Notes: a model not told the origin generated them from the letters alone. Positions 1 through 64,000 are shown, counted from the stretch's first letter. The stretch is DNA of 64,000 nucleotides from a virus (IMGVR_UViG_3300043252_000011:34429-98428), one strand, 5' to 3'. Program-made: numbers and translations.

Positions 1-1
1 A

Positions 2-802
2 AAAACTGATTCCGTTTGCGAACAACTTACCGCCGGGATAGTTCAAATGCAAACCCGGACTGATCACATTCGACTGTACGGGGAGGTTGTTCACGACGCC
101 AGTTGCCGAACTACAAGTCGGCGCGCTGGCACTGTCGTAAAAACGAAAATCACCGAGTGTCGTTGTCGTGTTGATAATCGTAAGATCATAAACAGTCCCC
201 GCACTGGCTTTAACGTTCGTTGAATTATTCGACGCAGCAGATCCTACGTGATACGGCGTCGCGCCACCCGACGCGCTCGCCGAAGGTGCTACAAGCCACG
301 GCACTGTATTCGGGGTATTACCCGGCTGTACGGTCCATGTACCGGATTGCGTTGCAGCTACCGTTGCCAGCGGCGTAAGCGCAGTAATCTGCGCTGCAGT
401 GAGCACTACAGGAATCGAAGCCGCCGCAAGTTGCTGACCAAGCGTGTACGGCCAAAACGTGCCAGTTACTTTCAGATTACCATTTACGTCCGTTTGGAAC
501 GCGACCATCTGACCAGTAGTCAACGTCGGCGGCGATGATAAGTACTCGGCACCCGCTGCAGTCCCCGCGCTAGGAAAGACAGCGCCAAAATTTGAAGATG
601 TTCCGCCGCCGCCCCCGCCCCCGCCGCCGTCACACAGCTTCCCCGTCGTATCCATCGTAAGAATGCCGTACGTGCCAGCAACGTACGATACGGGCGGCGT
701 ACCACACGCCGACACGATCAGGGCTTGCAATTGCTGTTGAGCGCTCACGGGCACGCACAGAGCACCAAGCGCCAGCAAAATGAAAAATAGAAATTTCTTC
801 AT
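2..802 (-). CDS. Putative virion/decoration protein with signal-peptide-like N-terminus (runs off window)
   Basis: Hand-translated from ATG at 802: MKKFLFFILLALGALCVPVSAQQQ..., Gly/Ser/Thr-rich, in structural operon. Confidence 0.6.
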   Translation of the reverse strand, partial: MKKFLFFILLALGALCVPVSAQQQLQALIVSACGTPPVSYVAGTYGILTMDTTGKLCDGGGGGGGGGTSSNFGAVFPSAGTAAGAEYLSSPPTLTTGQMVAFQTDVNGNLKVTGTFWPYTLGQQLAAASIPVVLTAAQITALTPLATVAATQSGTWTVQPGNTPNTVPWLVAPSASASGGATPYHVGSAASNNSTNVKASAGTVYDLTIINTTTTLGDFRFYDSASAPTCSSATGVVNNLPVQSNVISPGLHLNYPGGKLFANGISF

Positions 803-1110
803 CGTGCGCGCCCCGTATCGATCTTTTCGATCACGCCGGTAAACGCCGTTGCGCCGACAACAACCATGCTGTAGCGCCCCGCCGGCAACTGCATTTCTGT
901 GTAGCCGGCTGCAGCCGCCACCGGCATGGCAGGCACGTACGTTGCTCCGTCAGGCAGCAACCTTTGCAATTGGTAGCTGGTAAAGCCACCAGCCGCTATC
1001 GTAAGCCCGTACCTGCCTGCGTCCAGCTCAAAGTCGGTTGCTGGCGTGGCGGCAAGATTGACCCAGGACTGATAGCTACGCGGTATGGTCTTTATAGGAT
1101 TGGCAACCAT
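799..1110 (-). CDS. Hypothetical virion-associated protein
   Basis: 103-aa ORF, stop overlaps next start, beta-rich composition. Confidence 0.6.
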   Translation of the reverse strand: MVANPIKTIPRSYQSWVNLAATPATDFELDAGRYGLTIAAGGFTSYQLQRLLPDGATYVPAMPVAAAAGYTEMQLPAGRYSMVVVGATAFTGVIEKIDTGRAR

Positions 1111-1133
1111 CGGATGCGCCCCTCATTGGGTGA

Positions 1134-1679
1134 TTAGTGCGCTCCGATGGGGTATTGAGCAATCAGCCCGCCAGGACCGCGATTGCCGTACGCGCAAACG
1201 CGAGCCTGCGTGTACATCGGAAGATCGGAACCGACTGCGGCTTGAACCAGCGCGAGCGGCGCCGTAGGCGGCGCGGCCGGACACGCTTGACCCCACGCGA
1301 GCGGGGTGGACGCCGCGACGGTCATGGCTGCCGAAAGGGTGATGCCAGTCGTACCGTTGAACGCCGTGACGGTCGTGCCCGACGTAATGCCGGTGCCGGA
1401 AATGATGCACCCTACACACGGCGGATCGGCGGCAGCGGTCGCCGTCAGCGTGAGCGTGGTGGACGAACCGGACGTGCTGCCGATGCCAGATCCTTGGGAC
1501 GTGAACAGCCCCAAGCTGCCCTGAAGCGTACGAATTTCAGTCGGGCCGTTGCCCAAATCGACGACGGTATTCGAGACTACGACTGTCGGGACCTGTACAA
1601 CAGTCTGCGCAAGCGCGACAGTCGGCGCCATCAAAAGCAGTGCAGCCAACGCAGCGCGGATATTGGCGATAAGTTTCAT
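1134..1679 (-). CDS. Putative virion protein with signal-peptide-like N-terminus
   Basis: MKLIANIRAALAALLLMAPTVALAQ after RBS gaagg; ISGTGITSGTTVTA fibre-like motif. Confidence 0.65.
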   Translation of the reverse strand: MKLIANIRAALAALLLMAPTVALAQTVVQVPTVVVSNTVVDLGNGPTEIRTLQGSLGLFTSQGSGIGSTSGSSTTLTLTATAAADPPCVGCIISGTGITSGTTVTAFNGTTGITLSAAMTVAASTPLAWGQACPAAPPTAPLALVQAAVGSDLPMYTQARVCAYGNRGPGGLIAQYPIGAH

Positions 1680-1719
1680 TGTGCTGTTTCCTTCGTTACG
1701 ATGATTGCGCGCTGTACGG

Positions 1720-2457
1720 CTAGTCTTCCACGAACGCAGCGCCGCCGCGATAGTGACGGCTGCTATTGAACTGCACGAGTGCGACAAAACCGGCGGAAGT
1801 CGGATCATTGCCGATTTGATTGCCCGAACTGAGCAAACGCAGCGGCAGCGTTGACGTGGTTTGGAAAGTCGCCGGATCGAGCGACACGCCGGAAATGCCG
1901 AAGCGCGTTGCTTGCTGTGCGGCATTTGCTTTCACGTCGATGCCGGCGCCAAGAATCAGGTTGAACGCGGTAGCCGGCACAGTCGGCATCGTGATTTCCA
2001 TTTCCAAGCTCGGGCTCGTATCGACGGCAGCCCAGCACTCGGTCGAAGCTGGCGCGTACTGAAAGCCGTTCTTTGCCTGATAAAGCGTGATCGGGCCGAA
2101 GCCGACAACCACGCCGGCAATGATGCTGGTCGTGTCGCCGGGCACCCAGCGGGTGATGTTCGGGTCCATGGATTGGTTGCCAAGCAACGTACCGCCGCCG
2201 TTGCCGATGACGACTGATGGCGTTGCCGGGGTGCCGATGTTGTACGGCATGTCGGCCGCGCCGGGCGTGCCGATCGAGCCGGAAGCCCACACGACGATAT
2301 CGCCCCGGAAAATCGCTGCGGCGTTGGCGGCCGGAATGTGGAAATAACGGACAGTCGCTTGCGCTTGGGGGCCGCCGTCGCGAGGCGTCACAGGTAGGAG
2401 TCCCGAATAGTGTTTAAAGCCACCCCCAAGCGTACCGGCATTAATGATGTTCACCAT
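1720..2457 (-). CDS. Putative capsid decoration/cement protein
   Basis: 245 aa, strong RBS caggag, AAIFRGDIV motif resembling phage head-decoration proteins. Confidence 0.55.
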   Translation of the reverse strand: MVNIINAGTLGGGFKHYSGLLPVTPRDGGPQAQATVRYFHIPAANAAAIFRGDIVVWASGSIGTPGAADMPYNIGTPATPSVVIGNGGGTLLGNQSMDPNITRWVPGDTTSIIAGVVVGFGPITLYQAKNGFQYAPASTECWAAVDTSPSLEMEITMPTVPATAFNLILGAGIDVKANAAQQATRFGISGVSLDPATFQTTSTLPLRLLSSGNQIGNDPTSAGFVALVQFNSSRHYRGGAAFVED

Positions 2458-2491
2458 CGAGAAATCTCCTGCGTTGCGTCATACAATTTCA

Positions 2492-2521
2492 TTGACACAC
2501 TACACCGCTAAAGCGTATGAC
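2492..2521 (+). promoter_or_regulatory. Putative sigma70 promoter of the HNH gene
   Basis: TTGACA-18 nt-TATGAC upstream of 2550. Confidence 0.35.
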
Positions 2522-2549
2522 ACCAACTCTTAAATAGGCGGGGGTTTCC

Positions 2550-3107
2550 GTGAAACCGTGTAACACTTGTGGCGTCGTGAAAAATTTAGAGCAATTCCAT
2601 ACGCACTCAACACGCGACGGGCGCCGTAATAAATGCGCCGAATGTGAAAATAAACTCAGGCGCGAACGCCGGCAGAACAATCTAGCAAAAGAACGCGCCC
2701 GCGATAGAAAACGCTACCGTACAAATCCCGTACGGCGGCTGAACAGCCAAAGATTACGCGCAGCTAATTTAGACCGATACAAAGCCAATGACGTACGCCG
2801 ACACGCTGCCGATCCGCGTAAAAAAATGTTGCGCGCCGCACGAAAGCGCGCTAAAGAGTACGGTAGAGAGTGTACAATAACCTTAGCAGATATTATTGTG
2901 CCCCCGCTGTGTCCGTTGCTAGGCGTCCCCATAACAGTTGGGACCGCTAAGGTCCACAACAACTCACCTACACTTGATCGCAAGGACAGCACAAAAGGAT
3001 ACGTACCCGGCAACGTGTGGGTTATAAGTTGGCGCGCTAATCGTATGAAATCTGACAGCACACTTGAAGAATTAAAACTTTTTGTAAAAAATTGGCCAGT
3101 CACATGA
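2550..3107 (+). CDS. HNH-type homing endonuclease
   Basis: CxxC pairs, CPLLG, PTLDRKDSTKGYVPGNVWVISWRANRMK motif; antisense to flanking operon. Confidence 0.85.
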   Translation: MKPCNTCGVVKNLEQFHTHSTRDGRRNKCAECENKLRRERRQNNLAKERARDRKRYRTNPVRRLNSQRLRAANLDRYKANDVRRHAADPRKKMLRAARKRAKEYGRECTITLADIIVPPLCPLLGVPITVGTAKVHNNSPTLDRKDSTKGYVPGNVWVISWRANRMKSDSTLEELKLFVKNWPVT

Positions 3108-3179
3108 CGCACCCGTGGGAAAAGCCACCAGAGCCGGACTACAACGAAATACCAGAATTCCTAAAACGCGAATTGCCGC

Positions 3180-3488
3180 CTAATCACGCAAATAATCTTC
3201 AAGAGAAAGCCCAAGATTGGCTTCCGCCTTGGGGACCCACGAATTCGTCTCATTCCTGAGTGCCGCACGTACAACGCCGGTAACGCCACTGTCGCGCGCC
3301 CGCTCGAATAGCAGTATTTGGCCTTCCGCGAGCGCCTTGTCGATTTCAGGATCGTCTTTCACCGTATTCCAATCGATACCAGCAGCTCGCGCCGCCAGTT
3401 CGTACGGTACGCCTTCCTGCAACCGCGCGATCATGATTTCACGCGGCGTTGTTGCTTTGGGCTTTTGGGGATAAGACCACGGGAACAT
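3180..3488 (-). CDS. Hypothetical HTH-like protein (possible small terminase)
   Basis: AARAAGIDWNTV HTH-like segment; 102 aa. Confidence 0.35.
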   Translation of the reverse strand: MFPWSYPQKPKATTPREIMIARLQEGVPYELAARAAGIDWNTVKDDPEIDKALAEGQILLFERARDSGVTGVVRAALRNETNSWVPKAEANLGLSLEDYLRD

Positions 3489-3496
3489 TATTTTGC

Positions 3497-3892
3497 CTAC
3501 GGCGAGGCCCCAACGCCTTGCACGGCACCACGTTGCGCGATCGTACCGGCAACATCACGCGCCGTACGAGCACCGTTATCCGGCATCGCACCAAGAATAT
3601 CGGAGAACTTGGCAGGGCTGCCGGCCGCGCGTTCCTGCATCCGATTTTCGCCATCCGCATACGCAGCCCACTGTGCAAACCTATGATGAGGGGCTGAGTC
3701 GCCAGGCTGGATAAAAATTACGTCACATTCTTCCGTACATCTACAGAGCGGAGTTCCGTTGCCAATAACGATCATGACGTCGATAAGACGTGCGTTGTGC
3801 ACTTTAGTTATTACAGCCGCGAAAGGTATATTGTCCGAACACCTATAGCGGAACCAAACAGTACGCCCAGCCTTTAATTCTATTTCAGTCAT
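3497..3892 (-). CDS. Hypothetical phage protein with a C-terminus paralogous to that of the adjacent 1313-aa protein
   Basis: GRTVWF..PFAAVITKV N-terminus; both proteins end with AQRGAVQG. Confidence 0.55.
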   Translation of the reverse strand: MTEIELKAGRTVWFRYRCSDNIPFAAVITKVHNARLIDVMIVIGNGTPLCRCTEECDVIFIQPGDSAPHHRFAQWAAYADGENRMQERAAGSPAKFSDILGAMPDNGARTARDVAGTIAQRGAVQGVGASP

Positions 3893-6800
3893 TGCACTGC
3901 CCCCGAACGCAGCACGTCACCCTGTACAGCCCCGCGCTGCGCCACGTTGCCGGTGATAGCCTTCAGAGTCCCGTCGTCTTGCAAGTCCTTCATGAAGAAA
4001 TCCTTAAACTGTACCGGCTGGCCAAGAACCTTGGCGTTCATGTACTGACGCATTACCCTGTATATGCGCTGGCCGCCAATACCCGCCGCAGCCGTAGCGG
4101 AGAGAGCGCCGAGCGTTGGGACGCCTGCGGCATTCGCCGATAGCTCTCCCGCGATGACTGGCAGCATCAATTTCCAGTCGGCAGGCGCCCCCACTTTCAT
4201 TGCGTTAAACGCACGCATGGCACCCGGGTCGTCACCCGCAAACGACTTAAAAGCAGTCTCCATCGCGCGGCGCGCTGGCGAATTACCGCCTTCTAACAGT
4301 TGCTGCATCCGGGCGTAGTTCATGCCGCCCGAACCTGTCATGATCGTCGCCCAGCTTTTATCTAGTTGCTCCAGACGGTCGATAACTTGTGGAGCTCTAG
4401 CAGGGCCAAACACGTACTTTGCCGCCGCTACCTGTTGATTGCGTACGCCCTGAAAAATATTATCCATCGCATCCGCGCTCGGCTTATCGGCATTTTGCAA
4501 AAACGCCATGCGCTTTTGTATTAATTCAGAACCAGCATTTTGCAGTTGCTGCCATTTCTGACTCCAGTTATCGGCCGGAGCCTTAACCAACATTTCCGCG
4601 TGCTCCGCATCGGGCACGAACTTAGCTTCAACCGTGCCAGTCGGATTTTCCGACGTGCGTATCTGCGCAAGCGGGCCGTCCGGCGTCGGTTGATTTGCTT
4701 TTGGGACGCCAACGCCAGTGTTCTGCACATCCTGGCGAAGTTGATTATAACCCTGCGATGTTTCATTTGCCGCACTTCGCGCACGGCCCATGACAACGGC
4801 TTCGCCGCGTGGTACGTCGCCTTCCGACGTAACCTTGTGCGCATACGCTACTTCGTCAGGCTTCGCGTTCGGCAGCATGTCTTTAATCGTTGCTTCAGCT
4901 TTCTCCTTCGCAGCCTGTGCAGCTAAGTACTTCGGATTATCACCAGCGCCATCGCCCGGTAGCTTTGGCTCCGTTGTGGCGAGCGTTTGGTTTGCTTCGT
5001 GCAGATCCTTCGCAGCGGCTTGTACGGTTTTTTGCGCGTCGGTTGTGAATAAGCTGTAAACTTTATTCAGCCCCATGCCGAGCGCGTGGCCAAACAGTCT
5101 ACCGCCAAGACCTTCAGCGCCGCCGCGCAAGCCAGCGTCAACTATGTCAGCCGGGGTACCGCCTTCCACTGCTGTCGCACCCGCTTCAATAGCGGCGCTG
5201 CCGGCAGTTTGGCCGCCGAGTACCGCAAGCCCCGTTTTTGTTAGCAATTTACCAGCGGGCACAACACTGAGAAGGCCACCAAGTGCAGCTTGTTCGGCGA
5301 TCTTTGTTTTACTTTGCGGGTTGCCCTGCAGGTAGTCTTTCAGAACTTGACCGCCGCCGCCGCCGATCGCACCGCCAATAACTTGACCCGGCAAACCAGC
5401 GCGCGAGCCGATAAGCGATCCGACAGTAGAGCCGGCGGCGGGCAACGCGCCTTCAAGCATTTGCGTGCCGCCCTGACGCCCTTGCTCTTGTTGCTCCGGC
5501 GTAAGCTGGTTCCACGCCGTCGCGGCAGGGTCGTCCATCGGATTGCCCGCTGCCGGCTGTCGGCCCGGCGCTGCGCTGGACTGTGGTACTGTGCCCTCTG
5601 TAGCGTCGGCATAGCGTTGCAATACCGTTGCGACAGTCGGCCGCCCTCTGAAAAATCGCGGATTGTTTCTCGCAGCCTCTTCGCCGACAACCGTACGTGC
5701 ATCGGCATTAGGATCGGCCTGCAACAGTTTTGGGCCGCCAGCCGTGCCGAGATTGTGCGCAATGTACAGCGACGTGTCATTAACCGGCAGCCCGGCCGTC
5801 TGCAATGCAGTCGCGTTCTTTTGCGTAAAAGTAGCGAGCGCCGCTGTCTGCTGCGCTGGCGTCGCGTCCTTGGCACGATCAGGGGCACCGGGTGGCCGAT
5901 TGTCTTTCCAGGTCTGATCCGTGAATCCGTACGCACCCGACGCGCTGGTGCTCGCGGTAGTGGCCGTCCATGGGTTTGCTTTTCCGGGCGCCTCGATGCC
6001 TTGCGTAGTTTGCGCGTACGTTGGCGACGCACCTGGAGGCATCGAAGGCTGGCCCGTACCGCCGCCGGGCGATTGAGGGGCCGGGAGGTTTGACGGCGGT
6101 ACGGGTTGCGCTGGGGTTACAGCGCCGGCATTCTGGTCCGGCTGTTGTACGGGTGTCAAGGGGGGTCGCGGCGGCTGAGCGCCGTTTACGTTCGATCCTT
6201 GCGGAAAAAATATACGCTGATTGCCGCGCACGACGCTGGGGTACGAACGCCAGCCATTAATCGCGTCAACGCGGCCTTCCTCGTGGTATTGCGCAACGCT
6301 GTCTTTCAACGACGCATCAAGTGGTATGTCCTCCAACGGGCGCCCAATCTGTCCGGCGTAGCGCATTGCCCCACTAACGCGCCCAGCAGCTTGCTCTTGC
6401 GCAAATTTGTAGTTTTCGTTCGCGATGAACTGCATCCCGCGCTTTGTTTCATCCGAAATGCGCGGCGCGTCGCCTTTTCGGCCGCCATCAACCCAATTCT
6501 TATATGCGCCCAGCTCGCTTGTCGCGCGATTCAGGAAGCCTTCAAAGCCGCCTTGTTGCTTTCCGAACATCTGCGACAAGCCCGTGGTGCCGGCAGCGGC
6601 CGATTTCTCAGCCACGTCGCGGCCGACGGCGCCCAACGTGTCTTTCAGCAGCGCCAAACCGGCCGACGAATTGTACATCTGGTCATTAAGCGCCTCGTTC
6701 CTGAATTTGTTCGCTATGTTGTACTGATTAAGCGCGCCTTTTACGTCGTCGCCCGCAAACATCTTGTCGCTTTTTTCAAGGCGTTCTGCCGTCGTTGCGT

Positions 6801-7830
6801 TCCAGCCGCCGTCTTTCGGGGCGAGGCCATATTTTTCAACCTGTACGGAACCGTTAGGGCCGACATTGCCAGTCTGCCCGTCAATGGACCGCGTACGGAC
6901 AGGAAAACCAGCAGGCTCGTTTGAGCTACCAACGCGAATATCGCCTTGCAACGCGACTTCCACATCTTTTGGAGCCGTGCCATCGAAATTCGTGATGTTG
7001 TTAAGTTTCTGCGTAACCTGAGAATGCAGTTGCTGCGCTTGCGTAAACGCCGCGCCGTGTTGTTGCACTCCAGCCTGCCAGTCCGACACTTTTTCCGGTA
7101 TCGTTTGGAATCCAAGCGAAGTGATGGATTGCTTTTCTTCCGGCGTTAGGCTGCGGAGTACGGATGCGTACGCGGGTTGATTGTCGCCGGCAGCATTTAG
7201 TTTTGTGATGGCCGTGCTGGCTGCGGCGAGCCGCGCCCCGGCACCGTCAACAGCGGTCCCGGCAAAATCCTGCACCCAATCGCCCTTGCCGCGCGCCTGG
7301 AGATATTTGGCTTTACTGAAATCGCCGGACTTATACTGGTCGAGCAACCAATTATCCACCGTGTCATTCGTCATGAACGGGTTTTGAGCGGACGCCGGCA
7401 TTCCAAAATTGGTCGCACTTTTCTGGATGTCGGTTTGCTGTTGCTTTTGCGTTTTGATATTCTGCAGTTGTTCGGTCAGTTTTGGCAACGCATCACGCGC
7501 TGCCTGTACGGATTCGGGTGCAAATATCTGCATAAGAAAACCGCCGAAGCCGCTGGCCGTCGCGATCTTGCTGGTGCGATCGACGCGCTGTTCAAGCAGG
7601 TTCGCCGACTGGTCAAGCGCAGTTGCTTTCGGATCCTCTAGCGGTTTGTAGTTCGGAAACGGCGAGACGAACGAGTTACCGAATGTTGGCCCGCTGTCTT
7701 GCGGTGCAAGCGCTGTCGGCGCTGCCGTGGGCATATCCAAACCGCCGGCCGGCAACACGCCGCTGCCATCGCCGCTATATGCTGGCGAGCCCGATTGAGT
7801 ATCTAGGCCACCGCCGAAAACGTCTGACAT
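3889..7830 (-). CDS. Large internal virion/ejection protein with lysozyme-like domain
   Basis: 1313 aa, Ala/Gly/Gln-rich; SASGAYGFTDQTW...LYIAHNLG lysozyme-like motifs. Confidence 0.75.
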   Translation of the reverse strand: MSDVFGGGLDTQSGSPAYSGDGSGVLPAGGLDMPTAAPTALAPQDSGPTFGNSFVSPFPNYKPLEDPKATALDQSANLLEQRVDRTSKIATASGFGGFLMQIFAPESVQAARDALPKLTEQLQNIKTQKQQQTDIQKSATNFGMPASAQNPFMTNDTVDNWLLDQYKSGDFSKAKYLQARGKGDWVQDFAGTAVDGAGARLAAASTAITKLNAAGDNQPAYASVLRSLTPEEKQSITSLGFQTIPEKVSDWQAGVQQHGAAFTQAQQLHSQVTQKLNNITNFDGTAPKDVEVALQGDIRVGSSNEPAGFPVRTRSIDGQTGNVGPNGSVQVEKYGLAPKDGGWNATTAERLEKSDKMFAGDDVKGALNQYNIANKFRNEALNDQMYNSSAGLALLKDTLGAVGRDVAEKSAAAGTTGLSQMFGKQQGGFEGFLNRATSELGAYKNWVDGGRKGDAPRISDETKRGMQFIANENYKFAQEQAAGRVSGAMRYAGQIGRPLEDIPLDASLKDSVAQYHEEGRVDAINGWRSYPSVVRGNQRIFFPQGSNVNGAQPPRPPLTPVQQPDQNAGAVTPAQPVPPSNLPAPQSPGGGTGQPSMPPGASPTYAQTTQGIEAPGKANPWTATTASTSASGAYGFTDQTWKDNRPPGAPDRAKDATPAQQTAALATFTQKNATALQTAGLPVNDTSLYIAHNLGTAGGPKLLQADPNADARTVVGEEAARNNPRFFRGRPTVATVLQRYADATEGTVPQSSAAPGRQPAAGNPMDDPAATAWNQLTPEQQEQGRQGGTQMLEGALPAAGSTVGSLIGSRAGLPGQVIGGAIGGGGGQVLKDYLQGNPQSKTKIAEQAALGGLLSVVPAGKLLTKTGLAVLGGQTAGSAAIEAGATAVEGGTPADIVDAGLRGGAEGLGGRLFGHALGMGLNKVYSLFTTDAQKTVQAAAKDLHEANQTLATTEPKLPGDGAGDNPKYLAAQAAKEKAEATIKDMLPNAKPDEVAYAHKVTSEGDVPRGEAVVMGRARSAANETSQGYNQLRQDVQNTGVGVPKANQPTPDGPLAQIRTSENPTGTVEAKFVPDAEHAEMLVKAPADNWSQKWQQLQNAGSELIQKRMAFLQNADKPSADAMDNIFQGVRNQQVAAAKYVFGPARAPQVIDRLEQLDKSWATIMTGSGGMNYARMQQLLEGGNSPARRAMETAFKSFAGDDPGAMRAFNAMKVGAPADWKLMLPVIAGELSANAAGVPTLGALSATAAAGIGGQRIYRVMRQYMNAKVLGQPVQFKDFFMKDLQDDGTLKAITGNVAQRGAVQGDVLRSGAVQ

Positions 7831-7893
7831 TTTGACCGCTCCGCATGCGAATTGCGGGACGGTAGCATGATTAGAGCTGGTTTGTCACTTAGG

Positions 7894-8157
7894 CTACCTA
7901 ATGAATATCTGTGCACGAAAAAACCTACCAATTCTGAATCCAAACTCTCGTCTTACGCTGCGTTTCTCAGCTTCGTTTGCCGCAGCAACAATAAATTCAG
8001 CATCCGCACGGGTCAAACCGTAGCCAGGAGACCCGCTGTCAGTGGACCACCCCGGCGCCTCAGGATCGGCGCTCACAGTCCATATTTCAGCTTCGTCCCG
8101 CTCGGACCCTTTGCTGTAAGAGCAACCTTCATCGCAGACTGCGTACCACTTTCGCAT
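7894..8157 (-). CDS. Small hypothetical phage protein
   Basis: ATG at 8157 (MRKWYAVC...), DAEFIVAAAN motif common in phage accessory proteins. Confidence 0.6.
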   Translation of the reverse strand: MRKWYAVCDEGCSYSKGSERDEAEIWTVSADPEAPGWSTDSGSPGYGLTRADAEFIVAAANEAEKRSVRREFGFRIGRFFRAQIFIR

Positions 8158-8359
8158 CTTTAACCCCGTTAATTGTACGGTTAGTGTGCATCCTTTTCCG
8201 TACACTGTCAACTGCGCCGCTTTCCATAAAGCAAACATACGTACAACCGATATGCTTTCACAGCCAAATGCCTGCCGCCGCTAGGATACGCAATGTACAC
8301 ATACGTTGGCCACTGAGGCCAAGTATGCCACAACACACTCAATTCGCGACCAAATATTC

Positions 8360-8836
8360 TCATGCTGTACTCCGATAAGCCACACTGCAATGTTCCGCAC
8401 AGTACGGCTTGCCTTCGACGGCGCTGCCACCACAGAAAAAGAAATCAGGCGACAATGGGTCGCCGAACGGCCATTTGCAAACGCCACTGTTGAGTTGCAA
8501 TAGTGTACAGCGCTGCGCGGCTGGAATATTGGAACCGTCAGGTAGGACTGGCAATAGAGCCGGCGCGTTTATTTCGACATAGTCGAAGCGGTCGCCGTGA
8601 TTAGTGAGGCGCTTAACTTTTGGCCGTGTCTTCGATCTGTCTTTGGTGCTCTGCGGACGCTCCCCTAAACCAAGACGGTGTGCTTTCCCGATGCACGCAT
8701 TACGCTCCCCCGGAAAACCTAACTGAGCAGCAATATCGCTAAATGAATATCCTTGGGCGTGCAGCTTACGAAATTTTGCTTCGCGCTCGATCGTCCATTT
8801 AATTACCTGCGGGGCGCCCATCACACTTTGCTCCAC
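8360..8836 (-). CDS. gcrA: GcrA-family cell-cycle regulator homolog
   Basis: WT..R...RKLHAQGYSFSDIAAQLG..RNACIGKAHRLGL and CKWPFGDP..FFFCG..PYCAEH. Confidence 0.9.
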   Translation of the reverse strand: MEQSVMGAPQVIKWTIEREAKFRKLHAQGYSFSDIAAQLGFPGERNACIGKAHRLGLGERPQSTKDRSKTRPKVKRLTNHGDRFDYVEINAPALLPVLPDGSNIPAAQRCTLLQLNSGVCKWPFGDPLSPDFFFCGGSAVEGKPYCAEHCSVAYRSTA

Positions 8837-9030
8837 GGCATCCAGGCCGTGCCGACGACGCTGTAAAAGAATTTCGTCTCCCGATCATGGCGCGGTCCCC
8901 ACACAACACGTACGCCGCTGGGTGTACATTCGACAACTTCGCCATGACCGCGGACGTAAATGCCGCCGCCGATGGCGTGATTTACGATCTTGTCGCCTTC
9001 TTTGAGCGCGGAGAATTCTTGCAAGTTCAT
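8821..9030 (-). CDS. Hypothetical protein
   Basis: 69-aa ORF in overlapping minus-strand operon. Confidence 0.5.
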   Translation of the reverse strand: MNLQEFSALKEGDKIVNHAIGGGIYVRGHGEVVECTPSGVRVVWGPRHDRETKFFYSVVGTAWMPWSKV

Positions 9031-9263
9031 GACGCAGCCCCGACGTAGACGATACGAAAACCGATCTTGTGAAGCGCGATGATTATTGCGGACGCGTCAT
9101 TCGGGTCGAAATCGTGAAACCCGTTATGCATGAGTGCTTGCTGTGCAGCAACTAATTCCGCCGGTTTGTACAGCTTGTTTACGTGCTCAGCCATCCTGGC
9201 CCATTCCTCGTTGCTGGCGTGACTTGTGAGTACCGTCAGGATAATGGTCGCGCATATCCCCAA
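9027..9263 (-). CDS. Hypothetical protein
   Basis: 78-aa ORF, ATGA overlap with neighbour. Confidence 0.4.
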   Translation of the reverse strand: MGICATIILTVLTSHASNEEWARMAEHVNKLYKPAELVAAQQALMHNGFHDFDPNDASAIIIALHKIGFRIVYVGAAS

Positions 9264-9878
9264 CGACGTGCGTAACCCGGCCTGAATACTTTGGCATGTC
9301 CTTAATTGACAGCTTCATGCGCGGATCGGGTTGCGATGGCGTAAAGCACGCTATTAGCTTTGCCAGCATTTTCTTCATCTTACCACCCCGAACGCGTGCA
9401 TAAACACCGCACCGAACGAACAACCAAGCATCAAGCCGAGCCCGATGCAAACAAATAAAGTCAGCTTTTCGGTGCGCGTCATAGCTCGTCATCCAGTAAA
9501 TCGAGGATGCCCAATAGCACGTCGACGATGAACTTGTCACGGCCCGGTTCGTCAGCATGGCGTTTTATGCGTTCACGGAGTCGTGCGATTTTGGCGTCGA
9601 TAGATCGCTTACGTTCAACCACGGCTCAACTCCCTCTTAATCCTGGCAACCATCGAACGGCTGCACGTGTACAGCCGCTCCGCTTCCGGACTGCGTGGCC
9701 TATCGGCTTCACGTACCGATGCATCGCTGGCGATAATCACACTCGCCAGCAACCTTTGTACGGCGTTGAGCAGCCTGCCGCGCCGGTCCCGTTTGCGGTG
9801 GTAGCGTGTCATGGCACGTCACCTAACAACAGCCGAAGATTATGTGCCATGAGCGTCTTTTTTATTTTTACGTGGCAT

Positions 9879-10289
9879 TTAATACACCACTCGCTTGCCA
9901 GCTTCCGGCTTGAACGAAGCCACGGCAACGAACGACTTGCCTTCGTCACCCAGCTTTTCCATTTGTGCCGGCGACAGCAGCTCGCGTTTGAACGCCTTGT
10001 CGCCAAGCGTCTCTTGCGCAAGCACGGCGGTAGTCTCGGGGTCGCTCCAGCGGCGATGCACAACAGCGTCTTTGACGACAACGCCGGGAATCAGCTCGCC
10101 GTTGCCGATCGCACGCGCTTGAATTTGTGCATCGATGGCAGCTTGGAATGCACCGATTGCCTGTACGGCTTTCACCATCGGGACAAGGTTGGCGCTTTCG
10201 ATGGCGTCGGCATTGATAGCTTGCAATTTGGCAAGTACCGATTCGAGATCGGCGTAGACGGTGGCTAAGGCGGGGATGTTCGTATTCAT
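9879..10289 (-). CDS. Protein resembling the C-terminal part of DUF2800-type phage proteins
   Basis: GELIPGVVV..RRWSD..LLSPAQMEKLG motif; RBS ggag; upstream TTGACA promoter. Confidence 0.55.
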   Translation of the reverse strand: MNTNIPALATVYADLESVLAKLQAINADAIESANLVPMVKAVQAIGAFQAAIDAQIQARAIGNGELIPGVVVKDAVVHRRWSDPETTAVLAQETLGDKAFKRELLSPAQMEKLGDEGKSFVAVASFKPEAGKRVVY

Positions 10290-10339
10290 AGTCGCTCTCC
10301 AGCGGTTTGTCGATGTACGTACAATAACACCTTAAAAAC

Positions 10340-10798
10340 CTATGTCAAGCGATTATTTCGCTTTTCCAACCGCCGACCGTAACCCCAGCTCGTTTCGGTG
10401 TCCATGCCCAAAAGCCACGCCAGCTTGCCGAGTTCGTAACCCTCACAGATGGCGTCCCAATGGGCCACAGCCGCTCGCCCATTGACCGGCGAGGCAACGA
10501 TGGCAATCCGCAAGGCTGACGCTGCAGGCTCGTCGGCAGCCGCCAGAACGCGTTGCTTGCGTTTTGTACGTTCAAAATCCGTACGTCGCAAGTTACTGAT
10601 CGCCACAAGATCCTCAACCACGCTCGCAAGCAAGCCGCCGCAAAGTTCCGCCAGTTCGATCGGTAACCCGGCTTGCCTGCAGGCTATCGTCAAAGTCGGG
10701 CTTTTCATCCGTACAAGCGCGTTGATAGCCGGTTGATGCCGCGCAACTGTCTGTACGGCCAGTTCGGGCAGCCGTGTGTGCGTAATAAGTGCGTTCAC
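10340..10798 (-). CDS. Hypothetical protein
   Basis: 152-aa ORF with RBS aaagg. Confidence 0.5.
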   Translation of the reverse strand: MNALITHTRLPELAVQTVARHQPAINALVRMKSPTLTIACRQAGLPIELAELCGGLLASVVEDLVAISNLRRTDFERTKRKQRVLAAADEPAASALRIAIVASPVNGRAAVAHWDAICEGYELGKLAWLLGMDTETSWGYGRRLEKRNNRLT

Positions 10799-10874
10799 GT
10801 TTCGTACCTTTCACGATTGGATGATACTCTCCCTTCGTCCCCCTCGTCTAGTGGGTGTTGATGCCTATGCTTAC

Positions 10875-11040
10875 TAACACCCTCCCACTTCAAGGGGGTG
10901 ATTGAATATGCAGGCTGTAAATTTACGGCTTTTCACCATATATTTACAGCTAAGACTGTGGTAAATTTACAACAAATTTATGGTGTAAAATAAAATTCAC
11001 AAAAATTCATGAGACCCCTTTACAACTCTTTTTGAGGGGC
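10875..11040. promoter_or_regulatory. AT-rich divergent intergenic region with repeated AAATTTAC-like motifs (possible origin/operators)
   Basis: gtaaatttac twice, aaatttat, aaattcac, aaattcat, plus short hairpins between divergent operons. Confidence 0.4.
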
Positions 11041-11048
11041 GTAGAAGG

Positions 11049-11357
11049 GTGTCATACAAACCGCTGGAGAGTGACATGCAGACCGAGGATTATAAAGGCG
11101 CCCGGATACTGGCAACAGTCGAGCACCTGGGCGAAACGTTTCAAATTGTACGGTGGCGCGTCAACGGCAAGCCATGGCGCAAGTACATGGCACTGTTGTA
11201 CGGCGGCATAGTTATGTCGTATGGCAAAGGCGAAACCAACCCAACCAGAGCAGCTACTGAGTTCAAACATCTTTTTGAAAAAACCTTTACCGACCGCACT
11301 GAAATGCTCACCCGAATCCAGACTCTGAAACACCAGGCAGCCGGCCATTGCGACTGA
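11049..11357 (+). CDS. Hypothetical protein
   Basis: First gene of rightward operon; likely start MQTEDY after ggag. Confidence 0.55.
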   Translation: MSYKPLESDMQTEDYKGARILATVEHLGETFQIVRWRVNGKPWRKYMALLYGGIVMSYGKGETNPTRAATEFKHLFEKTFTDRTEMLTRIQTLKHQAAGHCD

Positions 11358-11369
11358 AAAGGAAACATC

Positions 11370-11849
11370 ATGCACGCGAAATACGAAGGCCAACTACCGG
11401 ACGGCTGGCAACGTGGCGAGCCGGTTACGAAATACTGGAACGGCGACTACATCCACCTTTACCGGGTTGTACGGCCTTGTGCAACGTGCGGCGCTGAAAT
11501 TAGTCTGGACGTAACCAGAAAGGCGCTCGAAGGCACCAAAAAGAACGCCGGGCTGCTGCTGCGCAACTGTCCAAAATGCCGAGCGGAACGCAAGGCCGGC
11601 GGTCCCGGCTCGCGTGGCGGTAAGTCCAGGCCGGTTGCCGGTGATGCACCCGTGGTTGTGCAGACTGCGATTCCGGCCGAAATAACGGAGGAACTTGAAC
11701 GGCTCCGTATGGCAAATGCAACCATGAAAGAGGAACTTGACGGGTTGTACACACAATTAAAGGAGTTGCGCGAACGCCCTGGCGAACCTGAACTGTTGCA
11801 AAAAAGTCACTCAGAAAATAATGTGAAAATGCCTTGGGAAAAGAGTTGA
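11370..11849 (+). CDS. Zn-ribbon/coiled-coil hypothetical protein
   Basis: CATC and CPKC pairs, coiled-coil C-terminus. Confidence 0.6.
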   Translation: MHAKYEGQLPDGWQRGEPVTKYWNGDYIHLYRVVRPCATCGAEISLDVTRKALEGTKKNAGLLLRNCPKCRAERKAGGPGSRGGKSRPVAGDAPVVVQTAIPAEITEELERLRMANATMKEELDGLYTQLKELRERPGEPELLQKSHSENNVKMPWEKS

Positions 11850-12081
11850 CAGAGCGCGGGAATGCGTGTACTTGTACGTACATCGAAAACGCAAACCGCT
11901 GGAGAGCGAAAATGATTACCCGAATCAAAACCGACGAAGAACTGGTACAGGAAGCCGCCCGCAAGTTGGCCATCGCTTGCAGCGGTGCCGAGTTTGATGC
12001 GGCGTGTGCTGACATGGTCGAAGCACTGCGTTATGCTCGTTCCGTGCAATGGTGGTCGCAGTTCGAGCGGGAGGTTGTGTG

Positions 12082-12300
12082 ATGACCGACATGAAAAACG
12101 TAAAATTTTTGCGCGACTTGCCGGGCGGCTCCACCTATCATTTAGGAACCGCCGTTTATTATCCGAACGGCCCCGGCTGGCGCTTTATTTCTAACGTTAG
12201 TTCGCACAAGGGCAGTCGTAAGTTCCACGCGACAATGGAAGCATGCGTACCCCGTTGGGTCGGCTACCCTGGCAAATGCCGCAGTGAGGTCAAGCAATGA
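12082..12300 (+). CDS. Hypothetical protein
   Basis: MTDMKNVKF..., overlaps the upstream stop. Confidence 0.5.
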   Translation: MTDMKNVKFLRDLPGGSTYHLGTAVYYPNGPGWRFISNVSSHKGSRKFHATMEACVPRWVGYPGKCRSEVKQ

Positions 12301-12338
12301 GCTACGGCCGCCACAGCATTATCGCGGGAACTTAAGTC

Positions 12339-12515
12339 ATGACGTTAAAAATCCACACAGAATTTGTCTACCCACCGATTCCAATTCGTCAGTTTGATTG
12401 GTCGGCAGTGACTGACAACTACGAACCGGGATGTCCGATTGGTTACGGCCCTACGGAACGAGAAGCGATTGACGATTTGCTTTCTCAAATTGAGCCAGAG
12501 GAATGGAGTGAATGA
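12339..12515 (+). CDS. Small hypothetical protein between 19-bp direct repeats
   Basis: Hand-translated 58 aa: MTLKIHTEFVYPPIPIRQFDWSAV...GYGPTEREAIDDL. Confidence 0.6.
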   Translation: MTLKIHTEFVYPPIPIRQFDWSAVTDNYEPGCPIGYGPTEREAIDDLLSQIEPEEWSE

Positions 12516-12685
12516 GCTACGGCCGCCACCACAGCCACGGCGGCCTTGGCCTCTTTGCCATCGTCGCCGCCATCGCATTTGCCTTCGGCGTACGTACAGC
12601 GCGCATTATCGTCGGCGGTACGTTGCTGATCGGCGCCGCGTTCTTCGGCTACGTCATGTTTCGCGTGATTATGGGGACGATATGA
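12512..12685 (+). CDS. Small membrane protein
   Basis: Hand-translated 57 aa: MSYGRHHSHGGLGLFAIVAAIAFAFG..., two hydrophobic helices. Confidence 0.55.
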   Translation: MSYGRHHSHGGLGLFAIVAAIAFAFGVRTARIIVGGTLLIGAAFFGYVMFRVIMGTI

Positions 12686-13032
12686 GCAAGCTAATCAAAT
12701 TTCAGCTAAAATTAAAAGACGGCGTTTCGATTGATTGCGTAGGTTACGTTCCGTACGAAGGATCACCTCTTGCGTTGACGCGCCCCCTGTTTCAAGGTAG
12801 GGCAGGTATTGAATTTGATGAATCGCAATGGTGCGTGAGGCACATCCGTACAAGCATGAGCTTAGGCTTTACGCGTTTTGAATCGCGTAAAGCAGGCATG
12901 GCGTTTATCGATCTCTTGAAACCGCGCGAGTGGTGCTGGGTTGTTTGCGATGAATCAAAGGGCAAAGAATGCCCCGAAATAGTGCGCTGTTTTGAGTTGT
13001 ACCAGAACGCTGTGAAGGTGAGCGTATCGTGA
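12682..13032 (+). CDS. Hypothetical protein
   Basis: MSKLIKFQ..., ATGA overlap. Confidence 0.5.
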   Translation: MSKLIKFQLKLKDGVSIDCVGYVPYEGSPLALTRPLFQGRAGIEFDESQWCVRHIRTSMSLGFTRFESRKAGMAFIDLLKPREWCWVVCDESKGKECPEIVRCFELYQNAVKVSVS

Positions 13033-13130
13033 CCAGCAACGAACAAGCCAGCGAACTCCTAACGCTCATTGCGCTGTCGCTATTCCTGGCCATGGTGTTG
13101 TCGTGGTCGGCTATCATTGGAGGCTAGAAT

Positions 13131-13343
13131 ATGCCACGGCGGTCTGGAATAAATTGGAATTTACCTGATGGAAATCTGTCAACGGGTGACGCGCAACTCG
13201 CGGTACTGATGGACATTCGGGACGAACTGAAAGAGTTAAACAACAAACTCGCTTGCTTTCGCGTCCGCAGGATGCTCAACACGGTGCAGCGCATTGACAA
13301 GCGTTTGGCCAAAAGGTTGCCGCTCAAACAGCGGGGCGTTTGA
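13131..13343 (+). CDS. Hypothetical protein
   Basis: 70 aa, RBS ggagg, LAVLMDIRDELK motif. Confidence 0.55.
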   Translation: MPRRSGINWNLPDGNLSTGDAQLAVLMDIRDELKELNNKLACFRVRRMLNTVQRIDKRLAKRLPLKQRGV

Positions 13344-13433
13344 CAATTCCATAGCGCGAGCATAAAAAGAAAAACCCCGATACGGGCTCGACTCCGTACC
13401 GGGGCTAGAAGCGCACCACAGCTAGGGCCTGCG

Positions 13434-15500
13434 ATGCTCGCTCCCACTAGCACAACCGCGTACGACATACAATCTTTTTGGGACGCCGCGATTGCACGCG
13501 GTCTTTTCCCCCTCGCCATAGCCCGGAACAGCAAAGCGCCGATCGGCGCGGGTTGGAATCTGTGGACGCACCCGATCGTGCACCCCGGCGCCGGCAGTGT
13601 CGGGCTCCGCTGCGGCGATAACGGCCTGACCGCATTCGATTGCGACCACGCGGACCCGCAAATATCGCAACGTCTGCTGGCGGCTTTTCGTTCCGTACTC
13701 GGCCCGAACATCCCCGTACGCTGGGGCCGTGAACCAAAATTCCTAATTCCGTTTTATCTCGTTGATGCGCCCGTACAAGGCCGCACATTTACATTTCCAG
13801 ATGGCAACAAATTACAATTAATGGGCGGTCAGTTCGTCGCGTTCGGTCCGCATAAAGATACCGGCCAAGACTATCGCTGGGAAAACTGGAATGTTGAATG
13901 GCCTCGACTGACAACGGAGCAACTGCAAACAGTCCTGTCCGAAGTCCCGCTACGAGCTGGTACGTCATTGCGCTTCGCTGCCGATCATGAAACCGCCAGC
14001 GCCGATGAGCTGAAATACGCGACGCCGCAGACGTACGATGAATGGGGAGCCGGCCGCGAAGCTGCCGCACGTTATCTCGGCATGCTGAAGCACGAATTAC
14101 TAGGCAAAACCGAAGGACGCGGATCTACAATCTTTGCCATCGTTGGCGTGCTGAAATTTGCCGAGCAACACGGCATGTGCACGCGGCGTGAAATCGAAGA
14201 TGCCATCACCGAGGCCGGGCATAGTTTGGACGAAGGCATCGGCGGCCGTACGCTTGGCGAAGAAATAACGCGGCAGGACCAATTGCCGGTACTGCGCGGC
14301 AACCTGATTATGCAAGCAGTCATGTCGCGCCGTACGATGCTGCAAGGTTTGCACGACGCACAGACAGCGCCGACGCTGGCGTTACGCAGTGGCTTTGAAA
14401 TATCCTTGGAGGACGACAATGCCGAGCTGCCATGGCTATTATATCAGAGGATACTTTGCGGCGAGGTTCACTTTTTCACCGGGCACAGCGGCGCCGGCAA
14501 GTCCGCGCTTGTTACTGATTTGGCCTTCCAATTTCTTCGGGGCCAAGCGTGGTTGGATGCTGACAACGAACGTACAAACGGTCATGTATTGTGGGTTGCC
14601 GCTGAAGACGACTACGGCACAGAACGACGCGTGAGGCACTTATTACGCCAAGAGCCAAACGCAACCGAGCTGGCATCGCGCTTCCACATGATACGCAGCA
14701 TCAACGAGCCGCTGGCATTCGAGCAACAATGCGTAGCGCAGGTTCAAGCTATGGCCGCAATGAACAAGCGCGTCGATATAATTACGCTGGATACTTGGGG
14801 CGCGAGCGGTCTTTGCTTCGCCGACAATGATACCGAAGCCGTGCTGAAAGCCATGTTTATTCTGAAAAGCGTAGCGCGGCGTACGGGTGCGGCTGTACTT
14901 GTCACCGATCATTTACCGCTCGGCAACGAAGACGCTTGGCAAAAAGGCAACGGCGCCAAGTCTGGCAACGCTGGTTTTGTTTATCGCGTCACTGGCGGTC
15001 GCAACGATTACGTGTCAGTTGATTGCGGCAAGGCGCGCGGTGCTCCGAAGGCCAAAAGTTATACGGGTAAAATCGTTTCGGAAAACTACGGCAAAGACGT
15101 AAAAGGCCGTACAACCACCGTGAATATATTCAAGCGCATTTCCGAAGTCATCAAAGAGAACAAAGAACAGTCCGCCGTGCTCAGGCTTGCCGCAATACTG
15201 CCCGGAGTAACTGCCGCTGGTATGGACGCCTTGCGCGCCGGCAGTATCGTCCGATTCGATAGTGTGGCTGCCGAGATAGGCCATGCCGTTAAAGGCGAAG
15301 TGCCCGGCTATGTCGTCAGTAAGGATGCCGCTAAAAAGATGTTCGAGGATGGTATAAAGGGCTTGCTAGAGAGTGGACATTTTAGGGCCTTGTACGGTTA
15401 TCCGTTTCTTGCTATTTTCCCGCCGAGTGGTAGTGTACGGCAAGAACTGACGATACCGTTTGTAATAGACATCCCGAAGGAGAGTTTTCCATGGCAGTGA
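13434..15500 (+). CDS. Bifunctional primase-polymerase / AAA (RepA-like) helicase
   Basis: N-terminal FDCD Prim-Pol motif; Walker A GHSGAGKS; Walker B ITLDT. Confidence 0.85.
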   Translation: MLAPTSTTAYDIQSFWDAAIARGLFPLAIARNSKAPIGAGWNLWTHPIVHPGAGSVGLRCGDNGLTAFDCDHADPQISQRLLAAFRSVLGPNIPVRWGREPKFLIPFYLVDAPVQGRTFTFPDGNKLQLMGGQFVAFGPHKDTGQDYRWENWNVEWPRLTTEQLQTVLSEVPLRAGTSLRFAADHETASADELKYATPQTYDEWGAGREAAARYLGMLKHELLGKTEGRGSTIFAIVGVLKFAEQHGMCTRREIEDAITEAGHSLDEGIGGRTLGEEITRQDQLPVLRGNLIMQAVMSRRTMLQGLHDAQTAPTLALRSGFEISLEDDNAELPWLLYQRILCGEVHFFTGHSGAGKSALVTDLAFQFLRGQAWLDADNERTNGHVLWVAAEDDYGTERRVRHLLRQEPNATELASRFHMIRSINEPLAFEQQCVAQVQAMAAMNKRVDIITLDTWGASGLCFADNDTEAVLKAMFILKSVARRTGAAVLVTDHLPLGNEDAWQKGNGAKSGNAGFVYRVTGGRNDYVSVDCGKARGAPKAKSYTGKIVSENYGKDVKGRTTTVNIFKRISEVIKENKEQSAVLRLAAILPGVTAAGMDALRAGSIVRFDSVAAEIGHAVKGEVPGYVVSKDAAKKMFEDGIKGLLESGHFRALYGYPFLAIFPPSGSVRQELTIPFVIDIPKESFPWQ

Positions 15501-15910
15501 AAGACGATCCGAAAGCCATTGCCAAATTACTCCGAGCCATGGCTAAAAGTGAACACGGTCAATGTTATGGGTGGCACGTAATTTTAAACGCTGCAGCAAA
15601 TTTGCTGGACGCAACGGCAAAATAATGGGCATAGACGCAAACGGCGAATTTGATGGCATTTGTGCCTGTGGAAAAGCCGCTATGGATGGAATCAGATGTA
15701 TCCTTGGTGCTACCCACATGCCTCTGAATCGTCAACCACACAAGCCGCGCTCTATGCCGTGGGAGACATCGTCTATTCCGGCCGCGAGCGCGGAACCGTC
15801 GTTACCGTGGACGCAGACAAGGCTACCATGGGAGTAGTTTGGGAAGACAGTGATGACGGCAAGCCGATTACATATCCGATGGACGCAGACTACTTGAGTA
15901 AGGAATTTCC

Positions 15911-16861
15911 ATGGTAGCGTACTACAACGAAAAAGACCCGTTCGCAGCGGAATGGCTACGCAAATTAATTGCTGCGAACATCATCGCACCCGGCGACGTT
16001 GACGAAAGAAGCATTGAAGATGTTATTCCCATGGAACTCGCCAAGTACACACAATGCCATTTCTTCGCCGGCATCGGTGTCTGGTCTTACGCCATGCGCC
16101 GCGCCGGCTGGCCCGATGACCGCCACGGCTGGAGCGGTTCGTGCCCATGCCAGCCTTTCAGCCAGGCAGGCCAAGGCGCGGGGTTTGCTGACGAGCGGCA
16201 CCTATGGCCTGCGTTTTTCCATCTTATCGAGCAGTGCCGCCCTGACATCGTTTTTGGTGAGCAGGTTGCGAGCCCGGACGGATTTGCTTGGTTCGACCTT
16301 GTACAGTCTGACATGGAAGGTACGGACTACGCCTTCGGGGCGCTCGATCAATGCGCTGCGGGCTTCGGCGCGCCGCATATCAGACAGCGGCTATACTGGA
16401 TGGCCTACGACAACAGCGCGGGACTGGCCCAGCAACAGCGCAACGGAAGAATACCATTCGGAACGCTGGTCGCACTCCCGCGGGAAGGCGCTGAACGAAT
16501 TAACGGAGCAACTAGCGGGATGGAACAGCACGTCGGCGTCGGACGGGAATGGCGGCAAACGTCCGCACCCGGATACGACAATGACGGGGCGGCACCCGAA
16601 CGGCAACAAAATCAATATGGGGGTGTCATCGCAAGCACACCTAGCATTCTTGAACGTGCAGCCGGCCCGACTAACGGTTACTGGCGAGCTGCTGATTGGC
16701 TCCGATGCAAAGATGACAAGTGGCGGCCAGTTGAACCCAGCGCATTCCCGTTGGCTCATGGGGTTGCCAATTGAGTGGGACTTCTGCGGGGTTACGGTAA
16801 CGCTATCGTCGCGCCGCAAGCGCAAGAATTTGTGAAGGCAGCCATGCAGTACATGCCATGA
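15911..16861 (+). pseudogene. C5 cytosine methyltransferase (alpha frame) with in-frame TGA at 16772-16774
   Basis: FFAGIG, GSCPCQPFS, EQV and PHIRQR motifs; motif X RGYGNAIV lies in frame after the TGA. Confidence 0.75.
15969..16835 (+). CDS. Overlapping alternative-frame MTase beta subunit (M.EcoHK31I-like)
   Basis: LNPAHSRWLMGLP motif IX-like; same frame is conserved at 53986-54810. Confidence 0.55.
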   Translation: MLRTSSHPATLTKEALKMLFPWNSPSTHNAISSPASVSGLTPCAAPAGPMTATAGAVRAHASLSARQAKARGLLTSGTYGLRFSILSSSAALTSFLVSRLRARTDLLGSTLYSLTWKVRTTPSGRSINALRASARRISDSGYTGWPTTTARDWPSNSATEEYHSERWSHSRGKALNELTEQLAGWNSTSASDGNGGKRPHPDTTMTGRHPNGNKINMGVSSQAHLAFLNVQPARLTVTGELLIGSDAKMTSGGQLNPAHSRWLMGLPIEWDFCGVTVTLSSRRKRKNL

Positions 16862-17181
16862 GTGATATAGAGGTTTTTCCCTGGGACCCGCCACAACGAT
16901 CGGTGGAAGACACCATCGAATTGATACGAAACGACTTTGCGTACGCTGTTGCAAACACCGCGATTGTAGTACATTCCAACAATCCGGCGTTCGCCTTCAT
17001 CGCCAACACGCAGCGGGGCCAGCTCGTACCGCGCGGGGAGGTTAAACTGTCGGACGGAACGACGGTTGAATTGCAGGATATCGGGATGTGCCAGCCCAAC
17101 GTGCCTCACATGACCGTACAGCAGATCATGACGCGTATCTGGAAACTGGCGAGTGATTTGGGGTTGGAGATTGTGAAATGA
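16858..17181 (+). CDS. Hypothetical protein
   Basis: 107 aa, ATGA overlap. Confidence 0.5.
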   Translation: MSDIEVFPWDPPQRSVEDTIELIRNDFAYAVANTAIVVHSNNPAFAFIANTQRGQLVPRGEVKLSDGTTVELQDIGMCQPNVPHMTVQQIMTRIWKLASDLGLEIVK

Positions 17182-17648
17182 CAAAAGACGAAGTTATTAA
17201 TAAAATTGTCACTGATCTAGCGTGGCGCGGGCCGAGCGGACGACCGATGAATTTTGTTTGTCTAACACGTGAACAAGCGATAGTCCTAATAAAGCCAGAG
17301 CCAGAAAAAGAGACTTCTAAATGACCGCATACTGGCCAACGGCTGCCGTAATGCAGCATCTGGACGGCTACCAGCGAGTCGGACTGGTAAACGCTTCGCT
17401 CGGCACGTCGCAACTAATGATGGTTGCCTGCCATATAACGCGACCAGCAAGATATCCGCCTGCACGTCATTGGCAGTCATTCAATCGAAAGGCGCCGGAA
17501 TGCGTTGCGTTTACCTGAGCTACCCCGACTACGGCCAATGGACCGCCCTGGAGCGCGGCGGCTTTGTGGAAATGTGGGACGATTTCGGCTTTGTGATGGA
17601 CGCGCTGCATTGACAGCGTACGGTAGCAGGTGTACAGAATAACAACAA

Positions 17649-17775
17649 GAATGTCGCCAACTTAGAGGTATTCCGATGCACCGACCGAGCGAATTTTTAG
17701 CCTGGGCCGTCGAGACATTCGGTCCGGTTGCCCTCAAGCGCAAAGAACGCCTTATGCGCTTTACTGAGGAAGCAA
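17649..17775 (+). repeat. 127-bp direct repeat, copy 1
   Basis: Identical to 63874-64000. Confidence 0.95.
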
Positions 17776-18029
17776 TCGAACTCGCGCACGCGGACGGCCT
17801 TAAGCGGGCTGATTTGGATAGGCTTTTGGACCGCGTTTATTCGCGTCCTGCTGGCCATGTGTGGCGCGAAATCGGCCAAGCGCAGGCGTGCCTAGAAACC
17901 TACGCCCAAAGCATCGGCGTGTCTGCGGACGAACAGGCGCAGAAGGAATTTGATCGGGTGCGCAAAATCCCGAAAGAGGAATGGACGAAACGCCACGCGG
18001 CCAAGGTCGGCCTTGGTATCGCCGGCTGA
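17676..18029 (+). CDS. MazG-like NTP pyrophosphohydrolase-fold protein
   Basis: ERLMRFTEEAIEL...EIGQ pattern. Confidence 0.55.
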   Translation: MHRPSEFLAWAVETFGPVALKRKERLMRFTEEAIELAHADGLKRADLDRLLDRVYSRPAGHVWREIGQAQACLETYAQSIGVSADEQAQKEFDRVRKIPKEEWTKRHAAKVGLGIAG

Positions 18030-18053
18030 TACGGAATTAACACGGAGATTGAT

Positions 18054-18284
18054 GTGAAAAAGACGATCACGCCCGACGAGCGCCTCCAAGCCTTCGCACT
18101 CTTTGTAATGGCTTGCCAGCACGCTCAGGAATGCCGCCGATACGAGCGGGCCATCGCCAAGATTTTCGGCGACACCGACGAGTTCAATTCGCGGGTTAGC
18201 GATTCCATCTACGGGAGTGAGCCCAATGGGGCCTCTGTCGAGTTCGATGAAATCTTGGAAGGCAACGAGATCAAGGTGAAGTGA
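18054..18284 (+). CDS. Hypothetical protein
   Basis: 76 aa, RBS ggag. Confidence 0.55.
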   Translation: MKKTITPDERLQAFALFVMACQHAQECRRYERAIAKIFGDTDEFNSRVSDSIYGSEPNGASVEFDEILEGNEIKVK

Positions 18285-18700
18285 TGGCGCGCTTTGCTGC
18301 CCAAACTCGAGTTGGCGTCGATCAAACCCGTGTTGAGATCGAGCGCACGCTGGCGCGCTATGGTGCCACCGCGTTCGGCTACATCAGCAAGCAGGGCGTG
18401 GCCATCATTGGCTTTGAGGCGGCTAAGAGGCACATCAAAATTACTGTGCCGCTTCCAGTCGGCGAAGATGAAAAGACGAAGCAGCAAGCCCGGCAGCGCT
18501 GGCGCGCCCTACTCCTGGTCATCAAGGCCAAGCTCGAATCTGTCGAAAGCGGCATCGAGACTTTGGAGGAAGCATTCTACGCAAACATCGTCATGCCGGA
18601 CGGCCGCACGATCTATGAAAGCACGCGCGAGCATGTTGCGGTCGCTTACAAGACCGGCAAGGTGCAGGGACTTTTGCCGGATTACACGAAGTCCGGTTAA
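18281..18700 (+). CDS. Conserved hypothetical phage protein
   Basis: EIERTLARYGA...RWRALLLVIKAKLE...EEAF motif. Confidence 0.7.
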   Translation: MMARFAAQTRVGVDQTRVEIERTLARYGATAFGYISKQGVAIIGFEAAKRHIKITVPLPVGEDEKTKQQARQRWRALLLVIKAKLESVESGIETLEEAFYANIVMPDGRTIYESTREHVAVAYKTGKVQGLLPDYTKSG

Positions 18701-18722
18701 TGACAGAACACTCGCCAACTTC

Positions 18723-19625
18723 ATGACCCAGGCAGCGACCATAGAAGCTCCTACCCGCCCGGCACTCCGCTGGCACGGCGGTAAGTGGAAGCTCGCGCCG
18801 TGGATCATGTCGCATTTCCCGCCGCACCGGGTCTACGTTGAGCCGTTCGGTGGTGCTGCCTCCATCCTGCTCCGCAAGGAGCGCGTCTATGGGGAGGTTT
18901 ATAACGACCTGGACGACTGGGTTGTGAACCTATTCCGCGTCCTCCAAAACGAGGAACAGGCGGCACGCCTAGTCCGGCTGCTCGAGGTCACACCCTTCGC
19001 CCGGACTGAATTTGAAGTCGCGCGCAAGCTCGGCGAGGCGGAAGGCGACCCGGTTGAATTGGCCCGCCGGCTGATAATCCGATCCTACATGGGCTTTGGG
19101 TCCAATGCGCACGACGGCCGATCGACAGGCTTCCGGTCGAACAGCAACCGTAGCGGCACGTTGCCGGTGCAAGATTGGGCCAATTACCCCCAGGCGCTGC
19201 TTAAGATAGTCGAGCGGTTCCGAGGCGTGGTGATCGAACATCGTGACGCCACCGCCGTCATGGTGCAACACGATAGCCTCGAGACGCTGCATTACGTGGA
19301 TCCTCCATATCTCCCTGAGGTCCGATCGCCGGCAAATAAATACGGCCTGAAATACCGGATGTACCGGCACGAAATGGACGCTGCCGGCCACCTAACGCTG
19401 ATTGAGGCGCTGCACCAGCTCGAGGGAATGGTCATCCTATCCGGTTATCCCCCCCCTTTGTACGAATCCGCGCTGCCTGGCTGGCGACGATCAGAGACGG
19501 CCGCCCTAGCCGATGGCGCGCGGAAGCGCACGGAAGTTCTTTGGATCAATCCGGCCGCCGCCGAAGGCCTCGATCGCGTGCGGCGAGGTCATGAGTTTGG
19601 TTTGTTCGCAACAGTTGGCGGTTAA
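18723..19625 (+). CDS. dam: DNA adenine methyltransferase (D12 class)
   Basis: RWHGGKW, YVEPFGG, EVYND and DPPY motifs. Confidence 0.9.
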   Translation: MTQAATIEAPTRPALRWHGGKWKLAPWIMSHFPPHRVYVEPFGGAASILLRKERVYGEVYNDLDDWVVNLFRVLQNEEQAARLVRLLEVTPFARTEFEVARKLGEAEGDPVELARRLIIRSYMGFGSNAHDGRSTGFRSNSNRSGTLPVQDWANYPQALLKIVERFRGVVIEHRDATAVMVQHDSLETLHYVDPPYLPEVRSPANKYGLKYRMYRHEMDAAGHLTLIEALHQLEGMVILSGYPPPLYESALPGWRRSETAALADGARKRTEVLWINPAAAEGLDRVRRGHEFGLFATVGG

Positions 19626-19647
19626 CTTCTGCTTAACAGGGACACCG

Positions 19648-20732
19648 ATGGCTGAGCACTGGAAAGATAAGGACGGCGTGATCCACTGCGAAGGCGTCGA
19701 GTCCGGCGACTATCTGCTTTGTGGCCTAGCGCCGGAAGGCGAGAATGGCGACGATGAATTGCCGACAAAAACGCACGCTTCGATCAATTGTAGCAATTGC
19801 GTCGCCATCATTGCCTTTTGCCGCCGCATCCGACCGGGAGAATTTGTATCAACCGTGCGAGCACAGAGGTAACGGCAATGGCTATCGTCGAAGTTCACCT
19901 GGTCGAAGATCGCGCCAAAATCTATAGCAGCACGGGCGCTGTTTACGAGATTTGCGACGATCATTTTGACCAACCGACTGTCAAAGTCCTAGAAATGGGC
20001 GGCCGTGGTTATGAACGCTCGCAAACGCAAGTCGAGAGAGACGATCAGCTAAAACGCTATCGTCGGGCGCTTGAAAATATCATGTACTGTGAGGCGACCA
20101 TGTGCGCCGACTACGTTGAAGAAATGAAGGAACTTGCACGCAACGCCCTTATGAGGCCGCGATGACCCGCTCCCAACTCGAAATGGCCGCCCAGGCAATC
20201 GCCAAAGAACACGGCTGCGGCCTGGACGACAATGGCGGAATATGCCCGGCCGGCGACAAAGGCGAGCCATGTATGTGCGAGAGGTTCGCGCGGGTTGCGT
20301 TGCGAGCGGCAGAGGAATGCGCGCTTTGCGAAACACCGGAGACAACATGATCTTAAAAAACGGCTTCGATACAGGAAAGTCCTGTTGTTTTTGCGGTGCC
20401 GACATTACCAACTGTGAACGAGGCTATGCTGGAGAGCCGTGTTGTCGCGCTTGCGGCAAGGGCGGCAATGGCGAGCCTGACGAGGCTTACATGGCTTACA
20501 AGGGAAACCTACCAGCGCCGCTCTGGTTTTGGGGATGATAGCGATGGCACGAGACAAATTCGATATGGCGGCGAGTTTCATCGTCGAGGAACATATCCGT
20601 ATCTACGACAAGATGGTGCCGCATCCCGACGCGATTAAAGACGCCGTCGCGAAAGAATTGCGCCAAACATGGAACGAGGCCATTGACGCGGTGATCGCCA
20701 AGGCAAAGACAATCGCCGCCGTAATCGACTAA
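19648..20732 (+). CDS. Five small hypothetical genes (19648-19872, 19878-20165, 20162-20350, 20347-20538, 20544-20732)
   Basis: Tightly packed or overlapping ORFs with RBS, several Cys-rich. Confidence 0.5.
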
Positions 20733-20754
20733 CCCGTCCAATGTAGGGAGATTC

Positions 20755-21018
20755 ATGATGGCGGCGAAGGAAGATCATCTGCGCGACCGGCTTCTGCGGA
20801 TCGTGCTTGACGCGATCGAGCTGAAAGAGGTCTCCCGCGAGGAGGCGCTGGCCGCCTGCATGGGTACTGCAGCAACTGTCCTCGGCACCTATTCGGAAGA
20901 TCAGCGTGAGGCAGTTGCGCTGGCGCTTGATGGCGTCTTGCTCAAACACGCCAATGCGCGCGCTCGACAGCTCCGATCTGGGGAAGTCGACGCCGACATG
21001 GCGCGCGCTAATCAGTAG
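20755..21018 (+). CDS. Hypothetical protein
   Basis: 87 aa, RBS gggag. Confidence 0.55.
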   Translation: MMAAKEDHLRDRLLRIVLDAIELKEVSREEALAACMGTAATVLGTYSEDQREAVALALDGVLLKHANARARQLRSGEVDADMARANQ

Positions 21019-21019
21019 A

Positions 21020-21247
21020 ATGTCGCTCAAAACCCAACCACGCGAAGATGCCACGGGCCGATATGGCTTCGAGGGCGATTGGGGTCGCAAATGTCTCTGC
21101 GGTCACGAGCTTGGCGTTCACACCGCCGCAGCGCCGCACGAGTGCATGAACGCGGATCGGCACCACATGATGGGTGGTCCCTGGATGGACAAGACGATCA
21201 CGGCGACGACCTGCTACTGCACCAAATTCAGACCAGTAAAAAAGTAA
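21020..21247 (+). CDS. Cys/His-rich hypothetical protein
   Basis: CLCGH..H...C...CYC..F. Confidence 0.55.
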   Translation: MSLKTQPREDATGRYGFEGDWGRKCLCGHELGVHTAAAPHECMNADRHHMMGGPWMDKTITATTCYCTKFRPVKK

Positions 21248-21357
21248 CATCACATTAACTTGGAGAAATCCCGTGAAGATCATCATGCGAAACGCGCACG
21301 ATACACTTGCAGCCTTCCAGACCGCGCAGGGCATGGAGAAGGCCGGCTAACGATGAA

Positions 21358-21582
21358 ATGTCGGAAAATGGCTGGCAGCCAATTGAAACAGCGCCAAAAC
21401 ATCGGCACCATCATCTGATGATGTGGGGCAGCGGCATCGGATTCTATCGCTGCACGTTCATAGGCGTGTGGGTCGGTGATCGGTGGCAAGAGGCTTATGG
21501 TAATCGGGATGCTGATCCAACTCATTGGGCGCCAACACCAGAGCCACCGGATAACGCCGAGATAGTCGGGAAAAACCCATGA
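21358..21582 (+). CDS. DUF551-like phage protein
   Basis: WQPIETAPK...PTHWAPTPEPP. Confidence 0.75.
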   Translation: MSENGWQPIETAPKHRHHHLMMWGSGIGFYRCTFIGVWVGDRWQEAYGNRDADPTHWAPTPEPPDNAEIVGKNP

Positions 21583-21962
21583 CGCCGATCCAGAGAATCA
21601 AAGCCGAGCGCCAACGTCAGATCGATGTCGAGGGTTATGATGGAAAACATGATGATGCGCACGATAGCGGCGAACTGTTGCGAGCCGCTGTGCTATACTA
21701 TCAGCACACGATGTTGCAGCTACGGATGGAGCCACCATTAAAATTGCGCGGCGACGGCGCACCGATCGGTTGGCCCTGGGAGGCGGAATGGTGGAAGCCA
21801 AAAAACCACATGCAAAATTTGGAACGCGCTGGCGCCCTCTGCTTGGCTGAAAAAGACCGTCTGCTGCGCTGCCGCGGCGGCTGGGTTGAGCACGTCAATC
21901 AAAAACTTCGCCTAATTTGCGCGGCCATCAAACAACTAGATGAAGCAGCGAGTAATCCCTGA
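21579..21962 (+). CDS. Conserved hypothetical phage protein
   Basis: AERQRQI..EG..HDD..GEL..WPW..WWKP..L.RAGAL motif. Confidence 0.75.
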   Translation: MTPIQRIKAERQRQIDVEGYDGKHDDAHDSGELLRAAVLYYQHTMLQLRMEPPLKLRGDGAPIGWPWEAEWWKPKNHMQNLERAGALCLAEKDRLLRCRGGWVEHVNQKLRLICAAIKQLDEAASNP

Positions 21963-21977
21963 ACAGCAGGAAGAACT

Positions 21978-22271
21978 ATGGCCTATACGGCACAAGAGAT
22001 TATCGATCACCTTCGCTACTTTTGGCAAAAGGCCGAAGGTATCGACTACGGCCAAGAGCACGAGGTCATGAAAGCCGCCGCGGCCCAGATCGAATCCGAC
22101 GCGAAGGTGATCACGGCGTTGAGGGAGACGCTTGAGGGATACGCATGTTATGGATTGGAGAAGTGCCCAGTTCCAAAGCTCAATGACGGTTCGTGCATTC
22201 ACGCCGGTACGGGCCACTGCGGCGACGCGGCATTCCGCGCTATTGAGCAGACAGCGGGGGAAACAAATTAA
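21978..22271 (+). CDS. Hypothetical protein
   Basis: 97 aa, RBS. Confidence 0.55.
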   Translation: MAYTAQEIIDHLRYFWQKAEGIDYGQEHEVMKAAAAQIESDAKVITALRETLEGYACYGLEKCPVPKLNDGSCIHAGTGHCGDAAFRAIEQTAGETN

Positions 22272-22625
22272 ATTCAGCGGCACCAAAGACCTTGAAATCG
22301 AACTGATGCCCGATAGCTCGGTGAGATTGACGATGCGCTATGCGACATCCTACGAGGCCACAATCGCATATGACGAGATTACCACTGCGGCAAGGACGGG
22401 CAAGCTCAAGATGAACCTCGAGCTGGGCGAAGTCTTGGAAGAAGAAGGCCCACGAATATAAGCGATATGTCGGGAAACAATGGAGAAACAGAATGGGAAT
22501 TAACTTAATCGGCTTAGGCCGCGATGTCGCACCTAAGATAGACACGAAAGCACGGGAGCTAGCACGCCTTCGGGATGCTCTTGAAAAAATTGCCCACGTT
22601 ACGGGAGAAGATGATCCTGCTATAT

Positions 22626-23025
22626 CATGCTTATCCGGTTGCCACACACAAACGCTTGAGAGGTACTAGATGTTGATCGAACGCCGAGGCTTGTTGACCG
22701 GGATCGTCGCAACTCTTTGCGCGCCTTCAATTGTGCGCGCGGGATCATTGATGCGGATCGCTGGCGAGCGGTATCGAATTTGGGGGTTTTCGTGTCCTTT
22801 GCTGCCGCCAGCGGAGGCGGCCTACAACAATCCGGCTTTATGGGACAAATATCTCGGGCCAACTCGCCGCCTTCAATTCGGAACATGGACGTTTTTCGGC
22901 AAAACCGGGAACGTCTATACCGACGACGTGATTGACTTTGCGAAGCAGGAATATCCGGATGCGCTCCCGTGGCCTGCGCATCAGGCACAAGATGTAGGGC
23001 TGTGTGTCTAAACCGGATAAGCATG
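22626..23025 (+). mobile_element. Non-autonomous TIR cassette 1 (IS1595/ISSod11-like ends), 400 bp
   Basis: TIR catgcttatccggtt; 8-bp TSD tgctatat (22618-25 and 23026-33). Confidence 0.88.
22670..23011 (+). CDS. Cassette 1 cargo with twin-arginine-like N-terminus
   Basis: MLIERRGLLTGIVATLCAPSIVRA; start and stop lie in the element ends. Confidence 0.65.
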   Translation: MLIERRGLLTGIVATLCAPSIVRAGSLMRIAGERYRIWGFSCPLLPPAEAAYNNPALWDKYLGPTRRLQFGTWTFFGKTGNVYTDDVIDFAKQEYPDALPWPAHQAQDVGLCV

Positions 23026-23093
23026 TGCTATATTATGGCCGTGGGCTCAAAAGATTGCGCTGGAAGCACTCGACTAACAAGAGATATGTCGAA

Positions 23094-23901
23094 ATGGGCG
23101 ATCATCGCTTTGAATTAAAGGCTGAATTTTCCATGCACGGGCATGAGAAGAAAATAAATTGGAATCTAAATTGGAGCGATAGTATCCCCGAGCGCTTGGC
23201 GGAATGGGTTGAACAACAGTATCAAGAAGCCATGAATTTCTGGTACGAAGCCGAATGGACCGCCGAAGATCATCGTAACGCCGAAATAGAGAGAACCGAA
23301 CGGGCAGAGTTGGATCGCCTTAAAGCCAAATACGAACCGCCACACTAAACAAGAGTTAGCATGGTCATGAGCCAATATCTTTCGCTTTACGATGCCCAGA
23401 CTGAAATCCTGCAGTGGCTTGAATCGAAAGGCCACGCGGTTGATTATGGTTCTGGCAAACCTCTCGATGATTGGCGGGTATGGCAGATGTGCAAAAGAAA
23501 GCGGCGGTTTCAGATGCGTCCAGAGGAAGATGAGCGTCGCCGCGTGTACGCCTGTCCGCATTGCGAGGGCTGGCATTTTACCCGGCGCCGATAGTAGACA
23601 AGTTAACACGCAGGAGCTTGGAATGAGCAATACTGACGGACAGCGCGATATCACCTTGGCGATGGAAGCAGAACTCGCGACAGTGTCTAAGACCACCGTG
23701 GCAGCAGCAGCCAAAGCGGCGGAAGATCAAGACATCGCCTATGTGATGACGCAGCAGATCAACTGCATCATCGATGCCAATGTGCGGCTTCGCGGCTCGC
23801 ACCGCCTCGTCGGCGCCGATGTCCAGGCGTGGGTCAACATGGTGGATTATCTGACGCGGGAAAAGGAAGGACTTACCGCAAAGCGCCAGCGGCAGAACTA
23901 A
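23094..23901 (+). CDS. Three small hypothetical genes (23094-23348, 23361-23594, 23623-23901)
   Basis: ORFs separated by palindromic sites; the middle one has YACPHCEGWH. Confidence 0.55.
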
Positions 23902-24502
23902 TCAGCTTTCTTATCAAGCCGCGCCTCGATCTCGCCAGTTGTCGGTCGGGTCTGTTCAAGCGTCTTAACCCGATCTTCGAGCCGGGTTGTCTCCCGCTGG
24001 TAATCACCTTTCAACTCATTCAATCGTTCTTTGGTGTTTTTGGCAAATTCCTCATGCTCGCGGATCGACAGACTCTTGCCGAGCATTTGGGAGGCAAGAG
24101 TGATTGCAGAGAGGATGACCGCGCCAAGTGCAATGTAGGTGGGGTCCATCAGCCATGCGGCAATTCAATCCGCCTCAACCGCTGCTCGTGGTCTTTCGTA
24201 ATGTCTTTCAGGTCGGAATCAATCTGTGTCTCGGTCTTGATATGATCGTCGAGCTTGGTCGTCAGCACATTCAAATTGGTTATGGCCTGTTGCTGGGCAT
24301 CGTTGATCTTGCTGATGGCGGTCCACTGCAATTGAATGCCGGTTTCGGATTTGGTTTTAACATCGACAAGCGTGCCCCAGGCCAAATAGATCGCGGCCGT
24401 GCCGGCGGCGCCGATGAGCGTGATGAGGATTCGGAATACCCAAGCGGTTGCCCGTTCCTTGGTCTCGACGAATTCCTGTAGCGTCATGCCGATCCTGCTC
24501 AT
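23898..24502 (-). CDS. Two TM/coiled-coil lysis-region proteins (23898-24149, 24149-24502)
   Basis: N-terminal TM plus coiled coil, downstream of endolysin. Confidence 0.55.
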
Positions 24503-24568
24503 TTCGCGCCCGCCAATACTAACGTCTTCGAAGTTTCGTGCTACTCATCCACAAGTCCCGGTACGAAA

Positions 24569-24599
24569 GTATGGGGCCGCATTGGCGCGCGCCCCATAC
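24569..24599 (-). terminator. Hairpin terminator after the porin-like gene
   Basis: gtatgggg...ccccatac stem followed by TTT on the minus strand. Confidence 0.45.
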
Positions 24600-24626
24600 C
24601 GACTGACTGACGCTACTCCCTCGACG

Positions 24627-25424
24627 TTACAGGCCGAATTCGTAACTCAACCGCGTCCAATACTGCGTGCCGAGGTTGGCGCCCGCACTGAGTGTGAGCG
24701 GAGCGCCGTTTGTCGCGAAGGCGTTACCCATGGTGAAACCCTTGACCGGGAATGCAACGCCGGCAGAAGCATCGATCGCGCCGCCGTTCGGCTTGCCATC
24801 GGTGCCGAGCGTAGGCCAAATGAAGCCGCCAGTAATCATCGGGTAAGCGCCAACGGTCGTGCCGTTCGCGTTACCGAAGCTGCCACTGATTCCGGCTTCT
24901 TTGAGGCCAACGCCGACGTATTGCCGTGGTGCTCCGACAGGAACGGTCGGGGGAATCGGCGTGAAGGTCGGAAAGTTCGTCACCGGCAACGTCGGGAGGG
25001 CCGCATAAATCTTTTGCAGCCATTCAAAGCCGATGTCGAATTCCTGCGTCGCGGCCCATCGACTTGCGATTGCTGCGCTGGCTGCGCTTGTCGTGGCAGT
25101 TGCCTGCACCGTATTGGTGCCAGTGATATTCGACCATTCGCCGGTCAATTTGCCTCTGCACCATCCGATAGCGCAGTGGCCGACATAACCGACTTCGCCG
25201 CCGACCGCGCCACCCGTCGCCGTGAGATTGCCGCTTGCGAGACTCGTGGCAAAGACATTGGTGCCGCTGACACTCGACTGCGCGACATCAGCCTCGGTGA
25301 GGATACCGACAAACCAGCTGGAACCGGCCGCGGTAGCTGCCGGTGCCTTCAATGGCAAGTCTGCCGCCAGAGCCGGTACTGCCAGCGCGGTAAGCGCCAT
25401 GGTAAGCAGTAGCAATTTGCGCAT
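24627..25424 (-). CDS. Outer-membrane porin-like (Omp25/RopB-type) moron
   Basis: Signal peptide, ADLPLKAP start, C-terminal TRLSYEFGL. Confidence 0.65.
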   Translation of the reverse strand: MRKLLLLTMALTALAVPALAADLPLKAPAATAAGSSWFVGILTEADVAQSSVSGTNVFATSLASGNLTATGGAVGGEVGYVGHCAIGWCRGKLTGEWSNITGTNTVQATATTSAASAAIASRWAATQEFDIGFEWLQKIYAALPTLPVTNFPTFTPIPPTVPVGAPRQYVGVGLKEAGISGSFGNANGTTVGAYPMITGGFIWPTLGTDGKPNGGAIDASAGVAFPVKGFTMGNAFATNGAPLTLSAGANLGTQYWTRLSYEFGL

Positions 25425-25497
25425 GGAAACCTCCTGTTGAGTTACGTGGTCAACCATACGCTTTTAGTTGTGTCTTTGGTGCAACACAGTTTGGAAA

Positions 25498-25725
25498 TCA
25501 GCGACCGATCGCGCCTCCCGGCTGCGTGCCAGGGGAGTTTGCTGGAGCGCCAATGACCTTGCCGGTGCGATTGTTTACTACACTCCACACTGCGGCGCCC
25601 ACCGCAACTATGGCGGCGGTAATGTCACCGACATCGCTCTGGGTAATCCATCCCTTTGCGACCGCATAGGCGAGAGCCGGCGGAATGATAGCACGCAGAA
25701 TTCCAGTGATTTGATCGTAGTTCAT
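25498..25725 (-). CDS. Putative holin
   Basis: 75 aa, two TM segments, next to endolysin. Confidence 0.6.
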   Translation of the reverse strand: MNYDQITGILRAIIPPALAYAVAKGWITQSDVGDITAAIVAVGAAVWSVVNNRTGKVIGAPANSPGTQPGGAIGR

Positions 25726-25726
25726 G

Positions 25727-25966
25727 TCACTTCCCCTGATTGACTGGTTTGAAGTTTACGATGCCACCCCACCAAAAATGACAACACAGAAAGCCGGTCA
25801 AAAACCCGGCAATCCATGGAAATGGCGGAAACGCGGCCGTGATGTTCCAGACAAAACGCGACAGCGTGGATGTTCCGTCATAGAGCGAATAGCCTTCCAT
25901 CACCGAGAAGCTGATGACGATCAGCAATAGCCACACCGCCCATTTGATGCTGCCTTTCATCATCAT
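25727..25966 (-). CDS. Small membrane protein (lysis module)
   Basis: Hydrophobic 79 aa. Confidence 0.5.
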   Translation of the reverse strand: MMMKGSIKWAVWLLLIVISFSVMEGYSLYDGTSTLSRFVWNITAAFPPFPWIAGFLTGFLCCHFWWGGIVNFKPVNQGK

Positions 25967-26544
25967 ACCGTCTCCCTCGTGAAGGTTACTGTCGGATCAA
26001 GTTTTGCAATCATCCACAAAAGCGGCGCACAGCCAGGTTGCGGGTCCATGACGGTCGATGACCAGACATGATCGCGAATCCATTTGCCGGGTTGCTGAAT
26101 GTTCGTGCAGCCCCAAATGTACGACGATGGATGGCCCCACGCTTCCGAGCCGACGCCATTGAACAGCAGCATATAGTAGAGCTGCTTCTCGAGCCGCCAA
26201 TCGCTGATGCTGCCCCAGCCCTCGACATTGATAGCATCCACACCACCGTCAATGAAAGCATTTGGGCCAATGAAAGGACCGCGCCCCACGGGCACTTCCG
26301 TGGTTCTGAGCGTCAGCGTTTGGCCGTTGCCTAAATAGGTTTTGAAATTCGCATCGCTCTCGCGGCGATGAATGCAAGCGAGCATTTGCCATGGCACACG
26401 GGTCTTGGATTCGAGTACCTGATATGTGACTTTGTTGTTGATCGCAAACTGCGCCTCCTCCGTGAATGCCTGCACGCGGCCGGCATTGATGGTCATTGCG
26501 TCCCACCATTTCGCATAGCGCGGCCAGATGTCGGAGTAGCGCAT
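25963..26544 (-). CDS. Endolysin (lysozyme-family)
   Basis: IHRRES..F.TYLGNG..VPVGRGPF..FNG.G..PSSYIW motif. Confidence 0.8.
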   Translation of the reverse strand: MRYSDIWPRYAKWWDAMTINAGRVQAFTEEAQFAINNKVTYQVLESKTRVPWQMLACIHRRESDANFKTYLGNGQTLTLRTTEVPVGRGPFIGPNAFIDGGVDAINVEGWGSISDWRLEKQLYYMLLFNGVGSEAWGHPSSYIWGCTNIQQPGKWIRDHVWSSTVMDPQPGCAPLLWMIAKLDPTVTFTRETV

Positions 26545-29084
26545 TAGTTGATCCCATAAACGAGAATTGAGCCGGACGTGATATTGCCGCTGTCCATAAG
26601 AACCTGGAAGCCATCAACGACGCCTGCGGTGTTCCAGTAGCCCGACATTTGCCCGGTAAAAGGAGGCGCGGAGCCCGACACATAATTCGCAAATCCACCG
26701 ATCATGCAAATTGCATTGGCGGACGGATTAGTAATCGTGATCCAACCGCTCATACCGGGAGCCGAGTTGGCCAGTGAAAATCCATTTGCATCGAGCGGGT
26801 AACTTAATGGAATATAGCCTGTCGGGCCGACAGAACTCCCGCTTGATGAATTGATCCAACCGCCAAAGCTGCTGAGATAACCGCTCGATTTGTAAGCACC
26901 GCCGGAATGGATTTGCAGTTCTAGGATTTTTTCATTCGTTGCCGGAACGATGGCCTGAAATACCAGCAGATAGGACGTGTAGGTATTGTTGATCGGGCAA
27001 GTGCCGGATGTCGGCGAGGCATTGTTGATCGATGTCGAATTGCTCGCGGTGATCGTGCATAGGTAGGTCATCGCGCCGGTGCCGTTGGCACTCGCCCACG
27101 TTCCATCACCGCGCCAGAAGGTTCCTGCGCTGGCGCTGGTGCCGGAATTGAGATTGCTGACCGGAAGATTGCCGGTGACGCCGGTGCTGAGCGGCAAGCC
27201 GGTGGCATTTGTCAAGACTGCCGCGGATGGCGTGCCAAGCGCCGGCGTCGTCAATGTCGGCGACCCGCTGAAAACAAGCGAACCCGATCCGGTTGTGCTT
27301 TCCGCCGCCGCTGCGCGGAAGATGCGCCATGCCGCGCCGTCGTAGCCGATGAGCAAATCGAGTGCGCCGCCGCCGCCGGTAACCGTCGTATTCGGCAGCT
27401 TGCACGCGCCATCCCCGCAATTCGCCGCGAGGCCGTCGATGATGTGGGAGATTTGGCCGGCGGTCGGGGAGGCGGGGAGGCCGGCGTAGGTGTGGGCGGT
27501 GATGATCGGATCAGTGATCGTCGGCGCTTGCTTGCCAACAAGAATGCCGGTGCCGCTTATACCTTCGCCGTCGCTGTCTTGATAGCCAAGAGAAAAATTA
27601 CATCCGCCGCTTCCCGGAAATATGCTGGCGCACGCCGTGGCGTTCGGCAAATTAAGAAAGCCGGGGCCTTGACCGTTGAATTGCGAGCCGGTGCCTGTAC
27701 CTGAAACGATCCATCCCGTGACATCAACGCTGGAATCAACCGCCTGTGCAAAGTTGCCCGACCAAGAGACCGAACTGCCGATTGTTGTAGTGCCGCCTGC
27801 CGCTAGATTGGCTCCGGCACTCAGGTTCCAATGATTGATGAAAGTAGTATTAGATAAAAGCGTTTCATTGGTGGCATTGACCGTAACGCCTTTGCCGGTT
27901 GCGGAAACATGGGAGCCTGAATTTCCCCAAGCGCCCCAGACGATTCCGCCATAATCGCAGATGGCTATCTGTCGGCATTGAATGCCTGGCCCGGCGCCAT
28001 TGACAGCAGTGATCTCCAAATTGTTGACGCCGGCTTGGCCGCCGTCTTGGAGCAAAATACCCGTCGCGCCGCTTGGCACTTGGAGCACGACGTTCGACGG
28101 CGTGATAGAATTACCGTTGATCGAGAGAAGCTGGCCTGAGCTGCCGCCGCTATTTCCTTGATATGTGCACAGCGCGCCAGCAGTCGCGGTTGCGTAAGAA
28201 CCACCCGACCCGTCGAGAAGCTGAATCGGTCCCGCCGCTCCTAAGAATGTCGCAATCTGTTTTACAAACGAACACGCCGTCGCCAGCGTGCAGGCATTCC
28301 CCGAACTGAGACAATTGCCGCTGCCGGTTGCGCTCGGCGCGGCGTAGAGCGGGAGACCGCCGACGGGCGCAACTGCGCCCCACACCGCAACGTCTTTTAG
28401 GAGCGATCCGGTGGAGTTATTCCAAATTGCTACATCGCCGATTGTGGATGAGGACGGCCCGACGATATTGCCAGTCCCAGGCCCGGCAGGAAGGCATGTT
28501 GGCGTCAATCCATTCGCACCGAGATTAAGAAACGCCCCAGCACAAGCACTCGGCTGCGGCAGTGGTCCCATCGTGTTGCCGGGTTGCGAAAACAGCCCGC
28601 GCCCGGTCAGGTCGTTGGTCTTGTCCCAAAGCTCACGCTCGACCGTGGTGGTTTCGGTCATGCGCTGGTTGAGATCGCGCGCCGCAACGCCGCGGCCTTC
28701 AGTGAATTGCGTCAACTGCCGCGGCCGTTCGGCGCCGACGATCTGCACTGTGCCGGTCTGGACCGCGTTGAACGTCAGCACCGCATTGGTGATCGGCCGC
28801 GGGATGGTCGACAGCGGGCCGGTGGTTGAAGACAGCGACCAGCCGAAATTTGGGTCGGTCGAGAGATAGCGGACGCCGTTCACCCAAACTTGCAGCCACG
28901 CATCGATGTCCGACCCACTGGCAAACAACGCCATATTCACAGCACAACTACAATTATTAGCGCTCAAACTATATGACGTTCGTCGCTCAGCATCAGGTAG
29001 CGCCGGCACAGCAGGAGGCGCCTGAGCAGCAGCAATACGCAGGCTCAACAACAGAAGTAAAATGATTGCCATTGCTCGGCGCAT
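26544..29084 (-). CDS. Tail fibre/spike protein
   Basis: ~846 aa, Gly/Ser/Thr-rich, FWRGDGTW, follows internal virion genes; signal-peptide-like N-terminus. Confidence 0.75.
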
Positions 29085-29085
29085 T

Positions 29086-29697
29086 TTACACTCCAAAGCT
29101 CAGTGCCCAAACCGGAGTCATGGGAGTTACGCGCGAGCGGCGGTTATTTGCTTGTTCTTTCGCTGTTGCCCAACGACAATTTTCGGGCGAATAATCGCCG
29201 TTGACATTAATGCGATCAAGGCTGTGCTTGGAGGATGGCCTGCGACCCATATCATCGAGAAAGTTTTGATAATCTTGGCGCCATCGCACACAAATAGCGA
29301 TGCCGCGTCCGCCATATCTCGAATAGCATTTATTGTTTCGATTATAACAGCGACTTCTCATGGCGGCCCATGCTTTATACTCAGGGGTAGCATCTGTTTC
29401 GCCATGAGTTCTTGATCTATGACCGAGCGTTGCCAAGTTTTCTCGACTAAGGCACCCACAACTTCGGGTATTTCCAGTGCGCAGCAATGAACCAAAAACA
29501 TCGGATTCGCCGCCGCAATCACATTTGCAGCGCCAGCGACCCTTTCGCTCATATCTCTGATAACTTGACGAACGGCCGATCACGACCAGGCGACCGAATC
29601 TGGCGCCTAGCTCGATGTTGTATTTGCTGACCGTCCACGTTCGCTTTGGCCTCATGCGGCGGAACGCTAGGCGCGGCTGCCCGCCACGGCAACGCAC
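29086..29697 (-). CDS. HNH-type homing endonuclease
   Basis: [36 protein letters not shown]. Confidence 0.85.
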
Positions 29698-29748
29698 GGT
29701 CCCGTGCTATCTCCCGGTCCATAAGGCTGCGGCAGCGGCGCAGGCCCA

Positions 29749-32700
29749 TTATTGGGCCTGTAATTGGAGTGTCCTGGCGTCCTCAAGCCGCTGGCGCTGC
29801 TCCGGCGTGGCATAGACGTAGAAATCCTTGAGTGTCCGGCCGCCAAGGCGGGTAGCCGGGTTGAGCGTGGTGCGCACGTAGAAATCCTGTAGCCCGCGGG
29901 GAATGCCCAGCGATTGCATCGCAGCGCGGGCGCCCATGACATCGCCACGTTGGATTTGCTTGCGGATGTCCGGCATGGCCGAATAGACGGCAAAATCGTG
30001 CTTCTCGCGGGCGGCGTAGAGCTCGCCGACAGCCGGGCCGCCCGGCGCGCCCTTGGAGAATGTCACACCGGCGATCGGCCCGAACGCCTGTAGAGCCGAA
30101 ATCTTTGCATCGTTCTGGCCGGTCACGAGATCGGATAGCGCGCTCATCTGGCCTTCCGGGATTTGCGATTCGGCTAGGTGGGCGGCGATCAGGCCAATGT
30201 TCTTAAGATACTTCGCCGGCGTGTCAGCGTTCGGGTCATAGACCTTGCGGCCGAAGCCTTGGTCGTTGGCCATGATTTGCCACGCCGGTCGAACGACCGT
30301 GCCGAGCTTCTTGCGGATCATGTCGAGCGGGCCGGTCAGATAGCCGGAGAATTCCTCGCCGATCTTGCCGGTCGGCAGCCGCGCATAGATCGCCGTGCCA
30401 TCCTTGGCCGTTCCGATCTTGATGCGATTTTCCTTGCCCGGTTCGTTCGGCGCCGTCGACGACAGCGATTGCAGCAAATCGAACGGCTGCAATAGCGCCA
30501 TCGGATGCTCACGCGCATTCTTGAGCATGTCGACGAAGCGATTGGCGTAACCGTGCATTTCATCGTCGAGAGAGTTGTCGCCGGCCAGTACGTTCATGCC
30601 GCTTTGCAACATCGAATTGCCGACATACATCATGCCGATGTCGGTCAGGATCACGGCAATGGCGCGGCGCTTGGCGATGCTCTTGATATAGCCTGCCGTG
30701 TTCGGCTCCATGTTGCCGACATCGCGGCTGATCTGCGCCAGAACATCGCGCGGCAGTCCGGTCAGCGCATCTTTCATGGCACCGATATTGCCCAGCGTGA
30801 ATGAGCGCGAGAAGAACAGGAAATTGGCGATCTTGCGCGCGTTGTCCGACATAGCCTCTTGCGGCAGTGCGCCGGCATAGCGATTGGCCCAATGCGCTGC
30901 GGCGCGAGCGGCGGTCTGATTGTCGACGCCCTTGGCGGTGAGCTCGTCCTTGAAATTGGTATAAAGACCCATCTGCAAATCGCCGATGCGGTCCCAGAGC
31001 AGCGTATTGTGCCAGAAGTCGCCGGCCTTATCGACCGCCGCCTTGACGGACGCTTCCGCATCCTTGTCGAACAGGCCCGGCACGAAGCCGAGAACCTTGG
31101 CCGTCCAGGATCGGCCCGGTTGCAGGTTTGGTTCCTCCATGATCGAGGAAATATCCTGATTGAAGAACCGATGACCGATCGGCACGAGGCCGCTGTCGAT
31201 GGCTTCGCGCATAACCGACAGATTATTCTTGGCGCGATTGCCATCAAAATAGACCTTGAATGTCGCCACCTTGCCCGGCATCGCCGGCATGGCACGGCCC
31301 CATTCCACCGCATTGTGGATCAAAGGCGAGTTCATGATGAGGCTCATGGTCTTGCCCTTGATGTCCATCGCGCCGCGGTAAAGCGCGCCCGCGCGTTGGT
31401 TGAGGACGGCGCGCAACGGCCCCTCGAAATCGCCGCGGACATAGATCGGTACTTGCTGGAATATCGTATTGCCGTCCGCGTCTTTGACCGCCGTGGTTTT
31501 GCCGTCGACCGTCTCGAATTTCGGCCGCCAAGTGCGGAACGCCGGATGATCGATGGTGAACCATTCTTTGTCTGGCTTAAAACCTTCGGCCACGGTTTCA
31601 TCGCGGGTACGCTTGCCAGCCTCCTTGATACTGTTGATGAGCGTGCGACCGGCGATGGCGTCCTCGAGCTTTGCTGTAGCCAGCGGCAGCGTGCGGATGT
31701 CGCGCGCAATCGTCGCTTCTTGGCCGAGCGATGCCTTAGCCGCCGTTTCGGTTTCCTCGGCAGTGAGATACTTGCGCCGCTTCATCGCACCGGTCGTGAC
31801 GCGCAGATTGGTGCCGAACGAATTGAGCGCCAGCGAGCCTTTACCCTCGGTCTCGCGCACGGCATTGATGACCATGCGCGGCGTATAGGCCGGCAAGCCT
31901 TCACCCTCCACCATGCCGAGATCGCGTGCGCGCAGCCACGCCGTCTGCGCGCGGTTCTGCAAACTCTCGACCGCCTGTCGCTCGGCCGGCTCCAATGTCA
32001 CCAAGCCCTGATTTTCAAGCGCGAGCTGCATCTGCTCGGGCTTCTCGGCAAATTCCTGCCGCACTACGCTTTCCTCGTCGGCCGCCTCCCACATGCGCTG
32101 GCGCTGTTCGGGATTGAACCGTTTGGCAATGTCGTCGTCGATCCGCGACCATTCCCAGCGATTGCGCCGCATCGAATTGGCAAAATCCTTGGCGATGGCC
32201 ATGCTGTCCTGCGTGCCGGTCGCCATCGGCGTTAGCAACATTTGCGTGTCGCGGCCGATGTCATAGAGCTTGTCGAGCGCGGCCTGCGCCGACGTGGCGA
32301 GACTGCCGGCTGGTGGTGCCGGCTGTACGGCAAGCGGCGGCATGTCTTTGGTTACTTCGGCGCCGACCGCGCGCAACGGCTGGCCATTCTCATCCGCCGG
32401 CGAGGTCAAATCCTGCTTGAGAAACGCATCGGATTGCGCGTCGGCTGCAGCTTCCGCCGGATGAATGCCGCGATCCTGCCAGAGCTGGCGCAGATTGGAT
32501 TCGGCCACGGCCGGCGCGGTCGGCGCGACGGTCTGGGCCGCTACTTTGAAATCTGCATCGGCCGGCAGCGTGCCGACTTTCTGTGGTACTGCTTCGCCAG
32601 TTCGACTTAATTTCGCGCGGCTGAATTGGCCCATGCCGCCTTGGATAGACATGAAATTGCCGAAGTTGATGGCCTCGTTCTTGGCCTTTTCCTCATCGCC

Positions 32701-33135
32701 GCCGAGCTCGTTGATGAGCGCGCCGAAACCGCCGGATGCACCATAGAGAACCGAGTTGACGCCGCGCATGGTCATGTCGATGGCGGCCGATGCCGGCGGG
32801 ATCACGCCTTCGGCAAATATCCGCATCCGCGGCGGCAGGATGTTGTGGAATACGCCATGTTCCATGAGTTGCGTAATGTCGGGATTGGAAATGCCGAGTT
32901 GGCCTTCGCCGAATCCCTCCTTGGCGCTGTCCTTGGCCGCATTGAAGATATGCGACAGCGCGGCGCCGGAAGCCACGCGCGAGAGAAACGATTGCGGCAC
33001 GTCCTGCCGGTCGGCAACCGGCTCGAACGATGACCACGGATCGGCAGCGGGCGCCGGAGACGCGGCAGTAGGACCGGCCGGTTGCGGGCTGAACGCACTC
33101 CACTGATCTACTGGCTGATCGGCAGGTTCGGCCAT
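29749..33135 (-). CDS. Large internal virion (ejection) protein
   Basis: 1128 aa, D-W-S-F N-terminal motifs, podovirus gene position. Confidence 0.7.
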   Translation of the reverse strand: MAEPADQPVDQWSAFSPQPAGPTAASPAPAADPWSSFEPVADRQDVPQSFLSRVASGAALSHIFNAAKDSAKEGFGEGQLGISNPDITQLMEHGVFHNILPPRMRIFAEGVIPPASAAIDMTMRGVNSVLYGASGGFGALINELGGDEEKAKNEAINFGNFMSIQGGMGQFSRAKLSRTGEAVPQKVGTLPADADFKVAAQTVAPTAPAVAESNLRQLWQDRGIHPAEAAADAQSDAFLKQDLTSPADENGQPLRAVGAEVTKDMPPLAVQPAPPAGSLATSAQAALDKLYDIGRDTQMLLTPMATGTQDSMAIAKDFANSMRRNRWEWSRIDDDIAKRFNPEQRQRMWEAADEESVVRQEFAEKPEQMQLALENQGLVTLEPAERQAVESLQNRAQTAWLRARDLGMVEGEGLPAYTPRMVINAVRETEGKGSLALNSFGTNLRVTTGAMKRRKYLTAEETETAAKASLGQEATIARDIRTLPLATAKLEDAIAGRTLINSIKEAGKRTRDETVAEGFKPDKEWFTIDHPAFRTWRPKFETVDGKTTAVKDADGNTIFQQVPIYVRGDFEGPLRAVLNQRAGALYRGAMDIKGKTMSLIMNSPLIHNAVEWGRAMPAMPGKVATFKVYFDGNRAKNNLSVMREAIDSGLVPIGHRFFNQDISSIMEEPNLQPGRSWTAKVLGFVPGLFDKDAEASVKAAVDKAGDFWHNTLLWDRIGDLQMGLYTNFKDELTAKGVDNQTAARAAAHWANRYAGALPQEAMSDNARKIANFLFFSRSFTLGNIGAMKDALTGLPRDVLAQISRDVGNMEPNTAGYIKSIAKRRAIAVILTDIGMMYVGNSMLQSGMNVLAGDNSLDDEMHGYANRFVDMLKNAREHPMALLQPFDLLQSLSSTAPNEPGKENRIKIGTAKDGTAIYARLPTGKIGEEFSGYLTGPLDMIRKKLGTVVRPAWQIMANDQGFGRKVYDPNADTPAKYLKNIGLIAAHLAESQIPEGQMSALSDLVTGQNDAKISALQAFGPIAGVTFSKGAPGGPAVGELYAAREKHDFAVYSAMPDIRKQIQRGDVMGARAAMQSLGIPRGLQDFYVRTTLNPATRLGGRTLKDFYVYATPEQRQRLEDARTLQLQAQ

Positions 33136-35288
33136 GGCACCGTTCCAATGCGGCCATCCGGCAACCGGATGCGTGTGCCGGGTTGATAAGCTTTCATGGC
33201 CTGGTCCGGCGTCATGTCGGCCGGGATTTGCACGTATCCCGCCGCCGTTCCCGGCACCGCCGTATCGTGTAATTTATCTCGCAGCGATTTGTTGTACTTG
33301 GCCATATTATCCGGTTTGCCAAAAAACATCGGCGAGCGCGGATCGTAAATCTCGCTGGGGTCTTTGCCGGCAGCGCGCAGCGCATCCTCTTGCCGCATCG
33401 CATCTTTTTCGGCGAGATAGAATTGCATTTGGCCGGTTGCCGATGGCACGCCGGTCAATTCGATGCTCGGATCGATGGACGTGGCGTAGCGCTTGAAAAA
33501 CTCGCGGCGATTGTCGAGCAGCGTCTCGCCTTTCGGTGTCATCGTCTCGGTCAGTGTCTTTTCCAGGAATTGCTCGTCGACCCGGCGCAGTTTTGGTTGT
33601 GAGCCATCCGAAGGCGCGTAGGCATCGCGGATCGGTCCCATGTCGCTGATCTTGCGCGGGTCGCCTTCCGGCAGATGAATGCGATGAAACAGATCGGCGG
33701 TCGCTGCATCCGACACATGCGCGGCCGGCTCGTCAGCACCTTCGCGATTGAGCCACGCCAGCATTCGCATCTTGGATTCCGGCGAGATATTCGGATTGGT
33801 CTTTATATCGTAATCGGTGATGGTCGGCTGTCCGCTGGCGCTGTCCTTGATGACCGCGTTTTCGAATGTGTTGTCCGTCGCCTTCTGTTGCTGGGTCGCG
33901 ATATTGGTCGCGCGAGTTTGCGCTTCCTGATAATCCTTGATCGCTTTCACGCCGGCGTCGTAATTCATGATCCGCTGGCGCGGCGGCACCGATTGATCGT
34001 CACGCATTCTCTGCGCCACGGCCAAGGCTTGCGAGAGATTCTGACCGGGTGTCGGAGCGCCGAGATTTTGGATTTCAGCAACCGACGGCATGTTACCGCT
34101 GGCCCAATCCTGGATTGAGCGGCCGGTGATCGACTTCACATAATTACGGGTTTCGGCCGGTAGAGCGTTGGGATTGCCACCGGACGCCATCCATGCCGCG
34201 ACATGGCCTTCGCCCCAATTGTACGCCGCTAGCGCCAGCCCGGTATTGCCGCCGAACTTCTGTTCCAGATCGGCCATGTAATGTGCAGCACCTTCGATGG
34301 ACGATGCCGGATCGCGCGGATTGACGCCGTAGCGCGCGGCTGTCTCGGGCATGAATTGCGCAATGCCGGTTGCACCTTTCGGGCTTTCCGCCGCTGGATT
34401 GAACCCGGATTCCTGATTGAGCTGGCGCGCGAATAGGATCGGATTGAGCTTGTATTTCTGCGCTGCCGCGTCCGTCATGCCTTGGTATGGCGATTGGCCT
34501 TTGAGAACCTGATTGACCTGATAGGTCGCACCGGCGGCGCTAATCTTCTCGTTCAATTCGCGCGTTTTCAGATCGGCGACTTCCGGTGCTTCCGCAAGCA
34601 CCGGATTATTCACCCGTTCGTACATCAGTTGATGGATTTCAGCGGCGAGTGCCTTGGCCTGTGCCGTCCCCGCGCCACCGGTCGAGATCAGATCGGTCAA
34701 ATCCTGCGTCTTGGATTCGATGGCCGCCTGCGTGCCTTTGTCGAAACTTTCCCTGATCCGCGTCTGTTGTTCGTTGAGCAGCGCGCGATAAGTGAACGTG
34801 GTCGAGGAATCGATGGCGCGGCCGACTGCATTGGCAACTTCCGGCCCGGCAACATCGTTGTAATTCTGGACCGTTTTCTCCTTGTAGGCGTTTGCGGCCT
34901 GCTGATAACCGTTCGGGTCGTTCTGAAATTTCTGTCGCAGCGCAATATCGTCACGCTTGACTTGGCCCTCGCCTTCGGCAAGCGCCGAGACTTTTGCCGC
35001 TCGCGCGAACGCCACGCCCGCCTGCCCTACAAACGGCTCGTATTGCATCTGCAGACTGCCGTCCGGTCCTCGTGTGACGGCTTGCGCGCCGGCGCGTTCG
35101 GCCAACGGGACGGCAACCTGTTCCAAGCCCTCGCCAATCTTGTCAAGACCCCGGCCCAATTCCTGATATGGCTGCGCGACCTCGCCCGCGCTGATCCGCG
35201 AAACCGGCGCCTCGCTGGTCTCGACGGGCGCCACGCCAGGCTCGATCCCGGTCTGCGTCTGCTTAAGGAATGGCAGGACTTCGGCCAT
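33108..35288 (-). CDS. Internal virion protein with lytic transglycosylase (SLT) domain
   Basis: QESGFNP..SPKGATGIAQFMPETA..ALAAYNWG..ETRNYV. Confidence 0.85.
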   Translation of the reverse strand: MAEVLPFLKQTQTGIEPGVAPVETSEAPVSRISAGEVAQPYQELGRGLDKIGEGLEQVAVPLAERAGAQAVTRGPDGSLQMQYEPFVGQAGVAFARAAKVSALAEGEGQVKRDDIALRQKFQNDPNGYQQAANAYKEKTVQNYNDVAGPEVANAVGRAIDSSTTFTYRALLNEQQTRIRESFDKGTQAAIESKTQDLTDLISTGGAGTAQAKALAAEIHQLMYERVNNPVLAEAPEVADLKTRELNEKISAAGATYQVNQVLKGQSPYQGMTDAAAQKYKLNPILFARQLNQESGFNPAAESPKGATGIAQFMPETAARYGVNPRDPASSIEGAAHYMADLEQKFGGNTGLALAAYNWGEGHVAAWMASGGNPNALPAETRNYVKSITGRSIQDWASGNMPSVAEIQNLGAPTPGQNLSQALAVAQRMRDDQSVPPRQRIMNYDAGVKAIKDYQEAQTRATNIATQQQKATDNTFENAVIKDSASGQPTITDYDIKTNPNISPESKMRMLAWLNREGADEPAAHVSDAATADLFHRIHLPEGDPRKISDMGPIRDAYAPSDGSQPKLRRVDEQFLEKTLTETMTPKGETLLDNRREFFKRYATSIDPSIELTGVPSATGQMQFYLAEKDAMRQEDALRAAGKDPSEIYDPRSPMFFGKPDNMAKYNKSLRDKLHDTAVPGTAAGYVQIPADMTPDQAMKAYQPGTRIRLPDGRIGTVPWPNLPISQ

Positions 35289-35788
35289 CAGGCAGCCACC
35301 TGACCGCTCTTGCCGACCGCGCCAATACCTTGCAGGCCCGGCAATCCGGCAATTGCGCCGCCGCCGGCGCCAATCACATCTCCGGCGATGGACAGATCGC
35401 CGGACAGCAACGCGCGGCTAGCCGATGAGCGCATGTAAGCCGCGTCGGCCTCGTCCTGCGCCGCCTGATCCATGATCGACGAGACTTTCGTGGTTTTTTG
35501 CTCGGTGCCCGTATATTCGGCATAATCGCGCACCGCCGCGCCGGTGGGCGAGGTCGGGTCGGATCGTGCAGCCGCGCGAACCGCATCGATGTTGCCGAGT
35601 GTGATCGACAGATTGCGCGTCATCTGCGCATTGGTCTGCGTGGCTTTCAGGTCGCCGTATTGCGCAGCGCGGTCCAATTCCTCGGCTTTGAACTTGTCGG
35701 CCGCCGCCGTGCCGCGCGACGATTCATAGTCGTTGGCGGCCTTGAGACCGACCGCGGCGATCGACAGAGCTGGTCCGGCGGCTTGCAT
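35288..35788 (-). CDS. Small internal virion protein
   Basis: Ala-rich 166 aa after tail tube B. Confidence 0.6.
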   Translation of the reverse strand: MQAAGPALSIAAVGLKAANDYESSRGTAAADKFKAEELDRAAQYGDLKATQTNAQMTRNLSITLGNIDAVRAAARSDPTSPTGAAVRDYAEYTGTEQKTTKVSSIMDQAAQDEADAAYMRSSASRALLSGDLSIAGDVIGAGGGAIAGLPGLQGIGAVGKSGQVAA

Positions 35789-38343
35789 TATATGGTCGCC
35801 TCAAGGCCGATCTCGTGTACGATGACAGAACCCGGCGTGTCTTTGATTATAGCCATTCTTGGGTCGTATGCACGGCCTAAAGGCCGCCATCGCTGTGCTT
35901 CCTCGCGCAATGGCGGCGGCTGGGTCGGATCGTCACCCTGATTCCAGGTATCGACACGGCGGAAGTTCATCACCGTGCCGAGCGCGGGCGAGGTCGGCGT
36001 GAGCGGGCCGGAGAACAGCCGCGCCATCTGAAAGCCGGTCGAGTTGGACACATAGATCGCCATGCGCGACACGCGCCGTTTTAACATGCGTTGATGCACA
36101 CTTTGTCCCGGCTGGGCATCGGCCACGAACGGTTCAAGCGTCGCATTCCAAGGCTGCCCGGCGACAAGCTGGGTCGAAGCCAGATTTTCGCCGTCGATAT
36201 TCTGCGGAATGATGTTGCCGTTGGCATCGGCCGTGTACGTGCCCATAAACCGCGTGCCGAGATCGATCAGGGTGAATGTGCTATTCGGCCCCGGAAACAC
36301 GTATAGCGGTCCTTTGCCGCCCGGCGGGGTGAACGGTGCCGGCAGATTGTTGACCGATATGGCACCGTCAAGATACTGCGTGGCGTCGAGCCGCTCGACC
36401 ACCGTAACGGGCGTAACGCCGTTCGGCGCGTAGCTGGTCGTGAACACCACGTCGCCGCCCTGCGCCGACACCCATTGATCGGTTTTGGTCGGCCCGTGCC
36501 CGAGCCACGGCAGCCAGCCGATCTTGGGCTTGCCTTCCGGCCCCACCTCGAGCAGCCCTTGGCGAACGGCGTAGCGGCCGACGATACAATCGCCGCTGGC
36601 GAGCAGGATGAAGGCGTACAATTCCTCGAACTGGCTTGGCGCGCTTTGAATGGCGATGGCGATGGCCGGCGACGCCGTGAACAGATGCGAGTGATACTCC
36701 GACACGTTGTCGACGATGTGCGGCCGATAATAGGCGCCCGGTGTCTGCACCGCGGCGACCTGTGTGCCACCGGCTTTCATGTAAAGGATCGACTGCCCGG
36801 CCGGCTGCGGTCGCACGTTCGGCATACAACCTTCGCTACTGAGCAGATTGAACTGCACCGAGCCCGGCACAAGCGGGTTGGCAACCGTGATCGGAATGTA
36901 GAAGATTCCCTTGTTGGCAAAGACGAATTCCGACGATTCCATACCGGGAACGACAAACAGGATTTGCACCTTTGTCGGCGCGAGCTCGAAGATCGCATTA
37001 TCCGGCAATGCCGCCACATAGAAATCGAGCGGCAGCCCGCTAGCCGACCATGCCACGCCGGACGGCACGGACGGAATATTGCACAGTCCAAGCCGGCCTT
37101 GGTCGTAGAACACGGAGGTCGGATAGCCGCGAAACAAGTTCATCACTTCATCGTCCCAGATCGCGACCGGCTGTGGCGCGATGGTGGATACGCCGCTTAT
37201 GGTTGCCGTACCGCCCGGCCCGGCAATCGTCTCGGCGCCGAACGTCAAGGCAATTCCGGCACTCGATTGCAATATCTGCACTTCGAGGCCGGCCGCGGTG
37301 ACGCTGTTGGCCGTGCCGGTCGCGCCCGACGTGTTGTCCGTAATGACCTCGCCGGCCTGGAATGCCGTGCTGGTATCGAGACTGACCACGATGGTCGGCA
37401 GCAATCCGCCGCCGGAAAACCCGACCACAATGCCGGTCGCGCCCGACGTGCCGCCAGTGACGGCATCGCCCAAACTGAATGTGCCGGTCACAGACGTAAG
37501 CGGGATGGTTTGCTGGCCGACCGTGCTGGTCACAATGCCGGTCGCGCCGGTCGAGGCACCGATAATCTCATCGCCGACATTAAAAGCACCGATGGTGCCG
37601 GACAGCGCCAACGACTGCCCTGGCGGCAGCGATTCGATGACGGTCGCCGTTGCACTGTGGCCGTTGGCAACGGCGGTGATGAGCAATTGCCGGCCGCAGA
37701 ACCGCATCCGCGTCCCAACCATGCCGGCGACAAACACGTTGGCCGACAAAGTGAGCGTCACGCTGCCGACCGTTGCGCTCGGCTGCATGGTGATGTTCTG
37801 CGGCGATATGCGGTAGAACAGCGTGCGCTTCTGACCGCCGGTCGTGATTGTCTCGGCGTAAGTGGTCAGCGTCCATGTGCTTGTCTGCGAAACGCCGTCC
37901 CAGGTCAGGACTTGCGGCACGTTGAGCGGAGCGCCGTCGCCGTAGAAAATGTAGATCGCGAGTTGCGAGCCGGCCGCCACGACAAAACTCACATTCTTTG
38001 CGGTCGCCGAGGTCCATGGAATATTGGTCGCGCCGTCGCCCTTTTTGGTCGAATTGAAAACCTGCGTTCCTGCGGCATTACGAATGCGCAGATAGCCGTT
38101 GCCGAATATCAAGTAAAAAACATTACCCGGCGACATCAACACTTCTTCGCAGCGGCCGGTCTCGGGAAACAGCACCGTACGGCCGGGACGATTGGTTGCC
38201 GCGCCGGAACTGAGAATGCGCCAGTTGGAAGCCTGCCGCGTACCGATTTTCATGAGCGGGTTTTCGTCGGCCCGCTTCATGGATTCGTCTAGCTCGCCGC
38301 CGGAAAAGTCGCGCTGGGCGCCAAGAATTTTAGGAACTGCCAT
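35788..38343 (-). CDS. Tail tubular protein B / nozzle
   Basis: QRDFSGGEL N-terminus, GYPTSVFYDQGRL, 851 aa. Confidence 0.8.
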   Translation of the reverse strand: MAVPKILGAQRDFSGGELDESMKRADENPLMKIGTRQASNWRILSSGAATNRPGRTVLFPETGRCEEVLMSPGNVFYLIFGNGYLRIRNAAGTQVFNSTKKGDGATNIPWTSATAKNVSFVVAAGSQLAIYIFYGDGAPLNVPQVLTWDGVSQTSTWTLTTYAETITTGGQKRTLFYRISPQNITMQPSATVGSVTLTLSANVFVAGMVGTRMRFCGRQLLITAVANGHSATATVIESLPPGQSLALSGTIGAFNVGDEIIGASTGATGIVTSTVGQQTIPLTSVTGTFSLGDAVTGGTSGATGIVVGFSGGGLLPTIVVSLDTSTAFQAGEVITDNTSGATGTANSVTAAGLEVQILQSSAGIALTFGAETIAGPGGTATISGVSTIAPQPVAIWDDEVMNLFRGYPTSVFYDQGRLGLCNIPSVPSGVAWSASGLPLDFYVAALPDNAIFELAPTKVQILFVVPGMESSEFVFANKGIFYIPITVANPLVPGSVQFNLLSSEGCMPNVRPQPAGQSILYMKAGGTQVAAVQTPGAYYRPHIVDNVSEYHSHLFTASPAIAIAIQSAPSQFEELYAFILLASGDCIVGRYAVRQGLLEVGPEGKPKIGWLPWLGHGPTKTDQWVSAQGGDVVFTTSYAPNGVTPVTVVERLDATQYLDGAISVNNLPAPFTPPGGKGPLYVFPGPNSTFTLIDLGTRFMGTYTADANGNIIPQNIDGENLASTQLVAGQPWNATLEPFVADAQPGQSVHQRMLKRRVSRMAIYVSNSTGFQMARLFSGPLTPTSPALGTVMNFRRVDTWNQGDDPTQPPPLREEAQRWRPLGRAYDPRMAIIKDTPGSVIVHEIGLEATI

Positions 38344-38479
38344 AAGTTACGCTCCTGTGCGCAGCTCATAAATTCTTGCCACGGCCCGAGCCACCCCAGC
38401 ATCGCCAGAACGACCCAATACGCTGTTCAGTCCAATTCTGGGTCAATGCGTTCCAATTCTGCGTTGGTAATATATTTTC

Positions 38480-39220
38480 TCATCCGGGCGGCCCGCCGTT
38501 GCCATTCCAGCCGCCAATGCCGATCGGCGGCCACGGCCGGCGGATACGCCGCGACGCGCCCATGCGCGAATTCCAGAATTGCCGTTTGGGCTTTTGCTGA
38601 TCGTATCGCGTGCGCGCCATTTGCAGCATGTGCTCGCCAGCCATCCACATTTTGTCGCCTTCGGCCGTATCCTCGTGCAGCCCGCGGTAAATGCCGGCCA
38701 TGACGAATGATTGCAGCGCCAGGATCAGCGTCGGCGTGCCATTGGTGGAATCGGTCAGCGGCCCGGAGTTGGACAGGTATTTGAGCGTGATCGTGGCCGG
38801 CGTGACGGTACCGGCCGGAGGCGGCGGCGGCCCACCTTGCGCATTGCAGACGATGATCGGGCCGTTCGGCGTGCCCATGATGTCGTAGAGCGTCAACTGC
38901 GATTGCGTCTGGGTGACCGGATCGGACGTGTCCTGATTGATCTTGAGCCAGATAATATGCACACAATCGGCCGGGATCGGATAGGCGGTGTCCCAATCGG
39001 TGTCCTGCGGCGGCGTCGGCGATGGCTGTAGCGTTATGACCTGCGTGGCATAGCCCCAGCCGTGGCTTTCCATCGCGTAGCCGAGGCCGCGGTCATAGGC
39101 TGGCGAGCAGACGTTCCATTCGTCCGATCCGTCATCCGCGACATTAACGACGTTGTCCCCGGTAGAAACCAGGGCGCTATTGATGACGGTAAGTTTATCA
39201 ATCGGCCAAGGAAAGCTCAT
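38480..39220 (-). CDS. Tail tubular protein A / adaptor
   Basis: INSAL..G...WGYAT..AYPIPADC. Confidence 0.75.
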   Translation of the reverse strand: MSFPWPIDKLTVINSALVSTGDNVVNVADDGSDEWNVCSPAYDRGLGYAMESHGWGYATQVITLQPSPTPPQDTDWDTAYPIPADCVHIIWLKINQDTSDPVTQTQSQLTLYDIMGTPNGPIIVCNAQGGPPPPPAGTVTPATITLKYLSNSGPLTDSTNGTPTLILALQSFVMAGIYRGLHEDTAEGDKMWMAGEHMLQMARTRYDQQKPKRQFWNSRMGASRRIRRPWPPIGIGGWNGNGGPPG

Positions 39221-39265
39221 GTTGCACCGTGTTGCGGCCTATGCCTTGGCGCAACGCACGCCCGC

Positions 39266-40210
39266 TCAGAAATTCCATCCATTCGTCGCGCTGCGCATAT
39301 TGGCGAGCATGGCTTGATAGGATGAGTTGAGATCGGCGGCCCAGAGTCCAGATTCGCAAACAAATCCAGCCAGGACCGCAGCCGTTCCAACACCCATGAA
39401 GAAGATATTCGAGCTAAGCGCAGTCGTGCCATTCGATAACGTTGAGGTGTTCGCGCTGCTATCGACCGCAAAGAGCGGTGCCGTACCGCTCGCTACATCC
39501 AAGAGCGCGTGAAAGGTGTTGTCGTTTGCCGTCAGCGCCGCGGATGTTCCGTTATTCACATTGATAGTATTCGCGGAAACAGACCAATTCATCCCGCCTG
39601 CACCAGCCGTCCCGTTGCGCATAATCCGTTGCAGGGTCGTAAAGCTGCCTGTGCGCTCGACGACGGAAATCAGCGAATAGGGCGCAGCCTGCGAAATCGT
39701 CCCTGCGCTTTCAAGATTCATCGCGGCGGTATTTGTTCCGGCCGCGCACGGCAATCCGTTTTGCGCATTGAACGTCAGCGCCGGCATGTTGGCGAGCGTC
39801 GCCTGGACGACATGATTGCCGTTGCCGGTTTGGTCGTAGAGTTTGGTGATGCTGCATCCGGCGTGCGTCACCGTGCAGAACGTCATTACGCTGACGGTCG
39901 GTGCCCCGGTCGGGCAAACGACGGCTGTTAGATTGGCAAAGCCGTTCGTACCGACGTTGAGTGTGCAAGTTGCCAGTCCTGTCGTGGTGTCCACAAGATC
40001 GGCGAGAGGACTTTGCGCTGCGGCATAAGCGGCATTGTATGCGCGCCCGGCGCTGTAGAATGCAATGGCACCGCTGGCAATGTCGCCGGGGCCTTGGTAG
40101 CCGGCAGCCGCGCCGGCATCGCCGCCGCTGACGCCCATGAGCGTAAGATTATCCGCCGCGGCAAAGGTCGAAAAGGCCGCGAAGATGAGTGCGATCAGGC
40201 TGCGTCTCAC
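39266..40210 (-). CDS. Lectin/ConA-like accessory virion protein with signal-peptide-like N-terminus
   Basis: ITKLYDQTGNGNHVVQAT motif. Confidence 0.55.
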   Translation of the reverse strand: MRRSLIALIFAAFSTFAAADNLTLMGVSGGDAGAAAGYQGPGDIASGAIAFYSAGRAYNAAYAAAQSPLADLVDTTTGLATCTLNVGTNGFANLTAVVCPTGAPTVSVMTFCTVTHAGCSITKLYDQTGNGNHVVQATLANMPALTFNAQNGLPCAAGTNTAAMNLESAGTISQAAPYSLISVVERTGSFTTLQRIMRNGTAGAGGMNWSVSANTINVNNGTSAALTANDNTFHALLDVASGTAPLFAVDSSANTSTLSNGTTALSSNIFFMGVGTAAVLAGFVCESGLWAADLNSSYQAMLANMRSATNGWNF

Positions 40211-40731
40211 GGCGCCACGTAGCCCTGCGCGTTGCAATAGATCGTCGAGATCGAACCGCTTGCCGTGAAGGTCAACGCCGTCTGTGCGGCAACGAGCAGC
40301 GGACTAGTGAATACCATATTGTTGCCGCCACCGCCGCCGCTGTTGGCGAGACCAATGACGGTCGAGGCCGCGTCGTTCAGAGTGACATAAACGGCCGATG
40401 TGCCAGCATCGGTGCGAAAACATTGCGTGCCGGTGACATAAAGCCGACCCGTATTGGGCGCCTTGATGATCGTGGTGGCGCCGGTGCCGGTTGCGCTGCC
40501 GCTGCCGCTGACAACATTGCCGTTCGGATTCGGCGGGGTATTCACAGTAACGGGTATCGACAGTGCGCTGGGCGAGCCGCACGGCACATAGGCCCCGACA
40601 TTGCTGGGGCACATGATGACCACGCCGGACGTGGAAACGCCCGGCCATTGCGTCGGGAATCTGGGATCGGCACGCGCCGATCCCGCCGCCAGAGCGGCTA
40701 CCGCAGCAACGGCGAGACATACCCAGCGCAT
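40207..40731 (-). CDS. Accessory virion protein with signal-peptide-like N-terminus
   Basis: MRWVCLAVAAVAALAAGSARA. Confidence 0.55.
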   Translation of the reverse strand: MRWVCLAVAAVAALAAGSARADPRFPTQWPGVSTSGVVIMCPSNVGAYVPCGSPSALSIPVTVNTPPNPNGNVVSGSGSATGTGATTIIKAPNTGRLYVTGTQCFRTDAGTSAVYVTLNDAASTVIGLANSGGGGGNNMVFTSPLLVAAQTALTFTASGSISTIYCNAQGYVAP

Positions 40732-40740
40732 GAGCGGCCT

Positions 40741-41220
40741 TTAGGGTGAAGTGTAGTAATAAACCTTGATGCCGAAGGCCAGATCGGTCTTGGCGGTGGG
40801 TGACGTGATGGTGACGTTCGTGCCCGGAGCTGCCGATCGGAGCGGCGAGGCGCCGAAGTTCACATCGCGGAATACGACCGCGTCGGCGGTCGCGGCGATG
40901 GAAAAGCCCCATTGCGGCGATGCGGTCGCGCCGGAGCCAAGCCCGCTCGACGTGAAGGCGCAGTTGACGCAGGCCGTCGACGTGCCGTCCTGGATGGCCT
41001 CAAGCTCGATGCGCGTGATGTAAGCGTACTGCCCGGCCGGCGGCGTGACGGTAGCGACGGCCTGCGTGTTGACCGTGTTGTAATTGGTCGAGACCGCCGT
41101 CGACGTAAGGGCGTCGAGCCGCGTGCCGATCTGCTGCACGGTCGGAGCCGTGTTCTGTTGCGCGAGCACGGCGCCGCTCAATCCCAGCGACAAGGCAAGA
41201 GCGAGAAAGAGCTGGCGCAT
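40741..41220 (-). CDS. Accessory virion protein with signal-peptide-like N-terminus
   Basis: MRQLFLALALSLGLSGAVLA. Confidence 0.55.
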   Translation of the reverse strand: MRQLFLALALSLGLSGAVLAQQNTAPTVQQIGTRLDALTSTAVSTNYNTVNTQAVATVTPPAGQYAYITRIELEAIQDGTSTACVNCAFTSSGLGSGATASPQWGFSIAATADAVVFRDVNFGASPLRSAAPGTNVTITSPTAKTDLAFGIKVYYYTSP

Positions 41221-41290
41221 CGGTCTCTCCAAAATCACGCCGCATTGGCGCGGCGCTCAGGTGACCTCGTCTCCGAGGCGGGAGGTTCGC

Positions 41291-41917
41291 TTAGAAGAAG
41301 CTGTACAGAATAGTGACCACGATCGACGCGCCATCGGTCCAGTTGGTATGCGCGTTGACATAGATGAGCTTGGCGACCGGACCCGTCGTGGCGCCCGAAA
41401 CCGGGAATGCGGCGGCGAGGATGTCGGCCGGCGGGACGCAAGAAACTGCATTGGCGGCGACCGCGAAAGCCGAGACAATGGTTGCATCGGACGATCCCGC
41501 AATACCGATGTCGACGCCGCCGGTGACGGCGTTGCCGGTCGTTTCCTGGATGCAGATGCTTTGGATGACCGCGCCGGCCGGCAGCGGCATTGCGTTGGAT
41601 GCGGTCGCCTGCGCCGTATAGGGGCCGCCAAAAACGGTGAACAGATTTGGCCCCTGCACATAGCCTTGGGTCTGGAAAAAGCCGACATCGGCCGACTTGA
41701 ACAGTGCGCAGCCCTGCGAATTGAGATTATAGGCCGGTTGCGTCGCGGCGGTCGAGGACGTGTTGACAACACGGCGCGGGCCGGGTGCGGCATTGCCGGG
41801 CGGCGGCGCGCAAAGAACCTGCTGCTGCACCGCGACCGAGGCGGTGGCGTTGGCCGGAGCGGAAAGCGCGGCGAGGGCAATACCGGCGGCGAATAGGAGT
41901 GCAATGCGCTTCATCAT
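41291..41917 (-). CDS. Accessory virion protein with signal-peptide-like N-terminus
   Basis: MKRIALLFAAGIALAALSAPANA; LPAGAVI motif. Confidence 0.55.
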   Translation of the reverse strand: MMKRIALLFAAGIALAALSAPANATASVAVQQQVLCAPPPGNAAPGPRRVVNTSSTAATQPAYNLNSQGCALFKSADVGFFQTQGYVQGPNLFTVFGGPYTAQATASNAMPLPAGAVIQSICIQETTGNAVTGGVDIGIAGSSDATIVSAFAVAANAVSCVPPADILAAAFPVSGATTGPVAKLIYVNAHTNWTDGASIVVTILYSFF

Positions 41918-42602
41918 GCTACGGCCCTCTGCTGTCCAAATTGCGGGTCGGATGCCCGCGCCTGATTCAAGGCGTCAGCCTCGGCTTCCGCCAATTGTTC
42001 GGCTTCGATCTGCGCCCGGCCCGGCTTCACGCCGCGCGGTAGCTCGAGCTTGAAGCGATCCGGCTCGACTTCCATGGCGTGTCGGGCATCGACGCCCCAC
42101 AGCTCCACCTTGACCGGGCCGCCCTTGGTTTCCTGCCATTCGGCGAAAGCAACCTTGGCGGCGGAATAGGCGCGAAGCTGCTTCTTATAGAGTTCGCAGG
42201 CGTCCTCGTGGGCGACCTGTGCGGCGGCAAGATCGGCGCCTTTGAGCTTGGTCGCATCCGGCTCGACCGGCGCGTCGGGCGCGGCCGGGCGCGATGGCCC
42301 ACAGTCCCAAAGATCGACCTTGCCGTTGCGCTTGATGCGACGTTCCAGCGGGTTCATGCGGCCTCGGCCTCGTCAGATTCGGGATGTTCCAGCGCGTCGA
42401 GCCGCGCCTCGATGGCGGCAAAGCGGTCGTTGTCGCTGCCGGGCGCGCGAGTCATCTTCTCGCGCTCGACGATCTCGTAACGCTCCGGGTCGGCCGCCAC
42501 GGCATGATGGGCGTCGACCGCCGCCATCTTGATCCTGACCGGCGGATCGTTCGGTTCCTCGGTCGAACCTTTGTCGAGAACGGTGATAGTCGTCATGGTC
42601 AT
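41914..42602 (-). CDS. Two hypothetical head-module proteins (41914-42357, 42354-42602)
   Basis: They share VDA.HA...P.R motifs and overlap by ATGA. Confidence 0.55.
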
Positions 42603-43081
42603 ATCTCCGGCAGGACGGCAACGAAGCCGTCGATATTGATGGACGGGTTGGTACCGCCGACGAGGACATAAACGCGGGCGAATTCGTAGATCGATCCGGC
42701 CACGTTGTTCGAGAAAAAGACCTCGTAGCGGCCGGTCACCGCCGCCTGCGCGTTGACGATGTCATTGGTGTTGGCCGCGGCCAGATCGACGCCGCCGGCG
42801 GAAACCACGTTGCCGGCACCGAACGACGAATCGTTGGAGACCACGACGCGAATTTTGTAGTATTCATCGCCGGTGACGATGTTAAGCGCGGTCACGTCGC
42901 ATACGGCCACTGCATCGATGCGGGCCAGTTCCACAGGCGTCGTGCCCTGGTTGCCGCCCAGATCGAGCGTCGCTGTGGCGCCGCCGACTTGGGTGTAGCC
43001 GGACGCGGTGATTGCGGCGGCGTTGTCCGCAAAGAAGTTGTTGATGTCCGGGGTGTAAGTGCGGTCGTTGGGGAATGACAT
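42599..43081 (-). CDS. Capsid cement protein (Bbp16-like)
   Basis: Beta-rich 160 aa directly after the major capsid gene. Confidence 0.6.
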   Translation of the reverse strand: MSFPNDRTYTPDINNFFADNAAAITASGYTQVGGATATLDLGGNQGTTPVELARIDAVAVCDVTALNIVTGDEYYKIRVVVSNDSSFGAGNVVSAGGVDLAAANTNDIVNAQAAVTGRYEVFFSNNVAGSIYEFARVYVLVGGTNPSINIDGFVAVLPEI

Positions 43082-43093
43082 TGCTGTTGCTCC

Positions 43094-44053
43094 TTATGCA
43101 ACGATCGCGGCGTTGGTCCAGCTATCGAGCCGAGAAAGGCAATATTTGTGCTCGTCGACCAGCCCCACGTCCCAATTCAAATGGGTGCGATAGGTCTTGC
43201 CGTCCTGCAGGAGGCCGATGTCGCGGGTCTCCATCGGGCGAAGCTGCAGGCCGCGCAAGCGCTGCTCGCCGAGCGAGACCACGTAGAGCGACGCGGTGAC
43301 GGCCGAGCCGCCGCCGGATGCGACCTCGGTGAAATCGAGCATGTAGGGATGGTCGTCCTTCGGGTAGCCCCAGAGAAACTGCAGCCCGGCATAGGATGCC
43401 TTGAGACCGCCGACGCCGGTATTTCCCGACACGTCGAATTCCTGCATGACGAAGCCGGCGAGCGTGGTGGTGCGCGCCAACTGAATCCACAACGGCCGCG
43501 ACAGATACGGCGCGATGATATGGGTCGGCCGGTTGACCGCATTGATTGCCTTGTCGAGATTGGCGAGCGACAGCGCCGCGCCGCCAGACGAGGCCGAATT
43601 GTGGATGTCGCGGGAATATTTGTTGGAACGGACTTGCAGGCCGTTGAACACCCGCGCATTGGTCGACTGGTCGCCCTTGATGATGGTGGTGGCCCAGAGC
43701 TGACCGAAGGCGGTCATGCCCATCATTTCCTCGTAGTTGCGCCGCTCGGGACCGTGGCGGTCGACGATGGCGCGATCAACGTCGATGTCGTGGTCGATGA
43801 TCGCGGTGTTTTCCTGCAACGGCGTGATGACGCCATGCCCGGTCGAGGACGATTCGTTGATGGCGCGGAACTGCGGCGTGGCAAGCACGGCCTGGCGGTA
43901 ATAAACGAACACCGAGCCCTTCAAGCCCTCGAACGGCAGCGCATCGAACAAATCCGTCGATTTCGCAAACATTTCGATTGGCGGCCGGCGAATGTCCTCT
44001 TTGGCCATGGACTTCGCATATTCCGTGATCGTCATCAGGTTTGAGGCAGCCAT
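43094..44053 (-). CDS. Major capsid protein
   Basis: 319 aa after scaffold; FRAINE, IDVDRAIV, FNGL motifs. Confidence 0.85.
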   Translation of the reverse strand: MAASNLMTITEYAKSMAKEDIRRPPIEMFAKSTDLFDALPFEGLKGSVFVYYRQAVLATPQFRAINESSSTGHGVITPLQENTAIIDHDIDVDRAIVDRHGPERRNYEEMMGMTAFGQLWATTIIKGDQSTNARVFNGLQVRSNKYSRDIHNSASSGGAALSLANLDKAINAVNRPTHIIAPYLSRPLWIQLARTTTLAGFVMQEFDVSGNTGVGGLKASYAGLQFLWGYPKDDHPYMLDFTEVASGGGSAVTASLYVVSLGEQRLRGLQLRPMETRDIGLLQDGKTYRTHLNWDVGLVDEHKYCLSRLDSWTNAAIVA

Positions 44054-44068
44054 AATTCACTTCCCCTG

Positions 44069-44893
44069 TTAAGCCGCGGCGCCGTTGGATTGATTGAACC
44101 GTGCCGTGTAATCTTTCTTTTCGGTGTAGCTCATCTTGTCCCACGTCGCGTCGTCGACGCGCTGCGCCGCGTCGGCCTCACGGCCGCGTGTGGTGAAATG
44201 TGCGCCACCCTGCGTCTGCATTTTCTGCATCACGGCTTCGAGCGCTTCGATGGTCGAGGCCACCGGCGCCATCTTGAGAATATTGGCCAGCGCCTTGCCG
44301 TGCTTCTCGCCGCCGACGGCCGCCATCCATGTGGTGACGGCGTCGACGCGCGCCGGCCCGGACGCGCCGAGCTTGGCGATCTCGCCGTCGTAGGCGGCTT
44401 TGATCGTCGCCTGCGTGCCGATGCGGTCGCCGGCAATGAGCGCGATGCCTTCGGCGAATTGGTCCTGCGTCAGACCGGCCTTTTGCGCCCAGGTGCGCGC
44501 CTGCGCCCACAACGGATTCTTGTCGTCGATCTTGAACTCGACACCTTGCGGAAGTTGAAACGACTTCGGCAGTTCGAGCTTGTAGGCATCGGGATTCTGC
44601 GGCAGCGTCAGGCGGCGGCTGTCGTCGGCGGCCTTGAACGCCATAAGCGCATCGAAGTCCTTGCGCAGATCGGCGCCGCGAACCTCATTTTTGCTTGCGT
44701 CCCAATACTTTTCCGGCGCCCATTCGGGGCGCTGCGCCGGCGTAGCCAGCGGCACCACATTATTCGGGGCGGGTGATTGTGGGGTCGGCGTCGGGGTTGG
44801 CGCGGAGGAATTCGCGGGCGGTGACGCGGGAGTGGATGGCGACGGGTTCGCGGCGGGCAAAGACAACGGGAGTGTTTCGGCTGCTTCCACCAC
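44069..44893 (-). CDS. Capsid assembly scaffolding protein
   Basis: Pro-rich N-terminus, RPEWAPEKYWD, AGLTQDQF. Confidence 0.75.
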   Translation of the reverse strand: MVEAAETLPLSLPAANPSPSTPASPPANSSAPTPTPTPQSPAPNNVVPLATPAQRPEWAPEKYWDASKNEVRGADLRKDFDALMAFKAADDSRRLTLPQNPDAYKLELPKSFQLPQGVEFKIDDKNPLWAQARTWAQKAGLTQDQFAEGIALIAGDRIGTQATIKAAYDGEIAKLGASGPARVDAVTTWMAAVGGEKHGKALANILKMAPVASTIEALEAVMQKMQTQGGAHFTTRGREADAAQRVDDATWDKMSYTEKKDYTARFNQSNGAAA

Positions 44894-45098
44894 TTTCCGC
44901 GATCCCTTTGGCCATGAGGCCCATCAATTCGGCCGCATAACTGCGCCGGCCCTCCACTCTCGGCAACGCACTATCGTCCGTGGAAACGGCGCAAAGCGTC
45001 TTTTGGAAGTACAGATAGACCAGATGACCGTCCGGTTCGCGCGCGATGCGGTCGAACGCGGCCAGAAAGTCGGCCTCGGTAATGCCCTCGTCGCTCAT
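44760..45098 (-). CDS. Bbp19-like protein
   Basis: EGRRS motif, between portal and scaffold. Confidence 0.5.
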   Translation of the reverse strand: MSDEGITEADFLAAFDRIAREPDGHLVYLYFQKTLCAVSTDDSALPRVEGRRSYAAELMGLMAKGIAESGGSSRNTPVVFARREPVAIHSRVTAREFLRANPDADPTITRPE

Positions 45099-46708
45099 GC
45101 CGCCGGCCCCGGCGTTTGCCCTGTCGGCCCCGGCACCGGCCGATTGCTCAATACTTTGGACATCTGATCGACAGCGGCGGACACCTGATCGTCGCTGCGG
45201 AACTTGATGAGATCGGCGACGCGCATTTTCTTGATGATCTCCTGGATCGTTTTTTTGCCGTCGACATACATCTTGAATTCTTCCGGGAATGTCTGCGCCA
45301 CATAGGTCAACGCTTTCATCGCCATGCCGACCTCTTGCTGCTCGGCGGCGGCTTGGGCCGGATTGCGCGGCAGCGTTGCCACGGCGCGGCCGTCGACCTT
45401 GATCGGCGCAATGGCGCCGGAGGCTTCGAGCAGATACTTGAACCGCAAGAATATCTGCGCCGGAAACTCGCGCCAGAACGACATGCCTGGCGTGCCAATA
45501 CGGCGCTGCGCGCGGGCCATTTCGTCGAGCCATTGGCCGAGCGTCGGCGGCGTGTCGCCGTGCTGCTCGGGCATATCGACGAAAAACAGCTTGCGCAGGA
45601 TTTTGACTTTTTCCTCATATTGATAATTGGCCACTTCCGGCGACGGCACGGTGTAGATCGACTTGACTGCGCCTTCCGATCCCGGACGCACCGGATAGGC
45701 AAAACCGTCCTCGACGCCCTGCTCCACCGCGGCAAAACTGTCGTCGGGGTAAGTGATGGCCGGATTGATCGAGCGCGCGGAATGCTCGATGCGCAACCGT
45801 TCCAACTCGTCGACCTGGCGAAACGTCGGCAGGCCCTTGAGCAGCGAGCCAAAGCCATGCGGCCAGTCCGGCGTGGCGCCGAAGCGGCCGACGATCAACG
45901 GCACCGAGCCCTCACCGATCAGCACCGCATCGTGAACGAGCTTCTGGTCGACAAACACGACATGCTGGTAATGCTCGTCGCCTTTTTCCGCCCACAGCCG
46001 CCAATAGCCCCAGGTGACCTGCGTGCGCGTAGCCGGCGCTTTCTCGATGGCTTCGCGCTCCTGCACACCGATCTTTTCCCAGATTTCCTCGCCGACCAGT
46101 TCGCGCACGTAGCTATTGCGGGTATAGCGCACGGCAAAGCGGTCGTCGGGATCGCCGTAAGGGCCGAGATTGAATTCCAGTTCGCGGAACGGGACAGCCG
46201 ACACGACGATCGGCGATGTCGGATGCGGCCGGTGAATCCAGACCGCGACAGTGCCGATGTTCAAATCCGGGTTGAAGGTCTTGGCGCACTCGGGATAAAG
46301 GTTCGATGCCTTCATGGCCGAAAAAATCTTGTTGTCGGCCTCTTTCACCTTGTCGGCGACCTTTTCCCAGACCTTCGGATCGATGTCCATGCCAGGACCG
46401 CGCTCGCACCAATTCCCGGTCTCGGGCATGAAGGCTTGCATGACCTCGGTGCCCTGGTCCTCGCAGAGAATGAAGGCTTGATCGGTATTGAGCTCCGGCG
46501 CGTCGAGCATCCGCTGCTGCGACGGCGCGGTCATCGACGAAATTTGCCGCTGCCGCCATGGCGAGGCGAAGAAATACGCCTCCTTCACGTCGAGTTCGAT
46601 GTAGGATTTCCAGGTCCGGCAGGCGGCGAGCCGTTCCAGCCCTTCCTTGCCGAGCTTGTTGGGCTCGCCCGGCACCAGCGTCATTTCCGGCTGGCGGTCA
46701 TCGGCCAT
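45095..46708 (-). CDS. Portal (head-tail connector)
   Basis: 537 aa, T7/Bbp21-like position and motifs. Confidence 0.85.
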   Translation of the reverse strand: MADDRQPEMTLVPGEPNKLGKEGLERLAACRTWKSYIELDVKEAYFFASPWRQRQISSMTAPSQQRMLDAPELNTDQAFILCEDQGTEVMQAFMPETGNWCERGPGMDIDPKVWEKVADKVKEADNKIFSAMKASNLYPECAKTFNPDLNIGTVAVWIHRPHPTSPIVVSAVPFRELEFNLGPYGDPDDRFAVRYTRNSYVRELVGEEIWEKIGVQEREAIEKAPATRTQVTWGYWRLWAEKGDEHYQHVVFVDQKLVHDAVLIGEGSVPLIVGRFGATPDWPHGFGSLLKGLPTFRQVDELERLRIEHSARSINPAITYPDDSFAAVEQGVEDGFAYPVRPGSEGAVKSIYTVPSPEVANYQYEEKVKILRKLFFVDMPEQHGDTPPTLGQWLDEMARAQRRIGTPGMSFWREFPAQIFLRFKYLLEASGAIAPIKVDGRAVATLPRNPAQAAAEQQEVGMAMKALTYVAQTFPEEFKMYVDGKKTIQEIIKKMRVADLIKFRSDDQVSAAVDQMSKVLSNRPVPGPTGQTPGPAA

Positions 46709-46973
46709 CAGGCGGCCCGGCTGAACGAGGGCGCGACCGATGCCGCGGGATTATTGGCGCCGGTTGCGGTGACGCCGGCAAGCGCAAGATGCGTGCCGTA
46801 GCGTTGCATTAACGATGCCATATCTGCCTGAGTTTGAGCCTGTAATCCTCCAACGAGGTCTTGCTGCGCTTGCTGTTGTTCCTGCGCAAGATTGGGGTCA
46901 GCCGGGAGTTGAGGCGCGTCGGCATTCATTTTGCCATCCAATAGCATCTAGCCAAGGCCGCAACGCACGGCGC

Positions 46974-47540
46974 CTAGAGCAATCGCCCTAGCGATTGAGC
47001 GTGAACTATCGGGTGCCTTGGCCCCTTTGACCAATTGCATGGCGCGCATGTCAATTGGAGATTTGAGCGGTCGTTTGACCCTCCTAGTATCTTCGGCAGG
47101 ATATGGTCGATATGAGTTTTTGCACCAAGCCGAGCGGTGCAAATTGCACAACGGCCGCGTTGCCTCTCATGCAAAAACGCCCGGAGCGCTTTCTTCTTTT
47201 TCAGAACCCTAGCTTTCTGAGCGGCCTTGTGTTTTTCAGGATTATTTTTTCGCCATCGCCGCAAGGCTTCTCTGCCGCGTTCAGGATGTGTTCTATTCCA
47301 ATTTTTATTCTGCTCTAACTTCTTGGCTCGGTTGGCCACATAATTAGCTTTTGTATATTCCAGTTTCTCTTTGCGCTTCGCAACATAGTTGGCTCGCAAC
47401 TTTTCTGGGTGTGCAGAAGCGTATCGTTTTGCGGCTGCACGCATCCTCTCTGGATGTGCTTTGTTCCACGCTCTATTGCGCTCGCGTTTCCGCGCCAGAG
47501 CCGCAAGTCGTTTTTCCGCTGATGCTTTAGGTCTCGGCAC
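46974..47540 (-). CDS. HNH endonuclease
   Basis: CAIC..HIDHILP..GG..NLQLTCAPCN. Confidence 0.85.
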   Translation of the reverse strand: MPRPKASAEKRLAALARKRERNRAWNKAHPERMRAAAKRYASAHPEKLRANYVAKRKEKLEYTKANYVANRAKKLEQNKNWNRTHPERGREALRRWRKNNPEKHKAAQKARVLKKKKALRAFLHERQRGRCAICTARLGAKTHIDHILPKILGGSNDRSNLQLTCAPCNWSKGPRHPIVHAQSLGRLL

Positions 47541-47961
47541 CGATGATTTCCCCGCCTGCTTTTATACAATCCTTGTAGAGTTTATCTGGTCTAAGCGCCG
47601 CGCTTCTCAATCCAATCAGGTGTTTGATGACCGGCACGCAATACAGGCCCCAGCGCGACGACAGGCCCATGTGCGCATGACCGCGCGCAATCTTCACCAC
47701 CGCGCAATCGCGCGTGCGCTCGATGAAAAACGGCTTGATGGTCTCGCCATCGCGGCCATGCGCGACCAGGAAAATCCGCGTGCCGCGCAATTGCGTGTCG
47801 TAAACCAGCCACGCCTTGAAGCCGGGACAATAGGCCATGGCCGAGACGTGCTTGAACTCGCCGAATGCGAGCCACGACAACCACCGCACCGCGACCTTGC
47901 GATGGAAGATCACATACCATTCGTCGGGCTCAATCGCTTCCGGAAGGTTGATCTCGTCCAT
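47527..47961 (-). CDS. Conserved hypothetical protein between TerL and portal
   Basis: FKHV...CV..IKHLIG..PDKLY. Confidence 0.6.
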   Translation of the reverse strand: MDEINLPEAIEPDEWYVIFHRKVAVRWLSWLAFGEFKHVSAMAYCPGFKAWLVYDTQLRGTRIFLVAHGRDGETIKPFFIERTRDCAVVKIARGHAHMGLSSRWGLYCVPVIKHLIGLRSAALRPDKLYKDCIKAGGEIIGAET

Positions 47962-48090
47962 CGTGAACGCGCTTGTTCTTGACCTTTGGACAGCCCCACA
48001 TAATGCACTCGTCCGGCGTCTGACAGCCAGCAGCAAGACAATCCTGCAATTGACTGCCCTCGTTCCACATTTCTTTAAAATCTTCGAAAG

Positions 48091-49593
48091 TCATCCTACA
48101 ACCCGCCGCATCGTCTTTGCGCCCCTGTAAACTCGCACCGGCTTGAGATCGCTCAAGGCCGTCAGCCCGATCATGCGCCGGCCTTCGCCGATACCGATCA
48201 TGCCATATTCCCAGGCGTTGCACACATGCGAATAGCGGTTCTTGCACGGCTTCAATTCGCCGGTCTCGTCCTTTTCGTTGAAGTAGCGGCCGGCAGCACC
48301 GACGATCAGGGTACGGCAATACGGCGATATGCGAACCCGCGGCGTGCCGTCGTACATTTCGATCAGTGCATTGTCGACGGCGTTCACCCGCTTGGCAATC
48401 TCGTTCATCTTCAAGCCGGGCGGCGGCAGCACCTTCATGCCATGCGATTCAAATACGTCGAAAGCCGAGCGCTCATCGGTCTGCGTCTTGTCGGCACCCT
48501 TCGGATCGCCGTAGATACGAAACCGGAAATTCGGATATTTCTCAGTCAGCATCCGCTTGACCTTGGGCGCAAACGTCACCGCGCCCTCGTTCATGCCGAT
48601 TAATTCGTATTGCACCAGGACGCGGCTATTGATCGCCTGCATGAACACTGCAGCCGGCATTCGGCCGAAATCGAGCGACACGACGACCTCGTGGCCCTCG
48701 ATCGGGCGCAGCATTTCGCGCGCCACATGGGTCTCGCGGCGGAACTGCGTCCACACCGGCGAGCCGTCGACCACCAATGTCACGACATTGCGCAGCCGCG
48801 AATCGATCCAGGCTTTCGACTTGCCGCGCAACATGCGCTCGTAATAATCCTTCGGCAGGTTGTGCAGGTTCTCGGCATTGGGATTGACATCGTAGCCGAT
48901 CAGTGCGCCGCGTTCGTCGAGCCGTTCCAGCACCGCCGGCGGCTGCATATAGAAGCCCCACTGCGGCGGCCATTCGTATTCGCGGCGCTCGTCCTCGGTC
49001 ATGCCGGGCGGAAAATCGACCTGCCCGGTCATCAATGCCAGCCAGTGATCCTCGTCGGGCGCGTTGCCATCGGCAATCTGGCCGCGCCAAGGGAACGGGC
49101 CGCCATGCTCGGGCGGCGGATAGCGCAGGCGGGAATCACCCTCGTCGAACAATTGCTTTTCAATGAACGGCAATTCGTTCCAGAAAATGCCGGTGTATTC
49201 GCCGGAGCGCAGCTTGCGCACGTCTTCGGCCTTGTCGAGCGCAAGAAAGTCGACCTCGGTTCGCACATCGCCGCCGGCCCATGGAAACTTGATGCGGTGG
49301 CAAAGCGGCTGCGCCCAATTGAAGCGGCCGTAGATATGCTCGGGGAAACATTCAAGCCAGGTGCGGACAGTGGTGCGGCGCAAATCGGGGTAAGTATTGC
49401 GCACCGCGGCAAAGCGGGTGTAGCGCAGGCCGTCGAGCGGCGACGGTATCTGTTCCTGCGCGTGGCGCATGATGCGGACGCAGCACGCCTTGGTCTTGCC
49501 GGAGCCGAGCGGTCCTTCCAGAATATCGACCGAGCGCGTCGAGGCGATGAACTCGGCAACTTTCGTTCCGCCGACGATATTGAATTCCATCAC
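48091..49593 (-). CDS. terL: Terminase large subunit
   Basis: GPLGSGKT, RNTYPDL, LDFGR, YGDP motifs. Confidence 0.9.
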   Translation of the reverse strand: MMEFNIVGGTKVAEFIASTRSVDILEGPLGSGKTKACCVRIMRHAQEQIPSPLDGLRYTRFAAVRNTYPDLRRTTVRTWLECFPEHIYGRFNWAQPLCHRIKFPWAGGDVRTEVDFLALDKAEDVRKLRSGEYTGIFWNELPFIEKQLFDEGDSRLRYPPPEHGGPFPWRGQIADGNAPDEDHWLALMTGQVDFPPGMTEDERREYEWPPQWGFYMQPPAVLERLDERGALIGYDVNPNAENLHNLPKDYYERMLRGKSKAWIDSRLRNVVTLVVDGSPVWTQFRRETHVAREMLRPIEGHEVVVSLDFGRMPAAVFMQAINSRVLVQYELIGMNEGAVTFAPKVKRMLTEKYPNFRFRIYGDPKGADKTQTDERSAFDVFESHGMKVLPPPGLKMNEIAKRVNAVDNALIEMYDGTPRVRISPYCRTLIVGAAGRYFNEKDETGELKPCKNRYSHVCNAWEYGMIGIGEGRRMIGLTALSDLKPVRVYRGAKTMRRVVG

Positions 49594-51227
49594 GCCGCCG
49601 TGCGTTTGACGAATTGCGCCTGCCGCAACAACGGCAGCAATCTTTGGTCGAGCCTATCCTCGGCACGGTCGGCATCGTCGGCGGCGATGTACGGCTCCAG
49701 CCAAAGATCGGGAGGAAAGGCTTCTGGCGGCAGTTTCACATGCTCGTCGATATTGACCAGCGCCAGCGATTCCTTCTCGTACTGCGCAATGCGCTCGTCG
49801 TCGATGCCGTCGAGCTTCATCAGATATTGTTCGATGCCGTGGGCTAGCCGGTGCGCGCCGTAGCCGGTGGCGGGGAAATAAGGTAATCCGAGCATGGTGC
49901 CGAGCCACCATTCAGGCCGCTCATGCCACGAATAGGTCTCATCGGGATAGACGCCGCTCAACGGGAATTTCTCCGGCGTCTGATTGTCGATGTATGTCGT
50001 CGCGCCGTCGATCGACGAACCGGCCAGATACGGCACGCGGTATTGCCGGTTGACGATTGGGCGCCGCGCCAGGTGCGCGCGCAGGCCGGGATTTTTCTGC
50101 AACAGCTTGACGACGACGGCAACCGGGGCCGGATCGTCGTTGTCGCCATGATGGCTGCCGACGCTCATGATGCCTTCATTTCTCCACGCTCATAAAGTTC
50201 GCGGCGGTCCTTGGAATTGTGAATCCACACCCCCTCGTCGTCGAACGGTGTACACCAGCATCTTTGATCGGCATCGTGTGGCTTCAAATCATCGACCGGC
50301 ATTACATGGTTGCCGTACATGGTCTCGATGACCTCCCATTGGCTCATCGCTTTTTCTTCTTGCTCTTGCGCGCCGACGACAGCGCGATCGCGACAGGCCT
50401 GCTTTTGCGGATAGCCGGAATGTCGCAACTCGCGGATATTGGCGGAAACCTTTTTTGCGACGAACCTTTCTTGAGCGGAATGGCAGCCTCCCTCAGTTGA
50501 GAACGAACGGCCGCATTTCCCGGCAATGCCGCTCGATCATGTCCTGATCGTGCTCGGTGCGCGGCCGGATGATAACCCGCGGCGTCTGCGGTTGCGAGCG
50601 ATCGACTTCCGCCTGTAGCCAGCAGCCGTGCCATACCGGCTCGCCGTCGGCGCCGAGAATGACCGGCGTGCCGCGCGGCCGGTTGAACACGATGGCCGCG
50701 TACTGCCCGCGCTTTTGAAACTCGCGCGCCCATTGCTGGAATTGCTCGTCGTAGAGCTCGACGAACAAATCCGGGATTTTTTCAAAGACGGTTAACATGA
50801 CAACGGGAGCCGCGCTCGCATCGGCATCTTCCCTACTAGGTCGCGGGCAGCGTCTAGAATGCCCTTGATTGCTAAGGCCGCTCTACTGCTTGAGCTATCC
50901 CGATTCATGTCAGCCTCACGTCGAATTAACGCACGGGTCAGCATCCTTGACCGGAAATACCCACCGAAGGCAACAGCGGCCGGAGGATGCTTTTCTTCAC
51001 CGAGCCCCGTGCCGCCCGGCCGAAAGGCCCGCTGCGCCTTATCCAACTCCCTTCAAAGCAAAATGAGGCTCGGTCAATTCACCGGATAGAAGCGGGTCAA
51101 CTTCCGCAAGCAAATTACCGTCGAGCGACCAATACTGGCGGATGCAGCGTATTGGATCACCTTCGATGCCCTTGCCGCGACGCAACAGTGTCGTCTCAAC
51201 AACCTGGATGACCCTCACTTCCGCCAT
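49590..51227 (-). CDS. Small genes upstream of terL (49590-50168, 50165-50347, 50493-50798, 50792-51046, 51039-51227)
   Basis: Overlapping minus-strand ORFs. Confidence 0.45.
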
Positions 51228-51339
51228 GTGACCGTCCTTGACACGCAATCCATTGTATGACACGCTATCACAGACAGACAGGCAGCGCAATGGCTTTCAA
51301 AGCAGCCTGCCAAGCGAGCGCTCTCGTGAGGATAAAGCC

Positions 51340-52011
51340 ATGAAAATCTCCACAGCGGTACCGTATATCAGAGTTAGCACTCAAAAGCAGGGCCGCTCCG
51401 GCCTCGGGCTCGAAGCCCAGCGCGAGCAGCTCGCCCGGTTTGCCGCGGCCGAGAACATCATCCTCACCGCGGAATACCTCGAAGTCGAGACCGGCAAGGG
51501 CTCAAACGCCATCGACAAACGCCCGCAACTCAGGGCCGCCATCGCCGAGGCCAAGCGGCTCAATTGCCCGGTCGCAGTCGCCAAGCTCGATCGCTTGAGC
51601 CGCGACGTCCATTTCGTCTCCGGCCTCATGGTCCACAAAATCCCCTTCCTGGTCGCCGACCTCGGCGCCGATGTCGACCCGTTCGTCCTTCACCTGTACG
51701 CCGCCTTGGCCGAAAAAGAGCGCGCGCTGGTCTCGCAGCGCACCAAGGCCGCGCTCGCCGCCGCCAAGGCCCGCGGCACCACAAAGGACGGCCGGCCCCT
51801 CATCCTCGGCAATCCCGAACAGGCCGCAAAAAACCGCGCCAACGCCATGCTACGCGCCAAACTGTTGTTCGACCAGATGGACGCACTCAAAAACCTCTCG
51901 GCCAACCAAGCCGCCAAAAACCTCAATCTCGCCAACGTGCCAACCCCGACCGGGCGGCCGTGGTCGGCCAAAACCGTGATCCGCGTGCGAAACCGGCTGG
52001 CGGCGGCATGA
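51340..52011 (+). CDS. Serine recombinase (resolvase family)
   Basis: [35 protein letters not shown]. Confidence 0.9.
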
Positions 52012-52589
52012 CCGTCAACCATTCCGCGCAACCCGGCCGCGCTCCGCTGTCCGAGCGCAACGACGACCTCTACGAGACGCCGCCGGAAGCCGTGCGGGCG
52101 TTGTTGGCGGTCGAGCAAATCCCCGCCGGCGCGATATGGGAACCGGCCTGCGGCCCCGGCGCCATCGTGCGCGTGCTGCGCGAAGCCGGCCACCGCGTCT
52201 ATGCCACCGATCTCGTCGACTACGATTCACCAGACCAAGACACCGCGCGCGTCGACTTCTTGATCGAGCAGCAAGCACCAGACTTCCACATCGGCAGCAT
52301 CATCACCAATCCGCCCTATAAGCTGGCCAGTCATTTTGTCCGTCATGCCCTGCTGCTGGCGCCGCGGGTAATCATGCTGCTGCGGCTCGCCTTCCTCGAA
52401 AGTGACCGGCGATCATCCATTCTCGACGGCGGCCAACTCGCCCGCGTACACGTCTTTCGCAACCGGCTGCCGATGATGCACCGCGCCGGCTGGGACGGCC
52501 TACAAGCATCCTCGTCGATCGCTTTCGCATGGTTCGTCTGGGACCGCCTGCACAGCGGCCCAACGCAGCTCGACCGCATTTCATGGTGA
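52008..52589 (+). CDS. Amino (N6A/N4C) DNA methyltransferase
   Basis: [20 protein letters not shown]. Confidence 0.8.
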
Positions 52590-52842
52590 GGGAGGCCCAA
52601 CCTTAATCCCCGCAGCCATGGCGGTTCGGCCGCAGAGGCCCAAGCCGCCGCGGCAACCGACCACCGGAATGCGCCTCCAATGACGCCCTGGCCTGCGCGC
52701 TCGTCATCCCGCGCCGAGCCGCCTCAACCTCGTCCGCAGCACACCGTTCCAGCATTTCCCGCTGCGCCTGCGATTTGACCTCGATAAGCTTCATCGCACC
52801 CGCTCCCAAATGTTTTGCAGCCACAATATTTTTGCGCCGCAA

Positions 52843-52858
52843 CATTTCACGTGAAACA
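52843..52858. promoter_or_regulatory. parS: parS-like palindrome (14/16)
   Basis: catttcacgtgaaaca versus consensus TGTTTCACGTGAAACA. Confidence 0.65.
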
Positions 52859-52931
52859 TTAGGGAATTATATACTTGACTCCATTTCCGATTTGGGCTAG
52901 TTTTCGGGCATGAATTGAGGGAAAAACGGCC

Positions 52932-53861
52932 ATGTCCAAGTCCACCATTTCGACGTTTGAACTGTTCGCCCTGATCCCCGATGCGGAGACGGCGCGGACC
53001 TATTTGGAGGCCCGCCTGTGGCCGAACGGGGCAACCTGCCCGGTCTGCGGCCTTGGCGAGCGGGTGACGGTTCGGAAGGGCAAGCCCGGCTTCTACCACT
53101 GCCAACAGTGCGCAGAGGACTTTACGGTGCGCACCGGCACGATATTCGAGCGCAGCCATGTCCCGCTGCACAAGTGGGTTTACGCGATGTACCTGCTCGT
53201 AACGGCCCGCAAGGGCATATCCAGCCTGCAACTCGCCAAGGAAATCGGCGTCACCCAAAAGTCGGCTTGGTTCATGTTGCAGCGGCTCCGCGAAGCCTGC
53301 GGAAAAGACCTGACTATGCTTCAAGGGCTGGTCGAGGTTGATGAAACCTACGTGGGCGGCTTGGAGGCCAACAAGCACGAAGCCGACAAACTGCGCATGG
53401 GGCGCGGCCCGGTCGGCAAGCAGCCCGTTTTGGGCTTGCGGGAAAAGGGCAAAGGTGGTCGCGTCAAGGCGTTCAAGATCGACAGTACCGACGCGGGCAC
53501 GATCACCGATGTCATCGTTCAAAACGTGGCGGTCGGATCGACCCTGCACACTGACGAAGCCCAAGCCTACGGCGAGATCGGCGGCCTGTTCTTCGATCAT
53601 GCGACGGTCAACCACTCGGCTGGCGAATACGTCAAGGACGGCGTTTCGACCAATTCGATTGAGTCCGTTTTCGCGGTTTTGAAGCGCGGCCTGATCGGCG
53701 TCTACCATCACGCCAGCCCCAAGCATATCGGCCGCTACGTTGACGAATTTGCGTTCCGGTTGAACGAGGGCAACGTGGCCCGGCACACCCTGGAACGGCT
53801 GGACTCGTTCGTCAGTCGCGTTGCGGGCAAGCGGCTCACCTATAAGGCGCTGATCGCATGA
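52932..53861 (+). CDS. tnp: IS1595-family (ISXO2-like) DDE transposase
   Basis: CPVC Zn ribbon, VEVDETYVGG, LHTDE, TNSIES, YVDEFAFRLN. Confidence 0.95.
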   Translation: MSKSTISTFELFALIPDAETARTYLEARLWPNGATCPVCGLGERVTVRKGKPGFYHCQQCAEDFTVRTGTIFERSHVPLHKWVYAMYLLVTARKGISSLQLAKEIGVTQKSAWFMLQRLREACGKDLTMLQGLVEVDETYVGGLEANKHEADKLRMGRGPVGKQPVLGLREKGKGGRVKAFKIDSTDAGTITDVIVQNVAVGSTLHTDEAQAYGEIGGLFFDHATVNHSAGEYVKDGVSTNSIESVFAVLKRGLIGVYHHASPKHIGRYVDEFAFRLNEGNVARHTLERLDSFVSRVAGKRLTYKALIA

Positions 53862-53989
53862 GCGCGCCAGCGAAGCCCCCAGCGGCGTTAGACGCGATTG
53901 CGGACAAGGTTCTCCGCTACCGTCCCAAGCCCAAAACGAAACCAGCGAAAAGGCGCAAACGCCGTGCCCGCCTATTACAACGAGATTGA
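53858..53989 (+). CDS. Small basic ORF after the transposase
   Basis: Hand-translated 43 aa: MSAPAKPPAALDAIADKVLRYRPKPK... Confidence 0.5.
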   Translation: MSAPAKPPAALDAIADKVLRYRPKPKTKPAKRRKRRARLLQRD

Positions 53990-54836
53990 CCCCCATGCCG
54001 CACAGTGGCTCCGCAATCTTATCTCCGCTGGTCACATTGCAGCGGGGGACGTTGACGAGCGATCTATCGTTGACGTGCGGCCCGACGACCTTGGCGGATA
54101 CGAGCAAGCCCATTTCTTCGCCGGTATCGGCGGATGGTCCTACGCCTTGCGGCTCGCCGGATGGCCCGATGATCGATCGATCTGGACCGGCTCCTGTCCG
54201 TGTCAGCCGCTTTCGAGCGCGGGACAACGCAAGGGCCATGCCGACGAACGACACCTCTGGCCCGCTTTTTACCGCCTCATCGCCGAGTGCGCGCCTGCAA
54301 TCGTCTTTGGAGAACAGGTTGCGAGCAAGGATGGACGTGAATGGCTCGCCGGAGTTCGCGCTGACTTGGAAGCATTGGGATTTACCTGCGGGGCCGCCGA
54401 TCTGTGCGCTGCGGGCGTCGGCGCGCCCCATATCCGTCAACGGCTCTATTGGGGTGCCGACGCCGGTAGTACCGAACGGTGGTCGCCGGCCGAAGGGCGG
54501 GGCGATGTCGCTCAAAGGCCAGACGCCAGACGGCAAAAAACGACAGGTCGATCTGGATTTCTTTGTCCGCCGAGCCTTGGCACACCCGACGCCGATGCAC
54601 GGCGCACAGAACGAGGCGGCGCACAATGCGATGTCGGGCCAGTGGAAAACGGCCATTGGTCGGATGTCGAATGGGTCGCGGCTGGCGACGAAGGGCAGTT
54701 CCGCATTAAACCCGGCATATCCTTGCTGGCTCATGGGATTCCCGGACGTGTGGGACGGATTCGCGGGTACGGCAACGCGATTGTCCCGCAAGTCGCGTCC
54801 GAGTTCGTGAGCGCCTTCATGGAAAGTCGCCCTTGA
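53964..54836 (+). CDS. C5 cytosine methyltransferase (IS passenger, alpha frame)
   Basis: FFAGIGG, GSCPCQP, EQV, RIRGYGNAIVPQ. Confidence 0.85.
   Translation: MPAYYNEIDPHAAQWLRNLISAGHIAAGDVDERSIVDVRPDDLGGYEQAHFFAGIGGWSYALRLAGWPDDRSIWTGSCPCQPLSSAGQRKGHADERHLWPAFYRLIAECAPAIVFGEQVASKDGREWLAGVRADLEALGFTCGAADLCAAGVGAPHIRQRLYWGADAGSTERWSPAEGRGDVAQRPDARRQKTTGRSGFLCPPSLGTPDADARRTERGGAQCDVGPVENGHWSDVEWVAAGDEGQFRIKPGISLLAHGIPGRVGRIRGYGNAIVPQVASEFVSAFMESRP
53986..54810 (+). CDS. Overlapping alternative-frame MTase beta subunit
   Basis: LNPAYPCWLMGFP motif; homologous to 15969-16835. Confidence 0.55.
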   Translation: MTPMPHSGSAILSPLVTLQRGTLTSDLSLTCGPTTLADTSKPISSPVSADGPTPCGSPDGPMIDRSGPAPVRVSRFRARDNARAMPTNDTSGPLFTASSPSARLQSSLENRLRARMDVNGSPEFALTWKHWDLPAGPPICALRASARPISVNGSIGVPTPVVPNGGRRPKGGAMSLKGQTPDGKKRQVDLDFFVRRALAHPTPMHGAQNEAAHNAMSGQWKTAIGRMSNGSRLATKGSSALNPAYPCWLMGFPDVWDGFAGTATRLSRKSRPSS

Positions 54837-54956
54837 AATGAGCGAATGGACTCATGTATATAATTCCCAAACATTATAAGCCAGTCACAACTGCTCCACC
54901 CCGCCAAGTGATTGTAGCAGAAAATCTGTGTGCGGCAATTAGGAGCCGACGCAAAC

Positions 54957-55469
54957 TCACGGTTTTTCCCCCCGGTCGCCGCCAGCGAGCTCGACCGGGA
55001 CGGTCGCGTCATGCTCTATCATGGGCGTTGTGACAGGCTGTCGCTCGACTGACTGTCCCGGCTGCACCACGTTGACGATGCGAATAGTCACGCCAGGCGT
55101 GGCGTTTGCTGCCGATCCGCGCTGCTGGGCCGCATCCTCGGTGACAAACCACATGGCCGCGTCGAGCGCCGGCTTGTTCTCGGCTGCGTCGCGGATTGTC
55201 TTGATGCGCTTGATACTTGCTGGCCCCTCGCTCGTTCGAAGTACCTGCATTTCACGTTTCAGGTATGCGACAACCGGTGGCTTGGCGAGCGCATAACGCA
55301 TTGCCTGGGAAGTTAATCCCACCTTTTGTGCTGCTTCATCGAATGGCAGTGCATCCCAGACCATGAGATCGACAGCGCGGCGGACTTTTGCAGTGAGGCC
55401 AGCGCGTTCGATGCGCGTGGTGGGCCGGTTGCTGATTGGCTTCTCGTTGAGGATTGCCGCGTCGGACAT
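54957..55469 (-). CDS. Putative terminase small subunit
   Basis: HTH (AAQKVGLT..KPPVVAYL), PGVTIRIV C-terminus, same strand as terL. Confidence 0.55.
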   Translation of the reverse strand: MSDAAILNEKPISNRPTTRIERAGLTAKVRRAVDLMVWDALPFDEAAQKVGLTSQAMRYALAKPPVVAYLKREMQVLRTSEGPASIKRIKTIRDAAENKPALDAAMWFVTEDAAQQRGSAANATPGVTIRIVNVVQPGQSVERQPVTTPMIEHDATVPVELAGGDRGEKP

Positions 55470-55710
55470 GCTGTTGGCTTCGCTGTCCTTGGCTATCGCC
55501 TGCGGACTGGTCCTCGTTCGGCTGATCGCCTCACTGCGGGTTGAAAAGAGGGCGGGCGCGATGCGTGACGCGCGATTGGATGCGTCATTTTTGGTTTATT
55601 CGGCAACGCACGGCGACAAAACCGCATGAAATATGGGCTTTTGTGCTGTGTGAAATAGGTCAGCATTGCTGCTTGATCTCGGCGAGGGTTATTTGCCATA
55701 TGCAAATTAT

Positions 55711-55995
55711 GGGAATTATATACTTGAGTCCCGAGGCGCCCAAATAGGAGGCAACAGTGAGCGAGCGAACGGTTTACCGGCACAAAAGGCGAGGCGCCAT
55801 CTACGAGGTCTTGCATGACAACGCATGCTTGGAGTGTTCCGCCGCGCCAGAGTTCGAAAAGATGTTCGATGAGGATCATTTCGTCGTTTATCGGAGCATT
55901 CACAGCGCGGCTGTCTACGTTCGGCCCTACCCGGAGTTTCACGATGGCCGTTTCGAAGCGATCCCCGATCCCAGGGACTCAAGTATATAATTCCC
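55711..55995 (+). mobile_element. Non-autonomous ISNwi-like cassette (MIC), 285 bp
   Basis: Perfect 22-bp TIR gggaattatatacttgagtccc; TSD caaattat. Confidence 0.92.
55757..55990 (+). CDS. DUF1653-like cargo protein
   Basis: YRHKRRGAIYEV...VVYRS...YVRP..EF.DGRF; stop lies inside the TIR. Confidence 0.7.
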   Translation: MSERTVYRHKRRGAIYEVLHDNACLECSAAPEFEKMFDEDHFVVYRSIHSAAVYVRPYPEFHDGRFEAIPDPRDSSI

Positions 55996-56385
55996 CAAAT
56001 TATGGTGCGCCCATGCCTAGACCCTGACGCGCGTCGTGTTGCGTTATCGTTGTTGGCGCGGGGTCTCGGCAGTCCTGGCGAGATTGCCGACTTGGCCGGC
56101 GTATCGCGGCAGGTTGTTGAGGGTTGGGCGCTGATTGCCGATATGGATTGGCGCCAGATCAAGCGCGCGAGATTGGCAAAGGCGTGGCGCAAGGAATGGG
56201 ATCGTGTCCGGCCGTAATTGGGCAAGAGCGCGCAAGTTGGCAGATGCTGAAAAGCCGCAAGAGGCTTGCGACATCGGCCTATTCAGCGATGACATGGATC
56301 AGGTCGAAATGTTCATGGAGCCCACAAACGACATGCCGTGACGCGGCTATGCCGCTTCCTTTGGCGGCACTGCGCCGGAACGGCA

Positions 56386-56859
56386 TCAGGCCGGCGAGAC
56401 GCCAATCTCGCCGGCCGCTTTACGTCTTGCTTTGCCGCTGGCAAGCCCGGCTTTCCGAGCATGTGTTCTCTTCCTTTTCACCAAATCCCAGCGCTTTTTA
56501 GCACCATTTCGGCCTATTTTCTGCATGTATCGACGGCTGAACTCGATTTTGATAGCGCCGCTATGCCGAACCTGGGAATTGTTGCGGCCGGCAAGCCGTG
56601 CTTCAACCGATGCGAATGCTTCCTCGCTGTGCTGCAGCACGCCTTCGACGCCTAAGCCGCCGAGATACCAGAGCAGCGATTTCATCCCCACGCGCCGTTG
56701 GCCGCGCGATGAGAATATCTTGGCGGAATATCCCTTCGGCGCGCCGGTGAGCTCGTCCAGCGCCTCAAACGAGATATTGCGCCGCTCCCGCCATGTATTG
56801 AGCGCCGCGCGCAGCCCGGCATAATCGTGCCAGGCGATCGGATCGGCATCGGCCGTCAA
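56386..56859 (-). CDS. HTH-like hypothetical protein
   Basis: RERRNISFEALDELTG..GYSAK. Confidence 0.5.
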   Translation of the reverse strand: MTADADPIAWHDYAGLRAALNTWRERRNISFEALDELTGAPKGYSAKIFSSRGQRRVGMKSLLWYLGGLGVEGVLQHSEEAFASVEARLAGRNNSQVRHSGAIKIEFSRRYMQKIGRNGAKKRWDLVKRKRTHARKAGLASGKARRKAAGEIGVSPA

Positions 56860-57182
56860 TGGAAATACCGCCGCGGCGGCGGATCGAACGTATCGTCACC
56901 GCGGCTCGAGAACACGCACGCCAGCCCGATTCCGCCCCAGACTGCGACCGCAAAGCCGACGATGTAATAAACCGCGCTCAATGCACTGTCTCCGATTTGA
57001 GCACATACCACGGGCTATAGCGAAAAACCTCGCGGGCCGCCTCGCGAATGCGCCGGTCCGGCTCGTGGCCGAACACGTAGCGCAGATATTTGAAGCACGC
57101 CGCCTCGTAGCGCGATTGGATGGTCTTGGGGCCAAGTGAGGACGATTTGCTGCCGTAGCTCATTGCCGCCTCTCTAATGTTT

Positions 57183-57572
57183 CATGCTTATCCGGTTTAG
57201 ACACACAGCCCTACATCTTGTGGTTATGTTTCGACGTTTGCACGCGGTTCATTAAATAATCTGCATGGATCATCTGGCCATTCCATGCGATCATGTAGGT
57301 TGCCGTGGCGGAAAGACTCATAGTCTTCCTCGCCAGAGCCTATAGAGCGGCGCAACATTTCCGTACATCGCAGGCAAACCACGGTCTTGAGATTACGAGT
57401 TATGGCCAGATGACCACACGCTAGCTCTACGATGCGTCGGGTCTGGTCTTTGCCGAGACGATCCCGATTAAAGCCAGTCGCTATAATGTCGGTTCGCACA
57501 ATTCGTTCGGGTGGTGTTTGGATCAACATCTAGTAGGTCTCAGCGTTTGTGTGTGGCAACCGGATAAGCATG
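57183..57572 (-). mobile_element. Non-autonomous TIR cassette 2 (ISSod11-like ends), 390 bp
   Basis: Same ends as cassette 1, inverted; TSD taatgttt (57175-82 and 57573-80). Confidence 0.88.
57224..57529 (-). CDS. Cassette 2 cargo, hypothetical (LACGH..CLRC)
   Basis: 101-aa ORF filling the element. Confidence 0.65.
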   Translation of the reverse strand: MLIQTPPERIVRTDIIATGFNRDRLGKDQTRRIVELACGHLAITRNLKTVVCLRCTEMLRRSIGSGEEDYESFRHGNLHDRMEWPDDPCRLFNEPRANVET

Positions 57573-57575
57573 TAA

Positions 57576-57591
57576 TGTTTCACGTGAAACA
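57576..57591. promoter_or_regulatory. parS: Perfect parS palindrome
   Basis: tgtttcacgtgaaaca, 16/16 consensus. Confidence 0.8.
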
Positions 57592-57592
57592 C

Positions 57593-58096
57593 TCACGGCA
57601 CCCAACCCTTCGCCCTCACAATCTCATCGAGGGAGGCAGATGGCGCAAGCGTTTTTTCTTGCTTTCTCGCTGGACCAGCGACCGTAGTTCTAGGCTCAGA
57701 CTCTAAGGAAGATTCTATAGGTGATTGTGATTGTGTGTGCATTTGCCGAGCAATTGCCGGGTACGCACCCGTGAATTTTCTGTTTGTTCGTTCCGCACCC
57801 TTGAAGCCAGCAACGGCGCGCTTAGTGCTGATATCATTGGCCTTTTTTAATTCTTCCTCGATGCGTTTATGCTTCCATCCAGGCTGAAACATTCCGGCAA
57901 TTGCCGAGCAATTGCTGCGCCACTGGTCACGGTTTAATCGCGAAATCCCGGCAATTGCCGCTTCGCTGTCCGGCAGCTTCCCGTGCTGCCAATAGTGCAT
58001 GATAAGCAAAAGGTAGGCGCCGTGCTGAGCTGCCGTCAAATGCTGGGTGTCGGCCAGGTAATCGCCAATATAGAGCGGCATCCAAGCGCGGCTCAT
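57593..58096 (-). CDS. YdaU/DUF1376 putative replication protein
   Basis: WMPLYIGDYLADTQHLT..HGAYLLLIMHYW. Confidence 0.85.
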   Translation of the reverse strand: MSRAWMPLYIGDYLADTQHLTAAQHGAYLLLIMHYWQHGKLPDSEAAIAGISRLNRDQWRSNCSAIAGMFQPGWKHKRIEEELKKANDISTKRAVAGFKGAERTNRKFTGAYPAIARQMHTQSQSPIESSLESEPRTTVAGPARKQEKTLAPSASLDEIVRAKGWVP

Positions 58097-58530
58097 TCGG
58101 CGGCCTTGTTCGATGCAATCCACTCCGCCTCGATTTCCCGCCACAAGGCACGATAATCACGTGTCGCCTGTTGCCGGATCGGGCCATTTTCGCCGTTGAT
58201 CTTGAGCCATCCTAGCTGTTGCAGCCGAAACCGCTTGGCCGGATCGATCGCATTGAGGATTTCGAGCTCGCGCGAGGGGGACCAGCGCCAGTCGGTCATG
58301 TCGCGGTTGCTCTTGCCGAGATTGCAGCGTCGACAAAGTACCTGAAGATTCGACCAGGCTAGCGAAAGCCGCGGAAAATGCGACCGCGGCTTGATATGGT
58401 CAACCTGTAGGGGATTATCCGCATCGCCGCGGAAGCCGCAGCATTGGCAATAGCCATTGGCAAGCTTCAACGCCTTGTAGCGAGCCTTGAGCCATTCCGG
58501 GCTGTCGTAGAACGGATCGCGGCGCTCCAT
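58093..58530 (-). CDS. HNH endonuclease
   Basis: CQCCG..LQVDHIKP..NLQVLCRRCNLGK. Confidence 0.85.
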   Translation of the reverse strand: MERRDPFYDSPEWLKARYKALKLANGYCQCCGFRGDADNPLQVDHIKPRSHFPRLSLAWSNLQVLCRRCNLGKSNRDMTDWRWSPSRELEILNAIDPAKRFRLQQLGWLKINGENGPIRQQATRDYRALWREIEAEWIASNKAAE

Positions 58531-59036
58531 TACGACTCCCCGCGCGCTCGATATGCCATCTGGCAATGAAACCGGCAATACGGCACTGCATCATCTTTTG
58601 CTGCACCGCAATACAGCATGTCGCGGCCGGGCTCGCCGAGCGGCCATCGGCATGTGGTCGAGGTCAGCCCAAAAATATCCACCGCGCTCGCTGGCGTAGG
58701 GATGGCCGGTAGATCGGTTAGGCCGGGAGGCTGTGAGACGCCCAGCGCATGAAAGGCCATTCCCTGACCTTCCTGGCGCGATTGGCGGGGCTTCCTAGGG
58801 GTATTGAGCGTAATCCGCACATTGCCGATGCCATGCCGCAATTGCCGGGTTTTCCTTTTCACGATGACCCGTTTCGGCAACCCAAGCCTGATGATCTTGG
58901 CGACGACCGCGTTGCGGGTAATGCCGTCGCCGAGCTCGCGGGCTATCTCGCCGCCCGACATGCCGTCGCTGTGGCATTGCCGCAACACTTGCACGCGGGT
59001 CTCGGTCCAGAATGTGCCGGCGCCGGCGGGCATCAT
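58530..59036 (-). CDS. gcrA: GcrA-family regulator homolog
   Basis: WTETRV..L..IARELG.GITRNAVVAK..RLGL; CRWPLG..YCG..PYC..H. Confidence 0.9.
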   Translation of the reverse strand: MMPAGAGTFWTETRVQVLRQCHSDGMSGGEIARELGDGITRNAVVAKIIRLGLPKRVIVKRKTRQLRHGIGNVRITLNTPRKPRQSRQEGQGMAFHALGVSQPPGLTDLPAIPTPASAVDIFGLTSTTCRWPLGEPGRDMLYCGAAKDDAVPYCRFHCQMAYRARGES

Positions 59037-59248
59037 TCCGCCGCCTGTTGTCGTTGTCGGTGGGCAAATTCAAAGGCCATGTCGGCCAGCACCCGCTCGA
59101 TCAGCTTAGGTGCCGACCCCTTCTTGGGCGGCCCATGGTTTTCCCAATCGGTGTAAGTCGATCGGTCGACGCCAAATCTTCGGGCAAACACATCCTGGGT
59201 TTCGGCCATACGGCGCCTTGCGCGCCAAAGAGTGGTTGCTGTGACCAT
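59033..59248 (-). CDS. Cro/XRE-like HTH regulator, probably leaderless
   Basis: TQDVFARRFGVDRSTYTDWE; -10 element ends just 6 nt upstream of the ATG. Confidence 0.7.
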   Translation of the reverse strand: MVTATTLWRARRRMAETQDVFARRFGVDRSTYTDWENHGPPKKGSAPKLIERVLADMAFEFAHRQRQQAAE

Positions 59249-59254
59249 GGTGGC

Positions 59255-59283
59255 AGCATAAATATTTTTTGGTGCGAAGTCAA
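59255..59283 (-). promoter_or_regulatory. sigma70-type promoter TTGACT-17-TATGCT
   Basis: In the divergent intergenic region before the HTH gene. Confidence 0.55.
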
Positions 59284-59608
59284 CATTGGCGCTTGCATTA
59301 TTTTGCGGATGTGGGAATATCACAAAATGAGCCACGAGAGCGACGGTAGTCCGATCTTGGCCATCATCATGCCTGCGCTGTGGGCGCTGGCGATCGGGAT
59401 TATCGCTTGGAGGCAATGGCATGGCCGGTAGCCTGCGCGACCAGCTTTGCGCCGCTCACACGCTGGCATGGCAGCAGCAGCGCCACGAGGACGAGATCGC
59501 TTTGCTCCGCGCTATCGCCAAGATCGACGGCAAGCCGCTGCGGCACCATCGTGATACGCGCGACGATTTTCAAAAGGATTACGACGAGGAACAAGAAGGG
59601 ACCTACCG

Positions 59609-60478
59609 ATGAACGTGCCAGCCATCAAAACCGCAACCGCGGTTGCCTCCCACCCATTCAGTGCCGACCAGATCGACCTTATCAAGCGCACCATCTGTAA
59701 AGGCTCGACCGACGACGAACTCCGGCTATTCCTATATCAGGCCGGCCGCACCGGGCTCGATCCGCTCGCTCGACAAATCTATTCGATCGAGCGGCGTGAA
59801 TACCGCGACGGCCAATGGGTCAAGGCGCGATCAATACAGACATCGATCGATGGTTTCCGCCTGATCGCCGAACGCAGTGGCAAGTACGCCGGCCAGGTCG
59901 GCCCGTATTGGTGCGGCGCCGACGGCCAATGGCAAGACGTATGGATCGCGCCGGAATCGCCGATCGCCGCCCGGGTTGGGGTGCTGCGCACCGATTTCAA
60001 GGAACCATGCTGGGGCGTGGCGCGCTTCGATGCCTACGCGCAAAAGACCAAGGACGGCGTTCCGACGCGCATGTGGAAAACCATGGGCGACGTTATGGTG
60101 GCGAAGTGCGCCGAAGCACTGGCGCTGCGCAAGGCATTTCCGCAAGAACTATCCGGTCTCTACACCGGCGATGAAATGATGCAGGCGGTCGAGGATTTCA
60201 CACCGCCAGCGCCGAAGAAAACAATCGCCGAAGATTTGAACGATGAAATTCCGTTCGGTGGCGACACGCCGAAGGCCGCTCCTGCTCAAAGCCCCCCCAG
60301 CCCTCAGGCAGGAGCGGCCAGTGCGCCCGTCGATGTGCTGGCGATGGCGCGTGAGGCCGCAAGCCACGGCTTCGATATGCTGAACACCTACTACAAAACG
60401 CTCGGCAAGAAGGATCAGAAAATTCTCAACGAGCATAAAGTTGAACTCGAAGCGCTGTTTCCGATCGATGCGGAATAG
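59609..60478 (+). CDS. bet: Phage recombination protein Bet/RecT
   Basis: GLDPLARQIY, IQTSIDGFRLIA, KCAEALALRKAFP. Confidence 0.9.
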   Translation: MNVPAIKTATAVASHPFSADQIDLIKRTICKGSTDDELRLFLYQAGRTGLDPLARQIYSIERREYRDGQWVKARSIQTSIDGFRLIAERSGKYAGQVGPYWCGADGQWQDVWIAPESPIAARVGVLRTDFKEPCWGVARFDAYAQKTKDGVPTRMWKTMGDVMVAKCAEALALRKAFPQELSGLYTGDEMMQAVEDFTPPAPKKTIAEDLNDEIPFGGDTPKAAPAQSPPSPQAGAASAPVDVLAMAREAASHGFDMLNTYYKTLGKKDQKILNEHKVELEALFPIDAE

Positions 60479-60506
60479 CCGCTCACGACAGGTTAGTGGG
60501 AAAACC

Positions 60507-61244
60507 ATGGCAGAAATATCGGGAATTTCTTGGACAGACGCTACGTTCAATCCGTGGATTGGATGCACGCGCGTAAGCCCCGCGTGTGATCGTTGCTATG
60601 CGGCCCGTGACAATGAACGCTGGAATTGGGTGCCCGGCTGGGGCGCAGGCGTCGCTAGGCGCCGCACGTCGGTCCAGAACTGGAACAAGGTGCTCAAATG
60701 GAATCGCGAAGCAGCGGCTTCGGGAAGGCCGCTACGGGTGTTCTGTGCGTCGCTCGCCGACGTGTTTGATAACGAGATCGAGCAGGCGTGGCGCAACGAC
60801 CTGTGGGACTTGCTTCGCGCTACGCCAAATCTGCGGTGGATACTTCTGACCAAGCGGATAGGCAACGCGCCGAAGATGCTACCCGCGTTCTGGCCCATGG
60901 CGCACGTCGGCTTGATGTCCACCCTCGAAAATCAAGAGGTATGGGACCGGGATTATCACAAGCTCGAAGCCGTGCCGGCGGCTTGGCATGGGGTGTCCGC
61001 CGAACCGTTGCTCAGCCATATCGATATCGGCGACGCTAAGCCGGATTGGATCATCACGGGCGGTGAAAGCGGCCCCGGCTTCCGGCCCCTCGATATGGAT
61101 GCCGTGCGCTCGCTTCGCGATCAATGCCGACGCAACGGCATCACTTTCCACCACAAGCAAAACGGCGGTATTCGCGGGAAGGATGCCGGCTGTTTGGTCG
61201 ATGGTGTCGAGCATAAATATTTTCCGCCAGCGTTGGCGGCTTAG
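60507..61244 (+). CDS. Phage Gp37/Gp68 (DUF5131) family protein
   Basis: ISWTDATFNPWIGCTRVSPACDRCYA, LLTKR, SAEPLL, GGESG. Confidence 0.9.
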   Translation: MAEISGISWTDATFNPWIGCTRVSPACDRCYAARDNERWNWVPGWGAGVARRRTSVQNWNKVLKWNREAAASGRPLRVFCASLADVFDNEIEQAWRNDLWDLLRATPNLRWILLTKRIGNAPKMLPAFWPMAHVGLMSTLENQEVWDRDYHKLEAVPAAWHGVSAEPLLSHIDIGDAKPDWIITGGESGPGFRPLDMDAVRSLRDQCRRNGITFHHKQNGGIRGKDAGCLVDGVEHKYFPPALAA

Positions 61245-61289
61245 GCACTATCAACAAGTATGTCGCCAACTTAGAGGTAGGAGAACACC

Positions 61290-61712
61290 GTGAACAAGCG
61301 CAGACTTCTGAGGTTGGCCGATCTGCTCGACGCAGACGCCAAGAACGAGGCGGGTGTCAAATTTAATCTGAGCGGGTGGGGTAGTTCGTCTACAGGCGCC
61401 CCGGCTAATGTTTCCTGCGGCACCACGGCATGTGCGATGGGGCTGGCGGTACTAAGTGGCGCGTTCGAACAAGACGGCCTCAGAAACGGATTTGGGCCGC
61501 GCTCATGCTCGGTCATTCCTTATTTTCAAACAGGGCAGAAAGTTGTGTCAGGCTTCAAGGCCGCGGCGAATCTGTTTGGCATTAGCCACAAGGCAGCCGA
61601 ATGGCTCTTTCAAGATGACCACTACCGCAAAAGCCAATGGACTGGTGCCGCAGGCGAACGCGCCGTGGCCCGCCGTATTCGCAAGTTCGTTGCTGGCGAA
61701 GCGCGACCGTAA
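61290..61712 (+). CDS. Conserved hypothetical phage protein
   Basis: RLLRLADLL...CGTTACAMG...VARRIRKF. Confidence 0.7.
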   Translation: MNKRRLLRLADLLDADAKNEAGVKFNLSGWGSSSTGAPANVSCGTTACAMGLAVLSGAFEQDGLRNGFGPRSCSVIPYFQTGQKVVSGFKAAANLFGISHKAAEWLFQDDHYRKSQWTGAAGERAVARRIRKFVAGEARP

Positions 61713-61731
61713 GACGGCGGCTGATACGGAA

Positions 61732-62175
61732 CATGCTTATCCGGTTGCCACACACAAACGCTGAGACCTACTAGATGTTGAAAACCCTCGTTTGGCCTGA
61801 GAAAAGCTATCAGTCGCTCGACCAAGGCATCCGATTTGCAGTGCGCGTTCTTCACGCGGCCGGGTTTGAAACCTGCCAGTCATGCCAGGGCGGTAAAGGG
61901 CACGCCTACAGCGACCCTACGGTTGATCTGAGAGCGGAAGCTGACGACGCCCGTGGTTTTGGAGCGCTCGCGGCGCTGCGAACCTACGGGCTTCCCATCG
62001 CGGAGGTAGCCATCGTTTGGCCTGTGCGGAACGGCTGCCCCTACGAGAAACTTTGGCGCATCACATTCAGCAAAACAATGGAAGATCGCGCCGATGAGAA
62101 GCCGAGTTTTGTTTTCGGGTATGCCGCAACATGACCGCAAGATATGGGGCTGTGTGTCTAAACCGGATAAGCATG
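61732..62175 (+). mobile_element. Non-autonomous TIR cassette 3 (ISSod11-like ends), 444 bp, no TSD
   Basis: Same ends as cassettes 1 and 2; flanks atacggaa and gttagcag differ. Confidence 0.85.
61775..62134 (+). CDS. Cassette 3 cargo, hypothetical (LDQGI..ETCQSCQGG)
   Basis: 119-aa ORF filling the element. Confidence 0.65.
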   Translation: MLKTLVWPEKSYQSLDQGIRFAVRVLHAAGFETCQSCQGGKGHAYSDPTVDLRAEADDARGFGALAALRTYGLPIAEVAIVWPVRNGCPYEKLWRITFSKTMEDRADEKPSFVFGYAAT

Positions 62176-62193
62176 GTTAGCAGGGAGATTAAA

Positions 62194-62898
62194 ATGGGTT
62201 GCGATATTCACCTTTACGTCGAGCATCGAAATGGCCAAGGTTGGGAAAGCTGCGACGTATGGGAGAAAAGCGAATACGAGCCGCACGAATTGACTGTGCC
62301 ATACGGCAAGCATTTTTATAGCGACCGCTCCTATGATACCTTTGCAATCTTGGCAGATGTGCGCAACGGCTATGGCTTTGCGGGGACCGATACCGGAGAC
62401 GGTTTTGTTCCGATTGCCGAGCCTCGCGGCTTACCCGACGATATGTCCCCACAACTCGCGGCAGAAGCCGCCGCGTTTTTGGAGCACACCCCATCGTGGC
62501 TAACAGCCAAAGAATTGATGGAGTATGACTGGACTCGCACCACAACAAAACGCGGATGGATCAGCGGCCCGCAATACGCCCATTGGATCAGATACCAGCG
62601 CGAGGATGGCGATGGGCCGAGAGAATGGTGCGGCGGAATCGGCGGCGGCGGTATTGAGCATATCGCGGAAGCGGAAATGGCGGAGCGCGTTGCCGCCGTT
62701 CAAGAACTGTTCAAGGGAGCAAACTACAAAGACTTGGAGCAGGCGTTGAAGGATCGGCTTGGCTCGACGTACTGCCAAGTATCCTGGCAAATTCCTTACT
62801 ATCGAGCGGCGTCCGGTTTTCTTAGCCGCGTCATGCCTCGCTTGTGGCGCTTGGGAAAGCCGGACGATGTGCGGATTGTCTTTTGGTTCGACAGCTAG
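62194..62898 (+). CDS. Conserved hypothetical phage protein (MGCDIH family)
   Basis: MGCDIH...RSY..F..LADVRN...PRGLP...RIVFWFD. Confidence 0.75.
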   Translation: MGCDIHLYVEHRNGQGWESCDVWEKSEYEPHELTVPYGKHFYSDRSYDTFAILADVRNGYGFAGTDTGDGFVPIAEPRGLPDDMSPQLAAEAAAFLEHTPSWLTAKELMEYDWTRTTTKRGWISGPQYAHWIRYQREDGDGPREWCGGIGGGGIEHIAEAEMAERVAAVQELFKGANYKDLEQALKDRLGSTYCQVSWQIPYYRAASGFLSRVMPRLWRLGKPDDVRIVFWFDS

Positions 62899-62926
62899 AG
62901 CCGACTTACACGGGGTTAGCGCCTAG

Positions 62927-63847
62927 ATGACCGAAAAGTGGACCAAGGGAGAATGGATTGGCGGCCTCGCCAGATGGGAGGTCGATCGCACGGTCTATTA
63001 CTCGATCGCGTTCACCTGGAAGCTTGATGAGGCGTTCGCGATGGCTCTTTTCGACAAGGCGCTGGGTAAGCGGGTAGTCGCTGGCGGTCCCGCGCTATTC
63101 CTAGCGAAGATGGCCCACGAAATTTCAACGGTGGCCGAGGTCGGTGGCAAGTTCGGGTACCCCGACGCGGTATCTCGGCACAATCCAATGGCGACCGAAT
63201 TTAGCTTTGGGTGCGACGTGGGCTGCGCCCATTGCATCGTGCCGGCGATGCACGGCCGGGTCTTTACGCTGGTCCCTGACGCTCCGGTGCGGCCGATCTT
63301 GTGCGACAACAACCTGTCTGCTTTGCCGACCGAGTTTCAGGACCATATCCTTGCCCGCTACCAGCGGGAGGAAGTTCCGATCCTTGATGCTAATTCGGGA
63401 TTTGAGCCGCGCACTTTCACTGAGGAAGTCTACCGCCGATGGAAGCCAACCCTAGACGCCTCCTATGCCCCGTGGCGGTTCGGCTACGACGATATGGTGG
63501 ATCAGCCTTATGTCAGGACCGTGTTCAAAATGCTTCGCAACGAGCCGACCAAGCGCAAGCGTGTCTATGTGATGATTGGGAACGAGCCCTATGCCGAATG
63601 CATGGAACGCATCTACGAGGTCATCGGCAACGGCTGCGAGCCGCATGTGCAGCCGGAAATCAAGTTGGTGTCTTGGGAGCGCAAGCCTTGGGTACGGCAC
63701 GATTGGACACGCCAGAAGCTAATCGACGTGGCCCGCTGGGCGAATGGCTGGGTCTATCGCAAGGTGCCGAACTTCGAGGACTACGACCGCAGCAACTCGA
63801 AGCGGCGATCGGAAAAGTACAACGCCCAAGAGGGTATGTTCGTGTAG
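62927..63847 (+). CDS. Radical SAM-like protein
   Basis: CDVGCAHC (CxxxCxxC), CDNN, VYVMIG. Confidence 0.7.
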   Translation: MTEKWTKGEWIGGLARWEVDRTVYYSIAFTWKLDEAFAMALFDKALGKRVVAGGPALFLAKMAHEISTVAEVGGKFGYPDAVSRHNPMATEFSFGCDVGCAHCIVPAMHGRVFTLVPDAPVRPILCDNNLSALPTEFQDHILARYQREEVPILDANSGFEPRTFTEEVYRRWKPTLDASYAPWRFGYDDMVDQPYVRTVFKMLRNEPTKRKRVYVMIGNEPYAECMERIYEVIGNGCEPHVQPEIKLVSWERKPWVRHDWTRQKLIDVARWANGWVYRKVPNFEDYDRSNSKRRSEKYNAQEGMFV

Positions 63848-63873
63848 CCCAAACAAATAGGCACTTACAGGAC

Positions 63874-64000
63874 GAATGTCGCCAACTTAGAGGTATTCCG
63901 ATGCACCGACCGAGCGAATTTTTAGCCTGGGCCGTCGAGACATTCGGTCCGGTTGCCCTCAAGCGCAAAGAACGCCTTATGCGCTTTACTGAGGAAGCAA
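63874..64000 (+). repeat. 127-bp direct repeat, copy 2
   Basis: Identical to 17649-17775, running to the end of the window. Confidence 0.95.

Follow-up and report, generated by a model that had tools for sequence, protein, structure and literature searches.

Ordered, position-specific junction sites as candidate joints for cassette exchange in an accessory gene array of uncultivated soil phages

A 64,000-nt stretch of viral DNA (IMGVR_UViG_3300043252_000011:34429-98428, hereafter the window) carries an array of genes that begins downstream of recT, with a short site at the end of each gene. This raises the question of what the sites do. A first-pass annotation of the sequence had proposed that one and the same site bounds every gene of the array and that the units between sites behave as integron cassettes. 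The features of this part of the window, region B, are as follows.

59609 to 60478, + strand: recT, the "bet" of the first-pass annotation (PF03837 RecT, 1.1e-30; phrog_2780)
60477 to 60501, + strand: junction site 1, AGCCGCTCA-CGACAGG-TTAGTGGGA
60507 to 61244, + strand: cassette gene for DUF5131 (Gp37/Gp68 family; PF07505, 2.9e-64)
61243 to 61289, + strand: junction site 2 with a conserved leader up to a GTG start, AGGCACTAT-CAACAAG-TATGTCGCC
61290 to 61712, + strand: cassette gene orf140 (amino acid identity 56% to G001 and 46% to G005)
61716 to 61731, + strand: junction site 3, left arm and centre only, GGCGGCTGA-TACGGAA (unsplit counterpart at 18021-18045)
61732 to 62175, + strand: E2, an IS1595-type miniature element with 15-bp perfect terminal inverted repeats (CATGCTTATCCGGTT)
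62176 to 62193, + strand: right arm and leader beyond E2, G TTAGCAGGGAGATTAAA, matching the site-1 right arm of G002 and G003 exactly
62194 to 62898, + strand: cassette gene orf234 (phrog_10141, function unknown)
62900 to 62924, + strand: junction site 7, GCCGACTTA-CACGGGG-TTAGCGCCT
62927 to 63847, + strand: cassette gene with a weak radical-SAM-like match (phrog_9298, 1e-5)
63859 to 63901, + strand: junction site 8 fused to a site-2-type leader, AGGCACTTA-CAGGACG-AATGTCGCC, an out-of-register joint
63902 to 64000, + strand: orf117, running beyond the window end (second exact copy at 17676-18029)

A junction site is present at every junction from recT to orf117, and all sites point the same way. 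When re-read in the window, the five annotated sites were exact in coordinates and letters: CCGCTCA-cgacagg-TTAGTGG at 60479, GCACTAT-caacaag-TATGTCG at 61245, CGGCTGA-tacggaa, a 444-bp insert and g-TTAGCAG at 61718, CGACTTA-cacgggg-TTAGCGC at 62902, and GCACTTA-caggacg-AATGTCG at 63861. Each site consists of a loose 9-nt left arm, a 7-nt centre specific to its junction, and a right arm of 9-14 nt. The consensus is GSCGACTAA-N7-TWAGYMGGS, about 25 bp long. The end of the left arm (GSCGACTAA) is often the stop codon, and for 4/5 upstream ORFs a second in-frame stop lies within the site. Right arms are frequently GTTAG/GTTAA; they continue into the ribosome-binding site, reaching an SD-like AGGGAG/GGAGG and the start codon. 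An SD-like purine run (AGG/GGGG) within the centre itself is limited to CGACAGG, CACGGGG, CAGGACG and CTGAGGT.

The sites are of one type, but the proposal of a single common sequence did not hold. A profile search (nhmmer) with the 61245-type leader, which also describes 63861, matched only its own copies and missed sites 1, 3 and 7. The segments annotated as loops between the arms (CGACAGG, CAACAAG, TACGGAA, CACGGGG and CAGGACG) turned out to be the conserved portion. The centre at a given position is nearly invariant while the arms vary. A matrix of the arms only, trained without this record, gave 10.2-14.3 bits for the four unsplit sites; with 41 matches on the + strand, 32 on the - strand and 23 in shuffles, it was too weak to serve as a stand-alone site finder.

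Sites of the same type occur in region A of the window:

17634 to 17675, + strand: site 2 with leader, centre CAACAAG at 17643-17649
18021 to 18045, + strand: site 3, unsplit, GCCGGCTGA-TACGGAA-TTAACACGG
18692 to 18716, + strand: site 4, start of the Dam unit, centre TGACAGA at 18701-18707
19617 to 19641, + strand: site 5, end of the Dam unit, GGCGGTTAA-CTTCTGC-TTAACAGGG (17.9 bits in the arms-only matrix)

The meaning of the centres emerged from related arrays, of which at least 18 were sampled, on distinct contigs of uncultivated soil phages. Numbered by position, the centres form the series 1 CGACAGG, 2 CAACAAG, 3 TACGGAA, 4 TGACAGA, 5 CTTCTGC, 6 CTGAGGT, 7 CACGGGG, 8 CAGGACG, 9 CCGCCGA and 10 CATCACA. 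Region B has centres 1, 2, 3, 7 and 8, a part of the series in the same order as in the 18 arrays, and region A has 2, 3, 4, 5 and 10. The series runs 1-9 in G001, 1-10 in G002 and G004, 1, 2 and 5-10 in G003, and 1-5 and 9 in L182. Twelve further arrays, retrieved by site 8 or site 9 alone, were colinear as well, among them L194, L205, L206, L212, L216, L241, L296, L301, L308 and L309. The centre of site 1 is also the first array junction in G001-G005, L182, L183, L206, L212 and L296. For the five centres of region B, the colinear chain in five relatives was 22/25, compared with 9.2 ± 2.2 (maximum 17) for letter-shuffled centres (0/5000). All of these sites were located by exact centre match, an ascertainment bias through which mutated centres are missed.

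The centre series is colinear in the arrays examined and the ORFs between the centres are replaced, apart from the following exceptions to strict order. Centres are doubled in G004, G005, L194, L212 and L216, centres 9 and 8 are fused in L228, and centre 8 is joined to the site-2 leader in the present record; in G005, centre 1 is joined to a site-2-type leader. That the sites exceed chance is read from the sequences of other phages, not from the window alone. An initial reading of the sites, as a stop codon and ribosome-binding site with one mobile leader, was abandoned because of the ordered centres found in the relatives.

The junctions are much better conserved than the genes. The leader is 95-97% identical, compared with 46-56% for orf140 in protein, and genome-wide blastn gave only scattered 70-80% matches. 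Three copies of the site-2 leader lie within the window, and on other contigs it stands, about 95% identical, ahead of 8 different ORFs. The only slot gene in common with the relatives is orf140, with homologs in the same or a neighbouring slot (G001, G005). RecT, orf234, the radical-SAM-like gene and orf117 had no homolog in the five relative records and further loci searched, and DUF5131 had none in its own slot in the relatives searched. No relatives of orf117 were found in IMG/VR, the radical-SAM-like gene had no Pfam match, GenBank phages gave weak gene-level matches only, and the leader 18-mer had chance-level matches only in GTDB genomes. The genes upstream of the arrays in the relatives have no known function. 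Homologs of DUF5131 in L205 and L240 occupy slot 4->5 and carry other arms; the distant orf234 homologs found elsewhere (52% amino acid identity or less) lack the arms and are too distant to be informative.

Because the same centre order is kept while the genes in between differ, the junctions look like fixed joints for gene swapping. Two sequence comparisons show natural breakpoints at the sites. L156 and L157 are about 99% identical rightwards of AACAACAAG and unrelated leftwards of it, and an exact 394-bp repeat in the record extends from the last base of a centre (the site 8 copy) to 5 nt beyond the next centre. Recent breakpoints, as these alignments place them, lie within 5 nt of a centre.

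On balance, we think it somewhat probable that the junction sites are position-specific recombination joints for in-register cassette exchange, most likely by short-homology recombination. The sites form a family that divides the early accessory-gene array of a clade of uncultivated soil phages into single ORFs or small ORF groups, and they would serve as position-specific linkers, or "addresses". Co-infecting or resident related phages would recombine at the junctions, exchanging genes slot for slot and keeping the operon intact, with crossovers in the centre or within a few bases of it. With a crossover near the centre, the adjoining arm, often including the leader and ribosome-binding site, would travel with one or the other neighbouring gene. 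A phage annealing protein, of which the RecT heading the array is an example, or host functions could carry out the reaction, with the near-identical 11-45 nt of each junction as substrate. Phage annealing proteins permit recombination on short, diverged homology (PMC3945230). Against this reading, several junctions share only 11-15 nt of exact identity, a short stretch for homologous recombination, and RecT, as a candidate enzyme, is missing from the five relative records searched. The exceptions to strict order and the ascertainment by exact centre match also count against it. No recombination gene is common to all the arrays.

The gene-boundary mosaicism of phage genomes is an old open question, and this array offers a concrete, testable case. 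In the modular theory of phage evolution, Botstein in 1980 reportedly proposed that short homologous boundary sequences guide in-register exchange between related phages. Conserved boundary sequences have been reported in lambdoid phages. The modules of that theory are functional and comprise many genes, and sequence support is scant; to our knowledge, there is little for the "linker" idea outside the PeSLs of T4-type phages. The present array differs in that its sites bound single ORFs and form an ordered series in 18 arrays. PeSLs (promoter-early stem-loops) are short conserved sequences lying between genes, on either side of small non-essential ORFs of a plastic region; crossovers at them have been shown to insert, delete and replace ORF cassettes, and they have been equated with the modular theory's "linker sequences" (Arbiol et al. 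2010, PMC2839356). All PeSLs repeat a single motif, a sigma-70 promoter with a terminator stem-loop, and neighbouring copies recombine to give mini-circles (PMC2839356). The sites described here resemble PeSLs as short conserved intergenic elements at ORF cassettes, with the crossover role being proposed, but they have no promoter, terminator or stable hairpin, and their centres differ from junction to junction and follow a fixed order. Should the junctions be recombination joints, they would predict where exchange takes place and would provide a simple handle on the accessory genes (for defence or counter-defence) of uncultivated phages.

The arms bear on how the cassettes might move. It had been noted that the start and end arms of several units match as inverted repeats, as would be expected if each unit excised as a circle. 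The quoted pairs exist, with 8/10 matches in the radical-SAM unit and CGCCAACT/AGTTGGCG in the Dam unit. When own-end pairing was scored by permutation on unbiased 20- or 30-nt flanks, the window gave a marginal p of 0.03-0.04 for 13 units, and region B alone gave 0.2-0.26. For 83 units from 14 arrays, own-end pairing exceeded that of permuted ends, at z 2.9 when ends were permuted within a phage and z 3.3 when they were permuted across phages in the same slot, but four hold-out arrays (22 units) gave z 0.5, and because of this failure the complementarity is suggestive only. Strongly complementary ends are found in G005 unit 4->5 (13/14), G003 unit 2->5 (12/14) and the radical-SAM unit here (10/14), while the ends of 68/83 units pair no better than chance. 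In the doubled-centre units of five arrays the same centre lies on either side of an extra ORF, as circle integration predicts, but the inner arms pair at only 1-5/14.

Within a site, the consensus has some dyad symmetry (3.8/9, compared with 2.2 for shuffled arms), and own-site pairing is not above cross-site pairing. The arms of one site do not co-vary (3.75/9 within a site vs 3.90 across sites). There is a weak tendency for the two arms flanking a gene to match one another, more than either matches its partner across the centre of the site. Absence of within-site co-variation together with more own-unit than own-site pairing would be expected if crossovers occur close to the centre and each arm follows its cassette.

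These features could also be explained by a site-specific recombinase, either a host Xer-type or an unrecognised phage enzyme, in which case the arms would bind the enzyme and the 7-nt centre would be an overlap that must match between partners. Different centres would then act like heterospecific lox/FRT sites, with cassettes replaced by double crossover or circle integration. The arm-7-arm plan with its loose dyad, the near-invariant centres beside variable arms, the extra ORFs flanked by the same centre and the breakpoints at most 5 nt from centres all agree with this, and the own-unit pairing recalls hybrid attL/attR-type sites. The likeness extends to recombinase-mediated cassette exchange with heterospecific lox/FRT and to the lambda-type 7-7-7 core, which have loosely inverted arms around a 6-8-bp spacer, where different spacers hold the register and the cassette-side arms move along. 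However, a matching recombinase gene was not found in these phages. No tyrosine recombinase is present in G000, G001, G003 or G004 (PF00589 had no match in the 98-kb record, G001, G003 and G004), the match in G002 is 15 bits, below the Pfam cut-off, and the serine recombinase PF00239 occurs in only 3/5 records. Out-of-register joints formed in the arms, between unlike centres (centre 8 with the site-2 leader, and centre 1 with that leader in G005), misfit a need for centre matching, conservation of up to 45 nt, as far as the start codon, exceeds what a core site needs, units between doubled centres pair poorly and end pairing is absent in the hold-out set. We consider such core sites unlikely. 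An addressed exchange system of this kind, in which the centres would be heterospecific crossovers for a host Xer-type or novel phage enzyme and each cassette, with its own pair of inverted arms, would pass from phage to phage through double exchange or in circular form within a numbered rack of slots, is likewise doubtful.

Another possible explanation is that the sites are expression signals only (stop, spacer and initiation region, perhaps with processing or coupling) maintained because expression is selected for, with genes replaced illegitimately and the survivors keeping the signals. The left arm that usually ends in a stop, the second in-frame stop, the right arm leading to the SD-like sequence and start, and the leader, conserved as far as the start codon in front of 8 different ORFs, would all fit. 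Such a common signal would be expected to be one sequence, though, rather than ten position-specific, ordered centres, only some of which hold a purine run, and the breakpoints fall no more than 5 nt from the centres. Ten intergenic regions, folded as RNA, showed no stability beyond that of their shuffles (z -0.96 to +1.1). Between 58700 and 64000, none of 5 promoter-like and 7 terminator-like matches was at a site, and an Rfam search of the sites gave no match. The end pairing has no G-U excess, which again speaks against RNA signals and, with the lack of fold excess and of arm co-variation within a site, led us to reject a hairpin reading. We regard the explanation by expression signals alone as quite improbable.

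Integron cassettes are the remaining comparison. An attC site is a folding imperfect palindrome of 57-141 bp with paired R''/R' and L''/L' boxes, and we know of no integron array with a fixed, ordered series of centres. The array shares with integrons promoterless ORFs in one orientation, short and imperfectly symmetric sites and cassette ends that can pair, and differs in having no IntI, attI or folded attC. Excision of each unit as a circle with its own palindromic joint and re-insertion by an integrase is very improbable, even with the few strongly complementary units, the overall z of about 3 and right arms (GTTAG/GTTAA) reminiscent of GTTRRRY, given the absence of IntI or any other tyrosine recombinase above cut-off, the absence of a folded site of attC size, the fixed centre order, the chance-level pairing of most units, the failure of end pairing in the hold-out set and its lack of significance in region B alone. 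What stands of the cassette-array proposal is that the units are delimited by one site type; the integron reading is corrected by these results. In the pdif (XerC/XerD) modules of Acinetobacter plasmids, the module-facing arms are more alike than the two arms of one site, the orientation changes from one site to the next, and the spacers are of one 6-bp type. The present array is similar in having gene modules between short sites and, as a weak tendency, in its module-facing arms, but its sites have one orientation and 7-nt position-specific centres.

In preference to these, we retain recombination joints as the more probable reading of the sites. The split site 3 is a separate matter. The only unit with true inverted-repeat ends is E2, which is an ordinary IS1595-type miniature element and separate from the array. 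E2 is 444 bp long, has a passenger ORF at 61775-62134 and is without its own transposase; the record's only transposase sits in an element with different ends. The 15-bp ends of E2 also delimit long relatives with PF12762 and PF12760 transposase ORFs in L028, L061 and L111. In these shared ends and its single passenger ORF, E2 resembles IS1595-family derivatives (MITEs, mobile insertion cassettes); a literature search on IS1595 passenger elements in phages gave nothing specific. It differs from the family in lacking a target duplication, its flanks being ATACGGAA and GTTAGCAG, whereas the sister copies have 8-bp duplications (E1 TGCTATAT, E3 TAATGTTT), which is also the case for most copies in IMG/VR. 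That database has at least 42 paired copies, many of them flanked by 8-bp duplications. The half-sites on either side of E2 come from different junctions, site 3 and a site-1-type junction, and were probably brought together when two element copies recombined. The conserved left end of E2 provides the start codon of its passenger ORF.

The array 3' of recT (window 60486-63874; REC_B) holds five of the ~25-bp gene junctions, each consisting of a left arm, a 7-nt centre and a right arm from which a leader continues to the start codon. All five sequences (60479, 61245, 61718, 62902 and 63861) were confirmed exactly as written in the first-pass annotation, and its gene labels were borne out as follows.

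Gene labels in REC_B and region A
RecT: head of the REC_B array; label holds
DUF5131: REC_B cassette gene; label holds
orf140, 140-aa ORF: REC_B cassette gene; label holds
orf234, 234-aa ORF: REC_B cassette gene; phrog_10141
Radical-SAM-like ORF: REC_B cassette gene; weak likeness
D12 methylase: region A; label holds

Judged alone, the five sites look weak. The four unsplit ones score 10.2-14.3 bits with an arms-only matrix, which was trained with this record excluded and is non-specific by itself. For four of the five upstream ORFs, a second in-frame stop lies within the site (window 60476-60496, 61242-61274, 61710-61724 and 62896-62919). The first orf140 stop, TAA, aligns with CAA in the relative L138, so the ancestral orf140 stop was the left-arm TGA.

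The conserved core of the junctions is the 7 nt previously described as loops. CGACAGG, CAACAAG, TACGGAA, CACGGGG and CAGGACG occur in the same order at gene junctions of four related phage records (G001, G002, G003 and G004), and this order is present in part in a fifth, G005. These five REC_B centres and five further ones make up a series of ten.

Centres of the series found in each array
G001: 1-9
G002: 1-10
G003: 1, 2, 5-10
G004: 1-10
L182, related contig: 1-5, 9
REC_A, array at window 17643-21256: 2, 3, 4, 5, 10
REC_B: 1, 2, 3, 7, 8

The colinear chain covered 22 of 25, compared to 9.2 ± 2.2 of 25 with letter-shuffled centres (0 of 5000 shuffles). Extra arrays were sought with site 8 and, independently, with site 9 as the key; the new contigs (L194, L205, L206, L212, L216 and L241 through site 8; L296, L301, L308 and L309 through site 9) again had their remaining sites in colinear order. 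The claim that the same site bounds every gene after bet holds in part, for one site type with ordered centres; a leader profile from 61245 and 63861 misses the other three sites. On contig L228 (297-600), centres 9 and 8 are fused without an intervening gene (CCGCCGA-ttaa-CAGGACG), in two copies 279 nt apart and with the rank order reversed. A more distant relative, L187, is without ordered sites and has its own repeat, gactct-CATCACA-gggccatcagtagg..., in four to five copies separating small genes (12200-13960).

The genes between the centres turn over. The searched records of relatives contained no homolog of RecT, orf234, the radical-SAM-like gene or orf117, and no same-slot homolog of DUF5131. 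orf140 alone is found again in its own slot (56% and 46% protein identity), while DUF5131 homologs occupy slot 4->5 of L205 and L240, flanked by other arms. Slot lengths are highly variable (slot 1->2, 149-766 nt). Compared over the whole genome, the relatives' contigs match the record at 70-80% nucleotide identity in isolated patches only. Conservation is thus far stronger in the junctions than in the genes. A 37-nt island (window 22084-22125) shows 89-94% identity to G001 and G004, where its surrounding ORF (21978-22271) has no match.

Breakpoints fall at or within a few bases of the centres. Contigs L156 and L157 are ~99% identical rightwards from AACAACAAG and unrelated on the left. The window is bases 34429-98428 of the 98,428-bp IMG/VR record, in which an exact 394-bp repeat (record 1-394 and window 17649-18042) contains orf117, its leader and site 3. 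Its first base is the final base of a centre (CAACAAG for one copy, CAGGACG for the second), and it extends 5 nt beyond TACGGAA. The right arm ATGTCGCC is common to sites 2 and 8 in relatives; REC_B site 8 is accordingly an out-of-register joint formed in that arm. The record's 127-bp "terminal repeat" (first 127 bases, window 63874-64000) sits within the 394-bp repeat, and the 98-kb record is thus most likely composed of two related phage genomes, ~52 and ~46 kb, linked at the shared orf117 cassette. Beyond the window, at record 23279 and 23541, sites 8 and 9 also occur with good arms (scores of 14.1 and 15.4 bits); they lie in the other half of the record and off its main array.

No tyrosine recombinase was found in the record, G001, G003 or G004, and the G002 match fell short of the threshold; only three of five records encode a serine recombinase. 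RecT was not found in the five relative records searched. Given these gaps, short-homology exchange at position-specific linkers is the reading that we favour, if cautiously. A site-specific system of unrecognised kind we consider unlikely. Somewhat less probable still is that the junctions are purely expression signals. A ~40-nt leader (CAACAAG-TATGTCGCCAACTTAGAGGTA...) is common to two of the five sites and ~95% identical upstream of eight different ORFs on other viral and metagenome contigs, and no promoter-like, terminator-like or Rfam match was found at any of the five. Among published systems, PeSLs come closest (PMC2839356); their element is a single promoter-terminator motif, whereas the junctions here are an ordered set of distinct joints.

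Excision of units as integron cassettes, proposed from complementary unit ends, is very improbable. Across 60 sites, the left-arm consensus is GSCGACTAA, its end usually being the upstream stop codon, and the right-arm consensus, TWAGYMGGS, leads into the SD and start. Dyad matches (of 9) average 3.75 for arms of one site, 3.90 for arms of different sites and 2.2 for shuffled arms. Dyad symmetry is thus confined to the consensus level, which argues against a hairpin, and RNA folding found no intergenic region more stable than its own shuffles. With unbiased flanks, own-end pairing gave p 0.03-0.04 in the window (13 units) but p 0.2-0.26 in region B alone. With 14-nt arms in 83 units from 14 arrays, own ends paired better than permuted ones (z 2.9 within phage; z 3.3 against same-slot units of other phages), with a peak at the own-unit offset (5.92 vs 4.9-5.5); the signal comes from ~15 units (e.g. 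G005 unit 4->5, 13/14). Arms of the same site paired below permuted (z -1.9), and a hold-out of 22 units in four arrays gave z 0.5. Own-end complementarity is therefore suggestive only. Near-centre crossovers, with both arms travelling with the cassette, would agree with it.

Site 3 is split by a miniature IS1595-type element (E2), which has two sister copies in the window.

IS1595-type elements in the window
61732-62175: E2, perfect 15-bp terminal inverted repeats
22626-23025: E1, sister copy of E2, 8-bp target duplication, different ORF
57183-57572: E3, sister copy of E2, 8-bp target duplication, different ORF
52862-54868: complete IS1595-family element, own ends GGGAATTATATAC..., 8-bp duplication AAACATTA
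52932-53861: its transposase
53898-54836: its C5-methylase-like passenger, 70% like 16166-16409

At least 42 paired copies occur in IMG/VR, where long copies encode IS1595-family transposases. E2 is without a target duplication, and on its right it is flanked by G TTAGCAGGGAGATT, identical to the right arm of site 1 in G002 and G003. The element thus links halves of two different junctions, an arrangement that probably arose via recombination between two element copies. E1 (duplication TGCTATAT) breaks an ORF starting at 22493, whose frame continues at 23026 and stops at 23077. In G003, a one-ended remnant of the miniature element with only the right end (L136:10621-11035) lies behind a signal-peptide ORF, where the array misses sites 3 and 4. 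The complete element and E3 duplicated the same 8-mer, AAACATTA being the reverse complement of TAATGTTT. Since TTTCACGTGAAACA adjoins both duplications (window 52845-52861 and 57573-57590), a palindromic, operator-like target, TAATGTTTCACGTGAAACATTA, was struck twice.
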